A DNA stretch of 41,349 bases from Solirubrobacterales bacterium. Its GTDB lineage: Bacteria; Actinomycetota; Thermoleophilia; Solirubrobacterales; 70-9. Shown here one piece after another: positions 1-41,349 of this stretch. How positions within the stretch are numbered: position 1 is the first letter of the stretch; each line of letters starts with the position of its first letter. A program made the translations under genes and the position numbers. The stretch spans positions 1-41,349 of the forward strand of contig DAIRWC010000001.1 in the NCBI GenBank assembly GCA_036802505.1, in the 5' to 3' direction. The notes beneath the pieces are model-generated. The model did not search any database, was not told the origin of the DNA, and saw only the letters and a list, made by a program, of their open reading frames with translations.

Positions 1-221
1 CGATCGCCTCCTCGAGCTCGTCGTACTCGGCGCGGAAGCGGCGGACCTCGTCGACGGCCTCTCGCGCGAGCATCGCGTCGGACCCGTCGCAGGGGTCGGC
101 CCCGGTGAGCCGGTAGCACTCGGCGGCGGCACGGCGACCGTCGACGAACTTGTCGGCGAGCAGCGTCACCCGCTGGCCGATGTCGAAGATCGCCCCCTCG
201 CGGGTCCGCGGGATCTCGAGC
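1..221 (-). CDS. Hypothetical protein, C-terminal part running off the left edge; probably continues 166..858 after a -1 frame change
   Basis: The reverse frame with codons at 218-220, 215-217 and so on is open to position 1. It reads LEIPRTREGAIFDIGQRVTLLADKFVDGRRAAAECYRLTGADPCDGSDAMLAREAVDEVRRFRAEYDELEEAI with almost every codon ending in G/C. Alternative: a separate gene starting at GTG 169 (GTGA overlap with the stop at 166-168). Confidence 0.5.
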
Positions 222-858
222 TGAGGGCGGCTTCGACCGCGTCCGCCAGGTCGAGGTAGAGCTCGTTGTACCCGTCGAAGTCGGTGGGGAAGACCTTGCC
301 GGCGAAGGTCCGCTCGATCGTGTCGCGGATCAGCGCGCGCCGGGTGCCCTCCGCGGGCGGCGTCCCCTGCCAACCGGCCCCCTCGGCGAGCTCGGCCGTC
401 AGCTTCTCGGCATAGCCCTCCGGCAGATGCGGGTTGTCGCGGAGCACCGGGCTGCATGTGTTGCGCTCGGCCGCTGCCGGACGGCCGCTCGGCACGTCGC
501 GCTCGACCGGGGCGATCCAGTCCTGCCCGTCGTTGCGGATGTAGGCCACCTTGAAGTCCTCGTCGCTGTAGAGCTGCGGCCGCCCATCGGCGTCGCGGAC
601 CATCCAGTAGCCCGGCGGCACCGCGAGGCACATCCCGATCGCCGAGTCGCGCTCGCCGACGCAGACGCCGAGTTGAGGGGGCGGGGCCGGGAAGACCATC
701 TCGGTCGGCCGAAGGAAGTTGATCGGGAAGTCCTGGGTGCCGATGAAGCGCACCGCCTCCCGCGTCGCCGGATCGGGGTTGCCCGGTCGCGCCTCGAACC
801 ATCCGGGGATGAAGTCGGGGGTCGGACCTTCCTGGCCTGCCTTGTCGCTCTCGCTCAC
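166..858 (-). CDS. Hypothetical protein (about 230 aa as listed; C-terminal tail probably out of frame)
   Basis: Track ORF 166..1110 trimmed to GTG at 858, preceded by GAGGAGA. The extension to 1110 is Arg/Pro-rich and does not look coding. The last ~20 codons (SSRSRGPARGRSSTSASG) have poor GC3. Confidence 0.6.
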   Translation of the reverse strand: MSESDKAGQEGPTPDFIPGWFEARPGNPDPATREAVRFIGTQDFPINFLRPTEMVFPAPPPQLGVCVGERDSAIGMCLAVPPGYWMVRDADGRPQLYSDEDFKVAYIRNDGQDWIAPVERDVPSGRPAAAERNTCSPVLRDNPHLPEGYAEKLTAELAEGAGWQGTPPAEGTRRALIRDTIERTFAGKVFPTDFDGYNELYLDLADAVEAALSSRSRGPARGRSSTSASG

Positions 859-1026
859 TCTGTCTCCTCGCTCATGGGTTCCTGGGGGTGAGAGCGGGCC
901 TCGCCACCGGCAAGACCGCCAGGGTCTAGATGGCGAGGCCCTACGCCGTGCCCTGGGGAGTGTGCCGCCCCCGTAGCTGTCCGGCGATTCCTCGGTCGGG
1001 GACCCTAGCTGATCTCGCGGTCGGAC

Positions 1027-1052
1027 GTGTACACAAGGCCGCTCTTTAGGGT
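1027..1052 (+). promoter_or_regulatory. GTGTACAC-N12-TAGGGT promoter/operator motif, copy 1 (rightward)
   Basis: GTGTACAC at 1027-1034 and TAGGGT (TAnnnT-type -10) at 1047-1052, in the gene-free region between divergent genes. The same composite motif occurs at 12969-12990 and 15468-15490. Confidence 0.45.
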
Positions 1053-1310
1053 GATTCTTGTAGAGCAGGGGGGAGATATATAGATGGCGTGGGCGCCCGG
1101 GATCGCCCACTCCCCTCCCCCCCTGAATGTGCCGCCTGCGGTACGTGATCCGGGGTGGTTTCGTGGGTCCTCTCGATCATCGCTCGACCATCCCCACTCG
1201 CGAAGCCAAACAAGGGTTGACATTCCCGGGGTTATGTCCGATCAACCTCGCGCGCATTTGCTGCGTCGCGCGTAGAGCCAACGCGCCATCCGCTGACTGT
1301 CGAGCCAGTG

Positions 1311-1342
1311 AGGATGCGGACTCGTACATGTGTCCACATCCT
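1311..1342. repeat. Inverted repeat AGGATGCGGAC / GTCCACATCCT (10 of 11 bp) around a GTAC-centred 10-nt spacer
   Basis: Read directly: arms at 1311-1321 and 1332-1342 with spacer TCGTACATGT. It lies in the long untranslated region upstream of the 1421 gene. Confidence 0.5.
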
Positions 1343-1360
1343 GCCCTTGCCCTGCTACGT

Positions 1361-1390
1361 GTACTCGCGATGGTGTACCGTCGGCGGTAC
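1361..1390 (+). promoter_or_regulatory. GTAC-N10-GTAC-N8-GTAC cluster upstream of the first rightward gene
   Basis: GTAC at 1361, 1375 and 1387. The last pair (GTACCGTCGGCGGTACA) has the same GTACC-N7-GTACA form as the conserved leaders at 2510-2526 and 3140-3156. Confidence 0.35.
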
Positions 1391-1420
1391 ATGAACGCAG
1401 CACCTATCGAAGGGGGAAGC

Positions 1421-1960
1421 ATGAGTGAGAAGCGCTGGGTCTTCTGCGACGACGCAGAGGAAGCAATCGAGGACGGGATTACGCGGCAGACGATGGGCTA
1501 CTACGTGGCCGACGCCGACAAGGACGCTCGCGCCGCCTTCTGGATTCGCGGTGACGCTGAGCGCTACGTCCGCGAGCGCAACCGGGAACGAGAGGCGGGA
1601 TTCACTCTGTCGATCGGACTCGGCAACGCGGCCATGAGCAGCGCTGAGGATGTCGGCCAAGCTCTAGAGGAACTCGCGCAGTCAATCGCTGACGGCGAAC
1701 GTGACGGCAACGTGTTCGATGAGAACGGCAACGTCGTCGGGCATTGGTCGCTCAACGAGCCGGAGCCGCCGACCGAAGGCAGGAAGGCCCGCAACGTCGA
1801 GGAGGGGCAGCGGATCAAGGTAGGCGACACGTTCGAGCGTGTTGAGGCTGTCGGGTCGATGCCGGGTGGCCGGGTGGCAATCATCACCGAGCCCTACAGC
1901 GAGGGGACGCTCTACGAGGGCGACGCCGTGGTTCACGTGCTGGTTGAGGAGGAGGTCTAG
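1421..1960 (+). CDS. Hypothetical acidic protein (179 aa)
   Basis: ATG at 1421 preceded by GAAGGGGGA. High GC3. The upstream part of track ORF 1127..1960 does not look coding. Confidence 0.75.
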   Translation: MSEKRWVFCDDAEEAIEDGITRQTMGYYVADADKDARAAFWIRGDAERYVRERNREREAGFTLSIGLGNAAMSSAEDVGQALEELAQSIADGERDGNVFDENGNVVGHWSLNEPEPPTEGRKARNVEEGQRIKVGDTFERVEAVGSMPGGRVAIITEPYSEGTLYEGDAVVHVLVEEEV

Positions 1961-2464
1961 ATGCGCGTCCCCGGAACCGACCTACAGACCGGCGACCGCG
2001 TCTACGTCGAAGGCGACTGGCTGGCCCTTGAGGACGTAGGGCCGTCTGTCGAGGCTGAGGACGTGATCGAGGCGTTCTGCGGCACTCGCGCTATCTACAT
2101 CGCGCCCGATGGCTTCTACGACCGCCGGGCGAGGTCGGGCGAGTATGTCGCCGTCGACCTAGACGAGAACAACCGCAAGCCCGCTGGGACGTTCGGCTGG
2201 GGCGTCTGTCGCCACGGCCACGGCTTGCAGGCCGACCTGCCGCGCCTCTCTGAGCACGAGGCCCGCTACCTGGCCGCTCTGCTCACTGAGGAGGCGTCTA
2301 GGTGGCGGCCAGCGTCCAACGGGGCGGGGGCTCGTCACTGGTTCCTGATCCGCGACGCGCAGGCCAGCGTGTCGGCTCGCTACCACCGGAGCGCCAAGGA
2401 TCAGCTAGTCCGCTACGCCTCGCACGAGGGGGCAGAGCGGGCGGCTGATCGCCTCAACGCCTAG
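1961..2464 (+). CDS. Hypothetical protein (167 aa)
   Basis: ATG directly follows the stop of the previous gene (TAGATG). High GC3. TAG stop at 2462-2464. Confidence 0.75.
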   Translation: MRVPGTDLQTGDRVYVEGDWLALEDVGPSVEAEDVIEAFCGTRAIYIAPDGFYDRRARSGEYVAVDLDENNRKPAGTFGWGVCRHGHGLQADLPRLSEHEARYLAALLTEEASRWRPASNGAGARHWFLIRDAQASVSARYHRSAKDQLVRYASHEGAERAADRLNA

Positions 2465-2507
2465 CCGCGCTTGGAGCACCGCGCCGGTTCGACTCCGGCG
2501 CGCGGCC
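2464..2507 (+). ncRNA. tRNA-like minihelix 1 (acceptor stem + T-arm; no D or anticodon arm)
   Basis: Parts: GCCGCGC (2464-2470), 12-nt linker TTGGAGCACCGC, T-stem GCCGG, loop TTCGACT, CCGGC, then GCGCGGC (2500-2506) pairing 7/7 with the 5' strand, then unpaired C2507. The GG-TTCGAnn-CC T-loop signature is present. Nucleotide +1 is the G of the upstream TAG stop. Confidence 0.6.
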
Positions 2508-2543
2508 TTGTACCAATCGCAGTACAACCGAAGGGAACACCGA
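2508..2543 (+). promoter_or_regulatory. Conserved leader, copy 1 (TGTACCAATCGCAGTACAACCGAAGGGAACACCGA + ATG)
   Basis: Near-identical to 3138-3174. Contains GTAC-N8-GTAC and the SD GAAGGGAA 8 nt before ATG 2544. Confidence 0.6.
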
Positions 2544-2822
2544 ATGAGCACCGACACGAGCACCGCAACGCTGGCGACGCCGGCCAACATGCGCCGCTTC
2601 GCCGAGCTTCACCCCGGCCGGGACCTGCCCGGCGGCGGCCACGTTGAGGGGCGGCGCTGCTTCGCCTTCTCACCGGGGACCGGCGAGCAGTTCAGCGCGA
2701 GCGCCGGGGACTACTGGACGCAGCCCGACGATCAGCCGCTCACCGACTCAGAGGGCGAACCGATGGTTCTGGCCGTCTCCGAGACGCGCTACTTCGACGC
2801 GCTCAACGGGGAGGCGGTCTAG
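2544..2822 (+). CDS. Hypothetical protein (92 aa)
   Basis: ATG 2544 after GAAGGGAA. The track start at 2508 (TTG) lies in the conserved leader. High GC3. Confidence 0.7.
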   Translation: MSTDTSTATLATPANMRRFAELHPGRDLPGGGHVEGRRCFAFSPGTGEQFSASAGDYWTQPDDQPLTDSEGEPMVLAVSETRYFDALNGEAV

Positions 2823-3092
2823 GTGGACGCGCTCGACGAGCTGGCCCGAGAGATCGGCTACAGCGACGGGAGCGACGACGACGAGACGGGCGGCGTCGAT
2901 GCCCTGATCGACTACAAGAACGCGCTAGAGGAGCGCTGCCGCTTCGCCGAACGGACGCTAGGGGAGATCGGGCATTGCCTGCCGCGCTCCGAAGATTGGG
3001 ACGGCGGGCCTGGTCGCTTGGAGGACATCGCGGCCATCCTTGACCGTGGCCCGGTCGAGCGGCCCAACACGAGCGAGTACGAACGTCACTAG
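2823..3092 (+). CDS. Hypothetical acidic protein (89 aa)
   Basis: GTG immediately after the preceding TAG. High GC3. TAG stop at 3090-3092. Confidence 0.7.
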   Translation: MDALDELAREIGYSDGSDDDETGGVDALIDYKNALEERCRFAERTLGEIGHCLPRSEDWDGGPGRLEDIAAILDRGPVERPNTSEYERH

Positions 3093-3137
3093 GGCGGCCT
3101 GGCGGCCACGGCGCGGGTTCGATCCCCGCGCCGCCCC
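3092..3137 (+). ncRNA. tRNA-like minihelix 2 (acceptor stem + T-arm; no D or anticodon arm)
   Basis: Parts: GGGCGGC (3092-3098), 14-nt linker CTGGCGGCCACGGC, T-stem GCGGG, loop TTCGATC, CCCGC, then GCCGCCC (3130-3136) pairing 7/7, then unpaired C3137. Compensatory changes relative to copy 1. It again starts on the G of a TAG stop. Confidence 0.6.
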
Positions 3138-3174
3138 ATGTACCAACCGAAGTACAACCCGAAGGGAAGACCAA
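3138..3174 (+). promoter_or_regulatory. Conserved leader, copy 2 (TGTACCAACCGAAGTACAACCCGAAGGGAAGACCAA + ATG)
   Basis: Aligns with 2508-2543 with few substitutions and one 1-nt indel. The SD GAAGGGAA lies before ATG 3175. Confidence 0.6.
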
Positions 3175-3408
3175 ATGCCACGCACCGCCAATGAGGAGCG
3201 CGCGGAGAAGGCTTACCGCGCCGTCCTCAACTACGAATCCGATTCGAGCGTCGAGGAGTGCATCTCCGATCTGCTCGGCGACCTGCGCCACCTGTGCGAC
3301 GAGTCGGGCTATGACTTCGCCGAGCGCGACGAGGTCGGCCAGCGCAACTACATCGCCGAGCTTGGCGAGGCAAGGCTCGACGCGGCCGAAGGGCAAGGCC
3401 GCCGATGA
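3175..3408 (+). CDS. Hypothetical small acidic protein (77 aa)
   Basis: ATG 3175 follows the conserved leader and SD. The track ORF 3040..3408 extension covers the minihelix and is rejected. Confidence 0.7.
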   Translation: MPRTANEERAEKAYRAVLNYESDSSVEECISDLLGDLRHLCDESGYDFAERDEVGQRNYIAELGEARLDAAEGQGRR

Positions 3409-3590
3409 ACGGGCCGGATATGACGACGCCGGAGGGCCGCGCGGGACTCACCGCGCGGCTCAAGCGGCGCAACCCAACGCAAGAGATTGGAGACTCTCTG
3501 ATCGAGCAGGGGTGGACCGCGAAGCCCGACCCCGACGATCCGCGCTCGACGATCTTTGCGCCGCCGCCGAGCGAGAGGCGGCAACCGTGA
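3405..3590 (+). CDS. Hypothetical protein (61 aa)
   Basis: ATGA start/stop overlap at 3405-3408. Mostly G/C-ending codons. Confidence 0.5.
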   Translation: MNGPDMTTPEGRAGLTARLKRRNPTQEIGDSLIEQGWTAKPDPDDPRSTIFAPPPSERRQP

Positions 3591-3820
3591 GGAAGGCCGA
3601 GCAGGTCCGCCTAGACATCGGGGCGACCGCATCGGAAATCGCAGAACACGAGGAGCACGGCGCCGAGCTGCGAAGGCGGCTCGGCTCGGCTCTTGCCGAG
3701 GCCCGCGACCATCCCGAGCTGACGCTCGAAGCGGCCCGGCAGATCCCGAAAACGCCGATCCCACGACAGACGGCCAACCGCCTGATCCGCGAGGCCGGTA
3801 CTGCCAACGCCGCGCCCTGA
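3587..3820 (+). CDS. Small helix-turn-helix-like protein (77 aa)
   Basis: GTGA overlap at 3587-3590. The C-terminal LTLEAARQIPKTPIPRQTANRLIREAG resembles an HTH. An alternative upstream GTG at 3512 cannot be excluded. Confidence 0.55.
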   Translation: MRKAEQVRLDIGATASEIAEHEEHGAELRRRLGSALAEARDHPELTLEAARQIPKTPIPRQTANRLIREAGTANAAP

Positions 3821-3835
3821 TTTTTGGCGCGGCGT
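3807..3835 (+). terminator. 10-bp perfect GC-rich hairpin at the end of the rightward operon (no U-tract)
   Basis: ACGCCGCGCC (3807-3816) pairs with GGCGCGGCGT (3826-3835). The 9-nt loop CTGATTTTT contains the TGA stop. Flanked by 12-bp direct repeats. Confidence 0.4.
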
Positions 3836-4000
3836 CCTGCCGCTACGTGAAGCCGGTACTGCCGGCGTCCGGCCCGTCTCATTCCGGCGGGCCGGAATAC
3901 GTCGCGGAGGACCTCCGGCGACCGTCGCGGCCTGCAGGTCCCGTCGCGCGGGCCCGCCGTCGCGTCGCGCACCGGCGCCTCGACGAGACACGACACGAGT

Positions 4001-4074
4001 GGCGGCCCCAGGGGTCGAACCTGGCCCTCCGGGGGTCAACCCCCCGACGACTTTCTCTACCGTCCCGACCGCCG
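4001..4074 (-). tRNA. tRNA-like gene, non-canonical (possible pseudo-tRNA or Gln(TTG)-like with G33)
   Basis: The reverse strand reads GGCGGTC GG GACGGTAGAGAAAGTCGT CGGGG GGTTGAC CCCCG GAGGG CCAGG TTCGACC CCTGG GGCCGCC A. It has a 7-bp acceptor stem (one G-U), a canonical T-arm and a 5-nt variable loop. It lacks U8, U33 and the D-loop GG. CCA is not encoded. Confidence 0.5.
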
Positions 4075-4363
4075 TGGGGAGTCCTCCACCGGGCGCCGTG
4101 TGATCCCTCCGTCCGCCCCAGCATGGCGGTCCCCCAGGATCGTGCGCGCATCGACTCGGTCACTTGGTCCGCTGGCTCCCGCGAGCCGCGGCCCGGCGAA
4201 GATTCCCGCCGCCTTGAGTGTCGCCAGGGAACGACGACGGCGGGCAATGAGGAGGAGATCCTCGTGCCTCGCGGCCCAAGGGCACCGACTATCGCTAGTG
4301 GCTCTTGGCTTGACCGCCCAATATGGGGGGCGGTCTGCGCGCGGGCTCGGCCAGTATAGCCCG

Positions 4364-4783
4364 TCAGGACGCCGAAAAACGCTTCTCGGCAAGAGATTCC
4401 AGACCACGTTCCTCAACAAACTCCTCGACGTCGTCGGGCAGCGCCAGGCGCGGGACGACGAGAGCCTTGGCGCGGCCGTCCTGATGGTCGAAGGCGACGT
4501 GGTGAACGAGGCACCCTGGGCCGGCGTTTCGCGGGTCCCATTCGAGGTAGACGAAGTCTTCGGGGGTGAGGTCGCGGAGAGGGCCGTGGGTGCGGATTTC
4601 CTGCTTGCCGAAGAAGTGGAACGCCTGCCACTTGCGATCAACGGTGCAGGGCCGCTCGTAGGGGTCGAAGCTGGCGAGCCAACAAGCGGGCTTGCCGTCG
4701 ATGAAGGGGACCGGGCAGCGACGCACCATCGCCGCCCGCCAGAACTCGTGTGCGAGCCCTGGGGGCGGCTTGGCGATCGTCAA
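4364..4783 (-). CDS. Hypothetical protein (139 aa from TTG 4783; 121 aa if ATG 4729)
   Basis: High GC3 from about 4783 downward. The track extension to 4861 has poor GC3. Last gene of the leftward early operon. No family recognised. Confidence 0.6.
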   Translation of the reverse strand: MTIAKPPPGLAHEFWRAAMVRRCPVPFIDGKPACWLASFDPYERPCTVDRKWQAFHFFGKQEIRTHGPLRDLTPEDFVYLEWDPRNAGPGCLVHHVAFDHQDGRAKALVVPRLALPDDVEEFVEERGLESLAEKRFSAS

Positions 4784-4903
4784 CGTCGGAGATCCGCGAC
4801 GGGGGCCCGGACGACGGGAGAGCGGCCCTGCGCAACCATCTTGCGCTGACGCCGCTTCCACTTCTTCGAGGGCTTCCTCGGCCTCGGCTTCATCGGGTCG
4901 GTT

Positions 4904-5446
4904 CTACGAGGCATCGACTTCCTCCAATGCGATCTGATTCGGGTCGACGGCCTCGGCCTCGGCCTCGCTCTTGGCGCGGCACATCTTCCCGCAGTCCTCG
5001 CACTCGGTCAGCGGGATTCGCTCGGCCGGGACCGACTGGCCGTACTTCTCGCGCAGGGCCGAGCGCGAGAGCTCCTCGCAGTCGGCGAGCACGTCCTCGA
5101 GCTCGACGTCGCCCTTGCGCAGCGCTGGCAGCACCACGGCGAGCTTCGACATCTCGAGCTCGGCGAGCTGCTCTTGCGAGACACCCCGCTTGACGACGAG
5201 CTCCTCGTAGACCTCGATCAACTGGTAGGTCTGCGAGCGCTTCAATCCGATGGCCGGATCGCCGAGCCACGACTCGAACTTCTCGTGGCCCAGCGCCGTC
5301 CACATCTGCCCGGTGTAGAACTCGTGAAGGTGGCCGGCGAGGGCGATCCAGACCTGCTTGATCGCCCCCGTCCCCTTCTTGATCTTCTCCTCGACGGCAA
5401 ACGCCTTCTCGGCCGCTCGCTCCTCGGGGGTTTTGCGTTTCGCCAT
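4904..5446 (-). CDS. Hypothetical protein with C-terminal CxxC pair (180 aa)
   Basis: ATG 5446 is preferred over GTG 5479 on codon bias. Contains KQVWIALAGHLHEFY...WLGDP and ends with CEDCGKMC. Function unknown. Confidence 0.65.
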   Translation of the reverse strand: MAKRKTPEERAAEKAFAVEEKIKKGTGAIKQVWIALAGHLHEFYTGQMWTALGHEKFESWLGDPAIGLKRSQTYQLIEVYEELVVKRGVSQEQLAELEMSKLAVVLPALRKGDVELEDVLADCEELSRSALREKYGQSVPAERIPLTECEDCGKMCRAKSEAEAEAVDPNQIALEEVDAS

Positions 5447-5450
5447 CGGG

Positions 5451-5969
5451 CTAGAACGGGATGTCGTCTTCGCCGTCACCGCCGGCAGCGGCGCCCTCGA
5501 AGTCGGACGTGTCGGCCGGGACGTCGCTACCGCCGCCCGTCCACGCCTCGCCCTCGCCGAGCAGCTCGTTGACGTAGGTGTTGCGGTACTTCTTCTCGCC
5601 CTTGTCGGTGGTGGTGACGCGGATCGACACCCGCGCCTCGCCGCACAGCGGCTCGAGCGCCTCGGGGAGATCGGCGAGGGCGACGCCTTGGAGCCCGAGC
5701 ATCTCCAAGTAGCCCTTCGTCCAGGCGATCCGGTCGGGGTCCTCGAGCTCGTGCCAAACGCTCGGCGCCGAGAGGCCCATGTGCTCGCCCTCGGTGACGA
5801 TGATTTCGGTTATCAGCTTGAGCGGGCCGCCGCCCTCCTTTTCCCAGAAATCGAAGCGCTCGATCTGGCCTTCGTAGTCGCCATCGGGGACGTTACCCCC
5901 CGACGTCTTCGCCTCGGCATCGTCGTAGACGTCCTGCATCTCGGCGAGTCGCTCTGCGTAATCCGTCAT
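5451..5969 (-). CDS. SSB-like / recombination accessory protein with canonical SSB C-terminal tip (GEDDIPF)
   Basis: Track ORF 5451..6569 trimmed to ATG 5969 (ATGA overlap with the upstream stop). Gly-rich acidic tail ending in DDIPF. Sits directly downstream of the Sak4-like ATPase. The N-terminal domain is not a textbook OB-fold SSB sequence. Confidence 0.55.
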   Translation of the reverse strand: MTDYAERLAEMQDVYDDAEAKTSGGNVPDGDYEGQIERFDFWEKEGGGPLKLITEIIVTEGEHMGLSAPSVWHELEDPDRIAWTKGYLEMLGLQGVALADLPEALEPLCGEARVSIRVTTTDKGEKKYRNTYVNELLGEGEAWTGGGSDVPADTSDFEGAAAGGDGEDDIPF

Positions 5970-6754
5970 TTGGTCTTCTTCTCCTGTTTCGCGGGTTTGG
6001 GCTTCTCGGGCTCGGGCTCGGGCGCGGCCGGCGGCGCCAGCGACTTCGCCATCTCTTTGCGGAGGATCACCGCGTCGAGCGGAAGCGGATCGGGGAGGGG
6101 AGCAGAGTCCTCGGGGACGCGACCGCCGGCCTCGTGGTGCTCGGCGCCCTGGGTCCGCAGGACCCGCTTGCTCTTCTCCTCCTCCCCCTCCCACTCGGCA
6201 AGGAAGATGAAGTCGACGAAGCCGACGAGGAACTTGCGGGCCTGGCCGGAGAGGGTCGGCTGCGTGACCGTCTTCGAGCCGACCTTCTTCTTGACCTCGC
6301 GATCCTCGGCGTGGGAGATGAACCACACCCCGAGCCCCAGGTTGGCGAGCTTGCCGATCCGCAGTCGGAACTCGTCGGCGACGGCCGACCACCCCTTGCC
6401 GTATTCGGCGTCGCTCGGGTGCTTGATCCCGAGCTGGGCGCAGACGTAGTCGGAGCAGAAGCGGTAGAGCTCGTCGACCGTGTCGACGGCGACCACGTCG
6501 AAGCGCCGGTCCTTGCCCTTCTTCGCGTCTTCGGCGATTTCCTGGCCGACCGCAAGAAACTCCTCCCAATTGGAGACGGGCGCCTGGTAGACCTCGAGCG
6601 AGCCAAGGCCCGGTTCGGTCGCGATGAAGAGCGTCTTGTCGGGGTTGATCTTCGATGCGAACGTGCTCTTCCCGATCTTCGGCGGCCCGTAGAGGAGGGC
6701 CTTGATCCGAGCGGGGGAGAGCGACGGCGCAGACTTCTCGGTGGGGAGCGTCAT
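5966..6754 (-). CDS. RecA-superfamily ATPase, Sak4-like (AAA_24-type)
   Basis: Walker A LLYGPPKIGKST. Has VVAVDTVD and WFISHA motifs and a Lys/Pro/Glu-rich tail. ATGA overlap at 6751-6754. Synteny with the exonuclease and SSB-like genes. Confidence 0.7.
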   Translation of the reverse strand: MTLPTEKSAPSLSPARIKALLYGPPKIGKSTFASKINPDKTLFIATEPGLGSLEVYQAPVSNWEEFLAVGQEIAEDAKKGKDRRFDVVAVDTVDELYRFCSDYVCAQLGIKHPSDAEYGKGWSAVADEFRLRIGKLANLGLGVWFISHAEDREVKKKVGSKTVTQPTLSGQARKFLVGFVDFIFLAEWEGEEEKSKRVLRTQGAEHHEAGGRVPEDSAPLPDPLPLDAVILRKEMAKSLAPPAAPEPEPEKPKPAKQEKKTK

Positions 6755-7794
6755 GCGTTGTCCTCCTCGTTTTTGGTTGCTGGGGAAACGTCGGTGCCGG
6801 GGAACTTCTTCAAGATCGCGGCCGTGACCTCGCCATCGGTGTAGGGCTTCGCGGCCGAGCGATCGCTCCGCTGCTTCTCCTTGAAGAGCGAGGGCGCGTC
6901 GGGGTCGCCGACGCAGAGCGGAAGGAAGGGGCAGCCGCCGTAGTCGTGGCAATGGCTCGAGTTGCGCGGGTAGATCCGCGCCCTCGACGCCTCGCGCCGC
7001 TGAGCGGCCCATTGCCAGAGCTCGGCCTCGATCCGCACGAGGTCGGTGGCGCTGCGGGTGATCGGCTCCTCGACGAGATAGAACTCGGGCCGCTCGGCGT
7101 AGTCGGCTTCGACCCGCTCGGCGTACTCTTCGACCGTCTCCGTTTTCTTCTGCTTGATCGACGGCTTGCGGGTGAAGCGATAGGAGACGTCGGTGATCTC
7201 GTGGCCGGTCGCCCTCCAGATCCCGTAGCACTCGAGGGCGAGCTGCCGGTCGAGCTTCAACCGCTTGATCGCCACCGCCTGCATCTGCCCTACGAGCTTG
7301 TCCTCGATCAGCATCCAGTCGTCGGTGAGCCCGTCCGCGTAGCCCTCGAGGTCGAAGGTGCGCGAGTAGGCCCCGGTGTCGGGGTTGCGGAGCCGGACCC
7401 GATAGCCGAACTCGCGCCGCTCGTGCCGGCCGTAAGCGGCGAGGTAGGCCCTGGCCGCCCCGGTGACGATCGCGCAGTCGACGGTGAGCCGGTCCTGATC
7501 CTCTTGGGTGAGGATCGTCGCTTCCGCGGAGAGCTTGGCGACGCCGTCCGCGGGGTCGCCCGTCTCGGTCGCCTTGGCGAAGGCCCCGCCGAGACGAAGG
7601 CTGGCCGCCCTGGCGATCGGTTCGATCTTGTCGACGTAGCTGTAGGCGTAGCGCTGATGGCAGGCAAGCTGGGTGTTGAGCGACGAGTGCGAGAGCGAAG
7701 CGCGGCCTTCGCGGTCCTCTTGGTCGACGAGGTTCTGCTTGTCGGACGGGATCAGCTCGGGCAATCCCTCGAGCACGGTCAGCGCAACGGTCAT
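6751..7794 (-). CDS. PD-(D/E)XK exonuclease, Cas4/RecB-like with C-terminal Cys cluster
   Basis: Contains the IEDKLV motif (D/E-x-K) and a C-terminal CHDYGGCPFLPLC cluster typical of Cas4/AddB-type Fe-S nucleases. 347 aa. Confidence 0.65.
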   Translation of the reverse strand: MTVALTVLEGLPELIPSDKQNLVDQEDREGRASLSHSSLNTQLACHQRYAYSYVDKIEPIARAASLRLGGAFAKATETGDPADGVAKLSAEATILTQEDQDRLTVDCAIVTGAARAYLAAYGRHERREFGYRVRLRNPDTGAYSRTFDLEGYADGLTDDWMLIEDKLVGQMQAVAIKRLKLDRQLALECYGIWRATGHEITDVSYRFTRKPSIKQKKTETVEEYAERVEADYAERPEFYLVEEPITRSATDLVRIEAELWQWAAQRREASRARIYPRNSSHCHDYGGCPFLPLCVGDPDAPSLFKEKQRSDRSAAKPYTDGEVTAAILKKFPGTDVSPATKNEEDNA

Positions 7795-8018
7795 TGGGAC
7801 CTCTGGTAGCGACGGGATTTACAGGTATCGAAGTGGTGGCGGTGGCGCGAGCGGCTGTAGTCGCGGGGCAGCCGCGCCGGCCGAGCCGAGAGCACCCCGA
7901 AGTCGTGGAAGAGGACGAAGCTGCCCTCGTGGCAGTCGGGCTTCGCGTCGACGGGGATGGTGCGATCGCCGAGGCGGGCGAAGTTGATCGGCTCGTGACA
8001 GTCGCGGCAATTCGGCAT
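7791..8018 (-). CDS. Small zinc-finger-like protein (75 aa)
   Basis: Begins MPNCRDCHEP and also has CHEG and HRHHFDTC. Trimmed from track ORF 7791..8141. Start overlaps the upstream stop (TGATG). Confidence 0.55.
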   Translation of the reverse strand: MPNCRDCHEPINFARLGDRTIPVDAKPDCHEGSFVLFHDFGVLSARPARLPRDYSRSRHRHHFDTCKSRRYQRSQ

Positions 8019-8296
8019 CAGGCGGCCTCGGGCTCGAAGTGACGAAGCCGGTGGCAGTTGGCGCAGACGACGTCGCACTTGGCGATCTCCTCGCGGAGCT
8101 TCGCGAGCGCCTTGCGACCGCAGCCAACGAGCCTCGCCCAATCAGCGATCCGCGCCGTCTTCCCGTCGCCGTCACCGTGGTCGAAGTCCATTACCGGAAC
8201 CGGGTAGCTGCGCCCGCAGTCAACACACGGAACGGCCTTCGCCGCGACAACGATCTCGCGGACTCGGGCTCGGCGCTCTTGCTGGGTGGCTCGCAT
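8018..8296 (-). CDS. HNH endonuclease (92 aa)
   Basis: Has CVDCG, MDFDHGDG and CANCH, an HNH-type metal-finger arrangement. Trimmed to ATG 8296. Confidence 0.7.
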   Translation of the reverse strand: MRATQQERRARVREIVVAAKAVPCVDCGRSYPVPVMDFDHGDGDGKTARIADWARLVGCGRKALAKLREEIAKCDVVCANCHRLRHFEPEAA

Positions 8297-8553
8297 CAGA
8301 AGATGTCCTCCGGTCGGACTTCCTTGGGGGCATCCACTCTTTCCGGCTGGCCGGACAGAACGGTGGGTCGCCGACCCTCGCTGTTTGCGGCCTCGCGCTC
8401 GGCCTTCGCCTCCTCCTTGGTGCGACCGGCGCCGGGACAGCGCTTCCGCATCCCCGGCCGCCCGGCATCGTGGGCGTACATCGTGCCGTCGCTTTTGATC
8501 CTCGGGTGCCCGAGGCAGAAGGGGCATTGCACCTTCTCGGCCGAGGGGCTCAC
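8296..8553 (-). CDS. Hypothetical zinc-ribbon-like protein (85 aa)
   Basis: GTG 8553 in a GTGA overlap with the upstream stop. Contains a CPFC...C motif. High GC3. Confidence 0.5.
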   Translation of the reverse strand: MSPSAEKVQCPFCLGHPRIKSDGTMYAHDAGRPGMRKRCPGAGRTKEEAKAEREAANSEGRRPTVLSGQPERVDAPKEVRPEDIF

Positions 8554-9104
8554 TCGGAATCGACCGCCGACCACATCGCATCCTCGCCAAGCTGGTTGAG
8601 CAGCTTGCGAATGAACCGGATCTTCCCCGGCTTGTAGTGGCCGGCGGCTTCGAGCTTCTCGAGCAGCTTGTCGATCTCGTAGAGGGGCGACATCACGACC
8701 CGCTCCTTTTTCTCTCGAGCCCGGCGGGTGATTTCTTCCTGGGCCTCCCTCGAGATCGCCTCGGGCTCGCCGGAGAGGGCCGAGCTCGGCGACGACGTGT
8801 AGCCGCTCTCCTCTCCGGCCTCGGCGATCGCGGCGGGGTCGCCGACGTCGTGCGGCACCCCTTCCTCGTCGAAGCTGTCCCGAATCTTCTTGTAGTCGGT
8901 GCTGTGCGGGCTGGCCCGGAGGAGCCGAGCGGGATCGTCAGATGCCGGCGGCGAGTCGTCGATCACGACGCGACGCTTCCTCGAGAAGGGCTTGCCGCCG
9001 GTCCCTGGGATCAGGGTGATCGGGGATCTCCGCTTCCGCTTCGGTGGCTTCTCCCCCTCCCTCGCGGCTTCCCGTTTTCGCTGGGCCTCCGACTTCTCGA
9101 GCAT
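8550..9104 (-). CDS. Hypothetical protein (184 aa), basic N-terminus
   Basis: Track ORF 8550..9860 trimmed to ATG 9104 (TGATG overlap with the dnaB stop). The upstream extension is Arg-rich shadow sequence. Confidence 0.65.
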   Translation of the reverse strand: MLEKSEAQRKREAAREGEKPPKRKRRSPITLIPGTGGKPFSRKRRVVIDDSPPASDDPARLLRASPHSTDYKKIRDSFDEEGVPHDVGDPAAIAEAGEESGYTSSPSSALSGEPEAISREAQEEITRRAREKKERVVMSPLYEIDKLLEKLEAAGHYKPGKIRFIRKLLNQLGEDAMWSAVDSE

Positions 9105-10516
9105 CAGTCCTCCCTCACTTGGTCGTGGCCTGGCGGCGGTACATGCGTCTCGCCGACCTCGAGCTCCGACTGCTCGCGCTTGGGCGGCGGCGTCAGTCGG
9201 TAGAAGCGGTGGGTGCGGCTGTTTTGGTAGATCGGCAACGACTTCTTGAGGCCGTTGCGGACCTTGTCGAAGTAGAGCTCGCCCTCGGGCAGCACGTTCG
9301 CGTCTTCGTCCTGGCTGCGGTGCAGGAAGAGCACGGCGTCGGCGAGGGTTTCGAGGGAGCCCGAGCCCTTGAGATCGAGGCAGAGCGGCCGCGGCTTGAC
9401 TCCCTTCGGGTCGCGCAGCCGGTTCCGGTTCAAGTGGGCGACGGCGATCACGTGGCACTCGGCCCTCGAGGCGAGCCGCGCCAGCCGCCGGGTGATCGCC
9501 GCCGCGAGCTCGGTTTTCTCGAAGCCGGGGATTTCGGTGATCGGGTCGATCGCGACGACGTCGTAATCGCCGTACATGGCCCGCTCGGCGATTTTGTCGG
9601 CGCTCCAATCGAACGCCTCGAAGTAGTCGAAGGGCAGGGCTTGGTGTTTGTTGGCCGCCTCGAGCAGCCGCTTCATATCCTTCAGCTCGAGGCGGTTGCG
9701 CATAATCTTTTCGAGCGGCACCGCCGTCTCCGACGTCAACCACCTGGCCGCCCTCTCCTCGCGCCCCATCTCCGTCGCGAAGAGGCCGCATTTGTAGCCC
9801 TGCGCGGAGAAGGCGGCGAGCATCTGATCGAGCACCCAGCTCTTCCCCATCCCCGTCCACCCGGCCAGCACCGACATCTGCTTGCGGCGGAAGCCGCCGA
9901 TCACGCAGTCGTTGAGATCGGGCCAGGGCAACTCGAAGACGTCGCCCTCTTCCTGGGTGTCGAAGTAGTCGAAGAGCTCGGAGAGGATCGCCTCGCCCGA
10001 GGTCACTTCGGAGTCGACGGTGAAGTCAGCGGTGGCGAGCTCGAGCCCGTCGCGGATCATCTCGGCCTGCTTCTCGGGGTCGTCCTCGAAGACGCCTTGC
10101 TGAATGAGCTGGCCGCCGTGGAGCTTCGCCCGGAGCTGCGCGTTGAGCAGGACGATCTCGGCGTAGTGGCCCGCGTTGCCGGCGGCGGGGACTTTGGCGG
10201 CGAGCTCGGAGACGTAGTGCTTGCCACCGGCCTCGTCGATCTTCTGGCGCCGGGTCAGCTCCTCGTTGACCATCAGCTCGTCGGCGACGCCGTTGCGATC
10301 GGCGACGGAGCAGATCGCCTCGAAGATCAGCCGGTGCTTGTCGAGGTAGAAGTGCGCGGCGACCAGGCCGACATCGCCGCGGACCCGTTTGATCGCCGGC
10401 TGCGCGACGAGCATGGCGCCGATCACCGCCTCCTCGGCCTCGATGTTCTGCGGCGGGACCTGCACCGGGGCGGCCGCGGGCGGCGGCCCTCCGACGCTTC
10501 GGGTCACGCGGCCCAT
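9104..10516 (-). CDS. dnaB: Replicative DNA helicase, DnaB family
   Basis: N-terminal PQNIEAEEAVIGAML signature, Walker A GWTGMGKS and a VVAIDPIT Walker-B-like motif. 470 aa from ATG 10516. Confidence 0.85.
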   Translation of the reverse strand: MGRVTRSVGGPPPAAAPVQVPPQNIEAEEAVIGAMLVAQPAIKRVRGDVGLVAAHFYLDKHRLIFEAICSVADRNGVADELMVNEELTRRQKIDEAGGKHYVSELAAKVPAAGNAGHYAEIVLLNAQLRAKLHGGQLIQQGVFEDDPEKQAEMIRDGLELATADFTVDSEVTSGEAILSELFDYFDTQEEGDVFELPWPDLNDCVIGGFRRKQMSVLAGWTGMGKSWVLDQMLAAFSAQGYKCGLFATEMGREERAARWLTSETAVPLEKIMRNRLELKDMKRLLEAANKHQALPFDYFEAFDWSADKIAERAMYGDYDVVAIDPITEIPGFEKTELAAAITRRLARLASRAECHVIAVAHLNRNRLRDPKGVKPRPLCLDLKGSGSLETLADAVLFLHRSQDEDANVLPEGELYFDKVRNGLKKSLPIYQNSRTHRFYRLTPPPKREQSELEVGETHVPPPGHDQVRED

Positions 10517-11286
10517 CAGTCGAGCCCCTGCTCGCGGCGGATGCGCTCGGCCTCGGCGTTGACGTCGAAGCGCTTGGTGGCTTTCTTCGCCCGGTCGCGG
10601 GCCAGTTCGATCGACTGCTCGAAGATCGCGGCGTTGCCGTAGATGATCTTCGGCGTCGGCGGGCCGGTCCACCAATTCTCGCCCGCGAAGACGGCCTCGA
10701 CGATCTTGCCGTGCTGCTCCGCAGTCAGCTTCGGCCGTTCGCGGATGCGGCCGACGATCGGGGTCAGGTGCGGCTCGGTCGTGAGCTCGGTGCCGGCGGA
10801 ACTATTGAACAGCGAAACAACAGCAGCAGCGAGATCGAACTCGTCGTCGGAAACGACCTTTCCCCCCACCTTTTTTCTAGAAGGGGTTTTAGGGGTTTTC
10901 TCTGTAGAACTCTCTGCCTTACTAGACAAGCCGCCATTTTGGCGGGATGAAGCCGCCACTTTGTCGTGTTTCAAGTACGGCAATTTGTCGTAGTTCACGG
11001 AGTAGTGGGCGCGTCGATTCGTGCCCTCCGGCTGGTCGATCAAGAGGAGCTCGAGGTCCCGCAATTTGTCGATCACACGTTGGAAGGTGCGAAGGCTGAG
11101 CCAGGGAAACTCCTCCACCCATTTCTCCTGCGTGTTGTAGACCCACGGCTCTTCGCCGGCTCGGATCTTGTGCAGCGACCAGTAGTGGATTTGCTGCAAG
11201 ACGATCGACTCGTTGATGCCGATCTCGGCGGCCAGGGTGGGGAGCGCTTGGAGCGGGGGCTCGGCGATCAGGAGCGGAGACTTCAA
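10516..11286 (-). CDS. Replication initiator / replisome organiser (N-terminal winged-helix-like, C-terminal conserved phage C-terminus-like domain)
   Basis: TTG start in a TTGA overlap. The N-terminus has LAAEIGINESIVLQQIHYW. The C-terminus reads LFNSSAGTEL...IVGRIRERPKLTAEQHGKIVEAVF...WW...IIYGNAAIFEQ. Lies upstream of dnaB. Confidence 0.6.
   Translation of the reverse strand: MKSPLLIAEPPLQALPTLAAEIGINESIVLQQIHYWSLHKIRAGEEPWVYNTQEKWVEEFPWLSLRTFQRVIDKLRDLELLLIDQPEGTNRRAHYSVNYDKLPYLKHDKVAASSRQNGGLSSKAESSTEKTPKTPSRKKVGGKVVSDDEFDLAAAVVSLFNSSAGTELTTEPHLTPIVGRIRERPKLTAEQHGKIVEAVFAGENWWTGPPTPKIIYGNAAIFEQSIELARDRAKKATKRFDVNAEAERIRREQGLD
10882..10963. repeat. Iteron-like repeats in an AT-rich patch (candidate phage origin)
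   Basis: Tandem AGGGGTTTT x2 (10882-10899). AAGCCGCCAYTTTG x2 (10928-10941 and 10950-10963, 22-bp period). Palindrome CCGCCATTTTGGCGG. The locally lowest-GC stretch of the early region, inside the linker-coding part of the initiator gene. Confidence 0.5.
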
Positions 11287-11501
11287 GCCGCGGCCTTTTC
11301 AACCTCGAGCGCGGTGACGACGATCTCACCGCGTCGCACCGCCTCGGCCGCCTCGAGAAGCAACTGAGCCGGCGTAAGCCCCCAGCGCTCCGTGATCTCT
11401 CGGGTCGACACGTAGGCGCTGAGCGCGGCCTGTTTCTCGCGCGCCGCCAACTCCTCGTCGGCCATCCGGGCGAACGCGCTCCGGGCCTCGAGCTGGCTCA
11501 C
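11283..11501 (-). CDS. Small HTH-like protein, first gene of the leftward early operon (72 aa)
   Basis: GTG 11501 preceded by GAGGAGA. TREITERWGLTPAQLLLEAA looks like an HTH. Position is analogous to Cro or excisionase-type regulators. Confidence 0.6.
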   Translation of the reverse strand: MSQLEARSAFARMADEELAAREKQAALSAYVSTREITERWGLTPAQLLLEAAEAVRRGEIVVTALEVEKAAA

Positions 11502-11518
11502 CGATCTCCTCGCCGATT

Positions 11519-11533
11519 GTGATCCTGAATCAC
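11519..11533. promoter_or_regulatory. Palindrome GTGATCCTGAATCAC (candidate operator of the early-left operon)
   Basis: 5-bp arms GTGAT / ATCAC, 18 nt upstream of the first early-left start codon. Confidence 0.3.
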
Positions 11534-11565
11534 GGCGGGGAAGATGCTGCGCCGGTCGGACGGAA

Positions 11566-11602
11566 CAAAAAGCCCCCCTCCGATTCAGGGTCGGAGAGGG
11601 GC
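11566..11602 (-). terminator. Intrinsic terminator ending the integrase operon
   Basis: The reverse strand reads GCCCCTCTCCGA CCCTGAA TCGGAGGGGGGC TTTTTG. This is a 12-bp stem (one G-U), a 7-nt loop and a U-tract. Confidence 0.8.
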
Positions 11603-11634
11603 GGGGTGAGGCGCTTTGTTCGAGCTCGACGACC

Positions 11635-11829
11635 CTACGCTGGCCGCTCCGGCGACGTCAACCGGCGACCTCGCAATTTACGGCGAGCATCTTGCGCGGC
11701 CTCGACGTCGACGACCCTGCCGCGCCCTGGGCCGGCGACCGCGGGCCACACTTTGGCGACGTCCTCGGGGCAGACCTTCGCCCAATCGAAGAGCTGCGTC
11801 GGCGGCCGAGCCGGCGGCACGTTGCTCAT
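11635..11829 (-). CDS. Hypothetical protein (64 aa)
   Basis: ATG 11829 in an ATGA overlap with the preceding micro-ORF. High GC3 over most of its length. Confidence 0.5.
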   Translation of the reverse strand: MSNVPPARPPTQLFDWAKVCPEDVAKVWPAVAGPGRGRVVDVEAAQDARRKLRGRRLTSPERPA

Positions 11830-11957
11830 AGCCAGGCGCCCACCACTTCGACGAGCCAGGGCACCCCGAGGATCGCGACCGGGATCACGACGAGCGGCCA
11901 GAGCGGGCGGTTGACGTCGAGGATCGGGCCGCCGTCGTGGAACTGTGACGGGATCAC
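11826..11957 (-). CDS. Hydrophobic micro-protein (43 aa), not in the ORF track
   Basis: GTG 11957 (GTGA overlap) after GGGGGAGGAG. Product is VIPSQFHDGGPILDVNRPLWPLVVIPVAILGVPWLVEVVGAWL. All codons were read by hand. The stop overlaps the next ATG. Confidence 0.55.
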   Translation of the reverse strand: MIPSQFHDGGPILDVNRPLWPLVVIPVAILGVPWLVEVVGAWL

Positions 11958-12304
11958 GACTCCTCCCCCTCAGCGGCTTCCATTGCCCGCCGCATCTGGC
12001 AGAACATGCAGTTGCAGGGCGGCTCGGCCTCGGGGTCGTAGGCGATCGGGTCGAGCCGCATCGCCCCGAACTGCAAGCCGAGGGTGAACGCCTGCACCGC
12101 CGTCTTCGCAAGCCCCCCCCCCTCCCCGAAGAGGATCTTGAGCGTCCGGTTGACGTGGATCGGATCGAGGCCGTGGTCGGCGATGCACCCCATCCACGAC
12201 TTTTCGTTGCGGGTCAGGTGTTCAAAGACCTCCACGATTTCATCGGTGCTGTAGGTGTCGCTCGCCTTCGGTTTAGGCGGTGGTTGTTGGGCTCCGTCCC
12301 CCAC
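11954..12304 (-). CDS. Hypothetical protein, possibly a LuxR/GerE-like HTH (116 aa)
   Basis: GTG 12304 after GGAGGG. LTRNEKSWMGCIADHGLDPIHVNRTLKILFGE...AVQAFTLGL loosely fits the LuxR-type HTH pattern. Lies immediately downstream of int. Confidence 0.5.
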   Translation of the reverse strand: MGDGAQQPPPKPKASDTYSTDEIVEVFEHLTRNEKSWMGCIADHGLDPIHVNRTLKILFGEGGGLAKTAVQAFTLGLQFGAMRLDPIAYDPEAEPPCNCMFCQMRRAMEAAEGEES

Positions 12305-12306
12305 CC

Positions 12307-12912
12307 CTAACCCTCCACTCGAAGTAGAGAGTCAGCCAACTCGAAGGTCGGGTTGTGCTCGAGGCCACCCGCGTCCTTCATGTAGATCATCGTCGTCGTC
12401 GGCGAGGCGTGGCCGACCGCGAGCTGCACCTGATGCAGCGGCGCCCCGTCCTGCAAGGCGAGGGTGACGAAGCTGCGCCGTAGGGAGTGGGGCGAGAGGT
12501 CGGGGTTGACGCCGATCCAGTCAGCTAGGGCCTTGACGCGATCCCAGGCCGTCTGCCGGGAGATCCCGGCCAAGGGCTCGAGCACCGCCCCGGAGGCGTG
12601 TAGACGCGGCAGGAGCGGCCCCTGCTCGCGTCCTGCGAGGAACTCGTCGACCGCCTCGCAGACGACCGGGGCCAGCGGCACGACGCCGCGCTTGTTGCCC
12701 TTGCGCACCACGTGGAGGGTGCGGTGCCCGCCGGAGCTGCCGAGATCCTCGACGTCGGCCTTCACCGCCTCGGAGACGCGCAGGCCGTTGAGGCCGAGAA
12801 GGGCGACGAGCAAGAAGTCGCGTGGGTGGGTGTCGCGGGCGGCGAGGAGCAGCTTGCGCAGTTCCCCTCGATCGGCCCAGGGGGTCGTTAGGTCGGGTCG
12901 GCTAGAAGCCAT
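12307..12912 (-). CDS. int: Tyrosine recombinase/integrase, catalytic domain only (201 aa)
   Basis: ATG 12912 after GAAGGAGA. Catalytic set present: R (LRVSEA), K (VRKGNK), HxxR (HSLRRS), H (GHAS) and Y (MIYM). No room for an N-terminal core- or arm-binding domain. Confidence 0.8.
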   Translation of the reverse strand: MASSRPDLTTPWADRGELRKLLLAARDTHPRDFLLVALLGLNGLRVSEAVKADVEDLGSSGGHRTLHVVRKGNKRGVVPLAPVVCEAVDEFLAGREQGPLLPRLHASGAVLEPLAGISRQTAWDRVKALADWIGVNPDLSPHSLRRSFVTLALQDGAPLHQVQLAVGHASPTTTMIYMKDAGGLEHNPTFELADSLLRVEG

Positions 12913-12968
12913 CTGGATCTCCTTCGGTTGCCCCGGTTCCTGACGCCGGGATCGGGGCAGCCTACCAT

Positions 12969-12990
12969 GTGTACACGTATTTGCTAGGGT
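12969..12990 (+). promoter_or_regulatory. GTGTACAC-N8-TAGGGT promoter/operator motif, copy 2 (rightward, apparently leaderless)
   Basis: GTGTACAC at 12969-12976 and TAGGGT at 12985-12990. The GTG start at 12998 lies only 7 nt after the -10-like hexamer. Confidence 0.5.
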
Positions 12991-12997
12991 CCCCGCC

Positions 12998-13342
12998 GTG
13001 GAACCCAGGGACTTCCGCCCAACTGCCGAGCAGCTCCGGGTCTTCGAGCAGGGCGGCCCGCACAAGATCTCGTGGGTAGCCGGTCAACGCGCCGGTCGAC
13101 GTCGAGCGACCGAGATGGCGATCGTCGCCCAGGCGGCGAACCCCGAGGAGGCCGAGCTCGCGCTCGAGGATCTCCACACCAAGGGCATCGCCTGCCTCAC
13201 CGACGAGGGCAAGCGGGTCGAGCCGAAAGGCAACCGTCGATTCACCGTCGTCAAGTTCGACGAGGAGCGCCGGACGACCCCCTGCCCCGACTGCGACGGC
13301 GCCGGCTGCGAACACTGTGGCGACGGCCGGAGGCGGTCGTAG
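12998..13342 (+). CDS. Hypothetical protein with DnaJ-type CxxCxGxG zinc-finger pair (114 aa)
   Basis: GTG 12998. C-terminal CPDCDGAGCEHCGDG. High GC3 except for a short central stretch. Confidence 0.6.
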   Translation: MEPRDFRPTAEQLRVFEQGGPHKISWVAGQRAGRRRATEMAIVAQAANPEEAELALEDLHTKGIACLTDEGKRVEPKGNRRFTVVKFDEERRTTPCPDCDGAGCEHCGDGRRRS

Positions 13343-13603
13343 GTGGGGCTCAACCTCGCCGCCCGCTGCCTCGACTGCAAAGTGCAGATGGGGATGCTGC
13401 GCGGCTACGAGTCGGCCGGGATCGCCGTCTTCGCCGAAGAGCATCGCGGCCACCGGAAGGCATTGCAGGTCGACAACGGCTGGGCCAGGGGTAGCGACGA
13501 GGACGAATGGAGCGCCGGCCAGGAAGGCTTCAAGGAAGACGTCTACCCGCCCGACTGGCCGCTGTCGAAGCAGCCCGAGCGATACAAAGAGAGGGGTTAC
13601 TAG
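13343..13603 (+). CDS. Hypothetical protein (86 aa)
   Basis: GTG directly after the TAG stop. Contains CLDC near the N-terminus. High GC3. Confidence 0.6.
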   Translation: MGLNLAARCLDCKVQMGMLRGYESAGIAVFAEEHRGHRKALQVDNGWARGSDEDEWSAGQEGFKEDVYPPDWPLSKQPERYKERGY

Positions 13604-14121
13604 TGACCACCACCGAGCAACGGCAGACCTACCCGCCCAAGATGTCGACGCTGACGATCGCGCCGTCCGAGGAGTGGGAGGGCTTCGAGCGCCAGCTCGA
13701 GTTCCAGACCGCCTACGACGGGCGCGACGTCCCCAAGAACTACGGCATCCACGGCTGCGAGTTGAAGCTGATCCTGAAAGGCGACGAGGGCGCGTCGACG
13801 CTGCTGATCTTCACCGGCTGGCACCTTCCCCACGTCACCGCCGAGTGGGGCGACCGGCCGCCCTCGAGCTTTCTGACCAAGGCCAACGGCGTCGACATCG
13901 GCTACCACTCGGCCACGCGACCGGCGTGGCTCGAGGGAGAGCCCGAGGAGATCGACAACATGCACCACCGCGACGACTGCGCCTACACCCCGACCGGCGA
14001 GTGCTGGTACGACGGCAGCGCCCTTCGCGCCGAGGGCTTCGTCGACCTGCTGATCGCGGAGGGCATGGACGCCGTCTGGGAGGCGCTCCGCAAGGAGTAC
14101 GTCGCCACCTTCCGAGCGTGA
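13603..14121 (+). CDS. Hypothetical protein (172 aa)
   Basis: GTG 13603 (TAGTG overlap) after GAGAGGGG. Track ORF 13507..14121 trimmed. No family recognised. Confidence 0.65.
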   Translation: MTTTEQRQTYPPKMSTLTIAPSEEWEGFERQLEFQTAYDGRDVPKNYGIHGCELKLILKGDEGASTLLIFTGWHLPHVTAEWGDRPPSSFLTKANGVDIGYHSATRPAWLEGEPEEIDNMHHRDDCAYTPTGECWYDGSALRAEGFVDLLIAEGMDAVWEALRKEYVATFRA

Positions 14122-14342
14122 CCGACGAGCAGATCCGCCTCTACGCGCTGGCGCGCACGATCGTCCCGCGACACGTCCAGATCCGCACCATCGCCGAGCC
14201 CGCCTCCGAGGGCACCCTCTACACGCTCGAGCTCATTCCGCCCGAAGGCAAACACCGCTGGTTCGCCGTCCACTCCCTCACCCTCGACACCGTCGACGAC
14301 GACCGCCTGGCGCTCGAGATCCGGGCCGCGGTCGGCGGCTAG
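14118..14342 (+). CDS. Hypothetical protein (74 aa)
   Basis: GTGA overlap at 14118-14121. This is the tail of track ORF 13317..14342, whose upstream part is shadow sequence. Confidence 0.55.
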   Translation: MTDEQIRLYALARTIVPRHVQIRTIAEPASEGTLYTLELIPPEGKHRWFAVHSLTLDTVDDDRLALEIRAAVGG

Positions 14343-14539
14343 GCCGCTGCCTCGAGCTTCTCTCGGCCGACCGGCGTGAGGCGGTGTCGACCGTCCACGT
14401 GGGGGTCGTAGGCGAGGCCGTGGGCGATGGCGATCGTCAGCGCTTTGGGCTTCGTCTTCCCGGTGTCGCGGATCTCCTCGAGAAAGCCGAGGGCGATCCC
14501 GATGCGGTCGATCTCGGTGAACGACTGCTGCGAGCTCAT
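14339..14539 (-). CDS. Hypothetical protein (66 aa), convergent with the accessory operon
   Basis: ATG 14539. Very high GC3. Its stop overlaps the opposite-strand stop (CTAG at 14339-14342). No obvious SD. Confidence 0.55.
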   Translation of the reverse strand: MSSQQSFTEIDRIGIALGFLEEIRDTGKTKPKALTIAIAHGLAYDPHVDGRHRLTPVGREKLEAAA

Positions 14540-14622
14540 GGCCCGAGAGGGGACCAAAGCCGGCGGACGGAACCGGGAGGAAGTCCGGCCCGCCGGACAG
14601 TAGGCCCCTACAACGGCGACCG

Positions 14623-14664
14623 CCCCGCTCCCCCGAGTCTCTAGAGAACCAAGGGGGAGCGGGG
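14623..14664. other. Long hairpin: 12-bp GC stem enclosing the palindrome TCTCTAGAGA
   Basis: CCCCGCTCCCCC (14623-14634) pairs with GGGGGAGCGGGG (14653-14664). The 18-nt interior contains TCTCTAGAGA. No U-tract on either strand. Confidence 0.45.
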
Positions 14665-14688
14665 CACGGTCGTCAGCGGTGCAGGGTA

Positions 14689-14886
14689 CTACGTCCGCGC
14701 GGCGCGCACGAGGCAGTCCTTCGCCTCGAGCAGCTTGCGCAGCCCGGTGGTCAACTCGGGACCCTCGGGAAGATCCTTCGCCATTTGGTGAGCGAGCTCG
14801 CACACCGGCTTGCTCACCGCCTGCAACTCCTCGGGGAGGTGGTCGTAGGAGAAATGGCTCAGGATTTGTTCGGTGCCCGGATGCAT
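14689..14886 (-). CDS. Conserved small phage protein of unknown function (65 aa)
   Basis: ATG 14886 (TGATG overlap). Reads HFSYDHLPEELQAVSKP...GLRKLLEAKDCLVRAA. This pattern recalls small proteins I associate with actinophages, from memory only. Confidence 0.6.
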   Translation of the reverse strand: MHPGTEQILSHFSYDHLPEELQAVSKPVCELAHQMAKDLPEGPELTTGLRKLLEAKDCLVRAART

Positions 14887-15431
14887 CAGGCCGCGGGCTC
14901 GGCCGGAGTCGCCGCCTGCACCGGCTTCTCGTTGTCGGCCGACTCCGCGTAGACGCTCACGCCGTCTGCGTTGCCGGTGGTCGGGCCTCCGGCGACGTCG
15001 CTCCCGAAGTGGAACAACGTCTTGCCGTCCGGCGTCTCGAGCCCCGACTCCGCGAACCCCTCGGGGATCGTGTCGCCGGAGACGAGGTACAGCGGCTTCT
15101 CGCTCGCCGCCGTGGTCGTCGGGGGCTCGGTCGTGCCGCCTTCGCCGGCCGGGGCTTCGCCGCTGCCCTGGTCGCCACCGGCAGGACTGCCTTCCTCGCC
15201 GCCGCCGGGCTGGTCGGTCGGGGCTTCGGGGGCCGGGACGGGCGTGTCGACGACGCCGTCGCCGTATTCGATCTGCTCGATCACCGTGGCGGTCGGCAGG
15301 TTGAGGTTGAGCTCCTTGCCGGCGACCACGGCGATCGACGTGACGACGGAGTCCTCGACCCCGCTGCCCTGGCCCGGCTCGATGATGTCGGCGACGGCAC
15401 CTTCGGCCGTGCCCCTGATCTTGATCTTCAT
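14886..15431 (-). CDS. Hypothetical protein with central Pro/Gly/Glu/Thr-rich linker (181 aa)
   Basis: ATG 15431 after GAAGGGAG. High GC3. Confidence 0.7.
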   Translation of the reverse strand: MKIKIRGTAEGAVADIIEPGQGSGVEDSVVTSIAVVAGKELNLNLPTATVIEQIEYGDGVVDTPVPAPEAPTDQPGGGEEGSPAGGDQGSGEAPAGEGGTTEPPTTTAASEKPLYLVSGDTIPEGFAESGLETPDGKTLFHFGSDVAGGPTTGNADGVSVYAESADNEKPVQAATPAEPAA

Positions 15432-15467
15432 AACGCTCCCTTCGGAGTCGTAGTAGTTGACGGAGGC

Positions 15468-15490
15468 ACCCTACCCGAGTCGGTGTACAC
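15468..15490 (-). promoter_or_regulatory. GTGTACAC-N9-TAGGGT promoter/operator motif, copy 3 (leftward)
   Basis: On the reverse strand, GTGTACAC (15483-15490) is followed after 9 nt by TAGGGT (15468-15473). This lies ~36 nt upstream of ATG 15431. Confidence 0.45.
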
Positions 15491-15520
15491 GTAGTCGGAC
15501 CCGACCCCGCAAAGTGCGGC

Positions 15521-16306
15521 CTATGCCGTCGCGCGGATCCCTGCGACAGGAACCGTCGCGGCGCGATCGCCGTCGTCGCTGCCAGGTTGCGACGACGCAT
15601 AGAGCTCCCAGGCCCGCGAGACAGCGCCCGAGCCGGGGAAGAAGTCGTCCAAGGTGTCGCCGCTGCAGGCGCCGAGGAGTTCAAAGAGCCAGTTGCAGAA
15701 GGCCGCCGGCTTCATCCCGGTCAGCGCGCCGGGGTGGGAGTGCTGGCGGCCGCCCCAGAGCAAGACGTCGCTCAGGTCCTCGACAACGGGAACCTGTTTT
15801 CGCGCCCGGCCACCGAAGACGAGAACCGCCTCGAAGGCGTGGAGGGCGGTGTAGCTCTTCGTCTTCCGCGGCCCGTTGACCCACACACACAGGCGCGTCT
15901 CCGGCGGGCAGAGCGCCCAGACGTCGCGCAACGCCGGCGCCGACGTCGAGAGCGCCCAGCCGTCGTATGGGCCCGTGGTGAGACGAGACACGAGCTCAGC
16001 GTGATCGACCTCGCCGTTGAAGTCCCTGTGGTCGCCGTAGTAGCGCTTGGAGAGGCCGGGGTAGGGCGGGTCCGCGTAGGCGAAGCGCATCGGCTGCTCG
16101 CCGCTCGAGGCGCGACAGATGTGCTTGGAGAACCGCTGCTTGGCCTGGCGACAGCGCTTCGAGCACGTGATCCGGTTGGAGCGGGCCTCGGGCGGGATCT
16201 CGGGCTCCCGGCACCACTCGCAGATCCGCCACCCTCGAGCGAGCCGCGACGCCTTCTCCTCCTCACTCAGCACGGCGGCCAACCTAAGCGTCGCCGCGGA
16301 CGTCAA
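15521..16306 (-). CDS. DNA methyltransferase (N6-adenine/N4-cytosine type, DPPY motif) with N-terminal Cys4 region
   Basis: Has YADPPYPG (motif IV) followed later by DDFFPGSGAV (motif I-like). N-terminal CEWC...CSKRC. The start (TTG 16306) is uncertain; GTG 16273 is possible. No cognate endonuclease nearby. Confidence 0.7.
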   Translation of the reverse strand: MTSAATLRLAAVLSEEEKASRLARGWRICEWCREPEIPPEARSNRITCSKRCRQAKQRFSKHICRASSGEQPMRFAYADPPYPGLSKRYYGDHRDFNGEVDHAELVSRLTTGPYDGWALSTSAPALRDVWALCPPETRLCVWVNGPRKTKSYTALHAFEAVLVFGGRARKQVPVVEDLSDVLLWGGRQHSHPGALTGMKPAAFCNWLFELLGACSGDTLDDFFPGSGAVSRAWELYASSQPGSDDGDRAATVPVAGIRATA

Positions 16307-16328
16307 CCGTCGTCGAGATCCCGGAACG

Positions 16329-16360
16329 ACAAAAGCCCCCCACCCCGAAGGGTGAGAGGC
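16329..16360 (-). terminator. Intrinsic terminator ending the late operon
   Basis: The reverse strand reads GCCTCTCACCC TTCG GGGTGGGGGGC TTTTG. This is an 11-bp stem (two G-U), a tetraloop and a U-tract. Confidence 0.8.
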
Positions 16361-16411
16361 TCGTGTCGCATGAACGGCAGACCCCGAAGGGAGATCCCCG
16401 AGGGGTGAAGG

Positions 16412-16807
16412 CTACAGGATCACGATCGACACGCCGGTCTGTTTCCCCGCCCCGGCGAACTCCTTGGAGCAGTCGAGCTGCACCACGTGCCGGTCGTCGA
16501 CGATCAAGCCCCCTTGCGTCAGGCCGTCAAGAACTGCACGTGCGAGCTTGTCGAGATCCCCGTCGCTCGAGGGCCAGTCGTATTTCGGCCCCTTCGGGCG
16601 CGGCATAACGAAGCGCAGGCCCACCATGTAGGGGGGCTTGAGGAGGCCGACGCCTTTGGGGCGCTGGCCGAGGCAGGACATCGCGATCGCTTCGACCCAG
16701 GGCTTACAGCCGTCACTCGACTCCTTGGACGCAGAGCCGCCAAGGAACACCCTCGAGCCCTTCGGCGCGGGGTGCCCCTTGACGACGAACTGCGCCCGGT
16801 GGGCCAC
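16412..16807 (-). CDS. rusA: RusA-family Holliday junction resolvase
   Basis: Motifs VVKGHPAPKGS, GDLDKLARAVLDGL and IVDDRHV match the RusA pattern. 131 aa, GTG start. Confidence 0.75.
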   Translation of the reverse strand: MAHRAQFVVKGHPAPKGSRVFLGGSASKESSDGCKPWVEAIAMSCLGQRPKGVGLLKPPYMVGLRFVMPRPKGPKYDWPSSDGDLDKLARAVLDGLTQGGLIVDDRHVVQLDCSKEFAGAGKQTGVSIVIL

Positions 16808-16875
16808 TAGACCCGGCGGGCGATGAACAGCGCGAGGGCGATGATCGCCAGGATCACGAGAATCAAGATCAGCAT
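16807..16875 (-). CDS. Hydrophobic micro-protein (22 aa), not in the ORF track
   Basis: ATG 16875 after GAGAGGGGG. Product MLILILVILAIIALALFIARRV. The TAG stop shares one nucleotide with the rusA GTG. Confidence 0.5.
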   Translation of the reverse strand: MLILILVILAIIALALFIARRV

Positions 16876-16905
16876 CGAATTAACCCCCTCTCGCGTCGTT
16901 GGTTT

Positions 16906-17460
16906 TCACTCGGCCGGCGGTGCCGGGGGAGCTGCGGGTGACGCGGGCTCCTCGACGGGGGCCGGTGCCGGGATCTCGACGGGCTCGGCCGGGACCGCGC
17001 CTGCCGGGTTGTCGTCGACGAACTGGCCGATCACGTCGAGGATGCCGGCGACGCCGTGGGCGACTTCCGCCTCGTTGATCGACCCCTTCGAGATCCGGTC
17101 GTGCAGATCCGCGAGCGCGGCCCCGACTCCCTGCACGGTGCCGTGTGCGGAGAAGAACATCGTGGTCGCCTGGTCGAGTTCTGCGAGGGCCTGATCGAGA
17201 TCCTCGTCGACGGTGAGCGGTTCGCCCTTCTGCCACTGGTCGAACCACTTGTAGATCAGGGTGACGACGATCAGGCCGACGACCCCCATCGCCCCTGCGA
17301 TCACCCCCACCGGCAGAGTGACGCCGGGGACGTTGGCGGTGATCCACGCCGAGAGCCACAGCGACCCTGCGGTGATCGGGCCGGCGAGGACGAGCATGAT
17401 CCGGTTCGGGGGGAAGATCGCTTGCAGGCGATCGCCGATGCTGCCGATGAGTCGTTTCAC
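16906..17460 (-). CDS. Holin-like membrane protein (184 aa, two predicted TM segments, Pro/Ala-rich tail)
   Basis: GTG 17460 after AAGGAGG. Hydrophobic stretches IMLVLAGPITAGSLWLSAWI and LPVGVIAGAMGVVGLIVVTLI. Lies directly downstream of the endolysin genes. Confidence 0.5.
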   Translation of the reverse strand: MKRLIGSIGDRLQAIFPPNRIMLVLAGPITAGSLWLSAWITANVPGVTLPVGVIAGAMGVVGLIVVTLIYKWFDQWQKGEPLTVDEDLDQALAELDQATTMFFSAHGTVQGVGAALADLHDRISKGSINEAEVAHGVAGILDVIGQFVDDNPAGAVPAEPVEIPAPAPVEEPASPAAPPAPPAE

Positions 17461-17485
17461 TTCGATGCCTCCTTGGTTGTGCTGG

Positions 17486-18178
17486 TCAGCGGCCGACCCA
17501 GAAGGCCGGTCGCACTACGGACTCGTCGAGGTTGTGACCGCCCGAGTCGAAGGTCCACTGAGTGCCGTGGGCCTTGACCGAGATCAGGCCGCAAGTCGAA
17601 GGCCCGCACAGGTGCTTGCCGTTGCCGACGTGCGCCGTCCACACCCGGTACTCGTCGGGGTGGATGCCGGCGTTGTCGAGGGCCTCGAGCACGGCGTTCA
17701 TTTCGCCGGCAGCGGAGTAGACGATCGGGCGCTCGATCCCCCTCAAGTGCTGCTCGCGCACCCACCGCGGCGCGTCGGCCGGGGTCGCGTCTCCGGGCTC
17801 GACGTCGAGGCACTCGGCATCGTGTGAGCTCGCGACGGCGACAGAGACGAGCCGAGCGTGTGGGCAGCGCTTGCGCAGCGACCCGTCCTCGAAGGTCGGC
17901 CAGCTCCCGCCGACGTACCCGGCCGCGGCTCGAGCATCGGTGGGGATCTCCGTCACCGTCACCGAATCGAACGTCACCCGCGGCGAGGCCAGGAACGCCT
18001 TGATCCGCAGAGCCTCTCGCCGGAGACGACGGATCGCCCGCCCTTCCCGGCGAGCTCGAGCACCTTGCTTGAGCCGACGCTTGCGTTCCCGATTCTTCTT
18101 GCGGGCCTTGATCGTGGCCGAGATCCGCTCGAGGCGCTTGCGCGGAGCGACGACCTTGTGTGCGCTGACTGGCCTCAC
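17486..18178 (-). CDS. Endolysin candidate, glycoside-hydrolase-like (DUF1906/Rv2525c-like) with a ~60-aa highly basic N-terminus
   Basis: The pattern FDSVTV...AAAGYVGGSWPTF...ECLDVEPGDATP...RPIVYSAAGE...WTAHVGNGKHLCGP...GTQW recalls that family. Sits in the lysis cassette. Confidence 0.5.
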   Translation of the reverse strand: MRPVSAHKVVAPRKRLERISATIKARKKNRERKRRLKQGARARREGRAIRRLRREALRIKAFLASPRVTFDSVTVTEIPTDARAAAGYVGGSWPTFEDGSLRKRCPHARLVSVAVASSHDAECLDVEPGDATPADAPRWVREQHLRGIERPIVYSAAGEMNAVLEALDNAGIHPDEYRVWTAHVGNGKHLCGPSTCGLISVKAHGTQWTFDSGGHNLDESVVRPAFWVGR

Positions 18179-18705
18179 GACGACACCCGCTTCACGCCGA
18201 TGTGGATGTGGGGGCCGGTGCCGTGCTCTTCGGTGATTACCTGCACCCGGTACGTCTCGGCCGAGCCGGTGTGGGAGCGGGTGATCTCGAACTCGATGAA
18301 GCTCGACATCTCCGACTTGCGCTGCTTGAGGGCGGTGACGATCGCCGAGCCGAGCTCGTCGTTGTTGACGAAGGTGCCGCCGTCGACCGCGTCGGCGTCC
18401 TTGTTGCCCTTCCAGTGATCGGAGCTCGGATTGCCGAAGGTCTGCCAGCGCTTGCGCGACGTCACCGGGACGCCGGCCGCGTGGAGGATCGGGATCACCT
18501 CGTACTTGATGATCGCCGTGGCGCCCTTGTACTTGAAGCGATCGGCGACGAGCCTCTTGCGCTGCTTGCGCAACTGGCGGATCGCGGCCTTCGCGTGTTT
18601 GCGGATCTTCGAGCCGAGGAGCGCGGAGTCGCGGGCCTGCTGCTGGTCGGCGATCGCGTGGTTGACGTTGTGCAGTCGAGCTTGGAGCGGGGCGTGTTTG
18701 CTCAC
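18175..18705 (-). CDS. Endolysin candidate, LAS/M15-like metallopeptidase
   Basis: [15 protein letters not shown] and GPHIHIG resemble the SxHxxG..D and HxH zinc ligand motifs. GTG 18705 after GAAGGAGA. Confidence 0.45.
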
Positions 18706-18723
18706 CTGGGGATCTCCTTCGGG

Positions 18724-19345
18724 TCAGGACGGAACGCAGCTAAGAGTGCCGTCGCCGTTGTCGGTGCAAATGAAGGTGGAGGGTGACGAGCCAGGCGGAC
18801 CTTCCGGCCCTGGCGGACCTTCGGGGCCGGGTGGTCCCTGGGGGCCAACGGGACCGGCTTCGCCCTGTGGGCCGCGTTCTCCGGCCGCTCCGGGCGCTCC
18901 GGGGCTACCTTCCGCCCCGACGTCGCCACGAGCGCCAGAGGGGCCGGGAGGGCCGCTGGGGCCTGCTTCGCCGGAGTTGCCCTGTGAGCCGGGGGAACCG
19001 TTCGCTGCCGGCCGGGCCAGGCGGCCCCATTTCGCCTCGAGGGCCGACGAGCCCGAGCCTGCCCTGCGGGCCGAGTAGACCGGGCGGGCCGATCGCGCCC
19101 GGTTGACCGTTGCGACCGGGGGCGCCGGGGAAGCCACGTTCGCCGCGGAGGTACTTCGTGATCCCGGTGATCTTGTGGCCGTTGACGACGGCGTTGGCCT
19201 TCGCCTTCGTCGCCGTCTTCTGAGCCTGGGCGGTGGCGGCCTGCCGTTCGGCCGAGTGGGAGGCGAGGATCACGTAGACCCCCGCCAAGAGGGCGAGGAG
19301 AATGGCGATCGCAACTGCGAAACGTACCTTTGCTTTGGTGCTCAA
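18724..19345 (-). CDS. Membrane-anchored collagen-like (GXY)40 protein, split over two reading frames at about 19000
   Basis: TTG 19345 (TTGA overlap). N-terminal TM segment [20 protein letters not shown]. There are 16 GXY triplets in frame A to codon GAA 19003-19001, then 24 GXY triplets in frame B from GGT 18999-18997. Skipping nt 19000 restores continuity. Confidence 0.7.
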
Positions 19346-19590
19346 GGGGCTCCTTTCTGAGCGAAGAGGAGGATCAGGCCGATCAAGAGGCTGCCGCCCA
19401 GGCCGCCGAGGGCCCCCGCGACGATCATCTTGACGTTCAACGAGGCGATCGCTTCACCCTGCTTTACCTGCCGCTCCCCCTGCACTTTCTGCTCGGTCTT
19501 GAGCTCGTCGATGTCGTCGGCCATATTGTTCATTCGCTGGGTCATCGTCCCCCGTCGTTCTGCTTGGGCGAGCCGCTCCTCGTCGTTCAT
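19342..19590 (-). CDS. Tail-anchored membrane protein (82 aa), coiled-coil N-terminus
   Basis: ATGA overlap with the 1534-aa gene. C-terminal TM segment [22 protein letters not shown]. Confidence 0.6.
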
Positions 19591-22500
19591 CCGCCGAAGG
19601 CCCCCTTGTACTTGCCGGCCGAGCTCGAGGCCCCGCCGGAGAAGGCCCCGCCGTACTTGCCCTGGCCCGGCAGCGGCTTCTTCGCGAGGGTGCCGCTGTA
19701 CTTGCCGCCCTGCGTCGACTCCGGCCCGGTTTCCCAGGCGTCTTCGACCGCTTGGAGCAGTTCGGTTTGGAGCTGCGAGAAATCCTTGCTCTTCGGCAGG
19801 TAGGGAGCCTCGGCGCGTTTGACCCGGTTGCCGGCGGCTTCGGCCTCGTGGATGCGCCGGATCACGTGCGGGAGGAGCTCCGGCTGCGGCTGGTTGTTCT
19901 TGCCGCCGTAGAGGAGGTCGATCACCATCTGGGAGTCGAAGGGGCCGGGGATGTTGCCTTCCCCGTACTTCGTTTTGAAGTCTTTTTCGAGCCGCTTTTC
20001 TTTGGAGAACTGCTTGACCGACTGGCCGATCAGGGGGTTGAAGAGCGAGCGCTGCTGGCGACGCGGGTCCTGCTCGGCGAACGCCTGCGAGCCCGGCGAG
20101 GGGGCACCCTTGCCGACGTCGGGGAGGCCGAGGAAGCGGGAGAAGGGCGAGAGGTTGGCGGCCTGGCGGGCGAGGTACTCGAAGCCGTTTTCGCCGAGCG
20201 GCTGATCGGTGTAGGCGTTCTTGCCCGAGAGCGCTTCGATCGGCAGCCCGAGCGCCGGGTTGAGGCCCTGCAACGCCTGCATCGGTTTGTGCTCGAGGAT
20301 CGCCGACTGCACCGACCCGAGCCCGGCCGAGAAGCGCTGGCCGGCGGGGAGGATCGACTGCCCGTTGATTACCGGCTTGGTGTAGTCGACGACGGAGGGG
20401 GTGCCGCCTTCGAGTTCCGCGGCCTTCTTCACTTCGGCGGCGTTGACCGCCCCGAGCATCGCCAGAGACGTCGCCGCTGCAGGGTGGTCAAGGGGGAAGT
20501 GGTAGAGCGTCCACAGCGCGGAGAAGCGCTGAAACGGGTAGAAGATCGCGAAGGGCGCGATGTGCTTCTCGAAGACGGTGAAGGCGTCCCAATTGCCGAG
20601 GATGCCGCGCATATCCTTGACGACGTTGTCACCCAGGCGCGGGTGTTCGGCGATGTAGAGGGCGCGCTCGGAGCCGTTCATCCCCTTCATATCTTTGATC
20701 GCCTGGGCCTCGTTCTTGAAGAGGTTGCGGGCCGAGTGGCGCCACCCCTGAAAGCCCTTCTCGGAGCGCTTGAAGTCGCCCTCGATCTTCGCCAGGGCGG
20801 CGACTTCGCGGAACTTGCCCGAGCGGGCGATGTCGAAGCGGGAGATCTTCGAGCCGTTGGCGATCTCCCAGACGTGCCGCCACGCCTGCTTGGGCGCCGC
20901 GGTGCGGACGGGGTCAAGGAAGCCCTCCGTCTCCTTGATGTTGGGAGCGCCGCGCAGACCGACCGAGGCGCCCATGACGGCGCGGATGCGGTTCTGCTCG
21001 GCGATCGGGAGCTCGTTGATCTGCTTGATCGCTTTGACCGCTTTCGGAATGTGGACGATGTCGCGGCCGAGGGCGATCGCGCCGGGCACCCCTTCTTGGA
21101 AGAACTGGCTGACCTCGAAGGCGGGCGAGTTGAGGATCGTCCGGGTGGCAAAGTTGGAGCCGTGGCCGGCCCACTTGGTGACGGCGCCCGGTCCCTCGAG
21201 ATGGCCCATGAGCTCGTTGATCGCGACGGCGTCCATCGGCGCGAACTTGTCGCCTTTGACGCCGTGGGCTTTGGCTGCTTCCATCGCCGCGCGCAGCTCC
21301 TCCTTGCCGCCGCCGAGGAGAGCCTGACCGTGTTCGAGCTCGGCCGAGAGGGCCTGTTTGAACTCGCCCTCGGCCGCGGGGGTGTCGCCCTCGAGCAGGG
21401 AGCGGAGCATCTGCGTCCGCACCGGCACCGTCCCCGGCGGCCACTCGTGGTTGTTGATCGACTTCTCGACCTGGCTACGGGTCAGGTAGCGGTGGCCGCC
21501 GACTTTGCGGGAGAAGCGGTCGAAGATCCGGTTCAAGCCCGTCACCATCGCCGCCCGTCGACGAGGCAGCACCGCGGAGTGGTGGAGCATCTGATCGAAG
21601 TCGGCGATCGCGTTGCCCGACTTCGCCGCGAGGCCCTGCGAGGCGTGGACCGCTCGAGGCAACCCGGTCCCGTAGCTGGGCTCCCCGCCCGGCATCTTCG
21701 AGGGCAGGACGTCGGCGAGGTAGGGCGTCGGCTCGCGCAGGCCCAGCTTTTTGAGCTCGGGCTTTACCTGCTTCAAGTGGCGCTGCAACATCTCCGACGT
21801 CCACGGCACCGCCCTGGTCGTCGAGACGCCGCCCTCAGCGCCACCGTGCTCGGCCGGGGCCATCAGCCGTCGTCCGCCGCCGGCATCTTCGAGCGCGTTC
21901 TGCAACTGCGCGGCTCGGGCCTGGTCTTTGCCGTCGCGGCTCTTCTTGAGCTGTTTGAGGTAGTCGAACGCCTGCGAGCGCGACCATTCGCCCAGCGGCT
22001 TCGGCCGGGCGGCAACGGCCAGGTGGCCGCCCTTCGGCGCCGAGCCCTGCGGGATCTGGCCGCGACGTTCGAGCTCCTTGAGCGCCTGCAACTCCTTGAC
22101 CTGGGAGGGCAGCAAGCCGCCGGCCTCGCGTTTGGGGAGCAGCTTCAACGCCTCGGGCGTGACCATCTCCTCGGGTTTGAGGAAGGGGTGCTTGCCCGCC
22201 TCTTCGCGGATCGGGTTGACGAGCTGATCGAGCTGCGCCATGAACTGATGCCGCGGCGACGTCGCGACCTCCTTTTGGAGCTTGTCGAGCCGCACGACCG
22301 ACTCCCAGAACTTCGGGTTACGGAAGATCTCGGGGTGGCTGATGATGTAGGCCGTCGCGTGTCGATCGAGCGCGACGCCGCCGGGGGCCTTCCCCGCCTC
22401 GCCTTTTTCCCAGCCGCGGTGCAGACGCTCGACGAAGGCCATCCCCTTCGCCTCGTTGTGGGGCAGCCCGTAGCGGCCGACGATGCGGAGCGCGGTGCCG

Positions 22501-24191
22501 ACGTCGGCGACGTCCTTCTGCGTCGTCTTCTTCGATTTCCGCAGGGGCTTGGCGACCTCTTCGACCGCTTTGCGGGCCTGGCTTTCCTCGTGGGTGATCC
22601 GGGCGAACTCGCGGGCGATGCGATGCCTCGAGCGCTGTTTCTCGATCCCCCGGCCGAGGGTGCGGTTGACGTAGTGCTCGCCGGGCCGCGCCGTGTCGGG
22701 CACCGGGGCCGAGCGCTTGATCTTGCGCTGCGATTTGCGGGAGCGGTAGTCGCCCGTCTCCTGCGCCTTCCTGTCGGCCGCGATCGCCGTCTCGCGCTTC
22801 GGTGCCCGCTTGCCCTCCACAGCCGCCCTCGCGGCCGCACGTGCGTCCTCGTAAGCCTTGGTGCCTTTCAGCCGCCGCAGGACCGCAGGGACCGGGATGA
22901 AGGGCACAGCGCCGCTTTCCTGTAGCGCGTTGCGCTCGACCCGCTTGGGATCGCCGGAGGCCAGGTCGCTGACCATTTTCTTCGTCCCCGCGATCGCCCT
23001 CTCGCCCTGTTCGATCAGCGGCTCGGGTGAGCCCTTCTTGATCGACTCGACCCCGGCGCCGCCGAGGACGAGCGGATAGGCCAGCGCGCCGAGCCCGGCG
23101 TGAGCGGTCGTCTCCGCGTACTTGCCGGGATGGCCGATGGCGGCCGCGAGCTCGCCCTTGCCGAAGGCAGAGAGGCGGTTGAGCGGATCGCCGGGGAGGA
23201 CGCCGCCGCCTTCGGGTTTGACCGGCAGCACCGCCAGGCCGGCGGCACCGGAGCGAATCGGGTGACGGACGCTCGAGCGCGCCGCCCGTTTCGCGGCCGC
23301 GCGACGTCCTGCCTTCGTGGTGGCCGCCCGACGAGCCCGAGCCGGAGCCTCGCGGACCCGTCGAGGCGTCTCGCGGGCCCGACGAGCTGCGCGCCGCGGT
23401 GCCGTCTTCACCCGCTCGGTGCGGGCCTTGACGTGATCGCCCGCGCGGACGCGGAGACGCTCGGCGGCACCCTTGCCCGCGGCGCCCGCCGCCGTCTGCT
23501 CGGCCTCGGAGGCGACCTTCTCGGCCGCCCTCTTGCCGAGCGCTGCGGCGACCCGCTCGCCACCCGCCTCGAGGCCCTTGGCGACGGCACGACCGGCCAG
23601 CCCACCGCCAGGTGCGGCGAGGGTGATCGCCGTGGTCAGGTCTTCGGGTTCGCCGAGCCCTCGAGAGGAGCCGTGACCGCCGGGGGAGGCGAGTCGGTGA
23701 GCTTTCTTGTAGGCCCGCGGCGCGACGTCTTTGAGCGCCCTGTCGGGCTTGTTGGCTTTGATCGACGTCCCTTCGGGCGTCTTCCTGCCCGCCTTGAAGG
23801 TGGCCTCGGAGGCGAGGGCATGGCGAAGCCTCCGCGTCGCCTCGCGGAGTTTCGGGTCCTCGCTCCGCTTGAGCTTGGCTTCGGCCTTGCGGAGAGTCTC
23901 GATTGGGCGTGACGCCTTCGCCTTGGTGACGGCGGTGGTCGCTTTCGCGGCATCGCGTTTCGCCTGTGCCGCGTCGCGGCGGTCCTTCCGCTCGAGCCTG
24001 CGAGCTCGGGTAGCGGTAGGGGTCGATCCGTGGGAGAACTTGCGGCGTTCGGCCGAGCTCGCCTTCGAGCGGATCTTCTTGTTGCCCGACTCGGCCCGGT
24101 AGGGGCCGGTGGGCGAGACGCGACCGCGGCCGCGCTTCTTCTTCGTCTTCTTCGGCCCCGGAGTCAGATCGGGGAGGTCGCCCCAGCCCAC
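19587..24191 (-). CDS. Giant virion protein (1534 aa), putative internal/DNA-ejection protein
   Basis: GTG 24191 after GGGAGG. Uninterrupted high-GC3 ORF. Very basic Ala/Lys/Arg-rich first ~330 aa. It is the last structural gene before lysis, with no chaperone pair upstream, which argues against a tape-measure role. Confidence 0.45.
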   Translation of the reverse strand: MGWGDLPDLTPGPKKTKKKRGRGRVSPTGPYRAESGNKKIRSKASSAERRKFSHGSTPTATRARRLERKDRRDAAQAKRDAAKATTAVTKAKASRPIETLRKAEAKLKRSEDPKLREATRRLRHALASEATFKAGRKTPEGTSIKANKPDRALKDVAPRAYKKAHRLASPGGHGSSRGLGEPEDLTTAITLAAPGGGLAGRAVAKGLEAGGERVAAALGKRAAEKVASEAEQTAAGAAGKGAAERLRVRAGDHVKARTERVKTAPRRAARRARETPRRVREAPARARRAATTKAGRRAAAKRAARSSVRHPIRSGAAGLAVLPVKPEGGGVLPGDPLNRLSAFGKGELAAAIGHPGKYAETTAHAGLGALAYPLVLGGAGVESIKKGSPEPLIEQGERAIAGTKKMVSDLASGDPKRVERNALQESGAVPFIPVPAVLRRLKGTKAYEDARAAARAAVEGKRAPKRETAIAADRKAQETGDYRSRKSQRKIKRSAPVPDTARPGEHYVNRTLGRGIEKQRSRHRIAREFARITHEESQARKAVEEVAKPLRKSKKTTQKDVADVGTALRIVGRYGLPHNEAKGMAFVERLHRGWEKGEAGKAPGGVALDRHATAYIISHPEIFRNPKFWESVVRLDKLQKEVATSPRHQFMAQLDQLVNPIREEAGKHPFLKPEEMVTPEALKLLPKREAGGLLPSQVKELQALKELERRGQIPQGSAPKGGHLAVAARPKPLGEWSRSQAFDYLKQLKKSRDGKDQARAAQLQNALEDAGGGRRLMAPAEHGGAEGGVSTTRAVPWTSEMLQRHLKQVKPELKKLGLREPTPYLADVLPSKMPGGEPSYGTGLPRAVHASQGLAAKSGNAIADFDQMLHHSAVLPRRRAAMVTGLNRIFDRFSRKVGGHRYLTRSQVEKSINNHEWPPGTVPVRTQMLRSLLEGDTPAAEGEFKQALSAELEHGQALLGGGKEELRAAMEAAKAHGVKGDKFAPMDAVAINELMGHLEGPGAVTKWAGHGSNFATRTILNSPAFEVSQFFQEGVPGAIALGRDIVHIPKAVKAIKQINELPIAEQNRIRAVMGASVGLRGAPNIKETEGFLDPVRTAAPKQAWRHVWEIANGSKISRFDIARSGKFREVAALAKIEGDFKRSEKGFQGWRHSARNLFKNEAQAIKDMKGMNGSERALYIAEHPRLGDNVVKDMRGILGNWDAFTVFEKHIAPFAIFYPFQRFSALWTLYHFPLDHPAAATSLAMLGAVNAAEVKKAAELEGGTPSVVDYTKPVINGQSILPAGQRFSAGLGSVQSAILEHKPMQALQGLNPALGLPIEALSGKNAYTDQPLGENGFEYLARQAANLSPFSRFLGLPDVGKGAPSPGSQAFAEQDPRRQQRSLFNPLIGQSVKQFSKEKRLEKDFKTKYGEGNIPGPFDSQMVIDLLYGGKNNQPQPELLPHVIRRIHEAEAAGNRVKRAEAPYLPKSKDFSQLQTELLQAVEDAWETGPESTQGGKYSGTLAKKPLPGQGKYGGAFSGGASSSAGKYKGAFGG

Positions 24192-24194
24192 GGA

Positions 24195-25427
24195 CTACCT
24201 CCCAGGCGCGGGGGGTCCGGCGACTTCGCCGCGCTTGACGCGCCCGTTGTAGCCGCGGCGCTTCTTCGACTTCGCCCGGTTGAGGAGGTTCTGCACCGCA
24301 CGGTGGACCTCTCGAGGGGCGCCACCGGCTTCGACGGCGAGCCGTTCGAGTTCGGCAGCCTCGGCCGGCGTCTTCGGAGGCCCGGCCTGCGTGATCGCCG
24401 AGTGGACGAGCGACGAAGCGTTCTGCCGTTCCTTCTTGTTGGTGTTCTTCTCGCCCGGCGACAGGCCGCCGTCTTTGCCGCTCTGTTTGTAGTGCTTGGC
24501 GGTGGCGCGCTGGGAGCGGGCCGACGTCGCCGCGTTCTTGGCAGAGATCCCGATCCGTTCCTGCTCTTGGCGGTTGGAGGTCGCACCTTCCCGCGCCTGG
24601 CGGGCAGCTTCGATCTGAGCAAGCGCCTGGTCGGCGGCGGCCTGCTGTTCGGCCGCTCGAGCTTCCTGCTTTTGGAGCCGGAGCTGTTTCTGATCGTTCG
24701 AGTAGCTGCGGTCGGATTCGCGGATTTTCTCCTTGTTGGAGACGCGGGCCTGACCCTTTTCCTTGCGCTGGGCGAGGAGGTCGGCCTTGAGCTTGTCGCG
24801 ACGTCGCTGCTCGGAGCGGCGCTGCTCAATCCCCTGCATCCGGGCCGCCGACTTGTCGGAGCCGGTGCGGGCAACGAAGTTGGCTTGCTCGGAGATCGGG
24901 AGCTTGGCTTCGTCGACTCGAGCCGCGGCCGCTGCCTGGCCGGCCTGGGCGATCTTGGCGAGCCCTGCGGTGTCCTTGGGGCCGCCGACGAGGTTGGCGA
25001 AGGCTTCATCAGAAGCGCCGAGCGCAGCCTGATCGGCCGAGCTGCGGGCTCCGGCTTCCTGCTGCTGCTTCGTCGTCGTGTCCTCGACCGACTGCAACGC
25101 CGCGGCGCCCTGGCTCTGGGCGCCCTGGTAGTCGGAGGCGAGCTGCGCATACCACGAGCCGAGATCGGCTTCGCGCTTGCGGCTCCCCTTGACCTGCTCC
25201 CGCGTTTCGCGGATGCCGGGGTTGTATTCGGTCCCCGCCTCGGAGTTGGCGATCGCGCCCGCCTGGCGCCCGGTGTGGGGAGCAAGGAACTTGCCGACGC
25301 TGTTGCCGCCGCCCTTGCCGCGACCACGGCCTCGAGAGCGACCACCACCACCGGCAGGGGCCGCGCCGCCACCGTGGACGTGCGACCCGCCGTTACCGAT
25401 CCGACCTCGTCCTCGACGTCGAGCCAT
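24195..25427 (-). CDS. Internal virion protein candidate (410 aa), RG-rich N-terminus, Gln/Ala-rich coiled coil
   Basis: Starts MARRRGRGRIGNGG. Contains long QQ/AA/RR helical stretches. Position is between the tail genes and the giant protein. Confidence 0.4.
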   Translation of the reverse strand: MARRRGRGRIGNGGSHVHGGGAAPAGGGGRSRGRGRGKGGGNSVGKFLAPHTGRQAGAIANSEAGTEYNPGIRETREQVKGSRKREADLGSWYAQLASDYQGAQSQGAAALQSVEDTTTKQQQEAGARSSADQAALGASDEAFANLVGGPKDTAGLAKIAQAGQAAAAARVDEAKLPISEQANFVARTGSDKSAARMQGIEQRRSEQRRRDKLKADLLAQRKEKGQARVSNKEKIRESDRSYSNDQKQLRLQKQEARAAEQQAAADQALAQIEAARQAREGATSNRQEQERIGISAKNAATSARSQRATAKHYKQSGKDGGLSPGEKNTNKKERQNASSLVHSAITQAGPPKTPAEAAELERLAVEAGGAPREVHRAVQNLLNRAKSKKRRGYNGRVKRGEVAGPPAPGR

Positions 25428-26165
25428 CTAGACCCTCCCCCTTCCCCTGCGCGAGTTCACGCGGGCGTTGATCGCTCGAGCTTGTGCATTGTTCTGGCGA
25501 GCCTGACCGGGGCGACGGACGTTTCGACCGTCAGCACCGGGGCCACCGACTCGCCCGCGGCCGCGCACGACACCTTTGCGTCGCCCGCCGCCGGCACCGA
25601 CGCCGAGCGGTTCCGGTTCGGAGGCGGCGGCGCGACCGATCGCACCTTCGCGGATCGCGTTCTGGCCGAGCGATTCATCCCGGCCCGTCTTCGCCACCCC
25701 GCGGGTGTAGGCCGACTGCGCTTCGGCGTAGCTGTCCTCGAGCGCTTTCTGATTCTTGTCGTAGGAGCTCCGCGCGCCCGACTGCTTGTTGATCGTCGAG
25801 CCCGCGTAGAGCTGGTTGCCGGCGGTGTTGGTGATCCCCCGCTGGTTGCTGTCGAGCTGCGTTTTGTTTTCGGCCGAGCGGCTGTAGGGATTGGAGGCCC
25901 CGGAGCCGAAGCCGAGTTCGCTCTGCGCCTTCGCGTAGCCGGCGGCCAGGGAGGCGCGGGTGTCGGCAGCTTCGTTGCCGAGTTCGCCCGATTCCCGCTG
26001 CGCCGTCGAGTCCCAGGGCATCGGCGCCGCAGGGCCGAGGCCGGATTTGCCGCGGCCGCCACCACCGCGACCACCGACAGCGACACGGCCGCGACCGCGC
26101 TGCCGAGCTTTCGCCGCTGCGAGGCGGCGGTTCGCATTGGCGACGTAGTTGCGACCGCGGGCCAT
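25428..26165 (-). CDS. Internal virion protein candidate (245 aa), RG-rich at both termini
   Basis: Starts MARGRNYVAN...RQRGRGRVAVGGRGGGGRG and ends RRGRGRV. Confidence 0.4.
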   Translation of the reverse strand: MARGRNYVANANRRLAAAKARQRGRGRVAVGGRGGGGRGKSGLGPAAPMPWDSTAQRESGELGNEAADTRASLAAGYAKAQSELGFGSGASNPYSRSAENKTQLDSNQRGITNTAGNQLYAGSTINKQSGARSSYDKNQKALEDSYAEAQSAYTRGVAKTGRDESLGQNAIREGAIGRAAASEPEPLGVGAGGGRRKGVVRGRGRVGGPGADGRNVRRPGQARQNNAQARAINARVNSRRGRGRV

Positions 26166-26807
26166 CTATTCGACCCCCGCCCCGGCCTGCTTCTTCTTCT
26201 TGCCCGAGGCCGGTTCGGCTTCGCTGCCGTCGCCCTTGCCCTTGGTGCGGGCAGCCGCGAGCACCGTGGCGCGGTTGGCGACGAGCTTCTTGCGGATCGC
26301 CGCCAGTTTCGCGTTGCCGGGGTTGGCCTTGAGCCCCTTGTTGACCTTGGCGAAGGAGCTGCCGCCGACTTGCAGCTTGTCCCGCCAGTTCGGCCCGAGG
26401 GCCTTGGCGAGCGTCTGCCGCTGTTTCATCGTCTGATCGGCCTGCTCCTGGGTGATCGCCCCGGAGGAGACGCGAGCGGCGAGCTGACGGCCGCCAGGAC
26501 CGGGCAGAGCCGCGCCACCGACGCCGACGCCTTTGCCGTTGGCGGCGCCCTGACCCTTGCCTCGAGCGCCGACCCCGCGCTGCGGGCGGCCGCCGTCCTG
26601 GCCGGGCGGGTTCATCATCCCGGTGCCGGGCGGGTTGGGCCGACCACCGCCGGGAGCGGGGGTGCCGCCGTTGCCGGCGCCGTTGCGGCCGAGAGGCGAC
26701 TGCCCCGGCTTGACCCGCAGGGGCAGCGTCGACGCGCCGGGAGGAAGACCACCGCGGCCGCGACCGCCGCGACCTCGAGCTCGAGAGTTGCCAAGTGCCT
26801 GTGCCAT
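26166..26807 (-). CDS. Internal virion protein candidate (213 aa), Gly/Arg/Pro-rich
   Basis: Starts MAQALGNSRARGRGGRGRGG. ATG 26807 after GAAAGGA. Confidence 0.4.
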   Translation of the reverse strand: MAQALGNSRARGRGGRGRGGLPPGASTLPLRVKPGQSPLGRNGAGNGGTPAPGGGRPNPPGTGMMNPPGQDGGRPQRGVGARGKGQGAANGKGVGVGGAALPGPGGRQLAARVSSGAITQEQADQTMKQRQTLAKALGPNWRDKLQVGGSSFAKVNKGLKANPGNAKLAAIRKKLVANRATVLAAARTKGKGDGSEAEPASGKKKKQAGAGVE

Positions 26808-26824
26808 CTGAGTGTGTCCTTTCG

Positions 26825-27394
26825 TTATTCGGCGCCGAGGTTGGCAGCGAAGAAGTGGAAGTTCGAGTCGACGTAGGTAGTGCCGGCGACGTCTTTTACC
26901 AACACGATTTCCCAGCCTTTGACGCCTCCTCCACTAGTTATCAGGTTGACGTTGGAGTTAACTGCCTGCGTTCCCGCCGTCGAGGGGTTACAGGACTCGA
27001 TCGAGCCGGGGTATTTGAAGATGTTGGAGCCTTGGAGCCAGATCTTGTAGATCCCGGTCGAAGGATGTTCGATCGTCAGCCCCGAACCGCCGCGAAGGAT
27101 CGCCCCCGCGGCCGAGACTTCGACCCAAGCGAGGTCGGCGAAGCCTTCGATCCCGAGCTGTTCTTGGAAGGATTCACCTTCGCCTTCTTCGGGGCTCGGG
27201 GGTTCGAGGCCGCCTTCTTCGAGTTCCTGCCAGGTGGGGATGTCATTGGCGATCTGATCGGCCGAGATCGGGAACTGCTGGCGGATCTCGTCGAAGTTGG
27301 CTTGCGTCGCCGCGTTGGAGGAGAGCAGCTCGCCGAGGACCCGCCGGAGGCCCTCTTCGTCCATTCCCGCGACGAGATCTTCGATGCCGGGCAT
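26825..27394 (-). CDS. Tail fibre/receptor-binding candidate (189 aa) with a low-GC C-terminal domain
   Basis: Acidic N-terminal half. The beta-rich C-terminal half is encoded by the AT-richest part of the late region (26825-27010). Rare TAA stop. Confidence 0.35.
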   Translation of the reverse strand: MPGIEDLVAGMDEEGLRRVLGELLSSNAATQANFDEIRQQFPISADQIANDIPTWQELEEGGLEPPSPEEGEGESFQEQLGIEGFADLAWVEVSAAGAILRGGSGLTIEHPSTGIYKIWLQGSNIFKYPGSIESCNPSTAGTQAVNSNVNLITSGGGVKGWEIVLVKDVAGTTYVDSNFHFFAANLGAE

Positions 27395-28284
27395 CAGCGC
27401 TTGATCCTCAGCGTCTTACGGTCGGAGGCGTTGAAGCGGGGAGGCCCGAGGCGGCCAGGGTTCGCCAGGACCGAGGGGAAGGGCAGCGGGAGGCCGTGCC
27501 GCTGATCGTTGGTGGGTGAGGTCGCGGGGCCGCTGGCGAGTTCGACGCTGGGGACGCTCGCGTTGACGGTGGCCGAGCTGGACACGATCGCCGCGGAGAT
27601 TTCCGGCGTCGGCACCGAGACGTTGACGGTGGCCGAGTTGGGTTTGTGGATGCCGGCTTCTTCTTCGAGTTCGAGATTGCCGGTGGCGAAGTTGATCCCT
27701 TTGAATTCGCCAACCCCCTTGCCCCAGACCCCCGAGTAGCCTTCGGTGTAGGTCCCGTCTTCGGCTTCGAGCACCTGTTCAAAGGCGGATTCTTTTTCTT
27801 TGCTGGCGAAGAAGTAGACCTTGCCCCCACTGACGACGATCGCGATCCGCGAGCCCACACCGTAGGTTTCCGTTTCGACTTTTTTCAGTTCGCTCATCAC
27901 CCCGGCAACCCACTTCTCGAGGACGAACTTGATTTTTTTGCCGCTCAGCCATTCGGCACGGAGGCGGTAGCCCGACTGCGTCGTTTCCGGGGTGACTTCG
28001 CTGCGGCAGGCCCAGAGCCCGATCTGACGTCCGCTCGTCGTCGGGATCTTCGTGATCCGCAGCAACGCCGCCACGTTGCCCGCGAAGGTGGCTTTACTCC
28101 AATAGGCGTCGTCCTCGCCAGCGGTGAACAGGGACTTGGCAGTGAACCCCTCGGTTTCCCCGGCCGCGGTCTTGCCGGTGGTGGCACCCGGTTTGAGGAG
28201 TTTCCATTCCCCCGCGAGCGGGTCTTCGGTGCGGTTGAAAGTGTCGGTGATCCCGAGTTTGGCGAGGGCTTCGGCGATCGTCAC
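27394..28284 (-). CDS. Tail/fibre-associated protein (296 aa)
   Basis: GTG 28284 after GGGAGA. Internal duplication SATVNVSVPTPEISA / SATVNASVPSVELAS. GC is lower than its surroundings. Confidence 0.4.
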   Translation of the reverse strand: MTIAEALAKLGITDTFNRTEDPLAGEWKLLKPGATTGKTAAGETEGFTAKSLFTAGEDDAYWSKATFAGNVAALLRITKIPTTSGRQIGLWACRSEVTPETTQSGYRLRAEWLSGKKIKFVLEKWVAGVMSELKKVETETYGVGSRIAIVVSGGKVYFFASKEKESAFEQVLEAEDGTYTEGYSGVWGKGVGEFKGINFATGNLELEEEAGIHKPNSATVNVSVPTPEISAAIVSSSATVNASVPSVELASGPATSPTNDQRHGLPLPFPSVLANPGRLGPPRFNASDRKTLRIKR

Positions 28285-28296
28285 CGGGGTGTCTCC

Positions 28297-28758
28297 CTAC
28301 GCGACTACCAGGCGCGCGGTGCCGTCAGTCGGGTCCCATTCGATCTTCACGGTGCCCGACGCAATTTTCTGCGTGGCGCCCGCGTCGAGGTATTGCAGGA
28401 CCGGGGAGGTCCCCGCGACTCCGGTGTCCTTGTAGATCACCGCGTAGCGGTATTCGGCGGTGACTTCTTTCCATTCCACCGTTTTCGCTTTGAGCCTGGC
28501 GGTGTTGCTGGCGGCATCGTAGGAGACGGCCTTTTCGTTGAGTTCCTTGCCGCCGGCCGTGTAGTTGGTGCCGCCACCGCCCGCGATCTCGTTGGCGCTG
28601 ACGTCGTCCCAGAAGTCGTGTACGTCCTGATCGGGGACGTAGGCAGCTTCGACCAGGGCGACCTTGATCGTGTCGTTCGCCCAATCGACTCGCCGCGCAG
28701 CCGTCGCCCCGAACTGGCCGAGGACCGCCTGACCGAACCACTTTGCAATCGTCGCCAT
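28297..28758 (-). CDS. Virion structural protein (153 aa)
   Basis: ATG 28758. High GC3. Located between the 509-aa tail protein and the fibre-like genes. Confidence 0.45.
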   Translation of the reverse strand: MATIAKWFGQAVLGQFGATAARRVDWANDTIKVALVEAAYVPDQDVHDFWDDVSANEIAGGGGTNYTAGGKELNEKAVSYDAASNTARLKAKTVEWKEVTAEYRYAVIYKDTGVAGTSPVLQYLDAGATQKIASGTVKIEWDPTDGTARLVVA

Positions 28759-30288
28759 CTACGACCTCGCCTTCTGCGTCTCCGCTACCCGCGTCTCCCG
28801 CAGGTAACGGTCCATGCGCTGCACCGACCACGGCGCGGCACCGGAGAATTGGTGGGAGAAGAGGGTGCCCGTCTGCCCTCGCTGATGCTGATCCTGGGCG
28901 ATCACCGGGGCGGCCCCGAGTTTGTAGAGCTGGCCTTTGCCGAGCGCCTTGTAGTCCTCGGCCACCTTCACCGTGACTTCCCCGGTGCCCCACAGCTTCG
29001 AGCCCACGAAGGTCTTTTCGTCGGCGTCTTCAAGTTCGTAGAACCCTGACTGCCAGCGACAGTCGAGATCCGCGGCCGAGGCGTCGGCGTTGGTGGCCGG
29101 GGTGTAGAAGTAGACGCGGCGGTTGCCGGCGCCGGTCCCCGAGAAGAAGATCCGCGCCCGGTTGTTGGTCTGTTCCATCCACGCAACCAGGCAGTTGAGC
29201 GCCGCGGTGTAGATCGTCCAAGCCTGGGAGCGCAGGTCGAACTTCATCACCCGGTCGACGACGCCGCCTTCTTCGAGGCCCACGTAGAGGGCTTCCCCCG
29301 TGTAGGCGATCCCGGCCCCGTTCACCCAGCGCCGGGTGCCGAGAGTGGTGAGGACCGGGCCGAGTAGCGGAGTCGATTCCGAGAGCGGCGCCAGGTCGTC
29401 GGAGAGCAGGGAGGGTTCGGCGCCGGTCGTCGCGTACACGCCGTGGTCGGCCACGAAGTAGACCGAGTCGTTGCCGGCGATCACGTTCTCGGCCCGCTTG
29501 GCGCCGGGGGTCCGCATCCGCGTCCCGAGCTCGACCGACCGGAAGTTGAAGACGGGTTTGCCATCAGCGTCCGCGGAGACGCCGAAGAAGATGAAGCAGC
29601 GCGTCTCCTTGAAGACGAAGATCATCCCGCCGAAGGCGACGCAGCCGGTGATTTCCTCACCGTCGCCGGGGTTGAGCTGCACGTAGGCGGTGGGTTCGTA
29701 TTCCTCCCCGTTGCCCGGCATAGAGAACCACACGTGGGAGCCGCTCGAGATGGCGCCGTTGGGGCCTCCCGCCGCGGTGGTGCCGGCGACGACGAGGCGG
29801 TTGCCGCCGTCCGGCCACACCGCCAGGAAGCGGCCCTTCGGCATCGCCCCGGCCGCGACTTCGCCGACTTTGGCGGTCGGGCTCGTGAAGTCAGCGCCGT
29901 CGTAGCGCTTGAGGGTGTTTTCCTGATCGGCGATGTAGGTGTAGGAGGCCGAGGGCGTCCCGAGCTTGGCGAAGGCCAGGTGCTTTTCGTTGGAGGCGAT
30001 CGTTTTGCCGGCGACCTCTTTGCCTTCTTCGTTGAGGACGAGGATCGTGGCACCGCGGCGGGAGATCAGGCGAGTGAGCGAGTGGCCGAAGAGGGCGTCG
30101 TAGCTCGAGGCGGCGTCGGCCGGCGAGAACGCGGCCGCGCCCTGCCTCGAGCGCAGCGTCGACAGGGAGTTGTCCCAATCGACGTCGAGCAGGTCGATCG
30201 CGTTGTCGGCGCCGACGTCGTCGAGCGGCTTGCTCAGGATCAGCCCCCCGTAGTTGGTGAAGGGGATCGGTTTGGGGGCGGTCGGCAT
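28759..30288 (-). CDS. Tail tube/nozzle-like structural protein (509 aa)
   Basis: Large beta-rich protein directly downstream of adaptor-sized genes. The call is positional only. Confidence 0.4.
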   Translation of the reverse strand: MPTAPKPIPFTNYGGLILSKPLDDVGADNAIDLLDVDWDNSLSTLRSRQGAAAFSPADAASSYDALFGHSLTRLISRRGATILVLNEEGKEVAGKTIASNEKHLAFAKLGTPSASYTYIADQENTLKRYDGADFTSPTAKVGEVAAGAMPKGRFLAVWPDGGNRLVVAGTTAAGGPNGAISSGSHVWFSMPGNGEEYEPTAYVQLNPGDGEEITGCVAFGGMIFVFKETRCFIFFGVSADADGKPVFNFRSVELGTRMRTPGAKRAENVIAGNDSVYFVADHGVYATTGAEPSLLSDDLAPLSESTPLLGPVLTTLGTRRWVNGAGIAYTGEALYVGLEEGGVVDRVMKFDLRSQAWTIYTAALNCLVAWMEQTNNRARIFFSGTGAGNRRVYFYTPATNADASAADLDCRWQSGFYELEDADEKTFVGSKLWGTGEVTVKVAEDYKALGKGQLYKLGAAPVIAQDQHQRGQTGTLFSHQFSGAAPWSVQRMDRYLRETRVAETQKARS

Positions 30289-30909
30289 CTAGAGGTAGTC
30301 CCCGCCGCGCCCTGAGCGCGTCAGACGCCGCTCCTTGTCGTAGTTGGGCTTCATCAGGGCGTGAACCATCGCGTCACGCTCCTTTTCGTAGTCCTTCCAC
30401 GCTTCGGAGGCCGCCTCCCAATTGTCGGTCGCCTTGTAGACCTTCACCCTGACTCGGGTGACGATCAGATCGTGGTAGTCGGCGGGGATGATCGGTTCTT
30501 CGTTGTCGGCGATCGCCACCGGCACCTTGCGGTAGCGCACCTTGAAGTTGCCACCGCCGCTCGGGGGCGGGTAGACCTTGATCGTCGTCCCGTTCTCGGT
30601 GTACCAGCATTCGGCCTGGCCGACGCCGGACAGGGTCGGGTCGCCGAGGAGGAGCTGATTGAGGGTGGCCGGGTCGAGCGGGTTGCGATGGGTGACGTCG
30701 GAGACGGCGATCACGTGCCCCAGGTCGGCGATCGCCAGCGGGGCAGCGCCTTCTTTTTCGGCGAAGAGGAAGGGCCACGGTTTGAAGTCGCAGAGCCCGC
30801 GGATCGCCTGCTGAATCCAGCGGTTGATCCGCGCTTCGCCCCCGGTGTCGTTGGCGATGTTTTCGGCACCGAGGCCGATGATCTCTTCGCGTATTTCTTT
30901 TCGGTTCAC
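30289..30909 (-). CDS. Head-tail adaptor candidate (206 aa)
   Basis: GTG 30909. Position and size are typical of adaptor/connector proteins. Confidence 0.4.
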   Translation of the reverse strand: MNRKEIREEIIGLGAENIANDTGGEARINRWIQQAIRGLCDFKPWPFLFAEKEGAAPLAIADLGHVIAVSDVTHRNPLDPATLNQLLLGDPTLSGVGQAECWYTENGTTIKVYPPPSGGGNFKVRYRKVPVAIADNEEPIIPADYHDLIVTRVRVKVYKATDNWEAASEAWKDYEKERDAMVHALMKPNYDKERRLTRSGRGGDYL

Positions 30910-31506
30910 TCAGGCCCCCGCAGGAAGTAGAAGGCCCGAGTCGGACGCCTCGGCGAAGCTCACCCCGCCCGCGTAGGGGACGTGAGGGGCGTGGCCGCGG
31001 TCGGTGCGGCGAAGCTCGCCACCGTCGCCCCTGATGCGCTTGAGCGCCCGCCAGTCCTCGGCGATCTGATCTCGACGCTGCTCACCCTCGAGCAGAACGG
31101 CGCGGGCGCGGGCGCGCTCCTCGTCGTCTTCGCCCTTGCGGATCTCCTCGAGCGCACCGTCGCGCCAGAGGTCGGCCGCCTTGAACTTCTCGACCCAATA
31201 GAGGTCCGGCTCCGCGTAGGCCCAATCAGGGCCGCACAGCGCGAAATAGGCGTTCCTCGGGTGGGTGAGGAGCTTGACGTGCCAGCGGCCGGGGATCACG
31301 CCGGGGGCGCGCTGTCGTGGGTGGAGCTCGCCGGCCCGCTCGGCGATCTTCACCACCCGGATTCGGTCGTCGAGCTGACGCAGCTCGCGCTCGAGGGCCT
31401 CGCCTCCGGCCTCCCCCGTCTCCATCTTTTCGGTGTGGGCGTCGATGGCCTTCATCCGCTCCTCGCGGCTGACCGGCACATGGAGCCCTGCGGGCGTGGT
31501 CGGCAT
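30910..31506 (-). CDS. Hypothetical virion-module protein (198 aa)
   Basis: ATG 31506. High GC3. Charged helical sequence. Confidence 0.5.
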   Translation of the reverse strand: MPTTPAGLHVPVSREERMKAIDAHTEKMETGEAGGEALERELRQLDDRIRVVKIAERAGELHPRQRAPGVIPGRWHVKLLTHPRNAYFALCGPDWAYAEPDLYWVEKFKAADLWRDGALEEIRKGEDDEERARARAVLLEGEQRRDQIAEDWRALKRIRGDGGELRRTDRGHAPHVPYAGGVSFAEASDSGLLLPAGA

Positions 31507-31510
31507 CGGT

Positions 31511-31870
31511 CTAGCTGCCCCAGGCGAAGACCAGCGCCTTGACTTTTTTGGTCACGCCTTCCGCGGCGACCTCGGCCGGCGTCTCGTCGACCAAGATGAT
31601 CGTCTCGAGGTCGGGGTCGTAGATCACGTTGGCGATGTTGGCCGTGGCTTCCCCGATGCTCGTCAGGACGGCATGGCCGTACTCGACTCGGTTGAGGCCG
31701 AAATCGGACGGGACCAAGGGCTCGTCCTGCACGTATTTGTCGGGGAAGGTGACGGGCAACACCGCCAGCTTGAGGTTGCCCGGAGGGGCGTTCTTGCGGG
31801 GGCGGGTGCCGATCGCCAGCGCGCCCAGGGCGAGCAGCGCGTAGAAGGGCGCGAAGAGGAGGCGTTTCAC
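31511..31870 (-). CDS. Small protein with N-terminal signal-peptide-like segment (119 aa)
   Basis: GTG 31870 after AAGGAG. Starts VKRLLFAPFYALLALGALAIG. The track extension to 32089 is rejected. Confidence 0.55.
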   Translation of the reverse strand: MKRLLFAPFYALLALGALAIGTRPRKNAPPGNLKLAVLPVTFPDKYVQDEPLVPSDFGLNRVEYGHAVLTSIGEATANIANVIYDPDLETIILVDETPAEVAAEGVTKKVKALVFAWGS

Positions 31871-31925
31871 TGTGTGCTCCTTTGGTCGAGTGGGTGACGG
31901 TGAAAGAAGTTCGGTAGACGCAGAA

Positions 31926-31956
31926 GAGGGGCGCCCCCGGCAATGGGGCGCCCCTC
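31926..31956 (-). terminator. 12-bp perfect GC hairpin just downstream of the capsid gene (attenuator or partial terminator)
   Basis: GAGGGGCGCCCC pairs with GGGGCGCCCCTC around a 7-nt loop. On the reverse strand it is followed by TTCTGCGTCT, a weak U-tract. Confidence 0.45.
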
Positions 31957-31962
31957 GAGCTG

Positions 31963-33171
31963 CTAGTTGAGCGCCGTCGCCACCGCGTGGGTGTTGCGAC
32001 GGGTCAGCGCGGAGTTGAGGCGCCAGTAGAGCGCGCCCCGGTAATGGGTCGTTCCCTCCTGGTAGCGGATCATCTCCGAGCTCGCCCACTGAGGACCCTG
32101 CTTGCTGCGGATCGAACCGAGGTCCGATTTACGCAGCATGAACAGGCACCGATCGGGGCAGTCGAAGTGACGCTCGATCGGAGTGCCCTGCGGGGTGGTG
32201 AGCCCGTTGCGCTTGCCGGTGTTGTAGCTGTCTCCGGCGTTGAAGCGGACCTGCGCCTGGAGTTCTTCACTCAGGATGCGGATCTGCTTCGCGGAGGAGA
32301 TGCACCAATCCGGCTCCTCGCCGGAGCTCTGGAAGACTTCGTCTTCGAGCTCGTAGACGAGGCTGGTGCTGACGTCCTGGGCCGTCGAGTCGACGAAGGC
32401 CGCCCAGGTCGGCACTTCGGCGGGGTCGATCCCTCCGTAGGCGATCGAGTCGCTGAGCATCGCCAGCAACCCGTCGACCTCGAAGGATTCTTCCCCATCG
32501 CGCGCGTTGGCGATCGACACGAAGAATTTGCCGTCTTCTTCGGAGTCGAAGGCTTCACCGGAGATCGTGATCGTCCCGTTTTTGACGGAGACGGCCGTGA
32601 TTTCCCGCTTGTCGCCTTTTTCGTCCTCGGCCGCTTTCGTGCCGATGTCGACCTTGAGGCCGGGGTACAGGTGTCCCCGCTTGAGGGCGCCTTTCCCGTT
32701 GGTGTCGAGAGTGAAGGTGTTGACCGCACCTTCGCTGTCGGCGAGCGAGCAGATGATGCCCGAGCCGTCCGAAAACAGCCCGCGCTGCAACTGCCGTTTG
32801 ATCCCGTCGACTGCGCCCGACCGCTCGGCCTCGACTGCCTTGGACAGAGCCAGGGCGGACGTGGCCGATTCGTCGATCACGGCGGACTCGATGATGACAT
32901 CGAACCAGTTGTGCGAGTAGAGGTAATCCGCCCGCTTGGTCACGATGTTGGTGCCTTCGTTCAGTTCCGAAGAACCGTTGCGGGGCACCGCCGAGTAGCC
33001 ACCCGAGAGTCCGGTACGGACGGCGACGCGGCAAGTGTCACCGTTTTCACCCTCGGGGGTGAGTTTGACGAACTGATCGAGCAGCGGGCTTCCGACGAAG
33101 ACCGAGTTCTCGATCGAGTCCGACAGGAACGTGTCCTTCATTACGGCCCTAAAGGCCGTGGCGTTCTGCAT
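31963..33171 (-). CDS. Major capsid protein candidate (402 aa)
   Basis: Follows portal and scaffold. Strong AGGAG SD. A hairpin lies downstream. Size is typical of HK97-fold capsid proteins. Confidence 0.6.
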   Translation of the reverse strand: MQNATAFRAVMKDTFLSDSIENSVFVGSPLLDQFVKLTPEGENGDTCRVAVRTGLSGGYSAVPRNGSSELNEGTNIVTKRADYLYSHNWFDVIIESAVIDESATSALALSKAVEAERSGAVDGIKRQLQRGLFSDGSGIICSLADSEGAVNTFTLDTNGKGALKRGHLYPGLKVDIGTKAAEDEKGDKREITAVSVKNGTITISGEAFDSEEDGKFFVSIANARDGEESFEVDGLLAMLSDSIAYGGIDPAEVPTWAAFVDSTAQDVSTSLVYELEDEVFQSSGEEPDWCISSAKQIRILSEELQAQVRFNAGDSYNTGKRNGLTTPQGTPIERHFDCPDRCLFMLRKSDLGSIRSKQGPQWASSEMIRYQEGTTHYRGALYWRLNSALTRRNTHAVATALN

Positions 33172-33179
33172 CAGAGCTC

Positions 33180-34151
33180 CTAGTCGTTTTGGGAGGCGAG
33201 TGCTGCTTCGGCCGCTGCGAGGCCGATCTCTGCCCTCTCCTCCGGCTTGTTGACGTCGAGCGCCTTGCCGCCGGGCCTACCACCCGGTGCCCCACGTCCC
33301 GGCTGCGAGCGCTGCTCAGCCCACGATTGCTCGCGGGATGCCAGCCAGCTCTTGAGAAGCGTCGCTGCGCTCTCATAGTCGGGCAAGCCGTCCGGCCCCG
33401 GGGTCGCCTCCGCTCGCTGGCGGATGATCGCGTCCTCGTAGTCGTCCAGCTCACGGCCCCACTCGCCCTCGATTTTCTCGAGTTCGGTGTCGGCCAAGTC
33501 GTCGAGCGCCTGCTCGACTTCGTCGGCCTCCCTCTGCTGCGCCTCCGTCTGCCGCTCTCCCTCGATCGCGGCGAGGCGAGCCTCAAGCTCGTTCTCGTCG
33601 CCATCTTCGAGCAACTGACGCAGCTCATCGTCGATCTCCTCGCCTCCCCGCGCAGGCGCCTGAACTCCGAGGAGCTCGAGCGTCTGCGGGTTCGACAAGT
33701 CGATCCCCATGAGTTGCAGGTAGTGGGGCATGGTCGCGGGGTCGCGCAGGCCCTCAATCAGAGCCTGCGACTGTTCGGCTTCACGCCTGGCCTCGGTTAC
33801 CTCTTGCCGGTCAGCTTGTCGCCGCTGGGTGTATTGGCCTTGCCAGTCTTTCTGCAAGGCTTCCACCGCGGGGCGGGCCGCCGGGTCGACGCTGTCGAGG
33901 TCGAAGGAGCCAATGAACTCCTCCTCGGAACCGGGCTCAGCACCGCCGCCGGGCTCCCCCTCACCACCGGGCTCGACTGCTGCCGGGGGCACCCCTGGTT
34001 CGGCTCGACATACGAGCGTCCCCGGTGGAGTGGCCGCGGCTTCTGCCGGCCAGTTGGCTTCGAGACTCGGCGCGATCGCAAGGACCTCGTCGAGCATCGG
34101 GAGGGTGTTGGATGCCTTGTTCCGGTCGGTGCCGGAGGGCTGATCCTTCAT
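33180..34151 (-). CDS. Scaffolding protein candidate (323 aa)
   Basis: Highly acidic, Glu/Ala/Leu/Gln-rich helical sequence between the portal and capsid genes. AAAGGAG SD. Confidence 0.55.
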   Translation of the reverse strand: MKDQPSGTDRNKASNTLPMLDEVLAIAPSLEANWPAEAAATPPGTLVCRAEPGVPPAAVEPGGEGEPGGGAEPGSEEEFIGSFDLDSVDPAARPAVEALQKDWQGQYTQRRQADRQEVTEARREAEQSQALIEGLRDPATMPHYLQLMGIDLSNPQTLELLGVQAPARGGEEIDDELRQLLEDGDENELEARLAAIEGERQTEAQQREADEVEQALDDLADTELEKIEGEWGRELDDYEDAIIRQRAEATPGPDGLPDYESAATLLKSWLASREQSWAEQRSQPGRGAPGGRPGGKALDVNKPEERAEIGLAAAEAALASQND

Positions 34152-34362
34152 CGGATTGACTCCTTTGGTGTGTGTGGGGCGCTCGGGAGCGCTTGTCCAC
34201 TGTTTTGATCGGAGGGGGATCTGCCGATCCCCTTGTTCCGGGTAAGTTTCTGTCGCGTCGCGCCGGCCAGGTGCGACCGCTCGATCGAGCTGCGACGTCT
34301 TTTCCGTCGCGTCGGGATCTCGTCGCGCCTGCAGGAAGCAGTCGCGCGGGCCCTACGCCGAC

Positions 34363-36525
34363 TCATTCGCTCGGAGTGGGGCCAGGGCCTTCTTCGCCTG
34401 GCTGGGTGCCGCCGGGGGCCGGGCCGCCGCCGGGGAGGGAAGGCGAGGGCTTCGGTTCGGGTTCCTTGCCCGCGTTGATCTGGCCCTGTTCTTCGGCGAC
34501 CTGATTCTGCACTTCGGCTTCGCGCTGCTGGGCGGCCGTTTCGAGGTCGATCAGCTTTTGGTAGAAGAAGAGCGAGGCGTCCTTCGTCTGCCGCGGCGCG
34601 CGATCCCAATCGTCGGTCTTCATCCATTCCTCGATCGAGGATTTGAGGATCGGCAGGGAGTCGAAGGGGCGCGGCAGCCAACCCGGCACCATCGGGCGGC
34701 CGCCGACTTCCTCGAGCACTTCCTCGCCGGGGAGCGCCGGCCGAAGCGGCTGGTTCCAGAAGGTGCCGTCGCGGAGCTGCTCGATCACGCGGTGGGCGCG
34801 GCCGATGTCCTCTTCGTAGCCCTGGATCAGTTTCTCGGGGTGCGCCGAGTTGAGGGCCTCGATCACGACCTCCGGCGGGAAGACGCCGGGGAAGGTCTGC
34901 ACGAGCTGCATGATCCGCTGTTCGATCTGCGGCCGGGTCTGGGTGTTGGCGGCCGACTGCTTCACGGCGACGTCGGTTTGGTCGCGGATGTCGGCCCCGG
35001 TGAAGTCGCCTACGGGTTCCCAGCCCGTCGTGCCCCGGAACTTCAAGATCCGGTCGGCGCCGTACTTGCGCTGGGCGATCACGAGGCAGTCAGACATCAG
35101 GCCCGAGCGGAAGCGGTCGAAGTCGTCGACGAACTTCTGCCAGGCGACGCGGGAGAGTTCGACGACCGAGCTGATCGCCGTCCCCGATTCGACCTGCGGC
35201 GGGATGTCCTGATCGAAGGAGATGTCGACGAAGCGCTGCTTGGCGCGTTCTTCCATCTCGAAGAGCTCGGAGGGGAACTGGATGTTTTCGCGCCATTCGG
35301 GCTTTTCCCCGTTGGCGAGGGTGCGGTCGTACTCGAGCACGAGGCCGGGCTCGTCGGTCGGGTCGGTGAGCAGCACCCCCTCGGCGGCGAGGATCTGCGC
35401 GACAAGGCCGATCTGGCTGTACTCCGACTGCTTGTTGATCGCCTGGTCGTAGCTGCGGACGACGTCGATGATCTTCTGCACGAGCCCGCGGGCGCGATCG
35501 CTGGCGCCGTCGACGTCGTAGGTGAGGCGGCGCAGGCAAGGGATGTCGACGACCTCGCCTTGGCCGTTGACCATCGGGTAGTCCTCGTCGACGAAGATCT
35601 TGCGGCCCCCGGCGTAGGTGCCCCAGCGGCCTTTCGGATGCTTGGGGCAGGGGCGCTCGAAGTATTCGGTGACGATGCAGAGCTTGGCGCCCTTCTTCTC
35701 CTTGGCCGTCGAGCGGGCCGAGGCGGTCGCGGCGTCGGGTTGGAGCTTGCCGTTGGGGACCTTGAGGAAGCCGGGCTCGTCTTCGATCTCCTCGATCGAG
35801 CGCGCGTGCTCGACGGCGTACCACCGGCTCTTCTCGAAGTCGACGCCGGGCTCCCAGAGAACCTCGAGCCCGGAATAGATCACGACCTCGATCTCGCCGC
35901 GGCCGCGCCACACCGGAGCTTCGGGGTCGGCCTGGCCCTCGTAGGGGCGGTGTTCGCGCTGGCCGCCCTGGCCGTCGTCGACCATTTCGACCTTGTCGGC
36001 TTCGGGATGCTGGGAGACGTCGATGTAGGGGCCGACGTTGCCGTTCCAAACGGCGCGGCCGAAGGTTTCCTCCGTCACCATCGCCCACCACAGGGCCTTC
36101 GCCTCGGCGTTGGGGAAGCCCCACAGTTCGTAGCCGGCGGCGGCGAGCCGCATGGCGATCCTCGAGGCGGCGTAGTCCTCGGGATCTGACGTCACCGCCG
36201 TCGACTCCCATTCGGGATCTCGCTGCGTCGCGGAGGAGATCTTCCGCTTGAGCATCGGCGAGATGATGTCGTTGCTGCGGCGCACCCGGTGGTCGGGCTT
36301 TTCGCCGCCCTGCGATGCCACCGCCGTCGAGACGTCGACGACTTTGGTGCCGTCCTCGTTGAGCTCGGAGAAGTGGTTGCCGTTGGCGAAGCGGATGCCG
36401 AGCTGGCGACGGGCGACGACTTCCTCGAGCCCGGTGCGGCCGCGCTTGAGGCGGGCCTCGACCTCGGTGGGAACGCTCTCTTTCCCGTTGACCTCTTTCT
36501 GCGGCGCCTCGGCGACCTCAGCCAC
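34363..36525 (-). CDS. Portal protein (720 aa)
   Basis: Size and position downstream of terminase and upstream of scaffold and capsid. GTG 36525 after GAGGAGG. Confidence 0.7.
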   Translation of the reverse strand: MAEVAEAPQKEVNGKESVPTEVEARLKRGRTGLEEVVARRQLGIRFANGNHFSELNEDGTKVVDVSTAVASQGGEKPDHRVRRSNDIISPMLKRKISSATQRDPEWESTAVTSDPEDYAASRIAMRLAAAGYELWGFPNAEAKALWWAMVTEETFGRAVWNGNVGPYIDVSQHPEADKVEMVDDGQGGQREHRPYEGQADPEAPVWRGRGEIEVVIYSGLEVLWEPGVDFEKSRWYAVEHARSIEEIEDEPGFLKVPNGKLQPDAATASARSTAKEKKGAKLCIVTEYFERPCPKHPKGRWGTYAGGRKIFVDEDYPMVNGQGEVVDIPCLRRLTYDVDGASDRARGLVQKIIDVVRSYDQAINKQSEYSQIGLVAQILAAEGVLLTDPTDEPGLVLEYDRTLANGEKPEWRENIQFPSELFEMEERAKQRFVDISFDQDIPPQVESGTAISSVVELSRVAWQKFVDDFDRFRSGLMSDCLVIAQRKYGADRILKFRGTTGWEPVGDFTGADIRDQTDVAVKQSAANTQTRPQIEQRIMQLVQTFPGVFPPEVVIEALNSAHPEKLIQGYEEDIGRAHRVIEQLRDGTFWNQPLRPALPGEEVLEEVGGRPMVPGWLPRPFDSLPILKSSIEEWMKTDDWDRAPRQTKDASLFFYQKLIDLETAAQQREAEVQNQVAEEQGQINAGKEPEPKPSPSLPGGGPAPGGTQPGEEGPGPTPSE

Positions 36526-36874
36526 CGTCTACCTCCTCGTCCGCGCGCTCGGCCTTCCTGCGCTCGCTACGGGCAGCGAAGGCGGCGTCGTCGTCGGCGC
36601 CGATCGGTTTGCGCGGCACGTAGGGCCTCTCGCGTCGCGCCTCGAGGGCAGCGTCGGCCACGGCGATCTCCGGGGCCTGAATGCGCTGGTAGAGCTCCCT
36701 GCGCTCCCTGGCCGCCCTCTCCCTCTCCTCCGCGAGCTCCGAGCGCGCAGCGGCCGTCTCAGCCCGGCTGCGGGCAAGCTCGGTGGCCGCCTCGTGGCGA
36801 TCGCGCCTCGATCGCCACTCCCCGTAGAGGAGAAGCGCGAGGAGGCCGAGGGTGGCTAGGAGGATCTCGATCAT
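36518..36874 (-). CDS. Membrane-anchored coiled-coil protein (118 aa)
   Basis: ATGA overlap at 36871-36874. N-terminal MIEILLATLGLLALLLYG followed by an Arg/Glu/Ala-rich helix. Confidence 0.55.
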   Translation of the reverse strand: MIEILLATLGLLALLLYGEWRSRRDRHEAATELARSRAETAAARSELAEERERAARERRELYQRIQAPEIAVADAALEARRERPYVPRKPIGADDDAAFAARSERRKAERADEEVDGG

Positions 36875-37398
36875 TGGAGCTTCGAGGCCCCGACCGTGTA
36901 GGCCCATTTGCCGCCGGCCGAGTGCGTCACCTTGACGCGCCACTTGCCGGGCAGGGCGAGGGCCATTACTTCGTGACTGCCGACCGCGGCCGTCTCGGCG
37001 GCGCCGGGGTAGATCGTGTAGGCGAGGGTGGTGCCGGCCCCGAGTTCACTCGCTTTTTTGGTGACGGCGAAGGCGGTCAGCGGGACGTGCTTCCCCGAGG
37101 CCGGGTCGCGCAGCTCGAGCGAGAGAGCGAGGGTGCCGGCTTCCTCGGCTTCGGCAGCCGCGAGCGCTTCTTCGGCTTCGACGAGTTCCGCTTCGGCCGC
37201 TTCTTTCGGGGCGCCTTCTTCGGCCGCCGCGACCGCTTCTTCGGCCGCCAGTTTGGCGGCTTCGGCTGCGGCTTTGCCGGCCGGAACGTCGGTGACGTCG
37301 AGGATGATTAGCACCCCGCGCTGGCCGGCGGGAGTGTTCTGATCCTCGCTCGACGTCGTCGCGGAGCGTCCTTCGGACTTGAGCAGGGTGTTGTTCAT
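36871..37398 (-). CDS. Hypothetical protein with a ~50-aa Ala/Glu-rich insert (175 aa)
   Basis: ATG 37398 (TGATG overlap). Beta-like segments flank AAAEAAKLAAEEAVAAAEEGAPKEAAEAELVEAEEALAAAEAEEAG. Confidence 0.55.
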   Translation of the reverse strand: MNNTLLKSEGRSATTSSEDQNTPAGQRGVLIILDVTDVPAGKAAAEAAKLAAEEAVAAAEEGAPKEAAEAELVEAEEALAAAEAEEAGTLALSLELRDPASGKHVPLTAFAVTKKASELGAGTTLAYTIYPGAAETAAVGSHEVMALALPGKWRVKVTHSAGGKWAYTVGASKLQ

Positions 37399-37736
37399 CA
37401 GCTTCCCTCCGGGGTGGTTGCAGGACCGAGCGCCTCGCGGAGTCTGTCTTCGGCGACGGACAGCCCTTCCTTGCCGGCGACGATCGCCCGCAGGCGACCG
37501 GCCTCCGCGTTGGCCTCCTCGAGCTCGGCCTTGATCTCGTCGACCTCGGCCTGGCGCACCATCCCGCACTTCTCGGCCGCGACTTCGACCGTCTCGCGGC
37601 GGATATAGATGTGCGGGTCGACGCCGTCGAAGTCTTTGCCGAAGTCGACGACCTCGCCATCGCGGCGGCCGGTGACGACGCACGTGTGCGGCGGCTTGGA
37701 GTTGTGAGCGGGCAGGGTGAGGAGTTTCGGGTCCAA
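37398..37736 (-). CDS. Hypothetical protein (112 aa)
   Basis: TTG 37736 after GAAAGGAAC, just past the terL stop. The track extension to 37895 overlaps terL and is rejected. Confidence 0.5.
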   Translation of the reverse strand: MDPKLLTLPAHNSKPPHTCVVTGRRDGEVVDFGKDFDGVDPHIYIRRETVEVAAEKCGMVRQAEVDEIKAELEEANAEAGRLRAIVAGKEGLSVAEDRLREALGPATTPEGS

Positions 37737-37746
37737 GGGGTTCCTT

Positions 37747-39342
37747 TCAGGTGAACTTGCCGAGCACGGTGCCGCGTCGGCGATTGCTGGGTTTGTAGGG
37801 CGGGGCGGTGCCGGGCACCCAGCCTTGCTGCCGGGCGCTTTTCCGTTTGCGCTTGACGGGGACGCGACGCTCCATGCAGACGTAGCGGAGCGCATCGGGC
37901 TTGTGGTCGTCTTTCTTGACCACCCCGAAGCTGCCGTCCTCCTTGGGCTTCTTGCGGTATTTCCGAAGCTGCCGGATCAGGCCGACGCACTTGGAGGAGA
38001 TCACGATCAGCGGGAAGGCTTTGCGGCCGCCCTCGCCGTCGTCGATGGTGTGGTTGAAGCGACGTTCGATCTCCATGCAGCCGGCCTCGAGATCGTTCTT
38101 GCCGTAGATCACAGGGATGCCGGCGGCGATCCATTGCTCGCCGACGCGCTCCCCGGAGCCCAGGTCCCTCGAGCGGGCGGCCGGGTCGATGATGTTGTAC
38201 TTGCAGACCGGCGCCAGGCCCCACCCCTCGCGGGTGTTGTTGATCCGTTCCGCGGCCGCTTCGGGGACGGCAGAGCGGCCCGACAGGGTGAGTTCGTCGT
38301 AGACGACGACGCGGCCGTGCTTGTCGATGCCGGTGAAGAGGATCGCCGTCTCGACCTGGCCGGGGTCGATCGTGTCGAGGTGTTCGAGGCCGCCGACGAG
38401 ATCCTTGTCGATCCACTCCTCGGGCACCACGTGCAGGCCACCGACCGCGGGCTCAAACGTCTCGTAGACCAAGCCTTTCGCGTTGGTGAAGGTGCCCTCC
38501 ACGACCGCGTCGCGCTGGTCGGCGCGGATGCCGGCGATCGCGTCTTCGCGGCCTTCCTCGGAGAGATGCGGGTTCTCGTAGATCGAAGCCTGCACCAAGA
38601 GCAGCCCGGCCTCCTCATTGAGCCAGGCCCGGTCGCCGAGCTCCTCGCCGTCTTCGACCGCCTGCTCGTAGATCTCGTCGAAGACCCAGCCGAGCCGTTC
38701 GGAGATCGGGGTGAAGCCCCAGAGCATGTCGCCGTGGTAGTCGGCGATCCGCATACGGGCCTGGGTGTAGATGCGTTCGCCCTCTTCGGTGTCGGGCGGC
38801 TCCTCGTCCCAGACGATGCGGTGACGCGCCGAGCCGCCGTGCTTGGAGCTCGGCTGTTCGGTGGTCATAAAGTCGAAGACCGACCCGTTGGCGAAGGCGA
38901 GGATGTGGTCCTTGTCCTTGTAGGCCGTCTCCCAGGACCCGCCCTTCAACTGCGACGGCGGCACCCACATCTGGATCGCCTCGACGAGCGATTGGAAGGG
39001 CTTGCCGTAGTCGGGGGTAATGAAGCGGCACTTGAACTTCGTCCCCTTCGGCCAGAGCCGGTAGGGCTTGAGGGAGTCGGGGATCTGATCGACGTCGATG
39101 GCTTGGATCAGGCAGTCGATCACGGTGGCCGTGGACTTGCCGGAGCGGTTGCCGCCGACGAAAGCCTTGGTCTTCACCCGGTGCTGGTGGAAGATCAGTT
39201 GCCGCTCGTGGGGGACGTAGCGGTAGAGGGGGTTTTCCTCGATCGACTCGTTGGCCTTGGAGAGCAGCTCTAGAACCTCGGGGTCCTCGAGCAGCGCCGG
39301 GTCGTCGACTTCGAGCTCGAGCCCCGCCGCGAGCTCAACCAT
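37747..39342 (-). CDS. terL: Terminase large subunit
   Basis: Walker A VGGNRSGKST, Walker B RIVWDEEP and a C-terminal nuclease-size domain. 531 aa. Confidence 0.85.
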   Translation of the reverse strand: MVELAAGLELEVDDPALLEDPEVLELLSKANESIEENPLYRYVPHERQLIFHQHRVKTKAFVGGNRSGKSTATVIDCLIQAIDVDQIPDSLKPYRLWPKGTKFKCRFITPDYGKPFQSLVEAIQMWVPPSQLKGGSWETAYKDKDHILAFANGSVFDFMTTEQPSSKHGGSARHRIVWDEEPPDTEEGERIYTQARMRIADYHGDMLWGFTPISERLGWVFDEIYEQAVEDGEELGDRAWLNEEAGLLLVQASIYENPHLSEEGREDAIAGIRADQRDAVVEGTFTNAKGLVYETFEPAVGGLHVVPEEWIDKDLVGGLEHLDTIDPGQVETAILFTGIDKHGRVVVYDELTLSGRSAVPEAAAERINNTREGWGLAPVCKYNIIDPAARSRDLGSGERVGEQWIAAGIPVIYGKNDLEAGCMEIERRFNHTIDDGEGGRKAFPLIVISSKCVGLIRQLRKYRKKPKEDGSFGVVKKDDHKPDALRYVCMERRVPVKRKRKSARQQGWVPGTAPPYKPSNRRRGTVLGKFT

Positions 39343-40147
39343 CGGCAGCCTTGGAGGGCAGGTCGATCACCGGGGGCGCCGCCGGCAACGCTGCTCGAGG
39401 GGCGCCCTGGCCGACCGCGAGCCGGATGCCCTTCGCCTCGAGCGCGCGCTGCAACTCGGGGAAGCTGTGCTCGACGCGGTCGGTCGCCTGGCCGGTGAGC
39501 AGTTGGAGCTTTTCGGTGGAGACGCCGCCCATGACGGCGGACTCGTGGAGCAGCTTCGCCAGTTCTTTGAAGCCGACTTCGGCGGCATCCCGGCGGACCC
39601 AGGCGGCCTTGATCTCGGCGACGATCTCACCGCGGCGCTTGTAGGCCCCGTTCAACTTGGCGACCACCATCGGATCGAGCTCGAGGTCGCCGGGGTTGGT
39701 GAGGATCTCCTCGATCAGGGAGTCGACGTCGGGCAGCTCGATCGTCGCGGCGAGCTCGCGCTGGTCGAGGTCGATCAGGGTGTTGATCTCGGCGAGGCGG
39801 CGCTCGGCGTCGGCGAGCTTCTCGTTGGCCTCGGCGAACTCGGCATCCTTGCGAGCGAGCGTCTCGCGGATGCGGCGCAGGATGTCCTCGGAGAGCTCGG
39901 TCGACGTCCGGGCGAGCCGGTGGTAGTCGTCGGCCATGCGGATGCGAACCTGCTGCTCGACTTCAAGGGAGATCTGCTGGTAGCGGTCGGCGTGGGTGTC
40001 GTAGGCCCAGCCGCGCAGGGTGCCAAACGGGACTTTGATCTCGGCCGACCGGAGGAGCTTCTCGGTCGGCTTCTGGCGGCCACCTTCGAGGGCGAAGGCC
40101 GCGAGCGCGAGGTCGATCTCTTTGGACGTGTAATCGCGCTTCGGCAT
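39335..40147 (-). CDS. Terminase small subunit candidate (270 aa)
   Basis: Lies immediately upstream of terL and overlaps it by 8 nt. Helical/coiled-coil sequence. AAGGAGGG SD. Confidence 0.45.
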   Translation of the reverse strand: MPKRDYTSKEIDLALAAFALEGGRQKPTEKLLRSAEIKVPFGTLRGWAYDTHADRYQQISLEVEQQVRIRMADDYHRLARTSTELSEDILRRIRETLARKDAEFAEANEKLADAERRLAEINTLIDLDQRELAATIELPDVDSLIEEILTNPGDLELDPMVVAKLNGAYKRRGEIVAEIKAAWVRRDAAEVGFKELAKLLHESAVMGGVSTEKLQLLTGQATDRVEHSFPELQRALEAKGIRLAVGQGAPRAALPAAPPVIDLPSKAADG

Positions 40148-40163
40148 CCACCCTCCTTTCGAT

Positions 40164-40424
40164 TCAGGTTTTGCGCACCCTCCTGGTCAGCTCGTCGAGA
40201 GCGTTGGCGCCGGGGGTGGTGGCCGGCGGATCGTCGAGGCCGAGGGCGATCCGGGTGAGCTCGGATTTGGTCGAGCCCGGCGGGATCTTCCGCTCGGGCA
40301 AGGTGACGCCGTCGCGGGCCATGCGCTCGATCGTCTCGAGGTCTGACTCGCGGACGCGGATCTTGAACTGGCGGTCGATCGGGTCGTCGGTCTGGGGACC
40401 GCGTTTGAGGGGGCCGAATGCCAT
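40164..40424 (-). CDS. Ribbon-helix-helix-like small protein (86 aa)
   Basis: Trimmed to ATG 40424. FKIRVRESDLETIERMA fits an RHH strand-helix start. Confidence 0.45.
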   Translation of the reverse strand: MAFGPLKRGPQTDDPIDRQFKIRVRESDLETIERMARDGVTLPERKIPPGSTKSELTRIALGLDDPPATTPGANALDELTRRVRKT

Positions 40425-40428
40425 CGGG

Positions 40429-40701
40429 CTACAGGGGGTCGGGCGGGTCGTCGTCGAAGGGCCACTCGTCGACGAGCTGGGAGGAGACGCCGCCGGCATC
40501 GCGGTCGAGGCCCTGAGCGTGTGCCGCGGCCGCCTCGACAGGCTCCCCGGCGTTGAGCATCTGCCGCCCGGTGCAAGCCCGGCTGTGGCGGCAGATCCCG
40601 CGCTCGTTCAAGTGGGTGCCGCCCGGCGAGGCCATCCCGCAATCTTTGCAGGGGGTCGGGTTGCAGTTGACGCAGGGGCAGTCTTCGGGGTGGTTGCTCA
40701 C
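40429..40701 (-). CDS. Cys-rich small protein (90 aa)
   Basis: GTG 40701 after GGAGG. Reads CPCVNCNPTPCKDCG...CRHSRAC. Confidence 0.5.
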   Translation of the reverse strand: MSNHPEDCPCVNCNPTPCKDCGMASPGGTHLNERGICRHSRACTGRQMLNAGEPVEAAAAHAQGLDRDAGGVSSQLVDEWPFDDDPPDPL

Positions 40702-40781
40702 AGCAAGACCTCCGCGAATAGGTGGACGATGTAGACGACGGAGCCGCCGAGGACGACCCCGTAGATCAATACCCACCTCAC
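40698..40781 (-). CDS. Hydrophobic micro-protein (27 aa), not listed as such in the ORF track
   Basis: GTGA overlaps at both ends. Product VRWVLIYGVVLGGSVVYIVHLFAEVLL, read codon by codon. Confidence 0.5.
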   Translation of the reverse strand: MRWVLIYGVVLGGSVVYIVHLFAEVLL

Positions 40782-40918
40782 AGCATCCTCCCCCTGCGCT
40801 CGAGGCGGCGGGTGAGCGCCGAGACGGGCTTGCGGGCGAGGCGCCAGGGAAGGGCGGTGACGCGGTCGTTGCGCATCATCCAGACCTCGACGTCGAAGAG
40901 CCAGCCCCAGCGATTCAC
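40778..40918 (-). CDS. Small basic protein (46 aa)
   Basis: GTG 40918 after GAGG. High GC3 from that point, poor GC3 upstream. Confidence 0.45.
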   Translation of the reverse strand: MNRWGWLFDVEVWMMRNDRVTALPWRLARKPVSALTRRLERRGRML

Positions 40919-40950
40919 GTGATCGCCTCGACACCGCGGACGACGCCGAC

Positions 40951-41037
40951 CTAGAAGAGGAGGTCGATCTCGAGCACGACGATCAGCCAGCACAGACCGC
41001 CGAGCACGTCGGCCCAATGCGGCTCTACCGCATCCAT
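40951..41037 (-). CDS. Hydrophobic micro-protein (28 aa), not in the ORF track
   Basis: ATG 41037 overlaps the end of the upstream gene by 13 nt. Product MDAVEPHWADVLGGLCWLIVVLEIDLLF. Confidence 0.4.
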   Translation of the reverse strand: MDAVEPHWADVLGGLCWLIVVLEIDLLF

Positions 41038-41207
41038 ACGCGCAGCCCTCCGACGTCCTGCGGCCGCGGCTGGCGATCGTCGCGGACGTCGGCCAGGTCG
41101 GCGATCGCGTCGACGCCGCAGAGGGCGATGAACTCGCGGAGCTTCTCTTGCCCCTTGGCGAAGCCGATCATTTCCCGGTCGATCTCGGCCTGCTTGTGCT
41201 CCGACAT
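41025..41207 (-). CDS. Hypothetical protein (60 aa)
   Basis: ATG 41207. Mostly G/C-ending codons. No clear SD. Confidence 0.45.
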   Translation of the reverse strand: MSEHKQAEIDREMIGFAKGQEKLREFIALCGVDAIADLADVRDDRQPRPQDVGGLRVWMR

Positions 41208-41220
41208 CGTCGGGTAGCTG

Positions 41221-41349
41221 TCAGGCTCGGAGATCGTCAGCGATCTGCCCGCGGAGTTCGCGGTAGAGCCGGTCGATCCGCTCGGCGTAGGTGGCGCCCT
41301 GCGGCGCGTCGATCCGGGATTCGATCCGAAGGACGCGCTGACGCTGCGC
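41221..41349 (-). CDS. Hypothetical protein, C-terminal fragment entering from the right edge
   Basis: The reverse frame reads AQRQRVLRIESRIDAPQGATYAERIDRLYRELRGQIADDLRA then a stop (TGA at 41221-41223). High GC3. Confidence 0.5.
   Translation of the reverse strand, partial: AQRQRVLRIESRIDAPQGATYAERIDRLYRELRGQIADDLRA

What the first reader, a model, noticed from the sequence alone, without database searches (positions are those of the whole stretch)
2464..3174. Two covarying tRNA-like minihelices fused to stop codons and followed by a conserved leader
Two elements of 44 and 46 nt (2464-2507 and 3092-3137) share one architecture:
- a 7-bp acceptor-like stem;
- a 12-14 nt linker of the form YTGG..CAC(C/G)GC;
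- a 5-bp stem with a 7-nt loop carrying the T-loop signature GG-TTCGAnn-CC;
- the 3' acceptor strand, then one unpaired C.

The D and anticodon arms are absent. The two copies differ at four acceptor positions and one T-stem position, and every difference is compensated so that pairing is kept. That pattern argues for selection on RNA structure.

In both copies nucleotide +1 is the G of the upstream ORF's TAG stop. In both, the discriminator is followed at once by a near-identical ~36-nt leader with an SD and ATG.

Inference: acceptor plus T-arm minihelices are minimal RNase P, RNase Z and CCA-adding substrates, so these could be processing sites that cut the polycistronic early mRNA. RNase P cleavage would fall inside the stop codon (UA|G), as in mitochondrial tRNA punctuation. 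The linker GG could mimic G18G19 and form a tRNA elbow. Alternatives are tRNA-gene-derived att cores or protein-binding decoys. I know of no described phage system of this form.
Basis: partly seen in the sequence, partly recalled or inferred. Interest (0 to 1): 0.85.

Follow-up and report, generated by a model that had tools for sequence, protein, structure and literature searches.

The report
Stop-codon-fused mini-tRNAs between phage genes
The two elements are real, structure-selected, anticodon-less "mini-tRNAs" lying between phage genes. They belong to a large, apparently undescribed family found across very different phages, which most likely lets the host's tRNA-processing enzymes cut long phage messages into single-gene pieces.

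Summary
E1 (2464-2507) and E2 (3092-3137) each start at the G of a TAG stop. Each folds into a 12-bp acceptor/T-arm stack with a perfect T loop and is followed by a near-identical hairpin, SD and ATG leader.

They are not a local oddity. Scans of IMG/VR and covariance models found 115 distinct copies in 73 viral contigs with G+C of 0.31-0.70. A model built only from low-GC copies still finds E1 (41 bits) and E2 (23.5 bits).

Family features:
- The stems covary strongly (98% of cells paired against 58% when shuffled).
- The stack is 12-13 bp in 81% of copies.
- The linker CUUGGAGC holds a covarying 2-bp stem that closes a UGG triloop.
- An ORF-ending stop has its third base at nucleotide +1 in 45% of copies. 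The figure is 1.2% for 499 true phage tRNAs and 1.1% at random positions.
- Flanking genes are unrelated small ORFs, and all copies in a contig share one strand.

The closest analogues are plant-mitochondrial t-elements and tRNA punctuation. Processing by RNase P and RNase Z is the best explanation (about 0.5) but is untested, and the stop-codon fusion remains unexplained. The att-remnant, terminator and pseudo-tRNA readings are rejected. I found no prior description in Rfam 15 or in the paper library.

The parts
1961..2464 (+). Upstream ORF (167 aa, unknown function). Its TAG stop at 2462-2464 supplies nucleotide +1 of E1.
   Evidence: GC3 0.84; orthologue in L003
2464..2507 (+). Minihelix E1. 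5' strand 2464-2469 pairs with 2501-2506. Mini stem C2470-G2476 and U2471-A2475 closes UGG at 2472-2474. T stem 2482-2487 pairs with 2495-2500. T loop UUCGACU is at 2488-2494. N73 is C2507. The stack is 12 bp.
   Evidence: 62.5 bits; 41.1 bits with the independent model
2508..2543 (+). Leader 1. Hairpin UUGUAC/GUACAA at 2508-2527 starts 1 nt after N73. SD AAGGGA is at 2531-2536, then ATG at 2544.
2544..2822 (+). Downstream ORF (92 aa). Its homologue in L090 is also preceded by a minihelix, one with a different stem sequence.
2823..3092 (+). ORF (89 aa). Its TAG stop at 3090-3092 supplies nucleotide +1 of E2.
3092..3137 (+). Minihelix E2. 5' strand 3092-3097 pairs with 3131-3136. Mini stem C3098-G3105 and C3099-G3104 closes UGGC at 3100-3103. 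T stem 3112-3117 pairs with 3125-3130. T loop UUCGAUC is at 3118-3124. N73 is C3137. The stack is 12 bp.
   Evidence: 48.4 bits; 23.5 bits
3138..3174 (+). Leader 2. Hairpin UGUAC/GUACA is at 3139-3156. SD AAGGGA is at 3162-3167, then ATG at 3175.
3175..3408 (+). Downstream ORF (77 aa). It matches phrog_3963 and gives a weak MazG-like hit.
1374..1423 (+). Leader of the first gene of the same + strand operon. It has the palindrome TGTACC-N6-GGTACA (1374-1391), ATGAACGCAG, an SD and ATG at 1421. This is the same kind of leader but with no minihelix in front.

Best explanation
E1 and E2 are members of a widespread phage family of anticodon-less mini-tRNAs that act in the mRNA as punctuation between cistrons.

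Shown:
- Each folds into a 12-13-bp coaxial acceptor/T-arm stack. It is capped by a canonical T loop, and a tiny stem-loop presents an invariant GG.
- It sits in the sense strand, directly on the stop codon of one small gene and 30-50 nt before the start of the next.

Inferred:
- This shape is the part of tRNA read by the universal tRNA-processing enzymes. Host RNase P would cut at the 5' edge. RNase Z, or an equivalent 3' activity, would cut after N73.
- The cuts would separate the cistrons and release a ~45-nt tRNA-like RNA that can receive CCA.
- The hairpin that starts 1-4 nt after N73 would then be the 5'-terminal stem-loop of the downstream mRNA and protect it from 5'-end-dependent decay. 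The first gene of the window's operon carries the same leader without a minihelix, as expected if the minihelix exists to recreate that 5' end internally.
- Fusion to the stop codon means a terminating ribosome must melt the 5' strand, so folding and cutting would be gated by translation of the upstream gene.
For: - Structure under selection. On 78 distinct rows, 97.8% of cells pair against 58.1% when shuffled. The covariation score is 0.92 against 0.18, and slid controls reach at most 0.20. The mini stem covaries: C-G/U-A and U-A/A-U/C-G.
- tRNA-like geometry. The stack is 12 bp in 44 and 13 bp in 49 of 115 copies. G53, U54, U55, C56 and C61 are invariant or nearly so.
- The models are specific. 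R1 gives no hit with E below 0.001 on the many true tRNAs of the first-batch loci.
- The window copies are members by an independent model.
- Position and orientation fit an mRNA signal. A stop lies within -12..+1 in 88% of copies against 12.7% at random positions. The start lies 30-50 nt downstream. Strands are never mixed in the 24 multi-copy loci. In L241, seven consecutive small genes are each followed by a copy.
- Flanking genes are unrelated: 112 downstream proteins fall into 77 clusters. The signal is therefore general, not gene-specific.
- The range covers G+C 0.31-0.70 and includes haloarchaeal genomes. That argues for a universal host factor rather than a phage-specific protein.
- The downstream hairpin is enriched. 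MFE is -4 kcal/mol or lower in 53% of copies against 38% of controls (p = 0.009), and it starts 1-4 nt after N73 in 54 of 61.
- Precedent: plant-mitochondrial t-elements with the same GGTTCRANYCC arm are cut by RNase P and RNase Z to form mRNA ends, some inside reading frames (PMC1920247).
Against: - There are no transcript-end or enzymatic data of any kind.
- True phage tRNA genes in the same contigs keep the whole stop codon upstream of +1. Offset 0 occurs in 1.2% of them against 45% of minihelices. An RNase P cut at -1/+1 would leave the upstream mRNA ending in UA with no stop codon, which looks costly unless it is gated, repaired by A-tailing, or intended.
- No 3' CCA is encoded, and N-1 is A rather than the U preferred by E. 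coli RNase P (the preference is from my own knowledge).
- The hairpin after N73 is present in only about half of the copies.
- MFE z-scores of the isolated elements are modest, -1.8 and -2.4.
Confidence: 0.5

Rival explanations
1. The elements are passive structural insulators. The minihelix and the following hairpin are not cut by tRNA enzymes. They serve as stable intercistronic structures that block 3'-5' exonucleases, hinder Rho loading or isolate the folding of neighbouring cistrons. Alternatively only a 3' cut occurs, so the minihelix stays as a protective 3' cap that holds the intact stop codon.
For: - The helices are very stable, -26 to -31 kcal/mol.
- The intercistronic position is strict.
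- This reading avoids the stop-less mRNA problem raised by the tRNA control.
Against: - A generic barrier needs none of the following: an invariant T loop, an invariant UGG presented by a covarying mini stem, or a stack fixed at 12-13 bp.
- There is no U tract, and the scan found no terminator-like site at either element.
Confidence: 0.17
2. The elements yield a trans-acting tRNA-elbow decoy. The excised or embedded mini-tRNA would sequester a host or defence factor that recognises the acceptor/T-arm/elbow half of tRNA. Candidates are acceptor-end-modifying toxins, SmpB (the shape resembles the tmRNA tRNA-like domain) or tRNA-modifying enzymes. This would help the phage. It could coexist with processing.
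For: - There are several copies per genome, in regions of small accessory genes.
- The tRNA half that is kept is the one bound by many tRNA-binding proteins.
- The T arm gives weak sub-threshold matches to the tmRNA model.
Against: - A decoy has no need to sit on a stop codon or at a fixed distance from the next start.
- Acceptor sequences are unconstrained. All pair types occur at every position, G3:U70 is not conserved and no CCA is encoded.
- No partner gene is conserved nearby.
Confidence: 0.15
3. The elements are module-boundary repeats that act at the DNA level. The conserved core and leader would mainly provide homology for recombination that shuffles downstream genes between phages, like the PeSL cassettes of T4-type phages (named from my own knowledge).
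For: - The window and L003/L006/L022/L073/L140 share the gene upstream of E1 and the whole element and leader, but carry unrelated downstream genes. Similarity ends at the SD and start.
- In L022 a copy sits inside the orthologue of window ORF 3405-3590 with no stop.
Against: - Compensatory changes that keep pairing are not expected for a homology patch.
- Stem sequences differ completely between contigs, so only about 20 nt are shared.
- Strict sense orientation and the stop and start spacing point to RNA. Mosaic breakpoints are more likely a consequence of the repeats.
Confidence: 0.08
4. The elements are relics: att-site cores copied from a host tRNA gene, decaying phage tRNA pseudogenes, or intrinsic terminators.
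For: - ARAGORN calls a 'tRNA-Ile' at 2412-2507.
- A degenerate tRNA-like segment lies nearby on the other strand at 3999-4073.
Against: - The ARAGORN call is a 96-nt artefact that runs through the ORF and borrows E1's T arm. Rfam finds no tRNA there.
- Att cores keep only the 3' part of a tRNA, whereas here the 5' strand is present and covaries.
- The same precise architecture recurs in 115 distinct copies under selection.
- The integrase is at 12307-13065.
- There is no U tract.
- Only 5 of 120 pattern-matching genome loci carry the motif.
Confidence: 0.03

Closest known systems
Plant-mitochondrial t-elements (Forner et al. 2007, PMC1920247)
   Same: - They are tRNA-like folds with a conserved GGTTCRANYCC T arm and an acceptor stem.
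- They are embedded in mRNA flanks rather than acting as tRNAs.
- They direct RNase P and RNase Z cuts that form mRNA 3' and 5' ends. Excised t-elements receive non-templated C/CA.
- Some cuts leave mRNAs without a stop codon.
   Different: - t-elements are organellar and few per genome. They are idiosyncratic degenerate cloverleaves of about 70 nt with no shared linker motif.
- The phage elements are a single compact 44-48-nt design with a conserved CUUGGAGC mini stem-loop. They have a systematic fusion to the stop codon and a following hairpin and SD.
- Processing of the phage elements is not demonstrated.
Mitochondrial tRNA punctuation (named from my own knowledge: Ojala, Montoya and Attardi 1981)
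   Same: - tRNA-shaped units lie directly between coding regions of a polycistronic RNA.
- The stop codon abuts or overlaps the 5' end of the tRNA, leaving U or UA upstream of the cut.
   Different: - There the units are functional tRNAs, and the stop is completed by polyadenylation.
- Here the units have no anticodon arm and the stop is complete before any cut.
- No A-tailing step is known for these hosts.
mascRNA/menRNA at the 3' ends of MALAT1 and MENbeta, and phage P1/P7 C4 and P4 CI RNAs matured by RNase P (own knowledge; mascRNA paper listed)
   Same: They are non-tRNA transcripts that carry a tRNA-like module used only as an RNase P (and RNase Z) processing signal.
   Different: - mascRNA is a full cloverleaf mimic in eukaryotic lncRNA. 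Rfam's mascRNA family gave no match here at E up to 10.
- The P1 and P4 RNAs are single antisense regulators, not repeated intercistronic units.
tRNA-like domain of tmRNA
   Same: It has an acceptor stem, a T arm and a short GG-containing D-loop analogue, with no anticodon arm.
   Different: - The tmRNA domain is closed by the long tmRNA body with its tag ORF. It has G3:U70 and an encoded or added CCA, and it is a single gene.
- The elements here have unconstrained acceptor sequences and only sub-threshold T-arm matches to RF00023.
Candidate structured RNAs catalogued in IMG/VR (PMC10690425)
   Same: That survey used the same data source and reports unnamed 'tRNA or tRNA-like' candidates among 10,006 motifs.
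   Different: In the text I read there is no description of an anticodon-less, stop-fused intercistronic family and no proposed function. I could not check whether this motif is among their models.

Membership tests
Canonical tRNA (Rfam RF00005 / cloverleaf) | Four-armed cloverleaf with a D arm and an anticodon arm | tested here: not met
   Only 11-13 nt lie between the acceptor 5' strand and the T stem. Rfam gives no tRNA match at gathering score. At E up to 10 there is only a 19-bit tRNA-Sec alignment that borrows ORF sequence.
Canonical tRNA (Rfam RF00005 / cloverleaf) | Acceptor/T-arm stack of 12 bp with a GGTTCGAnnCC T loop | tested here: met
t-element-like / tRNA-punctuation processing signals | tRNA-like fold with a conserved T arm, embedded in the sense strand of an mRNA between or beside coding regions | tested here: met
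t-element-like / tRNA-punctuation processing signals | Transcript ends coincide with the element's 5' and 3' edges, and the element is cut by RNase P and RNase Z | not testable with these tools
   No transcript or enzymatic data are available.
Stop-fused phage mini-tRNA family (defined here) | Significant match to a covariance model built without the window or its relatives | tested here: met
   With R2, E1 scores 41.1 bits (E 6e-11) and E2 scores 23.5 bits (E 4e-5). These are the only significant hits in the window.
Stop-fused phage mini-tRNA family (defined here) | Linker C-U-[UGG]-A-G-C with a covarying 2-bp stem | tested here: met
   E1 has the consensus CUUGGAGC. E2 has the compensated variant CCUGGCGG.
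Stop-fused phage mini-tRNA family (defined here) | The third base of an ORF-ending stop codon is nucleotide +1, and a hairpin, SD and start follow within 30-50 nt | tested here: met
   for the window. for the family.
tmRNA tRNA-like domain | G3:U70 alanine identity pair, 3' CCA, and connection to a tag-encoding body | tested here: not met
   Position 3:70 is C-G in E1 and G-C in E2. No CCA follows N73. There is no tmRNA call.
Intrinsic terminator | GC-rich hairpin followed by a U tract | tested here: not met
   The terminator scan of 900-4500 reports no site at either element. The tails are CUUGUACC and CAUGUACC.
attP / tRNA-derived integration core | Only the 3' part of a host tRNA is kept, next to an integrase, with an identical host segment | tested here: not met
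   A covarying 5' strand is present. The integrase is at 12307-13065. The identical-host-segment feature could not be tested because the host is unknown.

The most novel reading that the evidence does not exclude
Phages of many bacterial phyla, and apparently haloarchaeal viruses, share a dedicated mRNA punctuation device. It is a 45-nt anticodon-less mini-tRNA whose first nucleotide is the last base of the upstream stop codon.
- The terminating ribosome and the host tRNA-processing machinery would compete for the same RNA.
- Cleavage would be gated by translation, or would deliberately produce stop-less upstream messages while creating a hairpin-protected 5' end for the next gene.
- The released elbow-bearing mini-tRNA might also act as a decoy.

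This would be a bacterial and viral counterpart of mitochondrial tRNA punctuation, built from non-tRNAs.
Probability: 0.3. Interest if true: 0.9.

Novelty: new variant of a known kind. Interest (0 to 1): 0.8.

Why it matters
- **Phage gene expression.** If the elements are processing signals, phage operons would be cut into monocistronic units by the host's own tRNA enzymes. This layer of phage gene expression is currently not annotated at all. The elements are invisible to tRNA finders and to Rfam.
- **A natural minimal substrate.** The family would give a natural, highly diverse set of minimal substrates for RNase P, RNase Z and the CCA-adding enzyme: a 12-13-bp stack plus an elbow.
- **Parallels with organelles.** It would make testable the idea that tRNA punctuation and translation-coupled RNA processing exist outside organelles.
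- **Practical use.** The two covariance models allow immediate annotation of these sites in viral metagenomes. The elements mark gene-cassette boundaries in the variable regions of phage genomes that are rich in small ORFs.

Tried and rejected
1. **Alternative fold (outer 4 bp, small hairpin, 8-bp T hairpin).**
   - It is the MFE for E2 and is iso-energetic for many copies.
   - In the window lineage the last 3 nt of the linker repeat the last 3 nt of the 5' strand.
   - Family-wide counts reject it. Pair 24-46 fails in 19 of 41 sequences and pair 25-45 fails in 8 of 41.
2. **GenBank phages.** Megablast and blastn with the region and with three family members found nothing useful. The short T-arm hits in Gordonia and Xanthomonas phages were ordinary unannotated tRNAs.
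3. **Rfam.** There were no matches at gathering score. Only chance-level matches appeared at E up to 10.
4. **Protein families of the flanking genes.** Searches gave only unknown-function PHROGs and a weak MazG-like hit.
5. **Promoter and terminator scan.** It found nothing at the elements.
6. **Genome scan (GTDB species genomes).** Most pattern matches were true tRNAs with long variable arms, such as acidobacterial tRNA-Tyr, or reverse-strand tRNAs, or chance.
7. **Longest-ORF heuristic for stop assignment.** It was misled by spurious ORFs in high-GC DNA. I replaced it with a nearest-stop test that has controls.
8. **Not done.**
   - The host of the window phage was not identified.
Full report
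**1.

Reading the sequence gives the two elements:
- E1, 2464-2507: GCCGCGC-UUGGAGCACCGC-GCCGG-UUCGACU-CCGGC-GCGCGGC-C.
- E2, 3092-3137: GGGCGGC-CUGGCGGCCACGGC-GCGGG-UUCGAUC-CCCGC-GCCGCCC-C.

The four acceptor differences and the single T-stem difference between the copies are all compensated.

ORF 1961-2464 ends with TAG at 2462-2464 and ORF 2823-3092 ends with TAG at 3090-3092. Both ORFs have the high third-position G+C of real genes in this genome. Nucleotide +1 is therefore the G of the stop in both.

The leader motif TGTACCAANCGNAGTACAACC occurs only at 2509 and 3139, and no shuffle of 100 matched it. It is followed by AAGGGA and then ATG at 2544 and 3175. GGTTCGANNCC occurs four times against 0.83 expected.

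ARAGORN's 96-nt 'tRNA-Ile' at 2412-2507 is an artefact that reuses E1's T arm. Rfam 15 finds no family at gathering score, and only chance-level matches at E up to 10.

**2. The window**

The window is a roughly 41-kb high-GC (68%) phage genome. Identified genes:

| Gene | Coordinates | Strand |
|---|---|---|
| P22-like portal | 34363-36525 | - |
| DnaB helicase | 9104-10675 | - |
| AAA_24 ATPase | 5966-7231 | - |
| PD-(D/E)XK nuclease | 6751-7794 | - |
| Tyrosine integrase | 12307-13065 | - |

The elements lie in a short + strand operon of small genes of unknown function (1421-3820), which converges on the rest of the genome. No GenBank phage is similar at the DNA level.

**3. The elements belong to a large family**

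- A leader scan of IMG/VR found relatives L001 and L003. The E1 orthologue in L003 has a compensated G-C to C-G change in the T stem.
- Looser scans found more copies in high-GC contigs.
- The decisive scan used CTTGGAGC-N5-12-GGTTCGANNCC.
- Most of those hits are minihelices from contigs with G+C of 0.31-0.70. Their stems have wholly different but complementary sequences.

Covariance model R1, built from 41 distinct copies, gave:
- 98 hits in 100 of these loci;
- 28 hits in the earlier loci, none of them on the many true tRNAs present there.

In total there are 115 distinct copies in 73 sources, counting the window.

In the window R1 finds only E1 (62.5 bits) and E2 (48.4 bits). R1 contains the window copies, so I built R2 from 26 low-GC members only. 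R2 still finds E1 (41.1 bits, E 6e-11) and E2 (23.5 bits, E 4e-5) as the only significant hits in the window.

The same DNA pattern scanned over one genome per prokaryotic species also filled 120 rows. Only 5 of those loci carry R1 hits:
- a Solirubrobacterales MAG, where the copy sits next to a serine-recombinase gene;
- two haloarchaea;
- a spirochaete MAG, with two copies;
- an Acidimicrobiia MAG (L351), where the hit is probably a tRNA variable arm.

The remaining loci are true tRNAs with long variable arms, reverse-strand tRNAs or chance. The motif is therefore strongly virus-associated.

**4. Structure**

Pair counts on the independent MAFFT alignment A2:
- Acceptor pairs 1-6 all covary.
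- The nucleotide just 5' of the 5-bp T stem pairs with the partner of that 7th position in 39 of 41 sequences.
- The alternative fold (4 bp, hairpin, 8 bp) is the MFE of E2. It fails at 19 of 41 and at 8 of 41 sequences.

The best model is therefore 6 + 6 bp.

On 78 distinct rows of A3, 97.8% of cells are paired against 58.1% when shuffled. The covariation score is 0.92 against 0.18, and slid controls reach at most 0.20. This alignment was fitted to the model, so it leans toward it. The MAFFT-based A2 counts agree.

Further features:
- The linker holds a 2-bp stem, C-G (or U-A) and U-A (or A-U; C-G in E2), that closes an invariant UGG loop. Both pairs covary.
- A -1:73 pair is present in about two thirds of copies.
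- Counted greedily, the continuous stack is 12 bp in 44 and 13 bp in 49 of 115 copies. E1 and E2 are both 12 bp.
- No CCA is encoded. N73 is U in 61 copies and C in 32.

The RNA thus reproduces the acceptor/T-arm half of tRNA plus a candidate G18-G19 elbow contact, and nothing else.

**5. Context**

I took the nearest stop codon that closes an open frame of at least 30 codons.

| Set | Third base of stop is nucleotide +1 | Stop within -12..+1 |
|---|---|---|
| 115 minihelices | 52 (45%) | 88% |
| Random positions in the same loci | 1.1% | 12.7% |
| 499 distinct ARAGORN tRNAs in the same loci | 1.2% | 20% |

- True tRNAs peak at offsets -1 and -2, which keeps the whole stop upstream of +1.
- The effect survives collapsing the copies to 65 clusters and holds in both G+C classes.
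- The first pair follows the stop. It is A-U with TAA in AT-rich phages and G-C with TAG in GC-rich ones.
- The next start lies 30-50 nt after the element.
- About half of the copies have a small hairpin that begins 1-4 nt after N73. The share with MFE of -4 kcal/mol or lower is 53% against 38% of controls, p = 0.009. In the window these hairpins are UUGUAC/GUACAA and UGUAC/GUACA.
- Flanking proteins are small (median about 97 aa) and unrelated, forming 77 clusters on each side.
- Twenty-four loci are multi-copy and none mixes strands. In L241, seven successive small genes are each followed by a copy.

**6. Mechanism**

*Shown.* A tRNA-half mimic under strong structural selection sits in the sense strand exactly between cistrons. 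It occurs in viruses of very different hosts.

*Inferred.*
- Only the universal tRNA-processing machinery reads a 12-bp acceptor/T stack with a T loop and elbow in all these hosts. That machinery is RNase P, RNase Z and the CCA-adding enzyme (established knowledge of minihelix substrates).
- The elements are therefore most likely processing signals that cut the polycistronic mRNA.
- The hairpin after N73 would become a 5'-terminal stabiliser of the downstream mRNA. In the window, the first gene of the operon has the same palindromic leader (TGTACC-N6-GGTACA at 1374-1391, SD, ATG at 1421) without a minihelix. This fits a device that recreates that 5' end internally.
- Plant-mitochondrial t-elements are the documented precedent. 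They have the same T-arm motif, are cut by RNase P and RNase Z, receive non-templated C/CA, and sometimes leave stop-less mRNAs (PMC1920247).

*The weak point.* A cut at UA|G removes the stop codon, and true phage tRNAs avoid this arrangement. The possibilities are:
- a terminating ribosome melts the 5' strand, so folding and cutting are gated by upstream translation;
- the stop is restored by A-tailing;
- stop-less mRNA is intended;
- only the 3' side is cut.

None of these can be decided here. I put the processing model at about 0.5.

**7. Rivals**

| Rival | Confidence | Main objection |
|---|---|---|
| Passive structural insulator, or 3' cap only | 0.17 | Does not explain the invariant T loop, the UGG or the fixed stack length |
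| Trans-acting elbow decoy (could coexist with processing) | 0.15 | Does not explain the stop fusion or the spacing to the next start |
| DNA-level recombination boundary | 0.08 | Mosaic breakpoints do fall at the end of the leader and one copy sits inside a gene, but compensatory change argues for RNA |
| att remnant, pseudo-tRNA or terminator | 0.03 | Contradicted |

**8. Novelty**

- Rfam 15 has no matching family.
- Seven full-text searches found no description of such a phage element.
- A 2023 catalogue of 10,006 candidate structured RNAs in IMG/VR mentions unnamed tRNA-like candidates without function (PMC10690425). This motif may be among them.
- The paper library covers open-access papers only, so a prior description cannot be excluded.

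I rate the finding as a new variant of a known kind, namely tRNA-like processing signals. Its unusual and unexplained feature is the stop-codon fusion. Interest is 0.8.

Noticed in passing
window 3999-4073 (-): A degenerate tRNA-like sequence lies in the convergent intergenic region. ARAGORN calls it tRNA-Gln(ttg), and Rfam gives no hit even at E up to 10. It has a normal T arm and acceptor but an odd D loop without GG and a 5-6-bp GC anticodon-like stem. Only its 3' half is conserved in relatives (L001, L003, L015, L072). That pattern fits an attP core or tRNA fragment, although the integrase is 8 kb away.
   Followed up: partly
window 2412-2507 (+): ARAGORN reports a 96-nt 'tRNA-Ile(gat)'. 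It is an artefact that runs through the end of ORF 1961-2464 and borrows E1's T arm and 3' strand.
   Followed up: yes
window 1374-1423 (+): The first gene of the + strand operon has a perfect TGTACC-N6-GGTACA palindrome, then ATGAACGCAG, an SD and ATG at 1421. This is the same kind of leader as after E1 and E2 but with no minihelix. ATGAACGCAG also recurs in leaders and as the first codons of the gene after E1 in relatives. The palindrome could equally be an operator for a DNA-binding protein.
   Followed up: partly
window 2478-2482 and 3108-3111 (ends of the linkers): In the window lineage the last 3 nt of the linker repeat the last 3 nt of the 5' acceptor strand (CGC/CGC in E1, GGC/GGC in E2). 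This allows an alternative fold of 4 bp plus an 8-bp T hairpin. The wider family does not conserve it. A lineage-specific conformational switch is not excluded.
   Followed up: partly
L005, L011-L014, L017, L020, L021, L026, L027, L032, L033, L035, L036 (e.g. L011 2170-2260): A group of low-GC prophages from isolate genomes shares a 10-bp hairpin, ACGCUUAGGG-UUCGACU-CCCUGAGCGU. It is capped by a T-loop-like heptaloop and followed by a U run, TGTACCAAAAA, an SD and a start. It looks like a terminator with a tRNA T loop. R1 does not match the four of these loci that were tested (L005, L011, L020, L026).
   Followed up: no
L143 (-) 4127, 4008, 3905, 3662; also L061, L075, L095, L048, L105, L097: These loci carry a second kind of short tRNA-like minihelix with N73 = A and other linkers, for example TGGTCGAAGG. 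In L143 there are four tandem copies about 100-240 nt apart. They may be a sister class or decaying tRNAs.
   Followed up: no
L296 2764-2808 (-) (Haloarchaeobius amylolyticus); L364 6003-6047 (+) (Halolamina rubra): R1-positive minihelices occur in two haloarchaeal genomes. Their stop codons overlap the 5' end (TGA and TAA). In L296 a GC hairpin and a start follow the element. These are probably proviruses, which would extend the family to archaeal viruses.
   Followed up: partly
L022 (-) 30-77: A minihelix sits inside the orthologue of window ORF 3405-3590, after ...EGRAGLTARL. There is no stop codon in any frame through the element. It looks like a fresh recombination or insertion junction.
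   Followed up: partly
L241 (-) 422-2668: Seven R1 hits lie in about 2.3 kb on one strand. Each sits between consecutive small ORFs of 67-141 aa. This is the clearest 'gene, mini-tRNA, gene' punctuation array seen.
   Followed up: partly
L268, L272, L275, L283 and about 35 other genome loci: Acidobacterial tRNA-Tyr genes, and some tRNA-Leu genes, have variable arms reading CCGCTCCTTGGAGCTAC just before the T arm. They match the CTTGGAGC...GGTTCGA pattern, which is a source of false positives for any simple pattern search for the motif.
   Followed up: yes
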